Program-made: the position numbers and the translations under genes
In this document: one piece after another, positions 1 to 64,000 of the stretch
Layout: the number at the start of each line of letters is the position of its first letter
Position numbering within the stretch: position 1 is the stretch's first letter
Notes under the pieces: model-generated
What the model was told of the DNA's origin: nothing
Database searches by the model: none
Seen by the model: the letters and a program-made list of their open reading frames with translations, nothing else
NCBI GenBank assembly: GCA_977016875.1
Contig: CDRNST010000056.1
Coordinates: forward strand, 806,001 to 870,000
Direction of reading: 5' to 3'
Length of the DNA: 64,000 nucleotides
Source: Pavona decussata
Taxonomy: Eukaryota

Positions 1-241
1 CGCTGGAAACGCTTGCTAACCAGGCCACTGCCCGCCGATGCATGATACCCCTGATGCAGAATTTCTTCAGAAAATAATACCCTTTTGTTCCAGTAAAGAC
101 ATACCCAGCACGCTGAAAGAAGTCTGATATAAACAAATTTAATCAGCTGCTACAAGTTACTAGAAAAAGATACACTTTTCAACAGATATTTAGCAACCGC
201 TGTCATATAAAACCTTAAACCTAATACAATAAAATTGTGTC

Positions 242-880
242 TTAGCTTTCCCTATTTTCGCCAGCTTGCTTTTGAATGTGTTTGTTGAGTCGACATTTAG
301 CATTAATCTTTCCTTTGATGCACTTCCAGGTCTTTTCCTTTTCCACTGCAGATTCCAAAGGAAAGTGACTAAAAACGAGCACCTTCAACAAATTAAGCCT
401 TTTGCTATCTAAAGGGAGTTTGTTGTGGGTTCCGTCGGTGTTGCTGTTACCCAGTGCCGTTGAAGAGAAGAAATACGGTAATAGCTTTAGCGCGCATTTG
501 TGTCGCTCATGTTCTTTTTGTAGCACATCTTTCACCGCCAAGAACTTCCGAGGGGTAACGCACGAGCGAACAACTTCGTCGTCAATTGCAGTTTCCGAAG
601 ACTGCTGTTCTTGGGGGATTTCAACCATTGCAGACATCAAGGGGGGTACTGTTACAGGTGTACTGGGCATTGTTACGGGCGTCGTGGACTGCACTGTTAC
701 GGTTTCAGGTATGGACGGCGACAAAGGAGTCGACGGAGGCAGTGGAACGAAGTCCCCGAAATCGTCTGTTAGACTAGCCAAGGCAGCAGGATCAATGGTT
801 CGAAGATCATCGTTCTCATGGAACTGGAAATTAAAAACGTCACTCGTCAATCTAGGCAGCACTCTATCAACCTTGGACAA
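242..880 (-). pseudogene. BEN-domain protein, last coding exon; probably a decayed transposon accessory gene
   Basis: The C-terminus CALKLLPYFFS..LGNSNTDGTHNKLPLDSKRLNLLK...WKCIKGKINAKCR matches the BEN pattern and follows a Pro/Thr-rich linker. The ORF starts at TTG directly after an in-frame TGA (887-889). A possible frameshifted upstream exon lies at ~1268-1412 (MSVRQLCKESG... ending gtaagt). Confidence 0.7.
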
Positions 881-2459
881 GAAGGCTCACTGCGAAACCT
901 GTTTTGACGGCACGACTCGACTGAGAAAGTACCAACTAACACAAGACGATCGATGAAATCGCGAAATCTACATGAAGGGCAAGACAGATTCAGTCTTCAA
1001 GCGAAATAATTTTTGACTTCGCGTTCTGTTCCCGTACTGGTAGCCTACCTGCCTTAAAAACTATTTTAGAAATACGCAACTTGCAGCTCTCAGGTAAAAA
1101 CAAAATAATTTTGATCCTTAATCAACAATGAATCCGAAATCTTGAAGTGAACTATTTGTCTACAATCAGACTCTATTTTTTGTTTAGATTTCTCACATTG
1201 CCAGCTTGCCAAAAATTTACTTCTCCCGTGATATCAAGTTCGCCTCAGAAAAGACCTTGAACTTACCGTTTTGTCAAACAAATCCAGGCGGTCCTCAATC
1301 CTCTTTAGACGTCCTGGTTGGGGCGATTCCAGTCTTCATTTCTTGTGGGAAAAGAAACAACGCCTTTTTTGGCGCTTTACCACTTTCTTTGCAAAGTTGC
1401 CTTACAGACATGTTTGAAACGATAACGCGGAACAAGACTGAACTGTGCGATTGTAAGTGATGAAGCCAAGATTTATGCCTATTTATACAGATTTCTTCAC
1501 AAGTGGTGGATCGAAATGCCTAAGTTTTGATTGGATTAGCAGTTTTTAATTGTTTCCGCTATAAACAATCTAACACAATCAGGCTAATTAGCTTGTGCGA
1601 AGCGGCACGCGCCAAAGAAGGTGAGACAGGGCGGAGTTATGATAAGGTGTTACTTAAAAAGTCAAGCAGTGAATTTATTTAAGAAGCTATAATCAGTTAT
1701 TATTTCACCTCGTGCAAGAAAATGAATGTTAAGAAAATCATTGATCGCTCTAAAGATTGCCGCGAATATTAGAAAGCGATGTGTTGCAACACACGTTATG
1801 AATCAGAACAAATTGCACGGCGTTTCCTTTTTCTCAATTAAAGCGACAAGAAATATAAAATTCATAAAAAAAAAACTGGCTATCGTTCTCTGAGTCTTAG
1901 AAAAGGTACACTATAAACAGTTTGAGATGATCAAGCTCATTGGTATTGTGCGACAGTTAATAAGTAGTGACGTTTTAACGTAGTTACAGTGTAGTAGTGG
2001 TTTTTTTAACTGTTTTTTGCAAGATTTGCAACAAGGCATTAACTCAATTATTTCTCCCTGCGCAATGGGAGGAGTGTGATGAACACTAACCTGTGCTCTA
2101 AAGATTGAAATTTAGGCGCGTCCAAACAATAGCAACTAAAATACAATGCATTATTTGCCCATTTTGCTCTATTTTGTGATATCCTACAATAAGATTTCTT
2201 TCCCTCGACTAACCCGGATTGATTACCGCCATTTTCACTTTGCTGCCATTTGGAATAAAACAGAAAAAAAAACACACGGTATCAATTCAATTTTTTTTAA
2301 TAAAAAGCATGGTTCGTTTCAATATTACAATCACAAACCTTAAAAGTTTATATGTGTAACTATGTTAAAAAGTATGTATTTAAAATAAGTTTACAAGCAG
2401 GTAAATCTAACAAGGAAAGCACGCTAGTTACATATTTTCGTAACATAGTGCAAAAAAGT

Positions 2460-4307
2460 TTAGGGTGCCGGAGCAACAATGTCTTCAGTACCAGGTTTGC
2501 AAAATTGTCTTATTTCTCGGTACAAGTATCTTTTACGTTCATCTGTCAGTCCTTCGGGCTCAACTGTTGTAGGAAAAGCCGCTAAGGGTGGGACCACGGT
2601 TGGATTCTTTAACAGCATGAATGGTTGATGCGGGAAACTAACACTCTCTTTGCATGAAACCATTCCTGGGCTTTCCTTGGAAAATGTAAAATGATGAAAT
2701 TTCTTTATGTTTGGTATCTTCTTGAAGAATTGTCCAAGGAATGAAACCCAATCGTAAACAGGCACAATCGTTTTTCCATCATGTGTGCCAACAATTTGGG
2801 CTTTATTCAAGCCGACGCTACTGGAGGTATCGACGAGTCTAGCGAATTGGTAAAGTGACGAGACGTGGGATACTTTGTAGCACTTCTTTATCAGACCAAA
2901 GCATCGATCTGGGGCAAACTTAGTATGGCCTGCAATTAAGAACGAGTAAGTGATGGACTGATGCAGTTGCACCAGAGTTCTCCAAGCGAAATACCACATG
3001 AAATAGTTGTTCTTATTTTGTCCAGCGCAGTTGTCTGCGTGAAAGTGCGCATTCGTTTCTCCCAGTCCGTAATGTTCCAAATAATAATGAAAATAACTGA
3101 TTGTGGCGTTGGCACCCTTTCCGGTAGAAGCTGCCTCGTCTATCAAAAAGTTCACATGCTGCGATATTCCCTCGCACATTACACCGAAAATGCCACATTT
3201 TCTCGGGGTTTTAAAATAAATGGGTCCAGGCTGCATGGGATTACTGGGTATATGAACTTGTTGTGCATAATCAAAAGAATAATGTACAGAAGCAGCTAAC
3301 GAGGAAGCGGTACGGTTTTCACGGTTTTGAAGAGCATCAGGACCGAGTGTTTCAAGTGTTTCCTTTGCTTTGGTGCAAGTAAACTTGTAAAATTCCCTCT
3401 CCGCTTTTGCGTTGTCCAGGTGCTCCCGCTGGGCCGCGATGCATTCTGACTTTGCGCTCTCTGAAAGGTTTGCAGCGCGTTGAAGTGTTGTGGTGTTTTG
3501 TTGGCATGTCATACATAAATCTGTCATTGGCTTCGCTACAACAACGTCAGGGTAAAACTCGTGCCATAACTGTCTGAACTTTTTGTAGCTGACCGCCTGT
3601 TTGTTTGAATTTTCGCATGCAGAGTTGTAAACCCGCCAGACACTCATTTTCGACTCCGATGTAGACAGGATTTTTACATTGTCGCTTTTAAATCCTGGAA
3701 TACGCCCCGGTAGGATAATGGCATTTTCCTCTACGTAGTTTTGAATAAAAGCACGCACGTCTTCAATTGTTGAATACGGTGTCGCATTGTCAGGCACTCT
3801 GTTTGAGTTTCCATGTGTTCTTTGGCAAATGCCATACTGTTCATAGTGGTCTTTGAGGCGACGAAATCGGTTGTATCCTACCCCGTAAAGATGCAAAAAC
3901 ATGTCCTTGCATATTTGTCTTCCTTGAAAATGAAAACTGCAGCGAGGGCTCCTGTTTCTTTTTTCTCCAACAAAATCGATGTGTGTGAATGCTTGAATGT
4001 TGGCTAAGATGACTAAATCGAGTTCTCCACTTGTCAGCTCAAGGCAGTTGTTGAGGTTCACAAGAACTGTCTCTATTGAAAACTGTTCCGAACATGGACC
4101 TCCCTTACAGCTCAGTTGACATCCGCACCCATCTTGTAAGAACTTTACTGTTTTTTCAAAAATGTCGTCGCTGCAGTTTTCCTCCGAATTAAGCTCCGCC
4201 ATCGTGTTAGATTGAAATGAAATCATTTGATTATTGTTTTCGCTTCGGTTGTCATAGCTACGAACAGGGAAGACAAGACAATGCATTGGTATATGAGCAC
4301 GTGCCAC
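2460..4307 (-). CDS. Sola-superfamily DDD transposase (intact ORF)
   Basis: Uninterrupted 615-aa ORF. Catalytic-type motifs SFDYAQQ, HADNCAGQNKN and GHTKFAPDRCFG, plus N-terminal Cys/His clusters and FRQLWHEFYPDV..DLCMTC. TIRs were not located. Confidence 0.85.
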   Translation of the reverse strand: MARAHIPMHCLVFPVRSYDNRSENNNQMISFQSNTMAELNSEENCSDDIFEKTVKFLQDGCGCQLSCKGGPCSEQFSIETVLVNLNNCLELTSGELDLVILANIQAFTHIDFVGEKRNRSPRCSFHFQGRQICKDMFLHLYGVGYNRFRRLKDHYEQYGICQRTHGNSNRVPDNATPYSTIEDVRAFIQNYVEENAIILPGRIPGFKSDNVKILSTSESKMSVWRVYNSACENSNKQAVSYKKFRQLWHEFYPDVVVAKPMTDLCMTCQQNTTTLQRAANLSESAKSECIAAQREHLDNAKAEREFYKFTCTKAKETLETLGPDALQNRENRTASSLAASVHYSFDYAQQVHIPSNPMQPGPIYFKTPRKCGIFGVMCEGISQHVNFLIDEAASTGKGANATISYFHYYLEHYGLGETNAHFHADNCAGQNKNNYFMWYFAWRTLVQLHQSITYSFLIAGHTKFAPDRCFGLIKKCYKVSHVSSLYQFARLVDTSSSVGLNKAQIVGTHDGKTIVPVYDWVSFLGQFFKKIPNIKKFHHFTFSKESPGMVSCKESVSFPHQPFMLLKNPTVVPPLAAFPTTVEPEGLTDERKRYLYREIRQFCKPGTEDIVAPAP

Positions 4308-5034
4308 ACGCTGGTGTCTTTGTTCTGAACTGAGAATACAGAGACGGCTTTTCGATCGCGTGCAAAAAGAATTACAGCCAAGAAATGCCTTGGTGCTTTT
4401 TCACAATCTGTGCGCTCAAAAGAAGGGAATTTTGCTTGTTCAGTCATCTTAATGCGTGGAGATGACGTTTTACAAACGTGTTAAGAGCGACATGTTAATA
4501 AAGCACGTGCCAGCCTGTGAAAGTTTTATACCAAAAAGCTGACAAATACACTCGCAGTAACTGCAACCAACACATCGTGAAAATCGTTTCCACAAATTGT
4601 GCCTTTAACACGCGGGCTTCAACAGAATACTTCTTTGTTGGTTAAACCATCTTTATTCGCCTTGTAGAATCAGACATACGACTTTCTGTAAACTTGCCGC
4701 GTCATGCCGCAGACGCCATGTGAATAAAATTTAAATTGTTTACTATTACATAAAGTGACTGATGCTCACAATTATTTATATAGCCGAGAAGTTCCCGGTA
4801 TATCGTGGAAATCTTTATCGTTTCCGTAAAATTCCCTATTAGAGAATCTTGAAACTTCTTTCCGCGCCTTGAGCACGAAAATGCAGATGCAACAATAATT
4901 ATTGTCGGCATAAATTGGTAATTAATACGTTGTGTTTGCAGCTACGATATGGCTGCTTGTTTACTCTGACGATGAGCTTGGTTATTTGAACGATTGGTTG
5001 AGAGTTGTGAGCGTGTAGTTTACCTTAAGCGGAA

Positions 5035-5440
5035 AAACTAACCGTTTAACAAACGGTTTGCTTAAAACGTTGAACGAATACTAGGTTCTTTTAAAAGGAT
5101 AGGAAACGTTTTGTCCAAAACGTTAAACGGATAACAAACGTTTTGTCCAAAACGTTAAACGGATAACAAACGGTTTGTCCAAAACGTTAAACGGATAACA
5201 AACGTTTTGTCCAAAACGTTAAACGGATAACAAACGGTTTGTCCAAAACGTTAAACGGATGCCCTTTTTTTTAAACGGTTTAGAAAGGCATTAAAACGTT
5301 TTACCAAAATCGTTAAACGGATGCGAAAGTTTAGTAAACGGATAAGAAAAGCGTTTAAACGCTTGTGCGATCCGTTTAAACGGACGTTAAATGGCTATAA
5401 ACGGATTTTTCCGTTAAACGGTAAAGCGTTAGTGTCCGTT
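5035..5440. repeat. Minisatellite of ~30-bp units (TTTGTCCAAAACGTTAAACGGATAACAAACG), likely the interior of a non-autonomous DNA element
   Basis: About 5 near-perfect tandem units at 5105-5260, with degenerate AAACG/CGTTT copies on both sides. Confidence 0.85.
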
Positions 5441-7396
5441 TTCGCTTTCCAGGTCACATTTATGTCTTCACCCCTTCTAACATAAATATTATTGCTGTGT
5501 GCTGCATGTCCCGGGCTCAGTTTGCTGGACAAAAGATAACAAACAAACCATGATTGGTGAAAATGGCTATGAACAGAAGTCTCATAGCCCCTTTTATTTT
5601 TTATATAAATTGAACAAATGTATGGCTATGAACAAAGGCCCATAGCCACCTCATTACAGGATCAGCGAAAGGACTAGTACTGTCCTGAATTAACCATTAA
5701 TGATTTTGCCCAGTTAAGGTGGGGGCAACCAAAACGCCAAAAGCATCATAACAATTGACATGATGCCGCCCCACCCAAGGGAAATGCCGCACCCTATGCA
5801 AAATATACGCATTGATGACAAATTTGCATCATTATAAATTCGAATAACTTACAAAAGGTATGTTAAAAATAGGAGATTGACTATGGTCCTTGGTTCAATG
5901 TTTACAATGTTACCTGGCTGACAACATTGAAGAGGGGGGGGAAAGGAAACTGATGTTAAAACTTTGAAGACTTATAGTCCAAATGCAACTGGTGGTAGCT
6001 TAAATGGAAGGGGTTCATTCCCTATACGGGAAGGCTCATTCGGAAAGGGATACCTTTTTTAGGCTTCAGGTATAGAAAAGGGTAAGGATTTGATAAGTTG
6101 AGTTATATGAAAGGGTAGCGAAATCTGTCATTAATTAACATCTCTTATGGTTATGCTTCATGTTCTCCAGAAATTTTGCTCATTAACTTCATTCCAAGGG
6201 AAAAGGAATGCTGTTTTCTTAAGAAGGTATGTGAAAGGGGTACCAGTTCTCAATAACAGGTGTACGAAAAAGGTCCTTTTATGTAAAAAAAAAAAAAAGT
6301 AAAATTATCGGATTTTTTCTGGAAGTTTACAAAAGACAATGAGCCACAATGCGGGTAAACAGGGATGTAAAGAGGCCAGAAAATCAGCAAGATATTGTTT
6401 CAGCATTTCTTAAGAGGCGGTCAAAAGGTCACTTCTTTCTCTGTTGTCGTCATTAGTGTAGCTATCGCTGTAGTCAAAACAAAGCTGTGCAAAAAATTAC
6501 TTACTTTCTGCTACAGAAATCATGATGCCGTATGCCGAGGAAAGCGACTGTTCTTTTGATCACGTGTCATTATGGCGCGAAAATACCTTGCACAAGCGAA
6601 AAATTAAACAAAGCACCCAAAAACGGTACTTGTATAATTCTTATTACTGTTATGAGTAACTTTATAATGAAAAGAATCTGTAAATTTGATTTATTACTAA
6701 TTTTCTCTATTTTCAATATTTTTTAACCCTTTCATTTTTTTTCCCGTTACTCAGTTTCTCGTTACTTGTTACTCTGTTTAATAACACCCTCCAAACATAC
6801 ACATGGCCGTGCATTCATGAGATGACGTGTGCAAATCAGGCAAACTTGGGTTTCCATCGCTCTCTCTTCATAAAGGGTTTCCCAGAAATAGACAAGAACA
6901 GTAAAGAAATACCCGACTTTTCTCTTGCAATTGAGTCTTCGCTGCTGTACCGTGCACAACGGTAACATTGTGATTAATCTAAACCCTACTTCCGGCCTTT
7001 AACTTTGACTTGAACAACATTAAACATTCTTAATCATTCTGTGGACTTGGAAACTTGTTTGTCTACATTTTCATTTACTTTAAACTTACTCAAAACAGCA
7101 AATTTTGACGCACAATTTTAGATTAAACGTTCACGTTCAGACCGTAACACTATGGTGTGTTTGAAACCAGTCAATAGGAACCTTTGTTTTCCTGTACAGT
7201 TCATTCAGAGCATATTGTCATCACAAATAAAACCTGCTTTCCGAGTACAACGTTTTTGTCACTTTGTTATAAAAGAACTGCTTAATGCGTTTATTGAGTT
7301 ATAGATGAACACGGGAAGTTGTTCTTGGCTACGCCTCAAGCAACTCTTACGCTTCTCTCGTGCTCTCCAAACTTCCCGTGTACAGGAAAAGAAACA

Positions 7397-10015
7397 ATGA
7401 ACGAATGAATGAATGTTTATTTCCCACAATTATAAGTAACATAATAAGTACATAGTGCAATTTACATTGAAGTCGGGAGGAAGACTAAAGAAACCCTTAC
7501 GGGCTTTTACAAAGTAGTCCCCCTTTGATTAAAATTACATTTTTAAGCTAAATTAATCACGATATCAGGTTTGGTGTACAAATAACAGTAATAATAAAAG
7601 GTGCAAGTAAAATTATGTAAGTTAACGCCTATATCATAATCATTGAAAGAGAAGGAATTGCTTCATTTTCTTTTTGAAAACATGTATAGAAAGAGATCGT
7701 TTTATTGCTAGAGGAGTTTTGTTCCATGTATCAACTATCTTACTTCTTAAAGAGTATTTTCCATAGTTAGTTCGGTTAAAACACTTATGTAGATGTTTTG
7801 AATTCCTGGTATTATAACCATGGACTTGCGTGTTTTCAATGCAGAGGTCACCGAAATAGGTGGGTAACGATTTACTGATAAGACTAAAACTGAAAGATCC
7901 GATTAGTAGGTCATTGATTTGGTAAATATTTAAGAGACCCATCTTTATAAAAAGAGGAAGAGATGGTGCGGTATATAGAGAGAATGTTATGATACGTAGT
8001 GCTTTTTTTTGTAATTTGAACAATTTCATTAGCCTTGTGGGGTAATTATTTGCCCAAACGGTGTTTCCGTAATGCAGGCAAGGGTAAATCAAACTATTGT
8101 ATAATATTTTCAAGAGTACTTGACTGACATAAAAGCGAATCCTACATAGCATACCGGTGGCTTTTATTATCTTCTTAGTGATATAATCAATATGATTCTT
8201 CCACGTTAAGTGCTGGTCAATTATAACTCCTAAGAATTTAGTTTTATCTACTCTCTGGATCTCCTTATTATCAAGCTTAAGAGTCAGTGATTTTTTTAAC
8301 TGTTTTTTTGCTGTTCTAAATATTATGTAATTGCATTTTTTTTATGTTGAGTGTAAGTTGATTTAGTGTTAACCATTCTTGAACATCAACTAATTCCGCA
8401 TTTATATTACACTCGAGTTCATTTATGTCTTTACCTGAGCAAAACAGATTAGTATCATCTGCAAATAATATAGTAGATAAATTTTTGGTAGAATTGTTTA
8501 GGTCATTAATATAAATTAGGAAAAGTAATGGTCCAAGAATAGATCCTTGTGGGACCCCACACGTAATTGCCATTTCTGTTGATCTGATTTGATTATATTT
8601 AACAATTTGTTTTCTGTTGGTTAGGTAATCTTTTATCCATGGAAGACAATTTCCGCGTATACCATAGAAAGAGAGCTTCTTTAGAAGAATATTGTGATTT
8701 ACTGTGTCAAACGCCTTTCATAAATCAAGAAATATACCAACAGTGAACTGGTTATTTTCTATCCCTTGTGTTATTTTATCAACAAGTTCAATTATTGCAT
8801 AATTAGTAGTGCTTTTACTTCGAAATCCATATTGATGGTCAAATAAAATTTTATTTCTATCTACATAGTTCATTAATCTTTTGTACATCAGTTTTTCTAG
8901 TATTTTCGAAAAACAGGGGAGAACAGAGATTGGTCTGTAATTTGAAAATACATTTTTATCAGATGATTTATACACCGGTGTTACCAAAGCTACTTTCAAT
9001 TCATCTGGGACTTTACCAGTTGAAAAAGTAAGATTAAAAATGTGAGACGGGGGTAGAGATATGTAAGGGGTGACATGTTTAACTACTTTGCTGTTTATGT
9101 CATCAATACCACAACTTGATTTGTTTGCCATTTTATCAATTTCTTTGTTTACTTCAGCACATGTAGTGTCATGTAAAAACATGGAGTCACAATAATTTCC
9201 CTTTAGAAATTTGTAAAATTCATCCAAACCGTCATCAAATTTCATAGCTAGATTAGGCCCAACATTTACAAAGAATTCATTAAATTTATTTGCAATCAAA
9301 TTAGGATCACTGATTTCATCATTTTCATTGTTCAGAAAAGAACTGGGAAGAGAGTTATATGATTTTCTATTACCAAGTAATTCATTAATAGTATTCCACG
9401 TCGATTTTATATTATTTTGTCCTTGACTGAAATTTTTTACAATAATAATTCTTTTTAGCAATTCTGATTAGATGATTCAATTTATTTCGATATAATTTAT
9501 AATCATGTTCATTTTTTAATGTCGGACTCTTTAAAAATTTATTTTAGAGTAATTCCTTGGTTTTTGAAGATTTTCTTAAACCTTTCGTTATCCATAAATT
9601 GTTATACCTTCGTGTACCTATACATTTAGTCATTTTAACTGGAAAATGTTTATTATAATGGTCAGAGAATTCAGCGAGAAATGCGTTAAAAGACTCTGCC
9701 GGGTCATTCTTAGATGACGTGGTTAGCCAATCACAGGTTTTAAGACAACTAGAGAACGAATCTAGAGATTTCTTATCTGTTATTCTAGTTACATAGCTAC
9801 CTGATTCAGAGCTCACAGGATTAATGTGCATCTTATGCTCCGTAATGGTGAAAATAGGTAGATGATCCGATATATCATTAACCATGACACCACTTAGGTG
9901 TTCAGTGTGACTTAAATTGTTAGTGAAAATGTTATCTATTAATGTTGCAGTAGATTTAGTTATCCGCGTTGGTCTTGTAATTAGTGGTATATAACCAGAT
10001 GATGAAAATTGATTA
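7397..10015 (-). mobile_element. CR1/L2-clade LINE, 5'-truncated and frameshifted (APE endonuclease end, RT, 3' UTR)
   Basis: ORF pieces PTRITKSTATLIDNIFTN..ISDHLPIF (APE), NYRPISVLPCFSKILEK, QYGFR, GVPQGSILGPLLFLIYINDL and LFADDT (RT). The minus-strand 3' end reads AATAAA followed by a (CATT)n tail at ~7397-7421. Confidence 0.93.
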
Positions 10016-10529
10016 AAAAATAAATGAATGGCTGTTAAAAGTGAAAAAGAAGAGTTCCTGAAAGTGTATGTGTTGACCCATACGTCTGATGAAGAGAGGG
10101 ATGCATTTGTTTCTCGGCTGAATGAACTGGACATCCATCAGAGGAATTGTTATTCTTGCGAGGATCGTGGGATGATTTTCAAATATCATTCAATTAGAGT
10201 AGAGTATAACAACAACAACAACAACAATTTATTTACAGATTCAGATTATATAAAGGGCTTGTCCCGCAAAGAGCCTCAAAGCTAGTGGAGGCAGTAAATT
10301 ACAAACATGCTGGAAAACGGAAAACTTAACCTTACGTAATAACGCAGATTTAGATAAGGCTATACATTAAAATTAAAGTAGATTATATGCAATTTTTTAT
10401 TATCATTAATATTACAATAGAAAAGAGATGAAAAGGGAAAAGGAGAATCAGATTATACTGGCAAAGAGAAGGAGATGGATGATCAGTCTTTTATTTGGTA
10501 AATAATCGTTTCTACTTGAAAAATTGAAA

Positions 10530-11560
10530 ATTTACATCCATGTAAAAATCATGTAAATTATTCAAAAAATGCTGTAAACTACAATTTACATAGTTCTTAC
10601 CCATTTACAGGGTTTGGGAAGATACTGTAAAACTCACGTAAATTTCATGACTGAAACATGTAAATTCCATGAAATACCCTGTAAATTTTGGTGATAAAAA
10701 ACCAGCGACTATAAATGTGCTGTAAATTCAAAAGAGAAGACTGCTTAAACCCTGTAAATATCCTGTAAATTCAAAAAGGGAGACTGCTCAGACCCTGTAA
10801 ATATGCCGTCAATTCAAAAAGGGAGACTGTTCAAACCCTGTAAATATCCTGTAAATATGCCGTAAATTCAATAAGGGAGACTCTTCAGACCCTGTAAATA
10901 TCCTGTAAATTCAAAAAGGGGGACGGCTCAGACCCTGTAAATATGCTGTAAATTCAAAAAGGGAGACTGTTCAAACCCTGTAAATATCCTGTAAATATGC
11001 CGTAAATTCAATAAGGGAGACTCTTCAGACCCTGTAAATATGCTGTAAATTCAAAAAGGGAGACTGCTCAGACCCTGTAAATATGCTGTAAATTCAAAAA
11101 GGGACCCTGTAAATTTAAAAAGGGACCCTGTAAATGTCCTGTAAATTCAAAAAGGGACCCTGTAAATATGCTGTAAATTCAAAAAGGGACCCTGTAAATA
11201 TCCTGTAAATTCAAAAATGGGAGGCTGTAAATATGCTGTAAATTCAAAAAGGGACCCTGTAAATATCCTGTAAATTCAAAAAGGGAGACTGTTAATATCC
11301 TGTAAATTCAAAAAGGAGACTGTAAATATCCTGTAAATTCAAAAAGGGACCCTGTAAAAATGCTGTAAATTCAAAAAGGGACCCTGTAAATATGCTGTAA
11401 ATTCAAAAAGGGAGACTGCTCAGACCCTGTAAATATGCTGTAAATTCGAACAGGGAGACTGTTCAGACCCTGTAAATATGCCTTAAATTCAAAAAGGGAG
11501 ACTACTCAGACACTGTAAATATGTTGTAAATTCAAAAAGGGAGACTGTTCAGATGACAAA
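10530..11560. repeat. CTGTAAAT-based satellite, probably subterminal repeats of the adjacent EnSpm/CACTA element
   Basis: Dozens of CTGTAAAT(ATCC/ATGC/TCAAAAAGGG) modules arranged in variable higher-order units. Confidence 0.9.
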
Positions 11561-11807
11561 TGTGAAATGCTGTAAAGAGACAACTGGCTCGTGTTCTTCA
11601 CTTTAGATATAAGTGCTTTCTATATGGTTGAGCTTGTTTGTTTGTGACTGCTCATATCATACAAATTACATGTAAATAAGAAAAGATGTACATGATGGAG
11701 ATCAGTAAAGAGAACAATATTGCCATTAATGCAATTGCTCAGTCTCCCATACATAATTTTGATACATTTTACAAATCCCCACTTCACAATGAACAGTCCA
11801 CTGTTAA

Positions 11808-12045
11808 GGATGGTGCCTGCTATTGTTACTGCACATATGTTCTGCGCATCTTGTGATACTCAGGTTTCCTATGTGTGGGGGCTACTAATACAGGGATACT
11901 TTTGCACGGTTTAAAACTATTCAAGGAAAGCAGATCTTAGCAAGTGCTTTTGGTACTAATAGAACATTATGGGTAACCATGCACTTGTCAGAGATAATAA
12001 AGCTTCAGTTTGAAAAAAAAATAGTAGTATTAGTAGGCACCATCC
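11808..12045. mobile_element. MITE with TTAA target duplication
   Basis: ttaa|GGATGGTGCCT ... AGGCACCATCC|ttaa. Confidence 0.75.
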
Positions 12046-14299
12046 TTAATTTTCAACTCTCTTGTCTTCATTTCCACTCATCTCGATTTGCATAGGGGAG
12101 AAAGGTGTTAGAAAAAAGGAATGGTAGCACTAGTTACAGAGTGTGGACATGCTGTAAGAAAGTCAAATTGTAAATGGATTTGAAGCTGCATTTGGATAAT
12201 TCCTCACATCTGTTTATCAAAGTAGTCAATGATTATAAAGTACACTTACAAGTCCTGATTTTAAGAGCAGCAAGTCATTTTCCTTTATTTTTTTCATCCT
12301 CTCTTTCTCATAATCAGATTGTTCCTGAAAGAAACAATAAAATAAAACAACACCAATGAGAACCCTGATAAAATAACCCACAAGTAAATAGGAATGAAAT
12401 CAATGGTTATCATAATAATTTGTATTGTACACAAGCAGCGAATACCATGTATGCAAGTTTGTTCAGCTTTACATGATTTTGTACTGAGAAAACTCAGAGA
12501 TTTTTTTTCAAGCTGTTAAGAAACATAGTGAGGGGTCAGTAGGGAAGAATATAATGGATTTCAATAACAACCATAATGCAACCAGGAAAAATGTGCAGAA
12601 GCAATTATATTCATGACCACAGATTGGGGAAACTGTACAGTAATACAGCCAATGTTAAGAAAGCAATCAGCTCTTAAAGAGAGATGAACTTTAATAACCA
12701 CTTGACCTTTTACAAAATATACACTTCATCCCTGGTCCCTTGAAAAACATAACTTTGCTATTCCTGAAATTAAGATGTTTCGTGAGAAAACAGTTAACAT
12801 ACATGTACATAAAGCATCGAGTTTCTGAGGAGAATAAAGCTATTTCCCTTGGGACTAGCTACATGTAGCAATCAAAGAATGGTGCATGGAGTACAATTAA
12901 GTCTTGTCCATGTACCTGGCTGGATCCATTGCCCTCCACATCCAAGTCTAGCCCCGAATCATCCAGTGGTGGCTCCTTCTGCTGTTTCATGTGTAAAAAA
13001 GCCAACTATTAGAATTTATTTTCCAGTTATGTTTATTCTACTATGTCCTGAATGGCTTTACCATATAGTTCCATGGCTTCCCCAGTTTGAGAATCGAAGC
13101 TTTTCATTGCAAACAGAGATTACCATAACTGCTTATACCAGTAAAGTCAAAATCTTGATTATCTGGACAACTGGGATGAATAGTTTACATAACCAAGAGT
13201 CTGGATAATTGAAAAATATGGACATTCATAGAACAAAAAACCCAAATAAATTTAAAATGCATTAGAAAAACATTTCCATGCAAAAACTATAACATTCCAC
13301 TGCCCAATGTGGCCTAAAATGTTGTTCCTCATAACGAGCCAAAATTACTTTTTTGCGAGCTTTTAATTAAATTTCTCTCGTCAAGATATGACGTGTCTGC
13401 AAACGGATCCAGCATGACATGTTTTGCTTCAGTCTGTTGGAAAGCGGCACCCAACAGTTCAGTAATGGAATCTTTTCGCAGAAATGTAAAACGTTATGAA
13501 AAATGGAATCGTGACCTTAATCGTTCACCACACAGGAATAGAAGAAGGCAAATATGTCTTGAACACTGGGACCAACTTGGAGATCCTTGGAAATACAGAA
13601 AATGTTTCAGCAATGAAATTTAATCGATCTGATTAGTTGGCTCATTGTCGGCCTGAGCTTTTTTTTTTTCTTTTTGCTGATATAGCGCGGGCTTAAGATC
13701 TGTTTGATTTATAAATTTTGCTGCTCTTTGACAGATTTAATTTTTAGCAAGGTTTATACAAGCAGTTCCATAGCGATAAAGTTTTATAAATCGCGTCGAC
13801 TTTCGTCCACTTATTCACTTTCTTAATGTGATAGATCGTTATGCGTAAATCAACTCAGGCTAAATCGGCCAAAACAAATCCGGCCCAATAAATCGGTACG
13901 CGTGCGTTAACCTTGGGCTCACACAAGTACAAGAAAAGGCTACCAAAAGAATATAAGCTAAAATATACTAGCAAAAAAAGCACTGTAACCAGGATATAGC
14001 CTGCGTAGCTGGCCGTTTTTATGGGTGGGCTCACCGGAAAGCCGAGCACAAGGGCCTAAACCTAAATAAAGACCACCAGTTAACCCGTTTAGAGACCAAA
14101 TAATCCCTCAGCCATCGCTTGTGGAGTGAGGTTTATTGTTTAGGGTCTTAGACTGAAGACCCCTGCTGGGTTTTTTTATGGCTCAAACTAGCTATGTAGC
14201 GAATTTCTTTAAAATAACGACCTTTGTTTAAAGAGAGTCATAACTTGTTGTTTAATCTTCCCTGGGACAATTTCTTCATCAGTTTAATCTGACGTCGGC

Positions 14300-14700
14300 C
14301 AAGATGAACCAAAAAAGACAACATCCACTTACGTTGATAATGATCTTCTAAAAAATTAAATTGTTTGTGTTATATATCCCAGACCACTCAAGCATACAAT
14401 GATGTTAGGACGTCAACCTGGATGAACCAGAAAAGAATATATAACATCCGCCTGAGTTTACAATGTTCGCTTAAAAAAATTTTGTTTGTGTTATATATCC
14501 CAGAGCACTCAAGCATACAGTGATGCTAGGACTTTAACCTGGATGAACCAGAAAAGATATATAACATCTGCCTACGTTTATAATGATCGCCTAAAAAAAT
14601 TATATTGTCTGTGTTATATACCCCAGAGCACTCAAGCATACAGTGATGCTAGGACTTCAACCTGGATGAACCAGAAAAGATATATAACATCCGTCTACGA
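14300..14700. repeat. Tandem repeat, ~3 x 122 bp
   Basis: Repeated TGTGTTATATATCCCAGAGCACTCAAGCATACAGTGATGCTAGGAC...GGATGAACCAGAAAAG. Confidence 0.9.
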
Positions 14701-17700
14701 CTAGGTTCATAATGTCCGCCTGGTTTTAAGTGCATCTCAACGATAGTCTTAATGGCCCATAATTCAAAGGATATATTGCACCTGACCTTTTCTAAATTCA
14801 GTAAAATCATGTCCTTCAATTTGAGAAAAATAATATTTGGGACTGGATTTTAGTGCTTCGTCTTAGTTCATAATATCTGTTCGACGGACGATTGAGGTTA
14901 ATACCTAAACAATTTTTCCGTAAAGAGCATGTTATTCATACATCAATATCTTTGAAGCGAAACGGTGAGTTGATCTTGATTTGGCCGCAGACCCTGCTTA
15001 TTGATCTTGGCGGGTCTTGACCGAATTAAATCGACTGATTGGATGCAGTACTTAATCGTTATGTTGATTTCTTTGGAACTGGGGTGACGGACGACCAACA
15101 CAACACTGAATAAAGATGCATGTGACAGCTTTTTCTTTGTATAACCTTCAATCTAAAAGCCCGCCATTTTTATCCGCGAACATTTGCTACAAATTTCTCT
15201 TGTCCCTTGGCACTTCATTAAATAGATTTCCCACAGCATATGCCTTGAGTGCCATGGAATGGACACTGAATTGTGAAGTTCTACTTGAAAAGTTGTTTCA
15301 CAAAACCAATCCGAGTCACTCCAAATTAAGGACACATGTCATCACTTGAAAGCAAACAAATTATTTTACATGGTCACTTAAAATAATAGCCATGGATCTT
15401 CATCATGACTTACTAATATTAACAAATAAATTGGCAGGACAGAAAAATCAAGGCTTGCTTGTAAATGAATGCTCACATATCTGATGTTAAAACAATGATC
15501 TTGACATGTTTTGCATGCTTTTCACACCACTGGTGTAGTAACACTGGTTTGGCAAGCAGACACAAAGTCTGCCCAAAAAAATCAGCAATTACTCTTCCCT
15601 TACCACATCTGTTGAGGGTACTTTTCCAACACTTTCTTGGATAATCTCCTCTGGAATCTGCAACAAACAAGTTGGAGACAAATTTGAGACTGGATTCACA
15701 GTTTTTTTTGTGGGATGACCTCTTGTGATAAATAAAAAGATAAAGTAAATACATAAACAGCTCAATAAAAATGCCTAGCTAGACTAACACTGGGATTTAG
15801 CAGTTTGCAAAATACAAATAAGTACGCATGTATATTTTATCTTGAGATGTAGTCATGCATGACAATTCCATAGATTAACCACATTTTTTATTTACCTTGG
15901 AACTTGTTTCTTTTTGGCCTCTTCGCCTCAAGTGCCTGGGGAAAAAATATCAGCTCAGAGCTATAAATAAAGGTAATTTTGGACTCGAAATCTTTGTGCT
16001 GGTATTTTCAATGAAAATTGTTCATTTTTTTGGTTGGTGTTCCATTTTGAATCGTTCCTCAAAACGCTGATTTTACCCCCTAAAAGTCCAGGCTATAGTA
16101 GAGCTACACTGTATATACCCAACCCAATTCCATCCAATTCTATAAACAATACAGTCCTTTTAAGGCATTTATTACCTTTGACTTTGACACAAAGATTTGA
16201 CACAAGCATTTAAAAAAGGTCAAAGTAATGTTGGACAGCAGGTTAAAATATCTTTCACAGTAGTAAAGAGAACATCTTTCATTTGAAAAAAAAAACCTTA
16301 CTGTATGAAACTTTGGAACTTCCGTTATCTAGGTATTGAAAGATGTCATTTGCTGCCCGGCACCAATCAAGTAAGATATATTGACCAATATCACAGCAAA
16401 GTGGTCAACAACAATATTTATTTTGATTTTTTCATATTCTAGAGAGATTTCACTGATAGAGTTTGTCAGTGTGGGATTATACTCAAACAAAGACATTACT
16501 TTCATTGATGCACCTTGAAATTAAGTCTGACAAATAAATAGAATCCATGTTAATGTACCTCATTACTGTCCTTCACTGTTTCCAGTGGCCTCTTCTTTTC
16601 CTTGGGTGCCTTACAGAGAAATACAGGAAAACCATCTCAGACCACAATAACCAGGGCAATACTACCCTTCAAGAATGATCATAAACACTATACATTGGTA
16701 CATGAACATGCAATCCTTATATCATTATTATTTTTATTCTTGTCAGTGTAAATCAATAATGATTAATAATTATTATTAGGGATTGTCCTGCAGGCATTCA
16801 TGCTTTCATTTAAATGATTACCCAATAACATTGCTGTATAAAAGGTGCTGTCTGCATGTTGTGTTATGCCTCTGTACTTTAATATCTTACCTGTGCCTTG
16901 TAAGCACTTGGATTACGCAAAGAACACATGATACTGCTTATGTGCTTTTTGACCTTGGCTTTGTCAAGTGTGACTTTAGCATCCTCTTGTACATGGTAAA
17001 CCCCATACAAGTCCTTTAGACTAACATCTTCCATAATGTCAGTGCAGAGCTGCAAATTTGCCGTACACTGCTCCTCTGAAGTTGAGGATGAAAGTTTGAG
17101 AGCCCCTGATCCTTGCCACTTAAATGAAAATACAACAAATCCCTGTCAGTGTGACCTATATGATAAGAAAGTTCCATCCATAAATGAGTTTCTAAATGGC
17201 TTACTTTTTATTAACAATTTGGCTGGTTTTAGTTAGGCACACATTTAAGAAACTCAATACAAGCATTTTTCCTTCGTTCTTTTTTTTTTTGTTTGGAAGG
17301 CCCCTTTGTAGTCAGGAATCTCAATGTCACCAAAGAGTGCTGCCTGTCACAGTAAAATCACTCATATACTTTTCTTCCAATACTGGAAGGTTTATAAAAG
17401 TCAAGTACTGGTCATCAAAGGTAATGGTATCATTCAAGCCATCCTATTCAGCGAATCGATAAGGAATGGCCGTAATCTTTTCAAACCTCCTAGAAGCCAA
17501 TGTCTTAATTCCTCCTGGTAATGTTACTACTTGATCATAACAATAATATACCATGACAAAAAAGAAAATGCACCCTTATAAAGGTACAAGATCTTCAAAG
17601 TTACAAAAATTTCTAAAAAATGGGACTGCAAGGTACATCATAAACACTTACAGCGGACAGTTAATTGCTGGAAATAGAATCTAAATTCTAGATGTTAGTT

Positions 17701-18422
17701 TAAGAAGTAGAAATAACATTCAGTGTGCTTAAGATTAAATATGATTGTTGCCTACTACGTCATGAAATCCAAGATGGCTGCACCCTGGGAAGTTTAAAAG
17801 CGAAAATAGGAGACAATCATATCTAATTGTAAACACTTGAATGTTATTTATACTTCTTAAACTAAAATGTAGAATAATAAGACATTATTTCCAACAATTT
17901 ACTGTCCATTTGTTTTCAGAGTAGAGGTTCCCTTTAACCACGTACATGTTATTAGATAATTAAGGAACCCATGATGGCATCACAATTTTTTGGAAGAACA
18001 TTTTGTTCTGTATCTTGTCATTTACCTTGCCTTCAGAGTGAAAAGATCTCACCCTGTTGTTTATAATATTGCTGAATTTATTCCAGGCATAGTTTGCTGC
18101 CTGGGCTCAGATGTCGTCTTTTGACCTTCCCAGTAGCTCCTTCTTGGCTATTTCAACTCTTATGCCTTGTTTTGTTTTCTTGTCATTTTTCCCTACCAAG
18201 AACAAGGATAATGTCAGCAAAGTCAGCAGAATAGTACAATAATGTATGGATTAGTACTTTAAGCAAATGGCAAAGGGCTAATGGTAATTATTAAAAAAAA
18301 ACAGCTTTCATGTCTCCTTAAGTATGTGCATTGACCAATTTATTTGTTTGTTGTAAAAAAGGGCCATTACAGATTGGTTTACATTTATACATACATAAGT
18401 GTATGAAAAAACAAGAGTTTGA

Positions 18423-18510
18423 AAAAAATTCAGGCTTGAATATGACCTGAACGTGTGACCTCAATAATACCAGTGCAGTTCTCTACGAACTGAACTAGTC
18501 ATCAAGCTAG
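18423..18510 (-). mobile_element. Degenerate tRNA-derived SINE fragment
   Basis: Decayed A-box/B-box-like sequence (rc ...TAGTTCAGTTCGTAGAGAACTGCACTGG...GTTCAGGTCATATTCAAGCCTGAATTTTTT). Confidence 0.45.
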
Positions 18511-19026
18511 CTGAGAGTAAGTCAATATGTGGGTAATAAACCTATTCATAAATAAGACAGCAAGCAGATGAAATTGAAGTTTTGCTGGTAAACATGCATT
18601 TGTGGAATGAAAGCCTCACTACACATAACCCTAGCACATGCTTATGTGCAGTACTCACTCCAAATCATTTATTCCATTCAGTCACTGCCATTTTGTAACC
18701 CCAAAAGAATGAATTACATCCAGTTTAAATATTAGAACATGTACCTTTGTCTAAAGTCAGTAGTTTGACAGTGAGTTTAATTGCTGAGCAGAATGGTAAA
18801 TCCAAATTTTGCATTAGCTCGCTGTTGTCAATCAGGAGCTTTAAATCATTCACATCTTGAAACTGAAAGAAATTAAAAGTCAAAACAAAAGGAAACAATT
18901 TTTGCTCTTTAAACACATTCAAGTATTTTTGAGCAAGGGAGAATGAAAAGAAAGTCTTTTATTATGTCTTGAGTTCACCAGTACTCCTCAAATTTATTTT
19001 TGTAGCCTTATTGTCTGTTTGGAACA

Positions 19027-19164
19027 NNNNNNNNNNNNNNNNNNNNNNNNNNNNNNNNNNNNNNNNNNNNNNNNNNNNNNNNNNNNNNNNNNNNNNNNNN
19101 NNNNNNNNNNNNNNNNNNNNNNNNNNNNNNNNNNNNNNNNNNNNNNNNNNNNNNNNNNNNNNNN
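19027..19164. other. Assembly gap (138 N)
   Basis: Run of N. Confidence 1.
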
Positions 19165-19499
19165 GCAAAAAAACTAAGTGGAGCTCATGAGAGGACATAG
19201 TGAGGGCCAAATGTAAAGACCCATACAAAACGTTATCTACAAGAATCTTCTGAGGCTTTTTTGTCCCCGTAATCTAAGGGTTCCCAAGGTTTCACGTAAG
19301 TTTCCAGCGACATGTGAGTAAAATGTTTATCTGGCACAAAATATCACATAAATGTTCTTGCACGTGGAATTTGGCGAGCGGTCCGCATTAGTGTAGGTGT
19401 GGATCGGAAAAATTAACGGCCGAGTTACTGCGTTAGCGTTTTTTTATGTTACACCAAACCGTATAAGGCATATAATCTAAAAAAAAGAGCAAGGCTGAT

Positions 19500-20055
19500 T
19501 TCACGGTCAGGGAAGTATATTTTCCAATATTTCAAAAGGCACGGCCTTTCTTCTTCAGGGTATGTTTGAGACTGACCCTGTGGCAAGATACGTTACAATT
19601 TAAACAGTTACAATAGATACCTGAAAAAAGGCTAAAGTTACATAAACAAAAACGTTACAATTTGAAATTTGAAAGTACAAGTGGTAAATAGGTATAAGCT
19701 AACGTTACAACGTGGTAGACGAAAACAAAATACGTAACAATGAGTTAATTACATAACTTAGGAAGATGAAAGACGGGAAAAATGTTCATGTCTCATCTCT
19801 CCTATTAAGACCTAAGGGTTCAATAGTTTGACCTCTGGCGATGAGGTATGCCTCTCTAGCTTTGCGTACACTGTCACGATTAGATTTGATGAGTTCGAGA
19901 GGAATTAGTAGCATGTCAGAAGCGTTATGGTCGTTAGAAAGACAATGTTCTGAAACTGTGGTGGGTTTGGAACTGTTTGTTTGTTTGTCGACTGGTCTAC
20001 GGTGTTCGTTAAAACGGTCTTTAAGTCGTCGTTTTGTTTCTCCTATGTATTGTTT
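19500..20055 (-). mobile_element. Penelope-like retroelement 3' fragment (GIY-YIG end plus pLTR with minimal hammerhead motif)
   Basis: The minus strand of 19790-20052 translates to YIGETKRRLKDRFNEHRR...VSEHCLS..H...RKAREAYLI..GQTIEPLGLNRRDE. A CTGAAGA-stem-GAAA motif lies at 19525-19558. Confidence 0.85.
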
Positions 20056-20062
20056 GTGGCAG

Positions 20063-20390
20063 TGGTATAAGGCGTGCCACCCACCGTTCTGATCGACAGA
20101 AATTAAAGGCTGAGTTACTGTTTTAGCGTTTTTTATGTTACACCAGACCGTATAAGGTGTGTCACCCGCCTTTTTGATAGATAAAAAATTAAAGGCTGAG
20201 TTGCTGTGTTAGCGTTTTTTATGTTACACCAGACCGTATAAGGTGTGTCACCCGCCGTTCTGAGGGATAAAAAATTAAAGGCTGAGTTGCTGTGTCAGCG
20301 TTTTTTATGTTACACCAGACCGTATAAGGTGTGTCACCTGCCGTTCTGATGGATAAAAAATTAAAGGCTGAGTGTTCGTTAGCGTTTTTT
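20063..20390. repeat. Tandem repeat, ~4 x 84 bp, with a further unit at ~19405-19470 separated by the Penelope insertion
   Basis: Repeated CCGTATAAGGTGTGTCACCCGCCGTTCTGA..AAAAAATTAAAGGCTGAGTTGCTGTGTTAGCGTTTTTTATGTTACACCAGA. Confidence 0.9.
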
Positions 20391-23300
20391 TTATAAATTA
20401 TTATAGTAGACCATATGAGGTGAATGTACAACTAGTAGATCTTAAGGATGGCGATTAGTTTGCGGGCTTTGTGCACAAGACACAAAGGAGTCACATATCT
20501 GACAAAATTCAGGCTAATATTTTTTTCACCATGCAATTGCAGCGAAATTCGCCAAAAATCGGTCTTTCGCTCTTGTTGATTTATTACAAAACAAAGAATG
20601 TGGCCAAACAAAGCGTCATACGATCTTGGTATTTTTGCCAACGCGTACCTTTTATATACTGATAGGTATATATTTTTGGATTGGCATGATCAATTTTGCG
20701 CTGCAATTGCACGGTACCTCTCATTAGACGTTACATACATAAGCACCGGCATGCCACAGACTTATTTAGTTCGAATTTATTTCTGCCATCTTCGTATATG
20801 AGGAGTAATGCAGTAATTGTTTATCGAGTTAAGATAGTCAAAAACACTGTCCAGATCGCAAAGAAAGAAGTGAGAATAACATGAGCTGTTCATTCTGTCA
20901 TACTGAATGAGATTACAGGCGCCTCAAGGAACCACAAAGATTAAATCTCTACATTAAGTCGTACTTACAGTAGACTTCACCTGTGTCCCCTCATGTCTTT
21001 AACACTATTACTATTCAACAATATTATTACTACACAACAGTGACTAAAATATCATTCTAAGTACACCTGTACCTTGTCTTTTTCAACAAGGATGGGTACC
21101 AGGTTTTCAAAGCCATTAGATTTCAAGAAATCACTAGCTGTAGCTGTAGCAATTTCAACCTGCAACATGCAAATTATATAGAAGTTATTTAAGAAAAAAA
21201 ACTTCTGTCAATAACCTACTTTGCAAGTATAAATTTTTATTGTGAAAACATTCAGTTAATTGCAATGTCACTGTAATTGTTGTGTCCTAATAATTTATTC
21301 ATACTGAAAGGAGGGTTGGTTCAGCGACACCAATGCCTACCACCTCATGATAAATGTCCTTTACCGCCCCCTGCTGTTGGAATGGACATTTTCGGTATTT
21401 GGTGCACGTGGCCATCTTGAAATGCAACGTGTCGTGGAGCGCCCAGGCAAGGAGGACTTATTTGTTGTGCTTCCTTACTTCGCAAATGTGAGAGGGCTGA
21501 ATTTTTCCCGGACATTCAAATAAATTGTTTTGGTAATTGTAAGCTCTGGGTCATAACAATGTTGAAACAAGATTTGTAGTTCTTACATAAAGCTTATTAA
21601 ATAGCAGAGTGGGAGTGTATGATCACAAATTTAGACAGTAAAACAAAGCAAGGTCTGATGAGCATTAATACAGAGTTTTAACTCGGGTGAAAAACTCAAG
21701 AGAAACCTAGCTAAAATGTGCTATACCGAAGGCATTAGTTCATAACTAGCTAACTTCATTAGCGCACGCGTGTGGTTTTCTCTTCAAAATCCGTGATGTA
21801 AGAAAACTTTCGTGAGCTTACCTCCTTTTCAGCGGAAATGTTCTTGTTATCAGCCATTGCTTCTAAGAAAACAAGCTTCGTAAAGAGAAAAAGTGGAGAT
21901 ATGTCCCAAGATCAATGCTCAAACGCGAACACGTTCAAAGAAGAGCGCAAAAGTTTCTTGCTGCCAGCGGCGAGGCTGCCAAGCTACTCGAGCCCATGCA
22001 ACAATGGATAACGTTCGAAGAAAGCTGTTGAGTGACATCGAGCAGTGAGTCAACAATTTGGCGACTCAAGAAAGCTAAATGGAAGACAAGGATAAAGAAT
22101 TTGGTAAGCTGGAATTATTTATTCATCGTATTTTTCGTTTCTTGGCAAATTTTGTATATAGGCATGGTATGAATTAAGATTGTATGGACCTAGCTTTATA
22201 CCGCCAATCTATCAGTGTCAATTTTAATTATTGATTCCACGTGCATTGATGATTATAAGGTACTAAGTTCACATATCTTTTGCCAGCTAATTTAATTACT
22301 AAGAACGACCCCAACCTAGAATGTCATCGTATGTGATTATATCTCTGTGTTGTGTCTTTGTAGTCACCTCACTTTTTTCCATGTCATGATGTGCTCAACA
22401 TCACTCAGTTACATGTGTATAATGCAAAGGAATTTTTACTCAAACTTTTAATATTTGTCATCCTCACCTCACACGCTCTGTTTTAACAGGTGACAAGAAA
22501 CCTTGTTTTTGTCCTATTTGCAAGGGAGAGCTCCGTAATAGAAAGGCTATTAGAAACCACACACAAAAACTATTGGCAACAGCAAGGAAAGAACTTCACA
22601 GAAAACACTGCTAGTTGTACTGAAGATGATAGGACGTCATAATATGCTGAAGACAGCTTCAGTGCTGCTCCAGCAACATCTTCATACTGTATGCTGCAAC
22701 TTGGAAACCCTTCTCGGTCACAATCAGACATGTCCAATAATGGGGAAAGTGATTGTAATGAGAGCATTTGTTCAAGAAGAAATTCAGATTCTTCACAGAA
22801 TGATTTGCCACAGATATCAGTTGATAATGACCCAGTTGATCCGGAAGTCCATAAACCAGTGAATGTTGGGGAAGACAAAATCCGAGAATTTGTGCTTCGA
22901 ACATTGTTATCCAAAGTTGACCATGGTTGGTCTCAAGAGGAAACAATGGCCCAGATTTGAAATTTCTATGAGACTTCAGGTGATGAGCGCATCCCTCACA
23001 AGAATTGGCAATGTATCATGAGTTTCTTGAAGAAGTTAGGATATCAGGATCCAAGGCACGGAGAACCATGCCCTGAATGTGACAAGGAATGGTCCAAATG
23101 CACAGACTACTTTGTGTTGGGCATTCATCTTGAGGATATATTCTTAGACTCAGCCACAACATAAGCACACTTGGCACATTGGAAAGAACGCAGTGAATGG
23201 TTTGTTGGAAAACCAGATTATGTCAATTACAAGGAAATATGGCATGGACAAGGATTTTGCGATCTTTCATTTTTTTGGGTAACTGACACTGAAACCCTTT

Positions 23301-24134
23301 TACCTGCCTCTTGTCAAAACTGTGGAAATATCCTAACAACAACTGAAATTCAGGAAGCTGCTCCTCCTGGCAGCTCTCTTAGGGATCCAGTGCAACTTCA
23401 TTGCAGGGAATGTATGATTAGTTTCCTACACACTCACCAGTTCATGAAAGGGAATCCACTGAATCAGGCTATGATTTTTCATGAGGATGGCTTCAGTGCA
23501 TTCGTAAAGAAAAGCAGAGGGATGGCCACCATTCAGCTATGCAGTGCATGCACTTATAAAGATGAACGGTCAAGGGGAAAATATTTAAATGTCTACAGTT
23601 TTATACCCTCATGTAGCATTGGTGAGGGTTTACCCCATAAGCTGGTTGCATTTTTGAAGCCCCTCATGAATGATGTTGTGGACCTCTTTATTAATGGGAA
23701 AGATGTTATTTCCAATCCCATCAGGATTGGTGACAATGTCATTGCTGCTGGACAACACAAGGTCAGATTGATTCTACTTGTAGGAACAGCTGACATTAAA
23801 GGTCATGGTGAATTGACTCTGTATGCTCGAGGTAAGTCAAATGTGACAGCATTCACCTACACTATCAATGAAATCTTTCCTCATGAATATCACCATAATG
23901 GGAATACCATTTCCACCACATTTATTTAGTTTCTCCAGGGTTCCAGCTAAAGTCCTGGGATACAGTGAGGACTTTTAAATAAAGGATTTATTCAGCTAAT
24001 TCATAAAATCTTTTGAAATTTTAAGTAATTTATCGAGTATATGACACTGAACCATTCAGGTAGTCACCTTTATCACGTCTGGAGTGAGTCCCTCTTTTCT
24101 GGAACACTGGTTGTCTTGTCCTCAAATTGAGGTA

Positions 24135-24932
24135 CAGTCGAACCTCTCTAATAAGGACAGAAGGGACAGAGCAAAGTGTCCGTATTAGAGAGGTGTCCGT
24201 TTTATAGAGGTCATGAATATTACGTCATTTTAAAGGCTCCGTTGATGGTATTTAGTGTTCTTAAGTCAAAACTGGCCCAAACAGGTCTTTGAGGTGCATT
24301 TAAATTGTTTAAAGAGGGTTTGGGACTTATAAGACATTTTCTTCCAATTAGCCAGGGACCAATGGAGTTGACAACGTATGTGGGAAGGAAGTTAATCGGG
24401 GGCGGAGGATTAGGCATGGAGATCCCATGTGAATATATTTTCACTGGACCACACAAACTCATTAAGCGTTTAGAGAAATGCTTGGATGTAACAGAAAACC
24501 CAGCTGTCCGTAAAGATACTCTTTCAAGTGAGAATGTCGAGAAGAAAAGAGGGAGAAAGGAAAGCAACAACAGGAGAGTCTTCAAAGAATAAGAAATCCT
24601 GATGACATATGACAATAACGTATAATTTTTACTGATTGAAAACAAGTGATACTGTTATCATATGATCAATGAGACAATTGATTACACTTTGATATGTAAT
24701 GACAAACAGGAAATTGTGTTGAATAAGAACTGTCATTACTGGAGTGTTCGTAATAAAGAGGTTAAGTTTGTATGAATTTTCTCCCTGGGGCCGAGATTTC
24801 GTGTCTGTTGTCTGTATTATAGAGGTTATTTTTACAAAGAATGTACATGGGCATTTTCCTGGGACCAAGTGAACTGTCCATAATAGAGAGGTGTCCGCAT
24901 TGGAGAGGTGTTCGTAAGAAGAGGTTCGACTG
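24135..24932. mobile_element. Tc1/mariner(pogo)-type non-autonomous element carrying a HIRAN-like fragment
   Basis: ta|CAGTCGAACCTCT ... AGAGGTTCGACTG|ta. Internal ORF 24305-24592 contains GRKLIGGGGLGMEIPCEYIFTG..KLIKRL. Confidence 0.8.
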
Positions 24933-25034
24933 TACCACAATTAAAGAAAATCATAATAATTTCCATAATAAATAACTGATTGTACATCTCTACCTGTAAT
25001 TGACATTTGAAAAATAATGTATATCTGATTGGAT

Positions 25035-25206
25035 TGTGCAGTTCCAGAAAAAAATCCATACCCACCCCATGAAAGGTCAATAGAAATTCTTTGGGGGAGG
25101 GGGGTCTTGAAAGCCAAAATTAATTTTTTCTAGAAGCAAAGTATGAAGCTAAACTGGAACTTTCTGGGGGAAGGGGCTGAGTTTGGATATTTTCTGGAAC
25201 TGCACA
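25035..25206. mobile_element. MITE
   Basis: TIRs TGTGCAGTTCCAGAAAA ... TTTTCTGGAACTGCACA. Confidence 0.75.
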
Positions 25207-27064
25207 TTGATATAAAAATGAATATCAAAAAGGGTCAGTAATGGTTAAAAAAACAGACCTTACAGGTATATAGCCCTTCTTCAGTGTTGAAGAAAACCAC
25301 TTTTCTTCAACATTGAAGAAGGGCTAGATACCCGAACAAGTCTTAACAACTACAAGTCTTACTTTGTCATCATGCTCCAGTATGTCCAAACCATGAGCTG
25401 AGATTCAATTGTGATAAATTGTGATAAATCTTTGAACTCTCCTTTAAAACCTTGTTTTGAGAACTGCTTCTTCCTTATGAATTTCAAAATATTTTCTAAT
25501 GAAATTATTGTAGAGGGGGCTGGGATATTTCCTAGAAATTTACCATGTAGTTCGAGAGGTAAGTACAATGTACATAGTGTGAATTCAAAGCATTACATTA
25601 AAAATGAGCTTTCAACTGGCTATTATGGCTGTCAAAAGCAATAGAGATCACCCCTGTACTCAAGATTGGAACATGACTCAAAGATAACAGATGCATGGTC
25701 TGCCTTAAGTTACATGTAGTTAAGAAGTGACTCTTTTCCTTTGGAGCCAGCTTTCTCAAAGCTCAATGACAGCCCTGCATTAGTCTTTTTCAAAGGTACA
25801 TGTAATAGCATAATAAAAGTATAGTAGCTTATTTTATGTTACACTTGCTTATATTTACCTGAATAAACAGTCCTCAATTTTTTTGTATTCCTTTATCTCA
25901 GGTGGCAAAGTGGGCTGCAGAAAATTCCTTGATGTTGGTGTTTCCATACCTGAAAAAAGACGCTACTACTATGGCAACTTTCGCCAGCGTTGTCGGCATT
26001 CAGCAGCCTTAAAGACGGCAGCTTATCAACTGCAACATGGAAAAGCTACTGAAATTGCACAGACCCAAGCAGATAGGCAGAAACTCCAGAGGGAAAGTGG
26101 AGTGAGCAGGGTCAGCATCCTCTTTACTCTCCACAAATTGTATGGATTTGATCCTTTGAATGACATGGTCATAGACAGAATGCACCTGTGCTTTAATCTA
26201 TTACAGAAGGAGTTCATAGACAAGATTTGGCCTGATCTTGGTGATAATGCAGCTGTTTCAGTCAATGAAAGGATTCCAACTGCAGGGGGCCTAATAGACC
26301 GGGGCAGTTTTGGAGAAGCTCTTGAAGCAGTCCAGTGGACCAGGGAGGAAGAGGCCAAAGGTGTTGGAAAATTGAAGAGTCTGACAGACAAACTGGGTAG
26401 CTGGAAATCAGATGAGTTTGTAAAGTAAATATATCAAACAATTTTAATTAATTAATTATTAAGGGCTGGATGTTTCTGCCAAAAAATAATTGTGCTTCAT
26501 TCTGTTAAAGGTTGTTGAATCCATTGATCCTTTTCATGGATAGAGCTAGCCTGTGCTGCAGGTGGCCTGTGTTGTGCAGGCTAGGATTGAGCTTGAAGTA
26601 ACATTGTAAATCTCTTGACAATGCACATTATGATTTGGATTTCATGTTAACTACATTGTCTCGAATCATGTATGATGTCTTCTTATTCTTGTGCCAAAAC
26701 GTGAAAATCGTTTACCTATAAATAATATTATAAAAACCCCTCAAAATCCTATGTCTACAAACATTCTTGGTGTAACACGTTCTAAAACAAAATGCGATAT
26801 TCTAAAACGACAAAAATTTGCAAAAAATTGAGTATTTTACCAAAACTGATTCCTACCTGTAAAATTTGAGGCAAATAGAGATACATTTTCCATAGTTAAA
26901 AGTACATGTTGCAAATTGTCATTAATTTGAACTTGGCCTGTATTGAATATGAAGACCTCCAGAAATATAAGTGAAAAACTCTTAACTTTTGCCATATGTT
27001 TGACAGGCTGACAAAAGAAAGCTAGTTTTTGACAAGTTATAGTTTTGTGTTGCTAACGCATTTT

Positions 27065-27460
27065 CTGTCGAAATACAACATATTTTTTTGAACAGTCGGT
27101 GAAAATTTTCATCGACATTTATCTGTATCTAAAAAGTAGTTTAGAAATTTTTGTACGCATCTTCCTAAAAAAAAAAGTCCGCCCGTCGATGGAAATTTCC
27201 ACCGACATGTTATAACCAGAGTAAAACATTTTCACCGTTTTTAGTAACAAATCCCGTTTTTAGTAACAAGCAATGGACATGTCGATGGAAATTTCCACCA
27301 ATATGTTTTTCACCGTTTTTAATAACAAACAGTGGATGTGTCGATGGAAATTTCCACAGACATGTTTTAACCAGAGTAAAAGATTTTCACTGTTTTTAGT
27401 AACCGGCAAACAGTGGACATGTTGGTTGGAAATTGCCACCGACATTTTTCTGTCGTGGTT
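27065..27460. repeat. Cluster of quasi-palindromic GTCGATGGAAATTTCCACCGAC repeats (probable subterminal repeats of a DNA transposon)
   Basis: At least 5 degenerate copies at ~27096, 27185, 27281, 27340 and 27421. Confidence 0.7.
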
Positions 27461-28935
27461 GAAAAATATGATACGCTCAGCTCTCCAATAGCAACAACGC
27501 AATGGCAAGTCACAATAAATGTCAAAAGATAACATTTACAGTTTACTATGGACCCTTTTATTGCATCATGACCATTATTTTCCATTGAAAGTAAAAGCAA
27601 GGGTATTTGATTTAAAATAGTGTAATCGATTTCTTTACGATAAAATGTGTAAAAACTTCCCTTAGCTTCTCAGCCAACGTACACTGTTCATTTTAATGAG
27701 AAGACGGGAAACAAACAAGAAAGAAAACTCCTAGAAGGCGGCAAATATAATAGGAATCCTGGGATATTTGCTAACAGTTTTATCTCCGCCTATACGGAGT
27801 GTTGCGTCACACAAAGTCCATTACAAGCCGTATCCTCATTCAGTTGACTAGTGCTTGCATTTAAAAGCTATCCGTCTATTTTTGTTTCATCTTGCTTCTG
27901 CAAATTGACTAGTCTTCTTCTGATCATCCTCCTCCATTCGTTATTCGTTTCCGCCACAATGCAGTTGAAATTCGTTAGTGCTACACAGGCCGCTGCCGCT
28001 GATCCTATCAGTAACAACAAAAACATATTTTTAATTCAGGTACTTTAATACAAGAGGAAGGAGTATAAGGCGAAATTCTGTTAAGAAAATAAACTACTTA
28101 ACAATGAAGGGTCAAAGGTATTCTTCATTTTTATTTTTGCCTGTTACACGTAAGTCTCCATAAAAGGGGTTGATACTATTAATTCATTTCTGAATTAAAA
28201 TTGAAATCTTTAAAAAAGAGAAATTTTTGCATTGATCTTTTTATAACACTCTTTGTAAATGATATCATAAAACAGCAAGAAAATATAACATGTCTGTCAT
28301 CTTGGATTTCAAAGACCCAAATGACCCCCAATGCACTCATTAAGAATCTTCTCATTCTTAAACTTACACAGCTGTGTGTCCGCGAGCAAGAAGTCAAAAG
28401 TATAAATTTATTTATACAAATTTTACATGTTGGTTATTAAATCGTCCAAGTATAGAATTTTAGTTTCCCTGATATCATCTTATTCAAGGCGTGCGAGGTC
28501 CAGTTCACACAATAGTGCAAGGGTGCTGGGCGTAAAAAAATATGAACAAGGGAACTGAGAATGAAAACACGGAGAAAAGATCAAGAGATTATGTTTACTG
28601 TATTAAGTATGTTAAGCACAGCGTATCTATCTCTTAGTTTGGTTGAGTATCAGTACCTGCGCCACTGCAGAGATCAAGAATCCAACAGCCTTCACAACCA
28701 TACAATGAAATAAGCCTCGTGTGAAGGGCAAGTGGCTTTTCCCTTGTAAACTTTCCAACGGAAGCATCCCGATCTTTAGTTGATGCCGAGGAGAAATAGA
28801 ACAAGTTCCTGGCACTTGAGCTGAGTTGATACTTGCCAATGTGACCCACGAGAAAGGGAAATAGCTCATTGATGAGGCTGTTTGACTCTATATATAAAAC
28901 AGTATTTATCATCGTTATCAACTCTATCATCCTAA

Positions 28936-29589
28936 GTTGCGCGAATTTCAGTACAAACTTCTAAACAGGTGTCTCGCCACGAACGTGTCCCTTAGTAAAA
29001 TCAGCATTGTAGCATCTCTGCTGTGTTCTTTCTGTGGTGTAATGGACGAATCCCTCGAACATTTTTTTGTATCTTGTTACTATACTGAGAAGTTTTGGGC
29101 AGAAGCTATAAAATGGTTAGGCGATCATGATGTTAGAATAGAATTGCTTTCTGTTAAAGACATAATGTTAGATATTTTAGTGTGTAAAGATGATCTGTTT
29201 ATCAATCACATACTGTTACTTGCAAAACGGCATATATACTCATCACGATGCAAAAAAGTCATACCATCTTTCAGAGTGTTCACTGCGAAGATTAAGTTGG
29301 TTTTCCAGCTTGAGACAACAATCGCCAGATCAAAAAATAAACTCCCCATCCATCTTGTAAAATGGGGCAAATACAATGAGGAGAACGAATCAAGTTAGCT
29401 TTATCTTTCCTTCAATATAAATCACTGTAATAATTTTAATTTACTTCATCTTTTCGCAAGAGATACGTTATGATAGTTTGCAATGTGTGTTTTGAGGTCC
29501 TTGTGTACAAATGTGTGTGTGTACAATTTAGTTTAAAAACAACTGTAATCCTATCACATTGAAATAAAAACTATTAAAATGCAAAAAAA
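28936..29589 (+). mobile_element. 5'-truncated L1/Tx1-type LINE (zf-RVT end, polyA) in an MTase intron
   Basis: REFQYKLLNR..CSFC...ESLEHFFVSC, then AATAAA and an A tail. A 16-bp TSD AACTCTATCATCCTAA lies at 28920-28935 and 29590-29605. Confidence 0.92.
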
Positions 29590-29684
29590 AACTCTATCAT
29601 CCTAATAATTGCTATTTAAAATATTTTTTCTTTTCTGATTGGCGCAAATCGTCCGTCTTGTTGTTCAATTACTTATTATTAAAT

Positions 29685-29685
29685 A

Positions 29686-29741
<56 letters not shown>

Positions 29742-29983
29742 TAAGTGATTAAGTGATAACATTCGAGTCCAACCCATGGACTAAGGGAGGCAAAGAGGGT
29801 TTCTACTTGATGGAGAGAACCCGCCTAAGAAGGTGGGCTGTAGAAAGAATTGTTATTTTCTGGAGTTCATAAAATGTTGATGTTGCCAGGGATTTTGGTG
29901 GTATAGTTTTCCATGTCCTTTCACGGATGGTGCCACGGGCTCCCAAAACCACCGGGACTGTTATTATTATTATTATTATTATT
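29685..29983 (-). mobile_element. R4/Dong-like non-LTR 3' fragment between (AAT)n and (ATT)n microsatellites
   Basis: VPVVLGARGTI...ELQKITILSTAHLLRRVL* resembles the C-terminus of RLE-type LINEs. It is flanked by TAA-type repeats. Confidence 0.6.
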
Positions 29984-29984
29984 T

Positions 29985-30307
29985 GAAACACAAGCAAGCG
30001 AAAATTAAAGTTAGTAGCCGACGTTTCGGCGTCATCGTGACACCATTCTCAAGGCAAAGTGGATGAATTAATGCGAAGATTTGATTTCTATACTTTACAG
30101 TCTCTACAAATTAGCATATTAACAAAGGATCACAAGTTCTTCAGGTGAATACCTTTGCGCGAATCGAGTCTGTTTGCAGGTTTAGGGATGGTTTAAGTTT
30201 TCTTATGAAAAGCATCTCCTTAATTAGGCAATCAAATTTGTTAGAAGATTTAGCTAGCACGTGAAATTGTATTCACCTGAAGAACTTGTGATCCTTTGTT
30301 AATATGC
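29985..30307 (-). mobile_element. Penelope-like remnant with inverted partial pLTR
   Basis: Minus strand KFDCLIKEMLFIRKLKPSLNLQTDSIRAKVFT* (GIY-YIG end). An inverted repeat of ~37 bp lies at 30115-30151 / 30269-30307, and CTTGAGAA...CCGAAAC at 30020-30054. Confidence 0.8.
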
Positions 30308-33300
30308 TTGATTTATATCCCAATCCTAAAAAAAGGCGAAAAGAAAATGTTTATAATCAGCCGCTAAATAATACCTTTTTATTGGAATTAAATTAATATC
30401 AACTCTTAAACATCAACTCTGTATACTTTAAGTACAATGACTTTTAAAAGTGTTGAAGATGACGCTTTCTCTTTTCTTTTCCTACTTTCTCTTGGTCTCA
30501 AGGCACACTGCGCTCACTTCAGTGCTGTCTCTTGCTGTGTTACTCTACAACCTGACTCGGTACTGTGTTGTGCAAATTATAACCACTTTCAGTCAAGCTA
30601 TACCGCCATATCATCATGAGATAGACGGGTCTAAGAATTATAGAAGGATCGACAGTTTTGGTACAAAAATGCAGAACATCATGAGGAGAGAGTCTTGTAG
30701 CGAAAATCAAATTATATTATTTACCTTTGAGAATTCCATGAAAATTTATGGAGAACCATTAAACAATGGGGCTTCTTGAACTATGTCTACGTTGTTCATT
30801 TTTTGAACGTCTATTGATGTTAAAATTACTGTTGTTTCCTTTCCATTTTTCCCCTTGATTTTCATCTCATTTGCCGATTGTTTCAATTCTGTTTTGTTGT
30901 TCCTCTCCTCCTCCCACCTTAAAGCCCTCCCAACGAAACTCGTCAAATCAGGAAGGCTTCAGGGTCCTCGAAAAGCTTGAAGTTTATCTTCTTCCACCCA
31001 CTCTGGGAATCTAAGAAGTGCAAGTTATTAACTTGAAGTCATCTTAAAAATAATAAAAACATACAGTAAACACCCGAATATAAGAACCAATTCAGTCTGA
31101 TAAATAATTAAAAACATGTTAAAATTATGTTTAAAAATAATGTGTATGCCAGGTATTCCTTGTTCTGAATTATGTTGGTATAATATTAAGCACCCGGTAA
31201 ATAGGAACTCATATCAGCCTGAACTCCAAAACGAGGTCTTATTACAGTCACTGTAATTAAGTAAAAAACGTATATTGTTATTTCTTAAATTTCTTAAATA
31301 TACAAATGAATAACTGATAATGAACTCCTTTCCACTTCTTGGAAGACCTACATTAATTTTATCCTTTTCATCTCACAATACGTTCTCTTTGTAAGACTTG
31401 TAAGGGTCAATAAAATGTCTGTTGATGTACGACTTGAGAGCATTGTTTGACGAAAAGTAGTTAAAAATTCTTATGTAATGAGCACAGAATATGTCGAAAA
31501 CTCCCTCTATCTCTCCCTCTCCCACTCTCTTTAATAAATGTAGCAGGGCATACCATTGTTGATTATCATCAATATCATTGTCTTTCTGTAAGTTAACTAA
31601 CCTCTCTGTAACTTTCACCCAGTCTTTGCATCCTGTTTTGGCAATGAACTGCCGTTGTACCTCCTTCACTTCTTTTATGTGGCTGGCCTCCTGTTTTAAC
31701 ACCACGAACGTCCGCTTACATCTTTCCACATCATCGAGGAGCTCCTAAATCTCCCCGAAGGCACTTAAAGTGATAGATGGGACAATCTACGGTATTCTTC
31801 ACACCTGCCTTCAAATCTTTAGTTTTAGCTCTTTGCCCTTTTATCCCCAATTTGCCATACTTTTGTAAAATTGAAAGCACTTTATCATATAATTCATTGG
31901 GCAAAGAACTTAGGAAAAATACTGTCTCCATTTTCTGTGCCTGCAATATGAAACAATCCACAATAAATGAAAAATTCATTTTGGTACTTACAGTGTATAG
32001 TGCATCGGACGTAGCTAAAAGAAAGTTATATATTACATGCAGGGTGTTTTGCCTTGTTGAAGTCACATCTGTGCACTTTTTCCGAAGACATATCCAAGCT
32101 TGAGCGTGAAGAAAGGCTACATTTCAGTTTGGTCTACTCAACACCAGCCAAGAGGGAAATGTTCTGATTTAAATCGATTTATTGATGTGCTCAATATTGT
32201 TTGTTAGGTTATAACATTTTGATAGTTAAGAAATAATGCCAATATTGAAAGGGAAGTCTCCTTGTCAACTTAAATTCTTACTTCATGACACGAGACGATT
32301 TTGGTAAGGAATTTAAGGTCGCCTCACATCATCAATACCATCTACTAGTAGGTGCTTTTCAAATCTGAAATCGCCGTTTTATTCCTACTACCTCCTATTC
32401 ATAATCAATATTCTCAATTTACGTTTAAAAGAATAACTTGACCGACCATCTCTTGTGTAGTCCGTTAATTAAGCTATTATAAATATCTACCCTTTTGCTT
32501 GCAACTGAAAATTTCGTAAGTTGTTTTAATCAAGGGAAGATGTTTACTTAAACGAAAGTTACGATCATGGATTTGATCATTTTTCTAGAAAATATTTCTT
32601 AACGCTCTAGGAAGTTGATTTGGTTGACTTTTTTAGTCGACATGGGCAAAGACTTAAGATTTGTCTTTTTACTCTATCTGTATAATTCTGGTTCCACAAT
32701 GAAGGTGGCTATACTTACATCTTCGCCAATAACCGAACTACAAGAATCCTTCCACTCCGCGCATTTTTGTCCGTTGTATTGGTCAGTCAAGAGTTGCTTG
32801 CATAGCATGATCTAGATTACAAAAATATCCCTGGTTAAAAAGATTCGGAAACAGGAAGATCTTAAAAGTGAGCTGTGTCGCGAAACTTCTCAAATTCGAC
32901 AGTGGGAGGGCTACCACCAAGTTGGACTGGTAAACGTACCTCCAAAGAACGGCTCAAACATTTAAAGAGGGTATAAACAACACAGCGAGTACAAAAGAGG
33001 GCACGGATTAACGAGTTTAAAGCGGATTACGGCAGATTGCAATTACGGCTTGTGAAAGTGTGTCAGCCTAACAGTTTTACAGTTCAGTTTCGTTATTTGT
33101 AATATATAATTGAAATAATGACTTGGGGTAGACATTTGTTTGACATGTCAACACTGTAAAAGTTGACTAGTTAAAACAACCAATTAAAATTGTCGCCAAG
33201 TGCATCTGAGAGAACCCTTTTTTTTAGTTGGTTTGACCAATTTAAAAAGGTTTAAATTAACTGGATTCTTTTGGTTTGAAATAACTAATTTTTCAGCATT

Positions 33301-33559
33301 GAAGCTATAGTAGCTTGCAATCAATGTGTTGACAGCACTTAAAATGTTGATTTTTTTGGAAACGGCAGACCACCATTCCTATGGCTGCCAACACCAGTGA
33401 CTGGATATCATGAACAGTTGCCCCTGTCGAAATGAGACGGGGTGCTGTTGTTGCCGCTATTTCATCTTCTGCACTCAAATCTGAGTCATTCTGCAACAAC
33501 AAAAAATGATTTGTTGTGACTGTAAATCCTGGACATTACTTACAATCACAAACTACAAA

Positions 33560-33735
33560 CAGCCATTTGTAACACAATATTATTCATCAGTGCCAAACTT
33601 AAAGGAAATCCTTAGCAAATGGCATTAATAGAGCAACAACCAAAGCTCAGAGAGATTTTTTAAAGGAACGGCCACTAATCTCATACAAGAGAGGGCGTTC
33701 CCTGAAAGACATACTCGTTAGAGCAACACTATAAC
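33560..33735 (+). mobile_element. Penelope-like ORF remnant
   Basis: Frameshifted PNLKEIL..KWH.IEQQPKLREIF..PLISYKRGRSLKDILVRATL*. Confidence 0.65.
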
Positions 33736-34939
33736 TGAACATGGCTAAAAATACACAAGTGGGAGTCGCACAGGCCTATCTTTATTCCTTTTCCCCCTGG
33801 CAATCAATACAAACACCATTACGCATAGCGGTGGCATTGCATTTTGATCAAAAGGGAAGAATCTCTTAATATACCAAAGGAAAATCGCTTTATGACACGC
33901 TTGTAAAAGCAAAACTGAAAAGGCTTTTATCAACACAACGGATGCACAGTGGGAGTCGCACAGATATGTAACTTCAACCCCATAGCCCACTTTGAAAATG
34001 AGTGATGGCCTGGGTCGAGAGTAACTGCCCTAGTGATTGTGGGATTGTTTGGGGGGATGATAATAATAAGCAACGTCCCCCAAACCTTCCCGCAATCGCT
34101 TGGGCATGTACTCTCAACCCAGACCATCACTCTTTTTCAAAGTGGGCTATTTAAACGTGATTCTTACATCTATCATCTGACGATAAATCACGGGCTATGA
34201 TTAAGCAAGTCGTCAAGAGATAATTTAGTGAGAGGGCTAAAATCCGGAAAGGAATGTGGCTGGAACGTGAGCAGCAGTTTGTGGGGAGGAGCATTTTTGA
34301 TAAGACACAGAACGGCTGCGAGGGAGACTAAGTTGAGTGAAGACTGCAGTAAAAGGAACAGTTCGCAAAGCTTTGAGTGCAAACTGTTAAAGGCCAATGT
34401 GATGATCAGGATTTTGTTTACATACTCAAACGTTGGTGCTACATTACACGTCTCCATTATTAAATTACCCAGGAAGTGAAAGGGTTAAGGTAATCCTCAT
34501 CAAAAAAATAAAAGTCTAATTTATTTTTAGAAACAATGTTTTATTTTTAGAAACAATGTGTGAAAATCAGAAAGGAAAATTTGTCTGGTAACATTAGGGC
34601 TAAAGGTCTGGAATTATAAAAATACTTACATGGCCTGTACCAACAGCATGGCAACATGCTCCCTCTCACTGAAGTGCAAAACTGGTGTCTGGGCCATTAT
34701 TGTTGTGCATAACTGATGAACAAGGGAATTTTGTTGTTCTGCCTGGCAAGAGGAAGCCCTTTGCTAAGCCTTGCTTAACATCAGGTTCCCACTATGTGTT
34801 GAAACAGACAAAACACAATCAGAATTCAAATAACAATTTATTTTTGGACACCTATCTTACTAACATACAAACAACATGCGGTTTTTCTTGATAAATAATA
34901 AAGTCCCGGTCTATTTGCCAGCCTGTCAGCTCATACAAC

Positions 34940-35870
34940 TCAAAGAAATGTCTTTTAGGTGGTGAACACTGTCACCAAATTTTTCAGTTAAAACTTCTTT
35001 ATTGTATAGCCTAGTGAATAAATATCAGTCAAAACATTTTGTGGTGAATCACCAGCTATCAGTTCAGGTTCCATGTGAGGATACCTTTTCAAATGTTTCT
35101 GCTTTTCCATTTTATTTGGTAATTTGTAAAATATTCCTTTGTGAAGAGGGCATGCTTTTCTAAAGTCAATGACAACAGCATTATAATGAAGACCTCTTAC
35201 ATCAACCATAACATTATTAGGCTTCATGTCATTATGAATAAAACCTGAAAGGTGAATTGCATGCAGCCCCTCAATCATTGTCAGTAATAAATGATCTGGT
35301 GAACATGATTCTAACCATTTCACTGATTTAAGTCTCCTGGAAAAGTCATCTAAAGTAACACTTTCCTTATTAATGCCAATAAATTCTCCATGCAAACTCC
35401 CAAAAACAGGGGAAAACTAGAGTGAGGAATAAGATTTAACATGGCTTTTGCTTCATTGATCAAGATGGATCTCACAAAACGCTCTTCGTTAAAAAAAATT
35501 TCAAACAGGCATCTATACCTTTATATTTACCCTTAAAGCAACTCCCAAATGTACCCTTTCCTAGAACATTGTCCTCTTCTACTTCAAGCAAATTTTTCGT
35601 AATAAATCATGGTTTTTGGAATGTCTACGTCCTTCAATGTACCGCTAGCAAAATATAGAAGTCTATTATTTTCTTCTTTTGTTTTCTTCCATTTATAAAA
35701 ATAGCCATTTGCTATTTGCTTGGTGATCTTACAGTTATTTTCAAAGTCAATTACTTTTTCTTTTACTTTCTTTGCTGCATTGGATTGCAAAAATGTTGAG
35801 AGTTTTTTTCGATTTATGTGATTCTTCCTTTGCCTACTTTTTCTCTTTTTCTTTCCACTCTTGGAGCACT
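34940..35870 (-). pseudogene. Intronless protein kinase pseudogene inside the CACTA element
   Basis: VLGKGTFGSCFKGKYKG..ACLK (35490-35575), EAKAML, HNDMKPNNVMV, IDFRKA (DFG mutated), HMEPEL and TDIYSLG. Several frameshifts. Confidence 0.88.
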
Positions 35871-37404
35871 GAAATGTTGACTGCAGGTTTCTTCTGAGTG
35901 GTGTTGCAGCTCAAATGTTCAGAATCAGGCAAGATATTGATTGGAATAGCAAATTAATTTTGAATTTGGTATCACTGATGGAAATTTATTCTATAAAAAT
36001 GTGAGCCAGGTAAAAAAAGAAAGCAAGAACCCGTAGGCTGCAGATTATAGCCCAAGCAAGGCTGACCCAAGGGACAACCTCAGCTAGGAAATTGTCAGTA
36101 GGCAAGCAATTAAGTCTTGCCTTGACAAAACTATGACTTCTGCTGGAGTTCAGCCTTTCAACCCTTATCACACTTTAGTTTTTATTCAAATTCACTGTAA
36201 GTCATGTACATAAATGTACACAATATCAAACAAAATAAAAATAACTTAAAAAACATTCAGTTCATTTATCAACAATTCAGTCCTCCAAGTAATTCAAAAT
36301 AAAAGATATAAACTGAATTCTCTTTTTTTGTGAGAAATATCCATTTGAGATCCTCTGGTCAATTTCGTTTTTCATGTTTTCTTAAGCATGACATATTTTA
36401 ATCAAAGTAAAACTGAACAAGCAAACTTGTGCACAAATTATTAAAAAAACCCTACATTGAATGTACCAAAAGAAAAAACAACAATCTACTGTGGTAATCA
36501 ATCAATTAGATTTTGAAGGATCTCGTGTTATCTTTCGCAACTGATGGTTTCCGATAAGTGTCCGGCAACAATCACCAATTTTTTTGGACCGCCAGATGGC
36601 AAGGGGACAAGCAAGGCATTCTTTAAGCACACAATTGCAAGGTGTATATGTGCAGTACGAAAACAAGAGAGCGACGCTTTTCTCAGTTGGGCGAAAACAA
36701 ACTTGACACAAAGTAATATGTGAATTTTTCTTCTCAGGTATTGTTGGTTCAACAGAATATAAAATGTGAAAAAAAAAGTTTCAGTGAATAACAATGATTG
36801 TGTTATGCAATGTCGGAAGGTTTCAAGCGGGGTTTCTTTCAACACATGCAAATTTAAGTACCGTTTTCAGCACGAAAGTACCTACCAAGCTTTCCGTGTC
36901 TTTATCGTTTCCCTTTTTTAATGATCAGCTGGCACTTTTCGAAGACTTTTCTTGTTTTCTCAACGGGCTGCCGAACACTATTGACATCAAAAGTCTGCAA
37001 AAAGAATACAAATAACAAAACAAGATAAATTAATACAGACATCACGATCGACTGACAAGTTAAATAGTTCAAACGCAATTAATCTGCAATAGATTTTCCA
37101 TGCTGTATCGCTTTTTTTCGAAGCATATTTCGAGGTTTATACATCACTGCATGATGACTTTTGGTCTGCTTGCAGCAATGTAACCAGGCATGGCTTTGTA
37201 ACCACGTAATAATGCGAGTAATGCCGCAGACCGCCATGCCCCAACGCTTTTAGGCGGGAACTTTTTTTTTACGATCTGTAATTCATCCATAGAGAGATTC
37301 TAAATATACAAGAAATAAAAGATCCTCTCTCGGAAAACTTCTCATTTTATGCATGTAAACGAAAACTTGAGTAACACTGGGAAGCCATTTACCACGTGCG
37401 TCAC

Positions 37405-37706
37405 CTCTGTCCATGCCACGATGAAACGTTTTCTTGTTTTCAGGTTCGGTATGATGGAATTGATCGTCAAATAATCCAACTCAAAGAAATCTTCTCCGTC
37501 TATTTCGTTAGCTACATTTGGGTCAAAACACGATAAAAGAGGCAATTATGAAATTTGCTGTTGTATGTACTACCCTCAAGAGGTGGACATCATTTGGATA
37601 TAGTTCAACTCGGCTTACCTTTGAATGCTTCTATCAGGTCATGAAACTCTCTTTCCTTTATGTCCTCCATGGTGGAATCTTTTGACAGATCAAGCACTGA
37701 TGCCAT
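37405..37706 (-). pseudogene. SAM-domain gene, first two exons (EnSpm accessory ORF); downstream exons decayed
   Basis: Exons 37706-37619 and 37511-37405 splice to ..FHDLIEAFKANEIDGEDFFELDYLTINSIIPNLKTRKRFIVAW, a canonical SAM pattern. Confidence 0.75.
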
Positions 37707-38754
37707 TGCAAAAACGGACGAAAAAACCTCTATCGACAGCGGAGAATGTTCACCGGATGGACGTTTCTCACAAACTGAAAGACTTGGCCAGTACAAGTCA
37801 TAAGAATGACATGTCACAAAAGGACTTTCATTATATATACATTACGTGACCAAACAGCATTATTTGATAACCAAAAGTTCATTGTTTTAAAAATAAAAGC
37901 GGTTTTCGTTAAAGTGTCATTTGGTTAATACCTAAGGAAATTCCAGAGATTGTGCGGTTTTTTGATAAAGCCGGTTTCTATTCAAAACTTAGCTTCAAAG
38001 CTCAAGGCCGAGATGTTCAACAAATCAGTAAAAGAATTGAAAAGTGTCACTACTAGCGCCGGTTCCCACGCTAACCTCATAATCACCGAATATCCCGGTC
38101 GGAGTGGAAAAAAAAAAAACTTTCAAGCACTGTGCCGACTGCAATCACCACTAGCGTTAGATCCGGCACACAGATTGGCTGAAATCCATCGCGCTAAAAT
38201 CATACATTAGGACGACTCAGTTCAGTGTAATCTTGTCAAGCAGCTAGGGACCGATGTTTATTGATCGCAAAAGCACTCAAACATATTAGGTTACGGAAAG
38301 CCACAGCCAAAGAAACGAACAGAGGAAGCGGCTGTATATTATTCGGATGCATTTATCTTACTAATCCTCTATTTACACCATTATCGCCAAGTGGGTTGCA
38401 TTGTGTATAAACAGAGCACTTATTTAGCTCTCACAGTCCTATTTCACTTATGAGAAGGACTAAATGTTATTTAAAAAAAACCCACTAGATCGTTTTCGAT
38501 GGTCAGGATCATTATCAGAGTTTGTTGGTGATCTTGATGATGGAAAACGTTCAGTATTTTTTTCAGTAACAGTAAATTTTTATTCATTTAGATATCATGT
38601 CTCAGTTACAACCAACCGGAATATTTCACTGATGTATATTGTAACTTCCGAATAGTAGTGTTAACAACGTGAATATCTTATCTTTGGCGGGAAAACCTTA
38701 GAAAAAGCGGGAAACCCGTCAGGACTATCTCACTAAACTACGGCTACGCGCGCT

Positions 38755-39070
38755 ATGGCGCGCAAGCTTAGGTGCCAGATGTGCTCCACTTTTTACTCGT
38801 TGACAATGGCTTTAATACTGAGTCATTTGCTTAAAGTTCACCAAAGTAATCCTGACTTTTTCATCCGAATGTGATTTCGCTGGTTGCCAACGCACTTTCA
38901 AGAACGTGCATGCCTACAAAAGCCATCTTAGAAGAGCGCAATTATAAAGAAGTCAATCTTCATCAACCGGTCGTGCGTCATGAAGACAGTGTAGCAGAAG
39001 AAGGCATGGAAATTGTAATTGAAGATACACCTCCCGAAGAACACGGAAAAAAGCGGAAAAAAATTAAAAC
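38755..39070 (+). pseudogene. N-terminal double C2H2 zinc finger of an EnSpm-type transposase, truncated
   Basis: MARKLRCQMCSTF...LILSHLLKVH..PDFFIR/CDFAGCQRTFKNVHAYKSHLRR with a frameshift near 38869. It runs into the subterminal repeats. Confidence 0.72.
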
Positions 39071-40023
39071 ACTTGTACTGACTAATGATTTTGGTCGTTT
39101 ACACTAATCAAAATAGTCAGAGTTAAATGACTAATCTCTATGGTTAAAACACCTATTATTAAAGGTTATTTTAACTATTTTAATTTGTTGACAATTTCAA
39201 CTGTTAGGAATGGTTAAAATGACCATTGTTATTAGTCGTGACTATTTAAAATAGTCATTTTAACTAGTCAGTTTTTGCAGTGAAGCTGTGATTTTATCAT
39301 TAACGAGTTCCACACTCACGTTTTTGGCGCCAATGAACTTGGCAATGACTAGTGAAAGACAAACAAATCAATCTCTACAATTAGCTTACCTGGCACTGCG
39401 TACTTTTTCACATCCTCTAAAAAGTTTACATCGGGAAGGGTTGTTCCCTCATCATTTCTCCCTCCCATGCCGGTGGCACTTTTATTCTTTTTCTCGGGAA
39501 CAGGCAGACTATTCAAATCGGGAAGGGGGACTTGAAGTTTTCTCTTCGTGCCTGCTTTTTCTACTTGCCCACCGGTTGTTTTACTAGTGTCATTAACGTC
39601 AATGTCACCAACGTCAATTGGCGTTGTTGGAACTTGGCCAATGGAACTCGCATCTTGAGTTTTTTCCCCAATCTCGTTAAATCGCTCGACAAAGTACGTT
39701 GCCGAATAACATGAACTCTTAAACGATTCCAAGAATTCGTTCTTTGAGAAATCAAACATGTTGACTATCAATCCAATGTAATCTTCAGAGGTTTGAATCT
39801 AGAATTATAGAGAAAACCTACCCTTAAAAATAGATCTTGGCAAACAACGTGAACTTGACAAATAAAGAGCACTTTTGAACTGATCATTTGCCTTTGTCTC
39901 CATTTTACTCTACACGCGTAACAAAATATATTCGTGCGTTTGTAAGTAAAACTGAAATACGTGACAGTGGAAATCCACCTTTTGATAAGTCTTCTTAGTA
40001 CATTTAGAAAATTTGGTAAAGTA

Positions 40024-40087
40024 ACAAAATCAGGTATCAGGGATAAGTATAAAATGATATATATTTATCCCTGATACCTGATTTTGT
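40024..40087. repeat. Perfect 23-bp-arm hairpin
   Basis: ACAAAATCAGGTATCAGGGATAA (40024-46) and its reverse complement (40065-87). Confidence 0.9.
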
Positions 40088-40906
40088 GTGTCTAGATGTC
40101 TGGCAGCCGGACAGGATTTTCAAAATACTCCGTGTCCAGTAGTCTGATAGTTTCTCAATTTCGGGTCTTTGTACGCGAAATAGTCGATTTATGCAATGCT
40201 ATTTTTGTTTGCATCGCGAAGAAGTTGTCGAGTACAGTTCTCAATTTGTCGTGTCGATTTCTCTTACCGCTCCACACTCTATGCATCATCAGACTTGGAA
40301 ATTATTTGCGTGTTTGCAGTGACTGCAGGACAGTATTACTGGCAGTCTCATAATTTCTTTAATTTCGAGTCCATTTACGCGAAATAACCGATTTATGCAA
40401 TGCTATCTTTGTTTGGATTGCTAAAAGTTGTCGATTACAGTTCGATTTCAGTTATGCACCAGTCAATTGAAACCCCCACCCCCCAGGTCCCGGGGAAGGG
40501 TGGGGGATTTGACATAGGCTCTGGTCAAAAGGCATCAATATCCCTACCCCCTGAGGCTGGAGTTCAGATCAAACGCCACTACCCCTGGGGCAAGAAAGCT
40601 GATACTATCAAAAGTTCTAAGAAAAGAACGTGCAAGACCTACATTTACATGGGAAAATTTAATAATGTTCTTCTTCCAGGTTTGTGCAGCTTTGATTAAA
40701 ATGCTAATCACACTCTCATACAGTTTGTTCAACTATTAAACGAAGGAAAAGCATGCTGTATTTCATTATTGGTCATGACCATCTCATTACATGTATTTAA
40801 TAGACTGCAAATTAGTGAAATTTGAAATACACTGTATATATTATCACACAAACTCCGTTTATTTGGCTCAAGTTCAGTTTTTTAGAAATTTAATACCTTA
40901 AACTGT

Positions 40907-43900
40907 CTACTGAGGTGAATTCTCCATGGCTGCAACCTTGCACTGTGCGCAAATCCACTCTCCACTTGGTGCTGTTGAAAGCCCCACACACTGAAAATGG
41001 AACCACTCTATGGGACAGTCTTTATGTTCACAGGCAATCATGTCTCCACACTCTGGCCCTCCACAAATACACCACGAGTCAGGGGTGTCAACAGCTGCTT
41101 TACTAGACTTCTTCTTGAGAGAGTTCTCTTTTCTTTTTGCAGAAGCTTTCTGGGCACCTGCTTGGCGATGTTTCCTCACATCACTTAGGTGTCTTACCCA
41201 CATCTCAACTTCATCGGTACGGAGTAAGGTTTGCTTTGCTAGTTTCTCTATCTCATCGGACGTCAGTTCCAGACATTCCTTTTGTTTTTTGTCAAAGGCA
41301 TCTTTTATCACAGTACTTGGAGGAGAAATGGAGGCTTTGCTCAAATTGCAGTTATCCACTGCTAGCACCTCTTCTGGTCCCTTGTAGTGTCCACTACAAA
41401 TACCACTGCACTTGTCACATTCCTTGGCTCCCCAAGGTCGTTTAGGGTCTGGTACTGGAAATGGCAGGTACTGAATACTTGGCCCTCCTGGGAACCATAA
41501 TGAATCATTGGCTGGTTTTCCGTTCTTGCAAACTGGATGGATGCAACCCTCCTTGTAACAGGCTTTGAGAGCAAACACATACCCACTTGGAAGGTTTGGT
41601 ACCATGTGCTGGTTCCGTAAGTTCCAAACCTGTTCAAAGTAATGATATTGATTTGGCTCCTTCTTCTTGAGTTCGGCCTTAGCTGCTTTGGTTCCCCTCA
41701 AATACACAAGTAAATTCTGTCTCTGATCTTTCAGCTCTGTTGCATGCTTATCTGTGGCACCTCTGTACATTTTTATTACAGATGAACCAAATGGTATGTC
41801 ATTGACTCTATCCAAATACACCTGCAGTGCTGCTTCCATGTTTTCGTGTAATCTATCCTGAGATACTCCTCCCGTTTCAGTTTCGGCAGATCCACACAAT
41901 GTCGACGGTATAAAGAGATTAGCATGCGCTCGGCCAACAACACCATTCTGCAGCTCTACAAGATTGTAACAGCTCGCACCACTGTTCCTTGTTGTGACCA
42001 GTGTCAATTCCCTTCCTTCTTTTAGATGCCATTCGGTCCATCGAAACTGTACCTCAACATGACTTGGGCCCTCATCGGCTCCCCCATCAACTCTAATACA
42101 ATCAATGTTCTTTCCTTCAAAACACACATCCATTTCTGCTTTTTCTTTCAAACAGTACAAGTCAGCAAGATGCTGTGTTGCTGTTTTCTCGTGTAGAACG
42201 CCAGGTGCTTTGACAATCCCAACAGACACTTGACCAGTGGTTTCCGTCTTCATGAATAAGTAAGATGATGTTTGAAGTTGACCTCCGTGTTTGCTTACAT
42301 AGTCAGAATGTGACGTGAGTTCTGGCTTTCCTTCCAAGCAGACAGCTTTATGGTTCTTATGTGTGTAAGTACTATCCAGACGGAATCCTGCTTGGTCGTC
42401 TCTATTGAGAATCATTTTATCTGAACCGTCTTTTAGCTGAAGCATATCAAGGCCCTTGTAAAAGCAGTATGACCAACGGCTATCGGGATTGAATTTGACA
42501 TCAAAACCTTTACGTGCTCTTCTGCAAGTTATTGCTGCAACACCCTGGTAACGCTGAGCCGAAATCCTTCTCTTGTTCCTCACGGCACACAACTGAACAA
42601 CGGTACCATACGATATCGATATGCCATACTCCTTTTGTAGATGCTCTTGCATCCTTTTGTAAGTTACTTTAGGCCCTGTAGAATTCTTATTACTCGCGAA
42701 AGTAAAAACTCCAGTTCTTCGCCACTGGTCTGCACCAACCCGGTGTTTCTGAACAAAGTCTTCCATTTTTTTTCCTATATCAGGGTACTTTGTCACAATG
42801 GTAGACACTTTCTTTGGAATCTTGCGTTTAAGAAGGGCTTCTTTAGCTATAAGCTTTGAAGTTTGCCTTTTAGCAGCCATCTTGATTTTTTTTCTTTCTT
42901 GTTGCACTTTTTCTTTTGCTTCATCAGAACAAATATCATTGATTTCACACCAGTCTCCATCATCAGATTCACTGTCGGTCTCAAATATGGCGTTGCCTAG
43001 AGATTGTTTCCGCAGAATCTCTAAATATGCCTGTCTACTAATTTCGATCAATTGCTCTTCTGCTGTTGAAAGATCACTATAGGGGATGAAATCAGCAAAG
43101 TCAACAAGTATTTGATTTAAAACTTCAGGGTTATCTGTTGGTAACATGTTTTTTAGCTCAGCCACAAATGTAAACCAGTTAAGATTGTTTTCTCTTAGTA
43201 TTAACAACAGTGTTTCTCTTGAAGGTGCTGGATTTACAGTTGGATTTTTCAGTATGTCCGTGTCATCTGGATCAAACATACCCCTGTCTGATGTTCCTTT
43301 TTCCTTTGATACTGCATTTTCTTGTGCAACCTTAACAAAAGAACTCCCATGGTCTGAGCTGTCTGTATCATGTTGTCCTTTATTGGAATGCAGCTGATCA
43401 CTTAATGGAAACTCTTCTTCATCTTCTGTTGCATCTTCTGACGAAATCCATTGAACATCTTGAACTTCGCCAAGGTCAGTACTTTCATCCTCTGAATCAC
43501 TGGATTCGTAGTCAAAGCCAATGGTGCGCAAAAGTGCCTTTTCCTTGACTCGTGCAAGCTCTGCCACTGTTTGTTTGATTTCACTTGCCCTTCTAAGGGT
43601 CTCTTCGATTTTCCTTTGTTTTTCGCCGAGATTTTGAACTCCATATCGCTTCCGAGCTTCTTTAGCGCTAAGCTCAGAACAAGCAGTCATTTTTAGTAGC
43701 AGACGATCTGTTTCAGTGGTTGCTAGTTCACATAAGGCGTTTATTTTTTGTCTAGATGGAAGCTTTTCTCTGACATTTGCTTTCTTCGAATGCAAGAACT
43801 GTCTCATTATGACCACAAATCTTTGTGCATCAACTCCAGGTTGGAATTCTGTAGCATACAGTCTTTTTGATCCTGGGCCTTCAGGTGCAATTTCCATGAC

Positions 43901-44203
43901 AATAAGTGGCAGCTGCATTAGCAGCCTTACCGCCTTTGAACTTATATACTTGACCTTTGGAAAGTGTTTGATAAAAAATGCCTTCAGTTCAACAATTCCA
44001 TTATTTATGACATCGTGGGCAAACGAAATCAGTCCCTCGCACTGTGAACAAACTTGTAATTCTGAACAATGTTTCCTAGAGCAAAATTCTCTCCTTGCAG
44101 CAGGAACTTCTTCAAGTGTCATATCATTAATTAACGCAACATATAAACCATCGTCAACTTTGTATTTAGACACATCCGATAAACAAGAAGAAAGATGTGA
44201 CAC
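40907..44203 (-). CDS. DDE transposase (Zator/TP36-like) with C-terminal homeodomain-like helices and ING-type PHD finger
   Basis: 1098-aa open frame, open from ~44267 with no ATG at its 5' end. The putative triad NRDDQAG / RVDGGADEGP / SGASCYNLVE has D-43-E spacing. C-terminus WCICGGPECGDMIACEHKDCPIEWFHFQCVGLSTAPSGEWICAQC. Confidence 0.82.
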   Translation of the reverse strand: MSHLSSCLSDVSKYKVDDGLYVALINDMTLEEVPAARREFCSRKHCSELQVCSQCEGLISFAHDVINNGIVELKAFFIKHFPKVKYISSKAVRLLMQLPLIVMEIAPEGPGSKRLYATEFQPGVDAQRFVVIMRQFLHSKKANVREKLPSRQKINALCELATTETDRLLLKMTACSELSAKEARKRYGVQNLGEKQRKIEETLRRASEIKQTVAELARVKEKALLRTIGFDYESSDSEDESTDLGEVQDVQWISSEDATEDEEEFPLSDQLHSNKGQHDTDSSDHGSSFVKVAQENAVSKEKGTSDRGMFDPDDTDILKNPTVNPAPSRETLLLILRENNLNWFTFVAELKNMLPTDNPEVLNQILVDFADFIPYSDLSTAEEQLIEISRQAYLEILRKQSLGNAIFETDSESDDGDWCEINDICSDEAKEKVQQERKKIKMAAKRQTSKLIAKEALLKRKIPKKVSTIVTKYPDIGKKMEDFVQKHRVGADQWRRTGVFTFASNKNSTGPKVTYKRMQEHLQKEYGISISYGTVVQLCAVRNKRRISAQRYQGVAAITCRRARKGFDVKFNPDSRWSYCFYKGLDMLQLKDGSDKMILNRDDQAGFRLDSTYTHKNHKAVCLEGKPELTSHSDYVSKHGGQLQTSSYLFMKTETTGQVSVGIVKAPGVLHEKTATQHLADLYCLKEKAEMDVCFEGKNIDCIRVDGGADEGPSHVEVQFRWTEWHLKEGRELTLVTTRNSGASCYNLVELQNGVVGRAHANLFIPSTLCGSAETETGGVSQDRLHENMEAALQVYLDRVNDIPFGSSVIKMYRGATDKHATELKDQRQNLLVYLRGTKAAKAELKKKEPNQYHYFEQVWNLRNQHMVPNLPSGYVFALKACYKEGCIHPVCKNGKPANDSLWFPGGPSIQYLPFPVPDPKRPWGAKECDKCSGICSGHYKGPEEVLAVDNCNLSKASISPPSTVIKDAFDKKQKECLELTSDEIEKLAKQTLLRTDEVEMWVRHLSDVRKHRQAGAQKASAKRKENSLKKKSSKAAVDTPDSWCICGGPECGDMIACEHKDCPIEWFHFQCVGLSTAPSGEWICAQCKVAAMENSPQ

Positions 44204-44241
44204 ATATCGTGTATAAATGTCACTCCTAGGAGCGTCTTTAT

Positions 44242-47200
44242 CTACAAAAAATGAGCCTTGCTCCCACTATCAGCACTCCTTGTGCCATTATTGTTGTCTC
44301 CTTGTGACTCATTTTCTGGTGTATCATTCTCTCCAGGTTTATCTCCAGAATGCTTGGCGACTTCATCAGAAACCCTTGACGACTGTGTTTCTTCCTGATT
44401 AGTACAGGTAGCTTTAGTTGAATTTCCTCTGGCTGTACCTGCTTCCTTACTCAATGGTTCTGCTGGTGTAACTGACTTTCCCCAGAAAGATGTCAATGTC
44501 TTAGTTGAACTACTCGAAGACGATGACCCGTCAGAAGACGAGGAACTGGTTGACTGCTTATCTTTGTACCATTTGGCTTTTGCCTGTTTTTTCTGGATAA
44601 GCAACACCTCTTCTTCATGCTTTCTTTTTTCTTTTCGCAGCTTGGTGATCTCCTCTTCTACCGCAGAGGCTCGCATGTACTGTTTAAGTTGCTCATCTCT
44701 TGCTCTCTGTTGTTGCAAAAGTCGTATTCTATCCGCGAGGCTAGCTATATCATCTGTGAGTTCTTCAACCTTCTTAGTACGTAAGTGCTCAGACATTTTC
44801 ATTTTCTTGCTACTGCTACCATGCTCCATTGATCCTGTTCCAAACAATTTTGATCTTGATCTTTTCTTGCTGTAATTGTAGCCGTCATTATCAAGTTTTT
44901 TACGACAAAGTTCTATAAGGTTCTGTTTGTCATCTAACAGAGTGGGATTTTCAATGCACAATTCAAAGGCATTCGCATTCATTCGTTGATGGTATGTTCT
45001 TGAGCTTTTGGCATACAGCACACTTCTCTTCCTGATATCTTCAACATTCAACTCGACGGTCACTTTGTTAGAGTCTGCTAAAGAAGGCTCATTCTAGAGA
45101 ACAATAATGGAAGCCAAGTAACATAAATATATTGTCTGTGGTCTTATTCACACTAGAAAGATTTTGTTTATAATTATTTCTTTCAGATTTCAGTTTCATG
45201 GGTGACTGGATGTCACTGCATTTTAAAGAGCAACTTAACCCTTTAACACCTGTTTACGTCAGCTGACGTAAAAAGTTCATAAAATTGTTAATATTTGGTC
45301 TATTTCAATGAAATTTTGCCACAAAAATGGTCTTGGAAAGATCAGTTCATTTCCAGAATAAAATTGTACCCCTCTAGTATCTATGACCACCCCTGGAACT
45401 TTTGACAATTTTTTGTTTTACACATTTGCAGTGTGAGACATAACTCATGTTACTCTATTAACTGAGAGCTGCAAAATAAGCTATAGTTTGGGGGTATACC
45501 TAGTATGTCTGAAAATTGAGGCATTTCTGAACTTTTTGACTTTGACATTTTCAGCCCGTTTATGTCAAAGCCATGATTTACTTCTCCAATTTTGATATGA
45601 AATAAGGACTGCACTGGTCAAGACCTTTCAAATGGTATATCATACATTGCCATTTAGGTTTTATTTACGAGTTTGGAAAAAGGGGTAGAAAAACTCAGGA
45701 GTGAAAGGGTTAAACTGAATTTCATTAATAAAATTTAATTTTAAAAGCACAAACCAACAATATTCTAGCAATTTGAAAATAAAAATAGTCAACTAATAGG
45801 TTCTCACAAAAAGCTGGGAGAATAGGTTGTTACAGCACACATGTCAATGTAGCAACAACTACTAAATGCAGTCAAAAATCTGCGACCCAGACTAGAACTG
45901 AAAATAAGGTCCAGATAATTGAAGTGTCATGTATGAATACTAATTTAAAGTGCCACTACGATGAAAATTTTTGTATTTCTTTTTCGCTTTTTTTAGTGCA
46001 AATGTATTTAATAGGTTTAGACAAATGCGAATTGCTATAAATTAGATTGATATATTCTTACACGGCCCAGAAATAGCTGACTGAAAACCCACGAAAATCA
46101 CGTAAAATCCGTCCGCCATTACTCCGTTCATAAATCCGAGCCCACGTTTTACTGGTTTGCGATCTGGTACACTTGACTTGATTTGTGACGTAAATGACTC
46201 AACACGTCATGATTATTATTCCCTCCGGGACACAGACAACAAAGCCAAACGGCACGTGTTGAGTGACGTGTTGAGTCTTTGACGTCACAAAATCTTTAGG
46301 AAAACTCGATCCAACTCTCAGGGTTCGGTCCCGGTCATTTTTTAATTGAGTAATGGCGGCAAGCCGAATTCGAAATGTAAAGTTAAAATAATGGCACTTC
46401 CCGTACGAGTTTTGACTTGAAACTTTGCAAGGTAAGAAACAAGTACTTATATTTTCAAAATATGAAAAGGACAGAAAATGTATATTTTTGATCATAGTAC
46501 CACTTTAACAAATTAGAACAAAATTCTAAAATTCTAATATGTTATACATTTTAATATTTTAATTTCTGGCTAAAAACTCAATTTCCAGTTCAGGAAATGT
46601 TTTGTTTCTGCAAATGGTACCAGATGAGTGTATACATTCTTTGTACTTCTAGTGGTCCTCTGGGCCCCCACCCCTGCTTCTTGGAAATTTCCATTACCAC
46701 CCACGGAGGAGATATGAATATTTTTGTTGGAAAACCAAATTTTAATTGCATAGTTCCTACCTCTAAAGCAGGCCCAATTGAAACTGCTCCATCTTTCATC
46801 AATAAGGTTGTCTGTTTTGAACCACTACCAGAACAGTTCCCTGAGGGTGAAAAATAATTATTATATATTGTATTTAGGATGCAAGGCTGTTGCCTAGCAG
46901 GTTTCCGGTAGTCTGGGACACCCAAGGTACTGTTTTTGGTGCCCAGTAAATGTTTTTCCTAACATTTAACTTTTCTCAGGCTGGGCTCATAACTTCTCAG
47001 TTTTTGGCCTTGTGGGCTCCTTTAAATTTTTCTAAGGCAGAAGCCTTGAAATTTATTCACAAAATTCACAATATGAACACTATAATTGGAGTATCAAAAG
47101 ATTCAACTTCATTTTTCTTATTTAAAATTAAAGTAAATATTCAAGACATACTGTCAGAAGAACAGCTTCTTTAGTAGACAAGTATTAAAATATTTGGTCA

Positions 47201-48012
47201 TTGTAATATATATTCTTAGTCAATTATAGTACTTCATTTATAAGGTATCTGCACCTTAAAGTAAATGTGATGCACAATTTGCTATCACATGTGAAATATA
47301 GACCACTTTTTTCAGATTTTTGTTTTATCCTACTATTATTTGGCAAGAATAATAATCAAACAAATGACAAGTTTGTTTACCTTTAACACTTCCCTTCTCA
47401 TTTCTTGTTGTGTGCAGGGAATCTTTGGGCTGTGCAAAAAAAAAAAGCAAAAACAATTAGGGTTTGCAAACAGATCAGTTCCAAAAACTTTTTCAAAAAC
47501 TAAAGTATTATAAACATAAATCAGTGCAGACATACCTGATCGACGGATGTAGGTTGTGAAACATTTGGAGGTGGCTTCGACTGCAAAACATGCACTTGGA
47601 TTTTATCCTTGTGTTCAATGTTTTGAACGGTAACATCGACCCACTCCCCCCAGTCTTCTTCATACTTTTGGAAAATTATCCGTGCTTCACTGTCCAGGCT
47701 AAAACACTCTTTAACTTTTACAGCAACATCTTCATTTTGATGAAGGTCAAGAACCTTACGGCTTTCTTCGTATTGAAATAAAACCTGTAGGAAATCAAAG
47801 AAGAGAACAGCTCATGACCTGACCTTTCCGCATCATTACCCATGCATACCATTTGAATTTCAATGGAAATTAAATGTAAATAATACATCCAAACAATAGA
47901 AAACAAATTACTTGATTCAGATTGAATATCAATTGCAGTGGATGGTAAAGTAAAAGCATGATATGCGTGGATTCAAACCACTGTTACGTACCTTTCTTTC
48001 GCCTTCCGCCAT
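44242..48012 (-). CDS. ORF1 of the Zator-like element: 5 exons, ~416 aa, UBL/PB1-like N-terminus, NAB-NCD2-like domain and coiled coil
   Basis: GT-AG, phase-compatible, stop-free exons 48012-47992, 47784-47536, 47429-47381, 46840-46761 and 45093-44242. Motifs IIFQKYEEDWGEWVDV..IEHKDKIQV and EDIRKRSVLY..MNANAFELCIENPTLL..LIELCRK...GYNYSKKRSRSK. Confidence 0.82.
45239..45709. mobile_element. piggyBac-type MITE in ORF1 intron 4
   Basis: ttaa|CCCTTTAACACC ... GGAGTGAAAGGG|ttaa. Confidence 0.75.
45949..46504. mobile_element. Kolobok-type MITE in ORF1 intron 4
   Basis: ttaa|AGTGCCACTACGATGAAAA ... TTTTGATCATAGTACCACT|ttaa. Confidence 0.75.
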
Positions 48013-48689
48013 CTTGGAAGTTCCATGTGAAGTACTAGTGCCCAGTTCCACTCTTGCCCGAGGTGGGGACGGGAACCGCGGTCGAAAACAGTCAAATGCA
48101 CCACCCCCAGAGGACAGCTTGTTGTTCAAAAGTGATTCGATGCCCCTATTTTCCCCCACCCTTCCCCGGGACCTGGGGGGTGGGGGTTTCAATTGACTGG
48201 TGCATTACTGCCGGGTGCGGAGTGTTTTGAAAATGATGTCCGGCAGTAACCAAAAACACGCAAATAATTTCCAAGTCTGATGATGCATAGAATGCGGAGC
48301 GGTCAGAGAAATCGACACAACAAATTCAGAACTGTAATCGACAACTTCTTTGCGATGCAAACAAAAATAGCATTGCATAAATAGACTATTTTGCGTGCAA
48401 AGACCCGAAATTGAGAAATTATCGGACTGCCGGAGACGGAGTATTTTGAAAATCCTGTCCGGCTGCCGGACATCTAGACACAGCGTTTAATTAATACTAG
48501 TACTTCCAAGATCTCTGAGTGTGGGTATACTTAAAGTCAATATGAGCCAGAATTCGCAAAACTCTTTAGTGGCTTGTTACTTTAAATCATAATCGAACTT
48601 TGAACAAAGCAAAAACTTGCGGTTTTTTACCTTAAGTTTCTCATCTTTTGTGTCGCTTCTCATTACATCAACACTGACAACGTGCCCAA

Positions 48690-49243
48690 GATCCTTGTTA
48701 TTCTTCTTCAAAAGTCCGTTACTTTTATGAAGGAATATCAATCCACGATTATCTTTGACGAAATGCCACCTGGTTTCGGTGGGAAGTAAATTGCGCGGAG
48801 CTTTAGGTGTATTGTTCTTGTTCATAACGTTGTTTTTTAAAATTCGAGATGCTCAACTGAAAGCCGCCGACCGTACAAAGAGTGACATTACTTATCGTAC
48901 AGCCCACAACGTATTCCGGAAGTGGAATTGTCACTCAGTTACTATCTTTATTTGCAAAAACATGCCAACGCAAACACGCAAAAAATTGCCTGAATTTTCC
49001 TCACGGAAACGAATAGCCTTGTTATTCTTCCTCAAAAGTCCGTTAGTTTATGAAGGAACATCAATCCTCGATTCATATGTCGATTATCTTTGACGAAATG
49101 CCACCTGGTTTTGGTGAGAAGTAAATTACGCGAAGGTTTAGGCGTATTTTTCTTGTTCACAATTTGAGATACTCAACTGAAAGCCTTATCGCCGCCAACC
49201 GTACAAAGAGTGATATCAATTCCGGAAGTGGAATTGTCACTCA
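48690..49243 (+). promoter_or_regulatory. Duplicated ~230-250-bp upstream module of the DBF4-like gene, each copy with an ETS-like TTCCGGAAGTGG
   Basis: 48690-48940 is approximately repeated at 49017-49243, with CCGGAAGT at ~48916 and ~49222. The regulatory role is inferred. Confidence 0.45.
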
Positions 49244-49367
49244 CACTAGGTGATTAACAACACCGTTTGCTGTGAAGTTTTGAAGCACACTGTTGAAAGG
49301 CAATCAGTTTTATAGGATTGTAGCAATGTGGATATGTCACTAAAAGAATTGTTCGCTTAAACTAAGC

Positions 49368-51208
49368 ATGTCGGCAAAACGAAAACAAACAGTTCAGTTT
49401 TCAAAGGACAGTGAAAAAAAAAACCACGCAAATTATCTAACGAAAATGTACTTTCGAGAAGTCCTGCCACAAGTGATCTGTTTGATCTCGATGTGGACTC
49501 ATCAGAGCCTGAACTTCTAAGCGACCTAAGCGATACGGAAAAAACTTCCATTGACGAAAAGAACAAGGATAGAATACACCTCGGAAACCCCACAACGAGC
49601 GATCTCTTCGAACAAAGCAGTAATAACGATGAAGTCAGTCCTTGGCTGAACACAAGTGACATTTTTGAGCTACAAAATGCCAGTACAAGTGCCAGTGAAA
49701 AAGACTACCAAACTAAATGTGAAAGCATTGGAGGGGAGACAAATCAGAACGAATCAGATGACTTTGGATGTGTCTCTTTGGACCATTCAGATAATGAAGA
49801 CGGAACAACAGGTAAGCAAACAACTTCATGCAATCATTAATTGTTTTAGTTTCTGTTTCATACTTAGACTATACTTAAGTAGTCTTGGTTTATACTTAAG
49901 CTTATCTGCTTGAAAAGACTGTGCGCCTTACTTTAACGGGAAAAAGGATACGCCTAAAAGTTCGACTGATTACTACGCACTGTTATAAAATGATGTTAAA
50001 CCGACCGGCCTATAGAGTTGTAGTTTAAGCGTCAAGTAAAAACAATTTTGATTTCCTAAGTAAATTTGATGGTTTAATTTGCTTGTGCCACAAACTCTGA
50101 TCTGTTACGGCTTTCCGGCCTTTACTGTATTCTGGTGTTAGACTGTCCAGAATGATTTAATAACGACTGCCGTGAATTTAATTTGAAAGTAACAGCCGCG
50201 GAGAAGCCGCCCCATGGGCTCTAGTGAACACCAATCTCTTTTTATCTTTTCGCTATAAATAAAATATGTGCTGAATTTCGTGATGCAAAATTTGTAGCTA
50301 GAACATTCGTAGTATCCACAGCAGACGAGCATGTGGGAGTAACTTCCACAATGTGAAAAATATATGGGGAATTGGGATGAAGTTTGGGGGGGATGAAAAC
50401 GACTTCTGCCCTCACCATGGGTATCAAACTCGAACGTGGACTCGAATTTTGATTCTAATTCATAGTCGAGATTTCAAGGTGCCCAGAAAAACCAAACACG
50501 ATGAATCAAAAGACAGCAATAAACAATAAAAAAAGAACTAAGAATTTGCAAGAAATTTAATAACATCTATTTTATAACAAAAATGTCGTGTTGTCGACTG
50601 ATGTTGCTTTATCCGGCACATATATGTTCTCGATGCTTTTCTGCTCCTTTGCAGAATTGGATTTAAATGAGCATGATGAAACGACCTCTGATATCAATCA
50701 GTTCAACGGAGCATTAGTGTTTGTACATTTGCCTGGTTCGACAAGGTTTAGGGAACAGCAGATTGTCAGGAATGTTAGAAGTTGTGGAGCGGAAGTCAGC
50801 CAATTTTTTCACAGGAAGATTACTCATTTTATCACCTCACGCAGATGCTTAGAGGAAGAGAGGAAAAATAAATTAACTACAAAGGAACTTTTCATAGATC
50901 CATCTTCTCGTGGAGCAAAAATACTTGGTAGAGCAAACAAAAAACAAAGCCATTCCAGCGTTTTTGAGAAAGCCAAAGATTTAGGAATTAATGTTATCTT
51001 TCTTGAAGACATGAAACCTGAATTCTTTTCGTGCAAAGATCAGCGCAAAAAAGTGACGACAATCAAATCTGACCCTCCCATATGCGCCGACAAGAACACC
51101 GCTTCGGTTGAAGTAAGAGAACTGCGACCGCCATTCTTAAAAGTAGTTGACCAAACGCAGCGCTATCGACCTTTAGTCTTGGAAATGAAGGAATGGGAAG
51201 AGTACTAG
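49368..51208 (+). CDS. Truncated DBF4/ASK-like protein (BRCT-like motif N and motif M, no motif-C zinc finger), copy 1; frame break at an A10 run
   Basis: Exons 49368-49811 and 50655-51208 (phase 1). Motifs FNGALVFVHLP..VRSCGAEVSQFFHRKITHFITS, SRGAKIL..A, SVFEKAKDLGINVIFLEDM and LRPPFLKVVDQTQRYRPLVLEM parallel the DBF4 motifs N and M. Confidence 0.8.
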
Positions 51209-52829
51209 ACACATAACCAATGCTAAGGACAGTAAAAAATGGAAAGGTGTAGATGCGTTAACTTCCAAAATGCCAACAGTTAATCAACTTATAGAAAGCA
51301 AGATAAAACAACGTAATCAATCTGAGTAGCTTTTGTGACAAAACTCATTGTATTTGATTATCTTATCTAGAGAAGCCCGTTGTTTCAGACGGAGCAAAAT
51401 TGTTGGAGTAGCCGTACCAATGCTGGCTGCGAAATGCATTCACCGAATCGGAGTTAAAGGAAGTGTGGCTTTGAAATGGTTTTTTTAAGTGTACTTGTTT
51501 AAGCCAAATAATTTTTCGCTGGTCACGCGAACAAGAAATCTGACTTAATCATTGTTCTATGAGTGACTAAGTCAACCTTCCTACTTTTTTCACAACGACA
51601 TTTCCGTTTTTAAAAGAGTTTCTATGTATCGAGCTGTAAATCTGATTTAACTGTGATAATTGGTTACAACTGGCTCACCAAAATGTTTTTAATATTGGTT
51701 AAAAGTGATCAGCATCAAATTTCTCCTTGAAATATAAATGAAAACAGAATGGTCATTAGATTTACGGACATGACCACACAAGATGAATTTGCTTGATATT
51801 TTATTACCTTCTCCCCACCACTTCTGTAGGAAATGAATAGGCGCAGCAAATGAGATTTCAAATTTTGATCTTACGGTATAAAGGGTTAAAACAGAGATGA
51901 ATAGTCAATTTATAATTCAGTACATGTATTTTTCCTCACCGCAAAGCGTCAGTTATACAGTGAAAGGCTGCAGTTTGATATTTATCAGTGATTAATGAGC
52001 AGTGATCGATATTGTGACCCAATAGCTTTCCGTGATTCACTTCGGCCGATGTCGATATTTTCATCTTCCTTCTGAATCGTAGTGCTTTCAAAAAACAATA
52101 AATAGTGCAATAAAAATTCGTTTTTCGTATATATTGCTCTATTACAATTGAGAGTTCTCACATTTCCGACATTGAGAGGAGTAGATATATTGAACAATAC
52201 AATGTTCGTGCGTAACCAAACACCTTTTGATTTATTTTATCATCCACTGTTCTGAAGAAATAGATACAAGAACATATGATTGATGATTGCACTCCGAAAT
52301 CAATTTTTCAAGAACTTAGTTTAAATGCATTTTCATTTCTTGGTCGTGGTCACATCAAGTCATAGAACCAACTCAAAATTTTTGAAAGGGGTGGTCCTAG
52401 AGCGCCGAGTTCCACAGATTGTTTTGTATGAGGCGGGCGATCGTCAGAATTAAGGCTAAAATATCCTACATAAGTATTTCATTAACTATTAGTGAATTGG
52501 CCCAATACCACTTTTCCTCGAATTTATTCATTCTAGGTGACGGCCACCGCTCGAGTTTCGCGTCCCAGTTTAATATTCCTAGGACTGTAAGATTGCCTTA
52601 CAAGCCTATTATTGAGCTCTCAAGGCTATCTCCAGTAAAAGGTATGTCTACTAAACCATTTATATTTTACTATTGAAAGTTTTTTTAGTGATCTCACCCA
52701 AACAGAGAGGCTATTCAGTTTTAAGTAGTTAGTTAAGAATATGAATCGGAAATAGGTAATTGTGTGTACAATTTGTTAAATACCTCACTGGGTTTATATC
52801 AATTTTAATACAGCTTTGATTAATTTCAG

Positions 52830-53891
52830 TGCACTCACACAACTGCTGTTCTCGTGAATGCCTTCGCAAAATGGACTTTGCAGATATTCTTATATGCAGA
52901 AGGAAATATTCAACGATGTCCTATTTCAACCAGAAGCAGTGGATACTAGATTACTTATGGGACCACTCGAATCAAACAAGGTAAAAGAAGCACCAAAACG
53001 CCCTCTTGGCCTTTTAATTCAGTAACAGCTGCAAAACCCCATGTTGTGAGGCTGGGGGCAAGGGACGAATGCCCGGAGAGGATGGGTACGCTTGGAATTG
53101 ACTGAGTCATAACGCAGGCGATCCTTTCCACGGTGACAACAGTACTACAGATACTAGTTATGCCACGATTTCGAATGATATACCATGGAATATCCCACGA
53201 GTTACTTGTATTTTCTCGGTATACACACAAGCCTTTTACAAGCGATAATTAAGATATTCCACGTATATCACGAGAAAGCGTCCCATAACTATTTTATACC
53301 ATGCCATAGAAAGACAGTAGGCAGCACTTAGAAAGTGGGCATGCGCGCAGACATCATTTTGAATGGTTTTGAACTTGCTTCCTATTGTCTAAGATGACAA
53401 CGTGCCATTTTTTTAGTAGTTCACAGTGTTTTTTGTACAACCGGTCGTAGCATATCAGAACAATGGGGTGATGACTAGTAAAGGAATGTTTTACAATGTA
53501 TTTTTATTTTGTTTACATGTTGTACGGAAATGTTGCTGCCATGCCCTTTTATGTGCGTGGCCATGAGACTTGCATGGATGCCTGGAAAGCGGCAACAAGA
53601 GCGTAGACGATACCTTGAAAATTTATGTGAGTGGCGTCGTTGCCATTGACCCGGACACCCACGTAAGCACCGTGGATCAAAGCCCCAAAACAAAGATAGC
53701 TAAGGCTTGGATATGACTTTTCGTCAACAGAATTGGAGACAGAATGCCGGATACATTGGCCATAAACCTACCCAGCTATCTTGACAAACGCATCATCCAC
53801 GGTTATTTGACAGATGAATTATCCACTCTTGGAGAGAAAACAATTTGCTATTCCCAGTTTTGTCGCCTAATGAAGTCTGAATTCCCAGATG
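52830..53891 (+). pseudogene. 5' part of a second, spliced Sola-type transposase, cut at the array junction, copy 1
   Basis: Exon 52830-52980 gives CCSRECLRKM..I..CRRKY..Q.QWILDYLWDH. Region 53600-53891 gives KTKIAKAWI*LFVNRIGDRMPD..INLPSYLDK..IH.Y...ICYSQFCRLMKSEFPDV, comparable to VSYKKFRQLWHEFYPDV in ORF 2460-4307. TGA at 53714. Confidence 0.72.
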
Positions 53892-55238
53892 TTATTATAT
53901 ATTGTATTTAGGATGCAAGGCTGTTGCCTAGCAGGTTTCCGGTAGTCTGGGACACCCAAGGTACTGTTTTTGGTGCCCAGTAAATGTTTTTCCTAACATT
54001 TAACTTTTCTCAGGCTGGGCTCATAACTTCTCAGTTTTTGGCCTTGTGGGCTCCTTTAAATTTTTCTAAGGCAGAAGCCTTGAAATTTATTCACAAAATT
54101 CACAATATGAACACTATAATTGGAGTATCAAAAGATTCAACTTCATTTTTCTTATTTAAAATTAAAGTAAATATTCAAGACATACTGTCAGAAGAACAGC
54201 TTCTTTAGTAGACAAGTATTAAAATATTTGGTCATTGTAATATATATTCTTAGTCAATTATAGTACTTCATTTATAAGGTATCTGCACCTTAAAGTAAAT
54301 GTGATGCACAATTTGCTATCACATGTGAAATATAGACCACTTTTTTCAGATTTTTGTTTTATCCTACTATTATTTGGCAAGAATAATAATCAAACAAATG
54401 ACAAGTTTGTTTACCTTTAACACTTCCCTTCTCATTTCTTGTTGTGTGCAGGGAATCTTTGGGCTGTGCAAAAAAAAAAAGCAAAAACAATTAGGGTTTG
54501 CAAACAGATCAGTTCCAAAAACTTTTTCAAAAACTAAAGTATTATAAACATAAATCAGTGCAGACATACCTGATCGACGGATGTAGGTTGTGAAACATTT
54601 GGAGGTGGCTTCGACTGCAAAACATGCACTTGGATTTTATCCTTGTGTTCAATGTTTTGAACGGTAACATCGACCCACTCCCCCCAGTCTTCTTCATACT
54701 TTTGGAAAATTATCCGTGCTTCACTGTCCAGGCTAAAACACTCTTTAACTTTTACAGCAACATCTTCATTTTGATGAAGGTCAAGAACCTTACGGCTTTC
54801 TTCGTATTGAAATAAAACCTGTAGGAAATCAAAGAAGAGAACAGCTCATGACCTGACCTTTCCGCATCATTACCCATGCATACCATTTGAATTTCAATGG
54901 AAATTAAATGTAAATAATACATCCAAACAATAGAAAACAAATTACTTGATTCAGATTGAATATCAATTGCAGTGGATGGTAAAGTAAAAGCATGATATGC
55001 GTGGATTCAAACCACTGTTACGTACCTTTCTTTCGCCTTCCGCCATCTTGGAAGTTCCATGTGAAGTACTAGTGCCCAGTTCCACTCTTGCCCGAGGTGG
55101 GGACGGGAACCGCGGTCGAAAACAGTCAAATGCACCACCCCCAGGGGACAGCTTGTTGTTCAAAAGTGATTCGATGCCCCTATTTTCCCCCACCCTTCCC
55201 CGGGACCTGGGGGGTGGGGGTTTCAATTGACTGGTGCA
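53892..55238 (-). mobile_element. Duplicated right end of the Zator-like element (ORF1 exons 1-3 and TIR 55186-55238)
   Basis: Copy of 46858-48204. Confidence 0.92.
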
Positions 55239-56401
55239 TTACTGCCGGGTGCGGAGTGTTTTGAAAATGATGTCCGGCAGTAACCAAAAACACGCAAATA
55301 ATTTCCAAGTCTGATGATGCATAGAATGCGGAGCGGTCAGAGAAATCGACACAACAAATTCAGAACTGTAATCGACAACTTCTTCGCGATGCAAACAAAA
55401 ATAGCATTGCATAAATAGACTATTTTGCGTGCAAAGACCCGAAATTGAGAAATTATCGGACTGCCGGAGACGGAGTATTTTCAAAATCCTGTCCGGCTGC
55501 CGGACATCTAGACACAGCGTTTAATTAATACTAGTACTTCCAAGATCTCTGAGTGTGGGTATACTTAAAGTCAATATGAGCCAGAATTCGCAAAACTCTT
55601 TAGTGGCTTGTTACTTTAAATCATAATCGAACTTTGAACAAAGCAAAAACTTGCGGTTTTTTACCTTAAGTTTCTCATCTTTTGTGTCGCTTCTCATTAC
55701 ATCAACACTGACAACGTGCCCAAGATCCTTGTTATTCTTCTTCAAAAGTCTGTTACTTTTATGAAGGAATATCAATCCACGATTATCTTTGACGAAATGC
55801 CACCTGGTTTCGGTGGGAAGTAAATTGCGCGGAGCTTTAGGTGTATTGTTCTTGTTCATAACGTTGTTTTTTAAAATTCGAGATGCTCAACTGAAAGCCG
55901 CCGACCGTACAAAGAGTGACATTACTTATCGTACAGCCCACAACGTATTCCGGAAGTGGAATTGTCACTCAGTTACTATCTTTATTTGCAAAAACATGCC
56001 AACGCAAACACGCAAAAAATTGCCTGAATTTTCCTCACGGAAACGAATAGCCTTGTTATTCTTCCTCAAAAGTCCGTTAGTTTATGAAGGAACATCAATC
56101 CTCGATTCATATGTCGATTATCTTTGACGAAATGCCACCTGGTTTTGGTGAGAAGTAAATTACGCGAAGGTTTAGGCGTATTTTTCTTGTTCACAATTTG
56201 AGATACTCAACTGAAAGCCTTATCGCCGCCAACCGTACAAAGAGTGATATCAATTCCGGAAGTGGAATTGTCACTCACACTAGGTGATTAACAACACCGT
56301 TTGCTGTGAAGTTTTGAAGCACACTGTTGAAAGGCAATCAGTTTTATAGGATTGTAGCAATGTGGATATGTCACTAAAAGAATTGTTCGCTTAAACTAAG
56401 C

Positions 56402-58242
56402 ATGTCGGCAAAACGAAAACAAACAGTTCAGTTTTCAAAGGACAGTGAAAAAAAAAACCACGCAAATTATCTAACGAAAATGTACTTTCGAGAAGTCCTG
56501 CCACAAGTGATCTGTTTGATCTCGATGTGGACTCATCAGAGCCTGAACTTCTAAGCGACCTAAGCGATACGGAAAAAACTTCCATTGACGAAAAGAACAA
56601 GGATAGAATACACCTCGGAAACCCCACAACGAGCGATCTCTTCGAACAAAGCAGTAATAACGATGAAGTCAGTCCTTGGCTGAACACAAGTGACATTTTT
56701 GAGCTACAAAATGCCAGTACAAGTGCCAGTGAAAAAGACTACCAAACTAAATGTGAAAGCATTGGAGGGGAGACAAATCAGAACGAATCAGATGACTTTG
56801 GATGTGTCTCTTTGGACCATTCAGATAATGAAGACGGAACAACAGGTAAGCAAACAACTTCATGCAATCATTAATTGTTTTAGTTTCTGTTTCATACTTA
56901 GACTATACTTAAGTAGTCTTGGTTTATACTTAAGCTTATCTGCTTGAAAAGACTGTGCGCCTTACTTTAACGGGAAAAAGGATACGCCTAAAAGTTCGAC
57001 TGATTACTACGCACTGTTATAAAATGATGTTAAACCGACCGGCCTATAGAGTTGTAGTTTAAGCGTCAAGTAAAAACAATTTTGATTTCCTAAGTAAATT
57101 TGATGGTTTAATTTGCTTGTGCCACAAACTCTGATCTGTTACGGCTTTCCGGCCTTTACTGTATTCTGGTGTTAGACTGTCCAGAATGATTTAATAACGA
57201 CTGCCGTGAATTTAATTTGAAAGTAACAGCCGCGGAGAAGCCGCCCCATGGGCTCTAGTGAACACCAATCTCTTTTTATCTTTTCGCTATAAATAAAATA
57301 TGTGCTGAATTTCGTGATGCAAAATTTGTAGCTAGAACATTCGTAGTATCCACAGCAGACGAGCATGTGGGAGTAACTTCCACAATGTGAAAAATATATG
57401 GGGAATTGGGATGAAGTTTGGGGGGGATGAAAACGACTTCTGCCCTCACCATGGGTATCAAACTCGAACGTGGACTCGAATTTTGATTCTAATTCATAGT
57501 CGAGATTTCAAGGTGCCCAGAAAAACCAAACACGATGAATCAAAAGACAGCAATAAACAATAAAAAAAGAACTAAGAATTTGCAAGAAATTTAATAACAT
57601 CTATTTTATAACAAAAATGTCGTGTTGTCGACTGATGTTGCTTTATCCGGCACATATATGTTCTCGATGCTTTTCTGCTCCTTTGCAGAATTGGATTTAA
57701 ATGAGCATGATGAAACGACCTCTGATATCAATCAGTTCAACGGAGCATTAGTGTTTGTACATTTGCCTGGTTCGACAAGGTTTAGGGAACAGCAGATTGT
57801 CAGGAATGTTAGAAGTTGTGGAGCGGAAGTCAGCCAATTTTTTCACAGGAAGATTACTCATTTTATCACCTCACGCAGATGCTTAAAGGAAGAGAGGAAA
57901 AATAAATTAACTACAAAGGAACTTTTCATAGATCCATCTTCTCGTGGAGCAAAAATACTTGGTAGAGCAAACAAAAAACAAAGCCATTCCAGCGTTTTTG
58001 AGAAAGCCAAAGATTTAGGAATTAATGTTATCTTTCTTGAAGACATGAAACCTGAATTCTTTTCGTGCAAAGATCAGCGCAAAAAAGTGACGACAATCAA
58101 ATCTGACCCTCCCATATGCGCCGACAAGAACACCGCTTCGGTTGAAGTAAGAGAACTGCGACCGCCATTCTTAAAAGTAGTTGACCAAACGCAGCGCTAT
58201 CGACCTTTAGTCTTGGAAATGAAGGAATGGGAAGAGTACTAG
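56402..58242 (+). CDS. Truncated DBF4-like gene, copy 2
   Basis: Copy 1 shifted by 7034, with one E>K change (57886). Confidence 0.8.
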
Positions 58243-59863
58243 ACACATAACCAATGCTAAGGACAGTAAAAAATGGAAAGGTGTAGATGCGTTAACTTCC
58301 AAAATGCCAACAGTTAATCAACTTATAGAAAGCAAGATAAAACAACGTAATCAATCTGAGTAGCTTTTGTGACAAAACTCATTGTATTTGATTATCTTAT
58401 CTAGAGAAGCCCGTTGTTTCAGACGGAGCAAAATTGTTGGAGTAGCCGTACCAATGCTGGCTGCGAAATGCATTCACCGAATCGGAGTTAAAGGAAGTGT
58501 GGCTTTGAAATGGTTTTTTTAAGTGTACTTGTTTAAGCCAAATAATTTTTCGCTGGTCACGCGAACAAGAAATCTGACTTAATCATTGTTCTATGAGTGA
58601 CTAAGTCAACCTTCCTACTTTTTTCACAACGACATTTCCGTTTTTAAAAGAGTTTCTATGTATCGAGCTGTAAATCTGATTTAACTGTGATAATTGGTTA
58701 CAACTGGCTCACCAAAATGTTTTTAATATTGGTTAAAAGTGATCAGCATCAAATTTCTCCTTGAAATATAAATGAAAACAGAATGGTCATTAGATTTACG
58801 GACATGACCACACAAGATGAATTTGCTTGATATTTTATTACCTTCTCCCCACCACTTCTGTAGGAAATGAATAGGCGCAGCAAATGAGATTTCAAATTTT
58901 GATCTTACGGTATAAAGGGTTAAAACAGAGATGAATAGTCAATTTATAATTCAGTACATGTATTTTTCCTCACCGCAAAGCGTCAGTTATACAGTGAAAG
59001 GCTGCAGTTTGATATTTATCAGTGATTAATGAGCAGTGATCGATATTGTGACCCAATAGCTTTCCGTGATTCACTTCGGCCGATGTCGATATTTTCATCT
59101 TCCTTCTGAATCGTAGTGCTTTCAAAAAACAATAAATAGTGCAATAAAAATTCGTTTTTCGTATATATTGCTCTATTACAATTGAGAGTTCTCACATTTC
59201 CGACATTGAGAGGAGTAGATATATTGAACAATACAATGTTCGTGCGTAACCAAACACCTTTTGATTTATTTTATCATCCACTGTTCTGAAGAAATAGATA
59301 CAAGAACATATGATTGATGATTGCACTCCGAAATCAATTTTTCAAGAACTTAGTTTAAATGCATTTTCATTTCTTGGTCGTGGTCACATCAAGTCATAGA
59401 ACCAACTCAAAATTTTTGAAAGGGGTGGTCCTAGAGCGCCGAGTTCCACAGATTGTTTTGTATGAGGCGGGCGATCGTCAGAATTAAGGCTAAAATATCC
59501 TACATAAGTATTTCATTAACTATTAGTGAATTGGCCCAATACCACTTTTCCTCGAATTTATTCATTCTAGGTGACGGCCACCGCTCGAGTTTCGCGTCCC
59601 AGTTTAATATTCCTAGGACTGTAAGATTGCCTTACAAGCCTATTATTGAGCTCTCAAGGCTATCTCCAGTAAAAGGTATGTCTACTAAACCATTTATATT
59701 TTACTATTGAAAGTTTTTTTAGTGATCTCACCCAAACAGAGAGGCTATTCAGTTTTAAGTAGTTAGTTAAGAATATGAATCGGAAATAGGTAATTGTGTG
59801 TACAATTTGTTAAATACCTCACTGGGTTTATATCAATTTTAATACAGCTTTGATTAATTTCAG

Positions 59864-60925
59864 TGCACTCACACAACTGCTGTTCTCGTGAATGCCTTCG
59901 CAAAATGGACTTTGCAGATATTCTTATATGCAGAAGGAAATATTCAACGATGTCCTATTTCAACCAGAAGCAGTGGATACTAGATTACTTATGGGACCAC
60001 TCGAATCAAACAAGGTAAAAGAAGCACCAAAACGCCCTCTTGGCCTTTTAATTCAGTAACAGCTGCAAAACCCCATGTTGTGAGGCTGGGGGCAAGGGAC
60101 GAATGCCCGGAGAGGATGGGTACGCTTGGAATTGACTGAGTCATAACGCAGGCGATCCTTTCCACGGTGACAACAGTACTACAGATACTAGTTATGCCAC
60201 GATTTCGAATGATATACCATGGAATATCCCACGAGTTACTTGTATTTTCTCGGTATACACACAAGCCTTTTACAAGCGATAATTAAGATATTCCACGTAT
60301 ATCACGAGAAAGCGTCCCATAACTATTTTATACCATGCCATAGAAAGACAGTAGGCAGCACTTAGAAAGTGGGCATGCGCGCAGACATCATTTTGAATGG
60401 TTTTGAACTTGCTTCCTATTGTCTAAGATGACAACGTGCCATTTTTTTAGTAGTTCACAGTGTTTTTTGTACAACCGGTCGTAGCATATCAGAACAATGG
60501 GGTGATGACTAGTAAAGGAATGTTTTACAATGTATTTTTATTTTGTTTACATGTTGTACGGAAATGTTGCTGCCATGCCCTTTTATGTGCGTGGCCATGA
60601 GACTTGCATGGATGCCTGGAAAGCGGCAACAAGAGCGTAGACGATACCTTGAAAATTTATGTGAGTGGCGTCGTTGCCATTGACCCGGACACCCACGTAA
60701 GCACCGTGGATCAAAGCCCCAAAACAAAGATAGCTAAGGCTTGGATATGACTTTTCGTCAACAGAATTGGAGACAGAATGCCGGATACATTGGCCATAAA
60801 CCTACCCAGCTATCTTGACAAACGCATCATCCACGGTTATTTGACAGATGAATTATCCACTCTTGGAGAGAAAACAATTTGCTATTCCCAGTTTTGTCGC
60901 CTAATGAAGTCTGAATTCCCAGATG
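59864..60925 (+). pseudogene. Sola-type transposase 5' fragment, copy 2
   Basis: Copy 1 shifted by 7034. Confidence 0.72.
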
Positions 60926-62272
60926 TTATTATATATTGTATTTAGGATGCAAGGCTGTTGCCTAGCAGGTTTCCGGTAGTCTGGGACACCCAAGGTACTG
61001 TTTTTGGTGCCCAGTAAATGTTTTTCCTAACATTTAACTTTTCTCAGGCTGGGCTCATAACTTCTCAGTTTTTGGCCTTGTGGGCTCCTTTAAATTTTTC
61101 TAAGGCAGAAGCCTTGAAATTTATTCACAAAATTCACAATATGAACACTATAATTGGAGTATCAAAAGATTCAACTTCATTTTTCTTATTTAAAATTAAA
61201 GTAAATATTCAAGACATACTGTCAGAAGAACAGCTTCTTTAGTAGACAAGTATTAAAATATTTGGTCATTGTAATATATATTCTTAGTCAATTATAGTAC
61301 TTCATTTATAAGGTATCTGCACCTTAAAGTAAATGTGATGCACAATTTGCTATCACATGTGAAATATAGACCACTTTTTTCAGATTTTTGTTTTATCCTA
61401 CTATTATTTGGCAAGAATAATAATCAAACAAATGACAAGTTTGTTTACCTTTAACACTTCCCTTCTCATTTCTTGTTGTGTGCAGGGAATCTTTGGGCTG
61501 TGCAAAAAAAAAAAGCAAAAACAATTAGGGTTTGCAAACAGATCAGTTCCAAAAACTTTTTCAAAAACTAAAGTATTATAAACATAAATCAGTGCAGACA
61601 TACCTGATCGACGGATGTAGGTTGTGAAACATTTGGAGGTGGCTTCGACTGCAAAACATGCACTTGGATTTTATCCTTGTGTTCAATGTTTTGAACGGTA
61701 ACATCGACCCACTCCCCCCAGTCTTCTTCATACTTTTGGAAAATTATCCGTGCTTCACTGTCCAGGCTAAAACACTCTTTAACTTTTACAGCAACATCTT
61801 CATTTTGATGAAGGTCAAGAACCTTACGGCTTTCTTCGTATTGAAATAAAACCTGTAGGAAATCAAAGAAGAGAACAGCTCATGACCTGACCTTTCCGCA
61901 TCATTACCCATGCATACCATTTGAATTTCAATGGAAATTAAATGTAAATAATACATCCAAACAATAGAAAACAAATTACTTGATTCAGATTGAATATCAA
62001 TTGCAGTGGATGGTAAAGTAAAAGCATGATATGCGTGGATTCAAACCACTGTTACGTACCTTTCTTTCGCCTTCCGCCATCTTGGAAGTTCCATGTGAAG
62101 TACTAGTGCCCAGTTCCACTCTTGCCCGAGGTGGGGACGGGAACCGCGGTCGAAAACAGTCAAATGCACCACCCCCAGGGGACAGCTTGTTGTTCAAAAG
62201 TGATTCGATGCCCCTATTTTCCCCCACCCTTCCCCGGGACCTGGGGGGTGGGGGTTTCAATTGACTGGTGCA
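60926..62272 (-). mobile_element. Third copy of the Zator-like right end (TIR 62220-62272)
   Basis: Copy of 46858-48204. Confidence 0.92.
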
Positions 62273-63435
62273 TTACTGCCGGGTGCGGAGTGTTTTGAAA
62301 ATGATGTCCGGCAGTAACCAAAAACACGCAAATAATTTCCAAGTCTGATGATGCATAGAATGCGGAGCGGTCAGAGAAATCGACACAACAAATTCAGAAC
62401 TGTAATCGACAACTTCTTCGCGATGCAAACAAAAATAGCATTGCATAAATAGACTATTTTGCGTGCAAAGACCCGAAATTGAGAAATTATCGGACTGCCG
62501 GAGACGGAGTATTTTCAAAATCCTGTCCGGCTGCCGGACATCTAGACACAGCGTTTAATTAATACTAGTACTTCCAAGATCTCTGAGTGTGGGTATACTT
62601 AAAGTCAATATGAGCCAGAATTCGCAAAACTCTTTAGTGGCTTGTTACTTTAAATCATAATCGAACTTTGAACAAAGCAAAAACTTGCGGTTTTTTACCT
62701 TAAGTTTCTCATCTTTTGTGTCGCTTCTCATTACATCAACACTGACAACGTGCCCAAGATCCTTGTTATTCTTCTTCAAAAGTCTGTTACTTTTATGAAG
62801 GAATATCAATCCACGATTATCTTTGACGAAATGCCACCTGGTTTCGGTGGGAAGTAAATTGCGCGGAGCTTTAGGTGTATTGTTCTTGTTCATAACGTTG
62901 TTTTTTAAAATTCGAGATGCTCAACTGAAAGCCGCCGACCGTACAAAGAGTGACATTACTTATCGTACAGCCCACAACGTATTCCGGAAGTGGAATTGTC
63001 ACTCAGTTACTATCTTTATTTGCAAAAACATGCCAACGCAAACACGCAAAAAATTGCCTGAATTTTCCTCACGGAAACGAATAGCCTTGTTATTCTTCCT
63101 CAAAAGTCCGTTAGTTTATGAAGGAACATCAATCCTCGATTCATATGTCGATTATCTTTGACGAAATGCCACCTGGTTTTGGTGAGAAGTAAATTACGCG
63201 AAGGTTTAAGCGTATTTTTCTTGTTCACAATTTGAGATACTCAACTGAAAGCCTTATCGCCGCCAACCGTACAAAGAGTGATATCAATTCCGGAAGTGGA
63301 ATTGTCACTCACACTAGGTGATTAACAACACCGTTTGCTGTGAAGTTTTGAAGCACACTGTTGAAAGGCAATCAGTTTTATAGGATTGTAGCAATGTGGA
63401 TATGTCACTAAAAGAATTGTTCGCTTAAACTAAGC

Positions 63436-63879
63436 ATGTCGGCAAAACGAAAACAAACAGTTCAGTTTTCAAAGGACAGTGAAAAAAAAAACCACGCAAA
63501 TTATCTAACGAAAATGTACTTTCGAGAAGTCCTGCCACAAGTGATCTGTTTGATCTCGATGTGGACTCATCAGAGCCTGAACTTCTAAGCGACCTAAGCG
63601 ATACGGAAAAAACTTCCATTGACGAAAAGAACAAGGATAGAATACACCTCGGAAACCCCACAACGAGCGATCTCTTCGAACAAAGCAGTAATAACGATGA
63701 AGTCAGTCCTTGGCTGAACACAAGTGACATTTTTGAGCTACAAAATGCCAGTACAAGTGCCAGTGAAAAAGACTACCAAACTAAATGTGAAAGCATTGGA
63801 GGGGAGACAAATCAGAACGAATCAGATGACTTTGGATGTGTCTCTTTGGACCATTCAGATAATGAAGACGGAACAACAG
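63436..63879 (+). CDS. DBF4-like gene copy 3, exon 1 only (window ends in the intron)
   Basis: Copy 1 shifted by 14068. Confidence 0.75.
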
Positions 63880-64000
63880 GTAAGCAAACAACTTCATGCA
63901 ATCATTAATTGTTTTAGTTTCTGTTTCATACTTAGACTATACTTAAGTAGTCTTGGTTTATACTTAAGCTTATCTGCTTGAAAAGACTGTGCGCCTTACT

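Follow-up and report, generated by a model that had tools for sequence, protein, structure and literature searches.

The window, which is the whole 64,000-nt stretch of Pavona decussata DNA that was analyzed, contains a 7,750-bp element at positions 40455-48204. It is bounded by perfect terminal inverted repeats (TIRs) of 53 bp, and both of its ends were fixed to the base by a paralogous empty site. The empty site (G000:C85) presents one TTA and matches the joined flanks of the element at 134 of 137 positions. A sequence-only reading of this DNA had proposed perfect 53-bp TIRs and a TTA target site duplication (TSD), and both were borne out: the repeats are found at 40455-40507 and 48152-48204, and TTA is present at both ends of the element and once in the empty site. 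The outermost bases of the TIRs are TGCACC at the start and GGTGCA at the end, and the left TIR includes a CAATTG palindrome and a 9-bp stem (40473-40481 with 40498-40506). The following features were identified at the locus:

40452-40454, no strand: left copy of the TSD, TTA, single in the empty site at C85
40455-40507, plus strand: left TIR, at the 3' end of the gene, starting TGCACCAGTCAATTG
40858-40863, minus strand: AATAAA polyadenylation signal, 44 nt past the ORF2 stop codon
40907-44266, minus strand: open frame of ORF2, the transposase body, -1 relative to ORF1, with its stop codon at 40907-40909
40940-41074, minus strand: C-terminal ING-type PHD finger, matching the ING3 PHD finger (1x4i, 7zmx; E 2e-18)
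41147-41326, minus strand: homeodomain-like three-helix domain, from VIA-align to the MEIS2 homeodomain
41777-42508, minus strand: RNase H-like DDE catalytic core with a candidate triad, from profile alignment and fold
44168-44237, minus strand: predicted RNA stem-loop, starting 7 nt past the heptamer
44245-44251, minus strand: slippery heptamer U UUU UUG in the ORF1 frame, directly before the ORF1 stop codon UAG (44242-44244)
44245-45093, minus strand: ORF1 on predicted exon 2, with an NCD2-like helical domain, a KKRSRSK patch, a coiled coil and a Ser-rich tail
45094-47991, minus strand: predicted intron of 2,898 nt, read from the sequence, with donor AAG/GTACGT and acceptor ..TTCTCTAG/AAT, phase 0 to phase 0
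45235-45713, no strand: nested dispersed repeat with many genomic copies, to which it is 67-72% identical
45944-46512, no strand: nested MITE-like repeats with inverted arms, 74-79% identical to genomic copies
46858-64000, no strand: tandem array with a 7,034-bp unit, starting within the element (units 46858-53891, 53892-60925 and 60926 onward)
47992-48012, minus strand: coding part of predicted exon 1, 21 nt, ATG and six codons (MAEGERK), within CAAGATGGCGG
48152-48204, minus strand: right TIR, at the 5' end of the gene, 53 bp, a perfect match to the left TIR
48205-48207, no strand: right copy of the TSD, TTA, from the empty-site comparison

Each 7,034-bp unit of the tandem array comprises the right 1,347 bp of the element and flank; the locus itself has been recently duplicated in tandem. 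A related terminus had been claimed at 53095-53111. This segment has only about nine bases in common with the TIR and was found genome-wide solely in the local 7,034-bp units, and it is therefore not the end of a non-autonomous transposon.

ORF1, listed as an open frame at 44242-45063, ends in ..AHFL, and its KKRSRSK patch is basic. A Pfam scan returned NCD2 (E 0.005) and MADF (E 0.056), both short of the cut-offs; ORF1, ORF2 and predicted exon 1 were each used on their own as queries. Paralogues of ORF1 were found upstream of the transposase at no fewer than nine other loci (at least nine). The older repeats (about 45235-45713 and 45944-46512) both lie inside the predicted intron, in agreement with the claim that repeats had inserted in the intron only. 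ORF1 had also been described as a spliced accessory gene. The spliced 5' exon is plausible from the sequence, but ORF1 is most likely the upstream part of one frameshifted ORF1-ORF2 transposase gene.

ORF2 was listed as a frame of 1098 aa (40907-44203), and its 390 homologues at E<=0.001 were about 50% identical and came from cnidarians and echinoderms. The candidate catalytic triad consists of D602 (42398-42400), D706 (42086-42088) and E750 (41954-41956), with 43 residues between the second D and the E (a D-D-43-E core), and these columns are invariant in the two alignments of the element family, A1 and A3. The three-helix domain aligned to the MEIS2 homeodomain over 54 residues (VIA-align Z 8.2, rmsd 1.5 A), and Pfam Homeodomain matched 7 of 37 family members (best E 1.4e-5). 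The PHD finger retains the W..GDM..W positions, and PHD fingers were the sole matches when the PDB was searched with a sequence profile. A Cys/His-rich module is also part of the predicted ORF1-ORF2 fusion. Public records label the ORF2 homologues 'chromatin modification-related YNG2', a misleading name since these homologues are transposases.

When the core and 37 relatives were scanned against Pfam and NCBIfam, no transposase family was recovered, PF07592 and the ISAzo13 models included, and a genome-wide PF07592 search did not match the element itself. That search yielded a shorter Zator-like family, which bridges the element to PF07592 (ISAzo13/TP36). Seven of the 16 members of this PF07592-type family in alignment A2 match PF07592, and P0168, the first member of alignment A5, stands over the curated cut-off at 31.1 bits. 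Using hhalign, the element family (A3) aligned with A5 at 99.0% (E 8.4e-18) over 453 columns with D/D/E in register, and A1 aligned with A2 at 96.4% probability (E 1.3e-9). The A3-A5 homology includes regions beyond the catalytic triad, and a language-model search likewise led to PF07592. An exhaustive profile search with A2 for bacterial TP36 returned at least 150 matches, and those listed were all close relatives of A2; with a PF07592-type protein as query, tblastn against plasmids gave no match. A fold search with an AlphaFold model (pLDDT 81.5) returned the Mos1 catalytic domain, the Mos1 paired-end complex and the Metnase transposase domain as the top three structural neighbors (Z 9.2-9.6), Mos1 being nearest to the DDE core (Z 9.6).

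The profile-profile link to a family that reaches PF07592, together with the mariner-type nearest folds, supports a Zator affinity. The Zator/TP36 affinity that had been claimed thus holds through an intermediate family. Zator cores are generally without detectable Pfam similarity (PMC5751038), so that the missing direct Pfam match does not bar the element from Zator membership. At the level of sequence, the link to PF07592 is transitive, and the element is a notable variant of the Zator kind, not a new kind of element.

The genome contains three full-length copies of the element, about 99.8% identical to one another, at unrelated loci. Both ORF1 and ORF2 are open in all three, which agrees with the claim that both genes are uninterrupted. 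Copies C436 and C58 have different flanks, each with a TAA duplication, and an internal-deletion derivative of 1,624 bp (C54) also presents TAA. Elsewhere in the genome, a non-autonomous family of about 1.4 kb has ends near-identical to those of the element: 14 such elements have at least the first 25 TIR bases in common with it (0-2 changes per end shown), and their TSDs were scored as TAA in seven and TTA in seven. Across the genome, all 18 scorable insertions (full-length, deletion and non-autonomous) are flanked by TAA or TTA. This survey detected no deviating TSD and confirmed the predicted TWA type. Non-autonomous relatives had been expected nearby; real ones exist, but elsewhere in the genome, the piece at 53095 being no relative. 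The idea of a young or active element is likewise sustained by the three intact copies, which vary at just 19 sites over 7.75 kb, and by the deletion derivative. Judging from the identity of its copies, the element was probably mobile very recently. In the L038/L039 family, the two loci proved to be one inverted segmental duplication.

In every lineage examined, ORF2 lies in the -1 frame and overlaps the end of ORF1. The heptamer U UUU UUG is invariant in all three copies, and a U-run is present at the frame junction in five of five paralogous lineages examined. Four of them present an in-phase U UUU UUR (UUG or UUA) at the overlap, with an ORF1 identity among them of just 27-53%; the fifth presents U UUU UAA, i.e., a U5 run and then the stop codon. 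The stem-loop of the element has a minimum free energy of -19.9 kcal/mol (z -2.4 against shuffles). A stimulatory structure would be expected 5-9 nt past such a heptamer, and a stem-loop was predicted at 7-8 nt in three of the four lineages (z -2.4, -2.3 and -1.1), the other having none (z 0.08). The ending ..FL recurs in ORF1 homologues that were predicted from other public assemblies, and the annotation of one homologue of 1,431 aa (P0037) presents it as one fused protein. The conservation of the U-run across lineages points to programmed -1 frameshifting, the paralogous lineages being not fully independent tests because of their common ancestry. The heptamer ends in G, and other final bases make a slippery site more efficient. 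A 20-nt GT..AG 'intron' over the frame junction was rejected, since an animal intron would be longer than this and the other lineages do not conserve it.

Taken as a whole, the locus is quite probably a young, still active autonomous Zator transposon, related to ISAzo13/TP36 within the IS630-Tc1-mariner-like group, whose gene is both spliced and frameshifted. Exon 1, ORF1 and ORF2 would belong to one minus-strand transcription unit, in which the 21-nt coding exon beside the right TIR would be spliced over the 2.9-kb repeat-filled intron onto ORF1. For most ribosomes, translation would end at the ORF1 stop codon, and the product of about 290 aa would comprise a helical domain and a coiled coil. 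Some ribosomes would instead slip by -1 on U UUU UUG, before the stop codon and upstream of the stem-loop, and read on into ORF2; the resulting ORF1-ORF2 fusion, about 1,400 aa long, would be the transposase. The fusion would carry the DDE core, the Cys/His-rich module, the homeodomain-like fold and the ING3-like PHD finger. This expression logic would be that of orfA/orfAB in bacterial insertion sequences.

Alternatively, ORF1 and ORF2 could be two independent genes, the first for an accessory protein and the second expressed without frameshifting from an internal AUG, through a second promoter or an alternative transcript. An in-frame AUG does occur 38 codons into the listed ORF2, and a public automatic gene call (P0002) begins there. 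However, a scanning ribosome is poorly served by a start codon that lies more than 1 kb beyond many other AUGs, as that of ORF2 does. The -1 overlap in every lineage, with U6R exactly at the overlap in four and U5 in the fifth, and the existence of the fused homologue also count against two genes, which we regard as unlikely. It could also be argued that the frame break is disabling and inherited, and that the copies are inert remnants that owe their spread to segmental duplication or to mobilization in trans; the same frame arrangement is indeed found in all three copies, and the locus has a recent tandem duplication. This is very improbable given that each of the three copies lies in unrelated flanking sequence with a TWA duplication of its own, and that the arrangement was kept, with frames otherwise open, in lineages so divergent in ORF1.

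Regarding classification, the element might represent a separate, unnamed sister of Zator at the superfamily level. None of the 37 family members matches PF07592, the ends are TG..CA, and the transposase is large and multi-domain (ORF1, homeodomain and PHD), whereas the PF07592-type family measures 350-900 aa and had no PHD finger or homeodomain in the 10 members tested. Against such a separation stand the extent of the homology, which goes beyond the triad over those 453 columns, and the equal D-to-E spacing and TWA duplication; the superfamily rank of a clade is, moreover, a convention. We consider this separation improbable, somewhat more so than two independent genes. Even less credible, and the least so of all, is a PIF/Harbinger-type element with a Myb/SANT-like DNA-binding ORF, as the TWA duplication and the weak MADF match of ORF1 (E 0.056) might suggest. 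That match is under any threshold, the core aligns with the PF07592-type family at 99%, and neither PF13359 (DDE_Tnp_4) nor Plant_tran matched the transposase even at E<=10, although PF13359 finds at least 150 true Harbinger transposase loci elsewhere in the same genome. As in the element, PIF/Harbinger combines a 3-bp TWA duplication with two ORFs; the element differs in having no DDE_Tnp_4 and an ORF1 that is co-linear with, and overlaps, its transposase instead of a separate Myb-like gene. The element does not fit CACTA/EnSpm (CMC): its termini are TGCAC.. (vs CACTA/CACTG), and no CMC Pfam domain was found.

A frameshifted Zator transposon, the reading we favor, resembles several known systems. 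The eukaryotic PF07592-type family (A2/A5) has the motifs DGG..D/N ... S.[YW]N.[IV]E and a D-E spacing of about 43 residues in common with the element. The same catalytic motifs, with about 43 residues from the second D to the E, occur in bacterial ISAzo13/TP36. In contrast to these, the element is eukaryotic, predicted to bear an intron, about five times larger and equipped with chromatin-reader domains, and its likeness to them runs only through the intermediate family. The nearest solved folds are those of Tc1/mariner (Mos1, Metnase and Sleeping Beauty; Z 8.0-9.6, Foldseek probability 0.82-0.97), but sequence identity to these is only 7-14%, without a sequence-level match, and their duplications are TA, not TWA.

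The IS3/IS1 orfA-orfAB genes and HIV-1 gag-pol (U UUU UUA) resemble the element in having a short ORF followed by a catalytic ORF in the -1 frame; IS3/IS1 and retroviral gag-pol also have X XXY YYZ in phase where the ORFs overlap, followed after 7-8 nt by a stem-loop. The element is instead a eukaryotic cut-and-paste transposon, and its frameshift is predicted. Yeast hAT elements have reportedly been mentioned in connection with programmed frameshifting in a eukaryotic DNA transposon, and our literature search returned nothing beyond that mention. Relative to Zator, the product of the element is far longer (about 1,100 aa for ORF2, about 1,400 aa when ORF1 is included), has no direct PF07592 match and includes two extra modules, a homeodomain-like fold and an ING-type PHD finger; the ORF1/ORF2 layout of the element would require a -1 frameshift. 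Zator-1 of Branchiostoma duplicates TAA/TTA (PMC12905397), so that a TWA duplication is not unusual for Zator, and 3-bp duplications occur in both Zator and ISAzo13 (PMC10045372). Zator and the element have in common an ISAzo13/TP36-related DDE transposase, TIRs, 3-bp TAA/TTA duplications and marine invertebrate hosts; the TIRs of the element measure 53 bp and start with TGCAC, whereas those of Zator-1 measure 33 bp.

Our literature search found no Zator element shown to transpose experimentally, and the intact, near-identical copies described here represent a candidate active Zator, from a rarely studied superfamily, for bench work. For annotation, the homologues recorded as 'chromatin modification-related YNG2' are to be read as transposases. 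If true, the programmed -1 frameshift would be among the very few IS-like orfA/orfAB cases in eukaryotic DNA transposons. More speculatively, integration may be anchored at H3K4me3 chromatin through the PHD finger. We tentatively propose, at somewhat less than even confidence, a widespread marine-invertebrate Zator clade in which the conserved -1 frameshift would set the ratio of ORF1 to fusion protein, and an ING3-derived PHD finger and the homeodomain-like fold would steer integration to H3K4me3-marked chromatin. The fusion of an ING-type PHD finger to a DDE transposase makes histone-mark-guided integration directly testable and, if this proposal is true, the three intact copies would constitute a natural system for tests of chromatin-guided cut-and-paste transposition.

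The transposase gene of the Zator-like element (window 40455-48204) runs on the minus strand, with the right terminal inverted repeat (TIR) at its 5' end. The sequence-only reading described two genes. We favour a single gene instead, since the transposase body with its DDE core (ORF2) lies in the -1 frame relative to the short upstream frame (ORF1) and overlaps its end, with a run of U at the junction across lineages. The two frames are:

44245-45093, minus strand: ORF1, with a conserved helical domain, a basic patch, a long coiled coil and a Ser-rich tail
40907-44203 as listed, open from 44266, minus strand: ORF2, 1,098 aa

The helical domain of ORF1 presented weak similarity to NCD2 and MADF. 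No in-frame ATG was found upstream of its conserved N-terminal part, and the ORF1 exon starts at a good splice acceptor (..TTCTCTAG/AAT at 45094/45093). An ATG in CAAGATGGCGG context adjoins the right TIR and is followed seven codons on by AAG/GTACGT at 47992/47991. Both predicted exon boundaries are in phase 0, and the predicted splice is therefore in frame. Within the predicted intron of 2,898 nt lie dispersed repeats of older date (45235-45713 and 45944-46512), with 67-79% identity to many copies in the genome. All three full-length copies of the element have them. The gene structure predicted here thus supports, in silico only, the earlier proposal of a spliced gene with repeats in its intron. 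The predicted start codon lies in AAGATGGCGG (window 48006-48015, minus strand), which occurs three times in the window, always within copies of the element's right end (0.03 expected by chance). We take this sequence to resemble the YY1-type core motif of many animal housekeeping starts. At the other end of the gene, the C-terminus of ORF2 is an ING3-like PHD finger (E 2e-18) in which the aromatic and Met positions that bind H3K4me3 in ING proteins are conserved, and an AATAAA signal lies 44 nt past the stop codon.

At the overlap, U UUU UUG (44245-44251) stands in the phase of ORF1, with a UAG stop codon directly after. The genome contains many further lineages of this transposase (core identity of 47-53%), several with long open frames, and in at least nine of these other lineages an ORF1 paralogue precedes the transposase. 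Every lineage with a readable junction has ORF2 in the -1 frame and a U-run at the overlap.

ORF1/ORF2 junctions of the element and of relatives on other contigs, with the identity of their ORF1 to that of the element
Element: U UUU UUG UAG
C54 and C58b, 27%: U UUU UUA UAG
C2 and C382, 28%: U UUU UUA GUA
C84, 53%: U UUU UUG UAA
C42 and C516, 25% (tblastn, partial): U UUU UAA

A stem-loop starts 7-8 nt downstream of the junction in three of four lineages. The ending ..FL is shared by ORF1 homologues predicted in further public assemblies, and one homologue of 1,431 aa (P0037) is annotated as a single protein comprising ORF1 and the transposase. Programmed -1 ribosomal frameshifting at the junction is the most economical reading of these sequences. 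Slippage of RNA polymerase on the T-run at the same junction is a lesser alternative. Ribosomal frameshifting would yield the ORF1 protein together with a less abundant ORF1-ORF2 transposase of approximately 1,400 aa.

Two of the relatives deserve separate mention. At L048 and L049 (starting at C42:1670545 and C516:49570 of the Pavona decussata assembly), the junction is only a U5 run with the stop directly after, GAU UUU UAA, which would be consistent with P-site slippage of a single tRNA, stimulated by the stop codon, rather than with tandem slippage. A closer relative, now decayed, lies at L055 (C84:545412-549534), with 53% identity in ORF1 and 88% in a transposase fragment. Its ORF2 is broken, but U UUU UUG UAA persists, as does a hairpin downstream that resembles the element's (GACGCUCC..GGAGUGA).

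The transposase core gave no direct match in Pfam or NCBIfam, and PF07592 matched none of its 37 relatives. Run genome-wide, PF07592 identified a different, shorter family (L038), whose ORF aligns with the element's core by BLASTP (E 1e-4), the D-G-G and Y-N-x-[IV]-E motifs falling in the same columns. This family counts 3,257 representatives at E<=0.001; PF07592 matched 7 of 16 members, and the member P0168 scores above the curated cut-off with 31.1 bits. Profile-profile comparison linked the element's family to the shorter one with a probability of 96.4%, and richer alignments raised this to 99.0% (E 8.4e-18) over 453 columns that span an N-terminal region, the catalytic D, D and E, and then a shared Cys/His module. 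A language-model search also reached PF07592 clusters, which we treat as a lead only. In the Pavona genome, the shorter ORF (282 aa; 26.5 bits, just below the PF07592 cut-off) is found at C175:2103346-2106537 (L038) and 2235860-2239051 (L039). These are 99.6% identical, inverted and approximately 130 kb apart, an arrangement that suggests one inverted segmental duplication rather than two insertions.

The structures that come closest to an AlphaFold model of residues 480-1030 (pLDDT 81.5) are three mariner-type proteins, namely the Mos1 catalytic domain, the Mos1 paired-end complex and the Metnase transposase domain (Z 9.2-9.6), with Foldseek giving Mos1 a probability of 0.97. The IS21 transposase and retroviral integrases come next. 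The mariner-type neighbours of the modelled fold agree with where Zator and TP36 have been placed in the literature, close to IS630/Tc1 (PMC7386202).

The element's clade has three features beyond those of the shorter family: an ORF1 that the proposed frame slip joins to the transposase, a fold like that of a homeodomain (Z 8.2; 7 of 37 members matched Pfam Homeodomain) and a PHD finger (17 of 37). Neither homeodomain nor PHD finger was found in the 10 members of the shorter family tested. Members of the clade, at approximately 50% identity, are widespread among cnidarians and echinoderms, and public records mislabel these proteins as "chromatin modification-related YNG2". We found no published description of this ORF1-frameshift/homeodomain/PHD architecture in the literature searched, a search that Repbase and Dfam entries fall outside.

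The TIRs of the element are 53 bp long and perfect (TGCACCAGTCAATTG... and its complement), and TTA stands directly outside both ends. The flanks are part of a short repeat with many inverted copies. A paralogue of this repeat on contig C85 (4875590-4876153) is an exact empty site: both flanks are unbroken around a single TTA, with 134 of 137 positions identical. This pins down both ends of the element and its 3-bp duplication to the single base. At several loci, the flanking repeat (approximately 100-200 bp) occurs in small arrays, both direct and inverted; the insertion point lies between inverted copies (window 40087-40454 and 48208-48482). Each TIR contains an internal 9-bp G/C stem, CCCCCACCC with GGGTGGGGG (40473-40506, mirrored at 48153-48186), whose loop includes CCCGGG, and a CAATTG palindrome occurs at 40464-40469. 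The stem and palindrome may be transposase-binding or hairpin features.

Duplications of 3 bp have been described for both Zator and ISAzo13 (PMC10045372), and Zator-1 of Branchiostoma duplicates TAA or TTA (PMC12905397); TWA (TAA/TTA) is therefore typical for Zator rather than unusual. PIF/Harbinger elements share TWA, but the transposase rules out this identity: PF13359, which hits at least 150 loci elsewhere in the genome, does not hit this protein.

A 7,034-bp unit is repeated in tandem at least three times at the right end (window 46858-64000, continuing to about C56:873960 on the same contig). It starts within the transposon at 46858 and extends into the right flank to 53891, such that every additional unit repeats the rightmost 1,347 bp of the element together with the TTA and flank. 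Units 1 and 2 differ at five sites and units 2 and 3 at one site in 3,075 bp; no obvious microhomology was found at the unit junction. This duplication is later than the transposon insertion.

In the genome, which measures 602 Mb, we found these further copies:

C436:941734-949484: full-length copy, own TAA duplication, unrelated flanks
C58:977214-984964: full-length copy, own TAA duplication, unrelated flanks
C54: internal-deletion copy of 1,624 bp, TAA duplication

A non-autonomous family of approximately 1.25-1.58 kb begins almost as the element does over its first 25-40 bases (TGCACTAGTCAATTG...), with the likeness confined to the terminal 75-100 bp. TAA (7) or TTA (7) flanks each of the 14 members with both ends available, and a TWA duplication was found at all 18 insertions scored overall. 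The related terminus previously proposed at 53095-53111 did not hold up: it has about nine bases in common with the TIR, and its surrounding 200 bp occur, genome-wide, only in the local tandem units. Across 7.75 kb, only 19 sites vary among the three full-length copies, each of which has both frames open. Judging from sequence only, the element family is young and very likely still mobile.

Follow-up and report, generated by a model that had tools for sequence, protein, structure and literature searches.

A putative programmed -1 ribosomal frameshift, conserved across lineages, between the two reading frames of a Zator-like DNA transposon of Pavona decussata

The transposon described here lies in the window (the whole stretch of 64,000 nucleotides of Pavona decussata DNA that was analysed) and has its transposase in a reading frame that opens shortly before the stop codon of an upstream frame and lacks a start codon near its beginning, which raises the question of how the transposase is produced. 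Programmed -1 frameshifting is textbook knowledge for retroelements, RNA viruses and bacterial insertion sequences; for eukaryotic cut-and-paste transposons, transposase dosage is thought to be set by transcription, splicing and small RNAs. The original prediction for this locus was that a -1 slip of the ribosome fuses the upstream frame (ORF1) to the transposase frame (ORF2). From the sequence comparisons reported below we consider it likely that the element, which has a mariner fold and is Zator-like, uses a conserved programmed -1 ribosomal frameshift with an OrfA/OrfAB logic like that of IS3.

The limits of the element were defined by its ends, its copies and an empty site.

40455..48204, minus strand: entire transposon (7,750 bp), a span matched exactly by the copies at C58 and C436
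48149..48204, minus strand: 5' terminal inverted repeat of about 56 bp, beginning TGCACCAGTCAATTGAAACC, from inverted self-matches of 56 nt
40455..40510, minus strand: 3' terminal inverted repeat, partner of the 5' repeat
48205..48207, minus strand: target-site duplication TAA, 5' side, from TAA at the copies versus the empty site
40452..40454, minus strand: target-site duplication TAA, 3' side, from the same comparison

Three near-identical genomic copies of the transposon were found, together with one internally deleted derivative. All three copies are surrounded by the TAA duplication, and the empty site (C85:4875925) has a single TAA. The distant lineage L048 ends in a comparable terminus (...TGACTGGCGCA followed by TTA). 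The DNA transposon of the window is of the cut-and-paste type, intact and recently mobile; its perfect ends, target duplications and deletion derivative all point to recent activity. When the same genome was searched with ORF1, no new intact lineages were obtained, all that came up being additional L011 and L019 copies and decayed ones.

The gene structure was assembled from exons and open reading frames that were searched separately, by reference.

47992..48012, minus strand: predicted exon 1 (ATG, MAEGERK, donor AAG/gtacgt)
47536..47784, minus strand: predicted exon 2 (83 codons, phase 0 to 0), from tblastx conservation with L046
47381..47429, minus strand: predicted exon 3 (49 nt), ending in phase 1, placed by phase bridging, with a donor whose phase fits the T-run 'acceptor' discussed below
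46761..46840, minus strand: predicted exon 4 (80 nt, phase 1 to 0), with conservation seen in both L016 and L046
44242..45093, minus strand: exon 5, the ORF1 body, 283 codons plus stop, with a tail ending in AHFL and the stop
40907..44267, minus strand: ORF2 open frame, -1 relative to ORF1, the transposase body, 1,119 codons plus stop, with a transposase frame of 1,112 codons, from ORF translation

All parts of the frameshift locus are on the minus strand, with four small GT-AG exons located 5' of the ORF1 body. Because these exons add to exon 5, a length of 416 aa is predicted for ORF1 and one of about 1,528 aa for the fusion; the original estimate for the fusion was ~1,500 aa. Exon 3 is needed because the phases of exons 2 and 4 must be bridged; it gave no conservation match of its own, and a Pfam search with predicted exon 2 gave no match. 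Exon 5 contains an NCD2/MADF-like domain, a coiled coil and a low-complexity tail whose length varies from ~60 to 200 aa across lineages. This tail keeps its coding character as far as the T-run, as dN/dS is 0.47 in the last 90 codons (L006 versus L043) and the indels are all in frame.

ORF2 opens at 44267, after TGA TAG, and stops at 40907-40909, so that it overlaps ORF1 by 25 nt; both its -1 frame and its opening ~25 nt before the ORF1 stop were as predicted. Likewise, ATG had been said to be missing from its first ~40 codons, and the first Met in the window is codon 48 after the opening, 43 codons past the heptamer. That Met is not conserved, and comparison of homologues showed that the N-terminal region of ORF2 is conserved though it has no conserved Met or initiator. 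As a separate observation, the Exaiptasia protein P0007 begins at an internal Met, which is also where every database model met in this analysis starts; this protein is uninformative on the junction.

At the junction itself, ORF1 ends with GCT CAT TTT TTG TAG (AHFL and stop), and the heptamer T_TTT_TTG was confirmed on the minus strand.

44251..44245, minus strand: slippery heptamer T_TTT_TTG, in ORF1 phase, read from the sequence
44244..44242, minus strand: ORF1 stop TAG right after the heptamer, a candidate stimulator, at a position shared among lineages
44234..44221, minus strand: weak hairpin CGCTC-CTAG-GAGTG, 10 nt past the heptamer, RNAalifold consensus
44192..44227, minus strand: second, more stable hairpin (GUGACAU...AUGUGUCAC), at +18, z -1.3 to -2.0

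The CGCTC-CTAG-GAGTG hairpin had also been noticed beforehand, and it is indeed weak (5-6 bp, -5.5 kcal/mol); it is the sole consensus structure in the window's clade of four lineages, with one one-sided change, 0 compensatory changes and no covariation according to RNAalifold. The second hairpin is not conserved in this clade, and no Rfam match was obtained around the slippery site. A 3' stimulatory RNA structure is expected about 5-9 nt downstream of a -1 frameshift site, and a G at position 7 of the heptamer disfavours A-site re-pairing in eukaryotic assays; T_TTT_TTA is the heptamer of HIV-1 gag-pol. The junction peptide given originally, ...AHFFVDKD..., needs a slip in the P site only, whereas classical tandem slippage would yield ...AHFLVDKD..., because the Leu-tRNA is kept; the site would allow either of them.

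The conservation of this arrangement was assessed by comparing 17 junctions belonging to 12 clades of less than 45% identity (23-45%), some in this genome and others in further samples, among them Tara Oceans and JGI metagenomes. ORF2 is at -1 to a long ORF1 in all 17 junctions, with an overlap of 10-118 nt (just 10-16 nt in five lineages), and every overlap contains exactly one in-phase T_TTT, always with the TTT phase of ORF1. The original prediction had proposed to examine whether a slippery FL* end and the -1 overlap are conserved in homologues; the -1 overlap and an in-phase T-run were present in all 12 clades. The full T_TTT_TTA/G heptamer was found in 13 of the 17 junctions, compared with 4 occurrences among the remaining 18,540 codons of these elements, and most lineages have T_TTT_TTA. 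The exceptions, which are not classical heptamers, are T_TTT_C in L019 and L025 and T_TTT_TAR in L013 and L052. The T-run is T6 in 13 lineages, T5 in two and T4 in two. A stop codon occupies the same position as in the window, right after the site, in seven lineages and lies inside the site in two more, nine in total. Homologues with one continuous ORF, which would have spoken for a private indel, were looked for and none was found, neither of the two protein searches giving a match longer than ORF2 alone, so that the prediction was not overturned on this ground. In a distant relative, P0076, the ORF begins with an ATG in the ordinary way, and the arrangement is therefore not universal in the wider family. 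The Logan contigs L042, L044, L048, L050 and L052 were considered as transcripts and rejected as such, as they look genomic, showing terminal inverted repeat ends or an ORF1 exon that is bounded by stops and has no exons before it.

The sequence downstream of the site was then compared for folding. With p-values that overstate independence because the lineages are related, the 60-70 nt past the site were found to form more stable structures than other parts of these elements (Fisher p = 2e-7) and than the stretches that follow 94 in-phase T_TTT sites used as controls (p = 8e-4), and the eight lineages without an adjacent stop had a mean of -17.9 kcal/mol (p = 3e-6 versus controls), with strong hairpins 1-11 nt downstream. 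The nine lineages with a stop at or inside the site had a mean of -10.5 kcal/mol, which was not significant. Scores against dinucleotide shuffles were negative in 15 of the 17 lineages (mean z -1.65). The hairpins are unrelated in sequence between lineages (10 bp in L011, 11 bp in L013 and 11 bp in L049). Adjacent stop and hairpin complement each other across lineages; both the anatomy of the junction and its stimulators are conserved.

The domains of the transposase were analysed by structure modelling and Pfam searches.

41777..42514, minus strand: RNase H-like DDE catalytic domain, ORF2 residues ~580-825, from the AF2 model and its structure matches
40937..41050, minus strand: C-terminal PHD finger, from Pfam

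The AF2 model of the DDE domain, built on a 52-sequence alignment, reached a pLDDT of 84.7; an earlier model from a 12-sequence alignment (pLDDT 50) was unusable. The best matches of this model were Mos1 and Metnase (Z 9.3-10.2; Z 7.9-10.2 for Mos1, Metnase and SB together), and integrases scored below mariner in the comparison of the DDE core. Nearly invariant columns suggest D618/D619, D722 and E766 as a candidate catalytic triad. Pfam searches with ORF2, 14 homologues and nine distant representatives returned PHD, homeodomain-like and noise matches alone, with no Pfam transposase family among ORF2 and 23 relatives, and a PDB sequence-profile search gave no match. The language-model neighbours of the transposase were Mucoromycota and Cnidaria proteins, and an Atlas lead to ISAzo13 (PF07592) at 0.83 was under the trust level, with no PF07592 match in 14 members. 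The Zator superfamily is reported from Rhizophagus and animals and is related to bacterial TP36/ISAzo13 and to the IS630-Tc1-mariner group (PMC7386202, PMC5751038). Our element, whose DDE core matches mariner/Tc1 best and which shares with Zator, as described, a target duplication of 3 bp as well as terminal inverted repeats, is probably Zator-like with a mariner-fold core. It differs in its TG..CA termini and in having no PF07592 match. Membership of PIF/Harbinger was rejected despite the TAA duplication, as there was no DDE_Tnp_4 or Plant_tran Pfam match in ORF2 or its 23 relatives, the core is mariner-like, and there is one gene rather than a ~400-aa transposase and a separate Myb-like gene. 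Membership of the IS3 family was rejected as well, given the lack of an rve match, the integrase scores below mariner and the four GT-AG introns; what is shared with IS3 is the expression logic alone.

According to the mechanism that we propose, one spliced gene would be read in two ways. Most ribosomes would translate exons 1-5 and terminate at the TAG, giving the 416-aa ORF1 protein with its NCD2/MADF-like domain, coiled coil and disordered tail, and a minority would step back one base on T_TTT_TTG before the stop and go on in the -1 frame, giving a fusion of ~1,528 aa with HTH, DDE, homeodomain-like and PHD modules that would be the transposase. The stimulator would be the adjacent stop codon in the window's lineage and a stable hairpin 1-11 nt downstream in other lineages. 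By analogy with OrfA-OrfAB of IS3/IS1 and with retroviral Gag/Gag-Pol, we infer the ribosomal slippage itself and its efficiency, as well as a division of labour in which ORF1 may be a regulator or DNA-binding partner and the fusion the enzyme. Every comparative prediction of programmed -1 frameshifting that was testable here held, and at this level the reading appears to be supported.

Alternative splicing, which we regard as unlikely, would make the T-run and its AG a 3' splice site joined by the phase-1 donor of exon 3 or by another donor, the transposase being then composed of exons 1-3 and ORF2, and ORF1 coming separately from an isoform that keeps exons 4-5 and ends a few codons past the acceptor. 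The element does have spliceosomal introns, TTTTTTGTAG/A fits the acceptor consensus, and an AG is found at most 4 nt from the T-run in nine of the 17 lineages. This acceptor had been put forward as the alternative in the original prediction, and its phase compatibility with the exon-3 donor was maintained (the predicted donor, ...AAAG/gtaaac, ends in phase 1 and gtag/AT AAA begins in phase 1). However, the reading of TTTTTTGTAG as an acceptor is weakened by a poor pyrimidine tract, an upstream AG and a varying phase: the tract is just 6-8 nt within purine-rich coding sequence (pyrimidine content 0.45 in the window and 0.52 on average, versus 0.64-0.86 at the four real acceptors of the element), the upstream AG is 13 nt away in the window and 7-18 nt away in 15 of the 17 lineages, and the first AG is in phase 0, 1 and 2 in one, nine and seven lineages, respectively, differing even within the window's clade (phase 0 in L042, phase 1 in the window). 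Moreover, splicing does not explain why ORF1 is open exactly to the T-run in all lineages despite its variable tail, why the T-run has a constant TTT phase in ORF1, or why a stop is adjacent in nine lineages and strong hairpins are present in the rest. Slippage of RNA polymerase II, of which potyvirus P3N-PIPO is an example, would act on the conserved core of the site, a homopolymer run, and one U added at T6 in some transcripts would yield exactly the ORF1-ORF2 fusion; we hold it to be very unlikely, since the runs are short and the strict codon phase, adjacent stop and downstream hairpins are marks of ribosomal, not polymerase, slippage.

It also seems highly improbable that ORF2 is translated alone, whether by reinitiation after termination at the ORF1 stop or through internal initiation, giving two proteins and no fusion. 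The ORF1 stop overlaps an ORF2 ATG in L045 and L048 (TTA TGA / ATG A), and L044 has an ATG directly past the T-run, but in these three lineages the ATG is a by-product, because TTA is followed there by TG(A/C), and the other 14 lack an ATG close to the junction. In the window, conserved residues precede the distant, non-conserved first Met. That a private 1-bp indel or an assembly error has split one ORF, leaving a dead gene, is favoured by the error-prone nature of homopolymer runs and by nothing further, and its probability is negligible. The junction is not an assembly error, because it is identical in the three near-identical genomic copies and again in a 99% copy that was assembled independently from a metagenome; a private indel was refuted by the same copies and by the conservation of the junction in 12 divergent clades and in other samples. 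The failure of the protein searches to find a continuous-ORF relative and the signs of recent activity described above are likewise contrary to a dead gene.

If ribosomal frameshifting is indeed used, active eukaryotic cut-and-paste transposons would here have their first programmed -1 frameshift shared by a whole family, which would add translational dosage control to the biology of class II transposons and would also account for the splitting or truncation of these transposases by gene predictors. Any working transposase construct of this transposon family would have to allow for the frameshift, and the swap between hairpin and adjacent stop would offer a natural variant series for termination pausing and -1 slippage on 80S ribosomes.

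A literature search for frameshifting in Zator or other eukaryotic DNA transposons found Kat1 alone, a domesticated hAT transposase of Kluyveromyces lactis that is expressed via a programmed -1 frameshift limiting its expression (PMC4763223, PMC4316626). Like Kat1, our element would be a eukaryotic DDE transposase gene whose frame is bridged by a translational -1 shift, but Kat1 is a single domesticated hAT host gene and here there are a dozen divergent, mobile, multicopy lineages of another superfamily in animals. The Tec transposons of Euplotes are IS630/Tc1-related eukaryotic DNA transposons whose transposase also requires recoding; theirs, however, is a +1 frameshift at AAA-stop sites, in a host with genome-wide shifts, and involves no -1 heptamer with hairpin or stop stimulators. 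The resemblance to retroviral and LTR gag-pol (HIV-1 U_UUU_UUA and stem-loop) lies in the same heptamer, followed by a short spacer and a simple stem-loop, in most lineages, and in the fixed ratio of short to long product that would be expected. Unlike gag-pol, this is a class II element without reverse transcription, and the window's lineage has T_TTT_TTG, an adjacent stop and merely a weak hairpin.

In IS3/IS1, OrfA and OrfAB are made by a -1 frameshift at A_AAA_AAG or A_AAA_AAC. The likeness extends to an upstream ORF with a putative DNA-binding part and a coiled coil, a DDE part in the -1 frame without its own start, a homopolymeric heptamer in a short overlap, a hairpin, pseudoknot or nearby stop as 3' stimulator, and a fusion that would here too be the transposase. 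The differences are the eukaryotic host, the four spliceosomal introns, the T-run in place of an A-run, the mariner/Tc1-like rather than IS3/integrase fold, and a far bigger fusion (~1,528 aa) with PHD and homeodomain-like modules. Sequence homology to IS3/IS1 is absent, and therefore the shared logic would be convergent, the OrfA/OrfAB design having evolved, if this is true, across domains of life. We think it fairly probable that cnidarian-type animal Zator-like transposons have converged clade-wide on the IS3/IS1 logic, with U_UUU_UUR slippage and two interchangeable stimulators.

The details of the ORF1-ORF2 junction claimed in the original prediction, namely the end of ORF1 (the upstream frame), the -1 frame of ORF2 (the transposase body), its late Met, the T_TTT_TTG heptamer and the CGCTC-CTAG-GAGTG hairpin, were all verified in the sequence, the first Met of the ORF2 frame lying 48 codons in. 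The features in the window are:

40455-48204, minus strand: transposon of 7,750 bp, recognised by comparison with the rest of the 602 Mb genome
44251..44245, minus strand: heptamer at the 3' end of ORF1 (...GCT CAT TTT TTG TAG), followed by the ORF1 stop at 44244..44242, as read from the sequence
44267 to 40907, minus strand: ORF2 open frame of 1,119 codons, -1 relative to ORF1, opening after TGA TAG
10 nt 3' of the heptamer, minus strand: small hairpin CGCTC-CTAG-GAGTG

An identical junction was present in all three near-identical genomic copies and in a 99% copy from an independent metagenome assembly; a sequencing or assembly error as the cause of the split frames was excluded.

The 7,750-bp element has terminal inverted repeats (TIRs) of 56 bp, starting TGCACCAGTCAATTGAAACC..., and its three near-identical copies (contigs C56, C58 and C436) carry TAA on both flanks. 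A related empty site, C85:4875925, has one TAA, showing that the target duplication is TAA. At C54:1413617-1415242 there is a 1.6-kb non-autonomous derivative with an internal deletion; it retains both ends, the first 342 bp being fused to the last 1,286 bp, and points to recent activity. The near-identical copies with their TIRs, the TAA duplication, the empty site and the deleted derivative together establish the element as a recently active cut-and-paste transposon. Contig ends of two distant lineages (L048:4170-4221 and L050:4750-4830) have similar termini, ...CCCGGGG...TGACTGGCGCA followed by TTA, and G/C-rich inverted ends and a TWA target are therefore family traits. The transposon is inserted within another short repeat (window 40079-40453 and 48205-48490), other copies of which form tandem and inverted arrays at C85, C188, C354, C93 and further loci; the version used as empty site, C85:4875532-4876210, is uninterrupted. 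Next to the transposon lies an abundant mobile element of another kind (window 36000-39286), for which the genome holds over 20 copies that are 92-97% identical; it measures at least 3.3 kb, since it reaches the edge of the searched segment.

Upstream of ORF1, four short exons were predicted; their borders are GT-AG and their phases agree, and tblastx showed exons 2 and 4 to be conserved in other lineages. These exons provide an ATG, so that ORF1 would encode 416 aa and the fusion about 1,528 aa. Predicted exon 2 (window 47536-47784, minus strand) encodes an 83-residue N-terminal module, VLFQYEESRKVLDL...WGEWVDV..., which is kept in lineage L046 and had no Pfam match.

Conservation of the junction was analysed in 17 lineages, nine of this genome and eight represented by contigs of other samples (Tara Oceans and JGI metagenomes included) encoding ORF2 relatives; they fall into 12 clades sharing only 23-45% identity over the first 500 ORF2 residues. 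The -1 overlap with a T-run that had been proposed for the window recurred in these elements: at every junction a long ORF1 is followed by an ORF2 whose frame is -1 relative to it. The overlap, measured from the in-frame stop that precedes ORF2 to the ORF1 stop, was 10-118 nt long (only 10-16 nt in five lineages) and always contained exactly one in-phase T_TTT. A full in-phase T_TTT_TTA or T_TTT_TTG was found at 13 of the 17 junctions, as compared with 4 in 18,540 other codons of the same elements; two further lineages had GAT_TTT_TAR, with the stop as the A-site codon, and two others GAT_TTT_CAx. The ORF1 tail is of low complexity and its length ranges among lineages from approximately 60 to 200 residues, yet it is open to its end. 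Over the last 90 ORF1 codons, comparison of the window with its 82% relative L043 gave a dN/dS of 0.47, and none of the four indels disrupts the frame, indicating that the tail is translated right up to the T-run.

The exons and the two ORFs were used as separate search queries. ORF2 gave 14 relatives by word search, including one of the sea anemone Exaiptasia, and 2,001 by exhaustive profile search; neither search found a homologue with one continuous ORF or any match longer than ORF2 alone, and the frameshift reading thus survived the case that the original prediction had named against it. P0076, a distant relative whose host is GC-rich (about 34% identity in the core), has an ordinary ORF that begins at an ATG, and no upstream ORF1 overlaps it; it follows that the two-ORF design is a derived trait restricted to a subclade.

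According to the mechanism that we infer, the spliced mRNA would be translated mainly into the 416-aa ORF1 protein, and some ribosomes would pause while UUU occupies the P site, with UUG and then UAG ahead, and slip to the -1 frame. The resulting fusion would bear all the catalytic and chromatin-reading modules, and the peptide across the site would read ...AHFLVDK... if slippage is tandem or ...AHFFVDK... if only the P-site codon slips. Such slippage would hold transposase at a constant, small proportion relative to ORF1 protein, much like the arrangements of IS3/IS1 and Gag/Gag-Pol. The comparisons establish the anatomy and its conservation; slippage itself, how often it happens and what each product does are inferred.

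In most lineages, the 70 nt 3' of the site formed more stable folds than sliding windows along these elements (Fisher p = 2e-7; this and the following p-values treat the lineages as independent, which is not fully true, the direction still being clear with 12 clades). Folding of 60 nt averaged -14.0 kcal/mol at the junctions vs -8.9 at 94 other in-phase T_TTT sites (p = 8e-4), and Z-scores against dinucleotide shuffles averaged -1.65, with values below zero in 15 of 17 lineages. The hairpins start 1-11 nt 3' of the heptamer and their sequences are unrelated among lineages, as illustrated by their arms:

L011: CCUGUAGCAG/CUGCUACAGG
L013: CCCCUCCAGUU/GACUGGAGGGG
L046 and L049: GGACAGUCA/UGACUGUCC
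L044: GCUCUGAA/UUCAGAGC
L035: GGUCAAGG/CCUUGACC

L013, L019 and L025 have a common stem base, with apical parts that differ and are mutually complementary. In nine lineages (the window, L009, L016, L042, L043, L045, L048, L013 and L052) the ORF1 stop lies within or directly after the heptamer, and downstream folding averaged -10.5 kcal/mol, which was not significant. In contrast, all eight lineages without an adjacent stop (L011, L018, L019, L025, L035, L044, L046 and L049) folded strongly, with an average of -17.9 kcal/mol (p = 3e-6 vs controls; p = 0.004 between the two classes). This suggests that 3' stimulation comes in two interchangeable forms: a hairpin acting as a roadblock, or a stop codon that is decoded slowly. 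Adjacent stop and strong hairpin tend toward mutual exclusion; L013, L016 and L048 carry both. In the window's own clade, the weak CGCTC-CTAG-GAGTG hairpin was the sole conserved structure, with variable loop length and no compensatory change; the larger local fold at the window site had z = -2.0.

The conserved -1 overlap, the in-phase T-run and the accompanying stop or hairpin provide comparative support for the programmed -1 frameshift originally predicted, which we regard as probable. An unlikely alternative is that the T-run and its AG form a splice acceptor joined to an upstream donor: the element has real introns, TTTTTTGTAG|A resembles an acceptor, and the phase compatibility with exon 3 that had been claimed holds, its predicted donor ending in phase 1 and matching gtag|AT. 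However, pyrimidines make up 45% of the 22 nt preceding the candidate in the window (52% on average across the lineages), below the 64-86% of the element's four real acceptors, and an AG occurs 13 nt upstream in the window, and 7-18 nt upstream in 15 of 17 lineages, where AG is normally absent. Downstream of the T-run, the first AG is in phase 0, 1 and 2 in one, nine and seven lineages, respectively, varying even within the window's clade, and splicing would not account for the stops next to the heptamer, the hairpins, the codon phase in which the T-run lies, or the fact that ORF1 always reaches the T-run.

Transcriptional slippage on the homopolymer run is possible, but it does not agree well with runs this short, with their constrained phase or with the signals downstream. 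Reinitiation at an ORF2-frame ATG could apply only to L044, L045 and L048, which have an ATG after the T-run, and there it might add to or replace slippage. This ATG directly follows the T-run in L044; at L045:5995-6004 and L048:265-274 the ORF1 stop overlaps it (TTA TGA / ATG A), a classic stop-start overlap.

Pfam recognised a C-terminal PHD finger alone in ORF2 and a weak NCD2/MADF-like stretch in ORF1. An AlphaFold2 model of ORF2 residues 470-960, built on a 52-sequence alignment, was confident (pLDDT 84.7). Its best PDB match was the mariner Mos1 transposase (Z 10.2, HTH part included), followed by Metnase and the catalytic domain of Mos1 (both Z 9.3; 171-174 residues aligned at rmsd 3.1-3.2) and then by Sleeping Beauty (Z 7.9), with integrases and IstA scoring below these. 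Just before the PHD finger (approximately window 41050-41300), 6 of the 14 homologues gave weak homeodomain matches (best E = 6e-4); the motif is ...LAKKTLL..EV.MWF.HL...RRK.GA.KA (relatives P0004-P0011). The PHD finger is wholly absent from some ORF2 relatives, and the distant relative P0161 has a weak, sub-threshold Agenet-like match in its place. Language-model neighbours of ORF2 were proteins of Mucoromycota and Cnidaria, with a sub-threshold lead to ISAzo13/TP36. Published descriptions make Zator a TP36-related group within IS630-Tc1-mariner that occurs in animals and in Rhizophagus (PMC7386202, PMC5751038). These neighbours and the ISAzo13/TP36 lead, together with the mariner-like fold and the duplication of 3 bp, are consistent with Zator, to which the element may belong. 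PIF/Harbinger, which likewise makes TWA duplications, was excluded because its transposase type is absent.

The Tec elements of Euplotes use +1 shifts. No literature linking Zator or other animal cut-and-paste elements to frameshifting was found, and KAT1 of Kluyveromyces lactis, a domesticated hAT gene, stood alone in the searchable literature as a eukaryotic transposase that relies on programmed -1 frameshifting (PMC4763223, PMC4316626). The mechanism of -1 frameshifting is already known; its use in transposons of this kind would be new.
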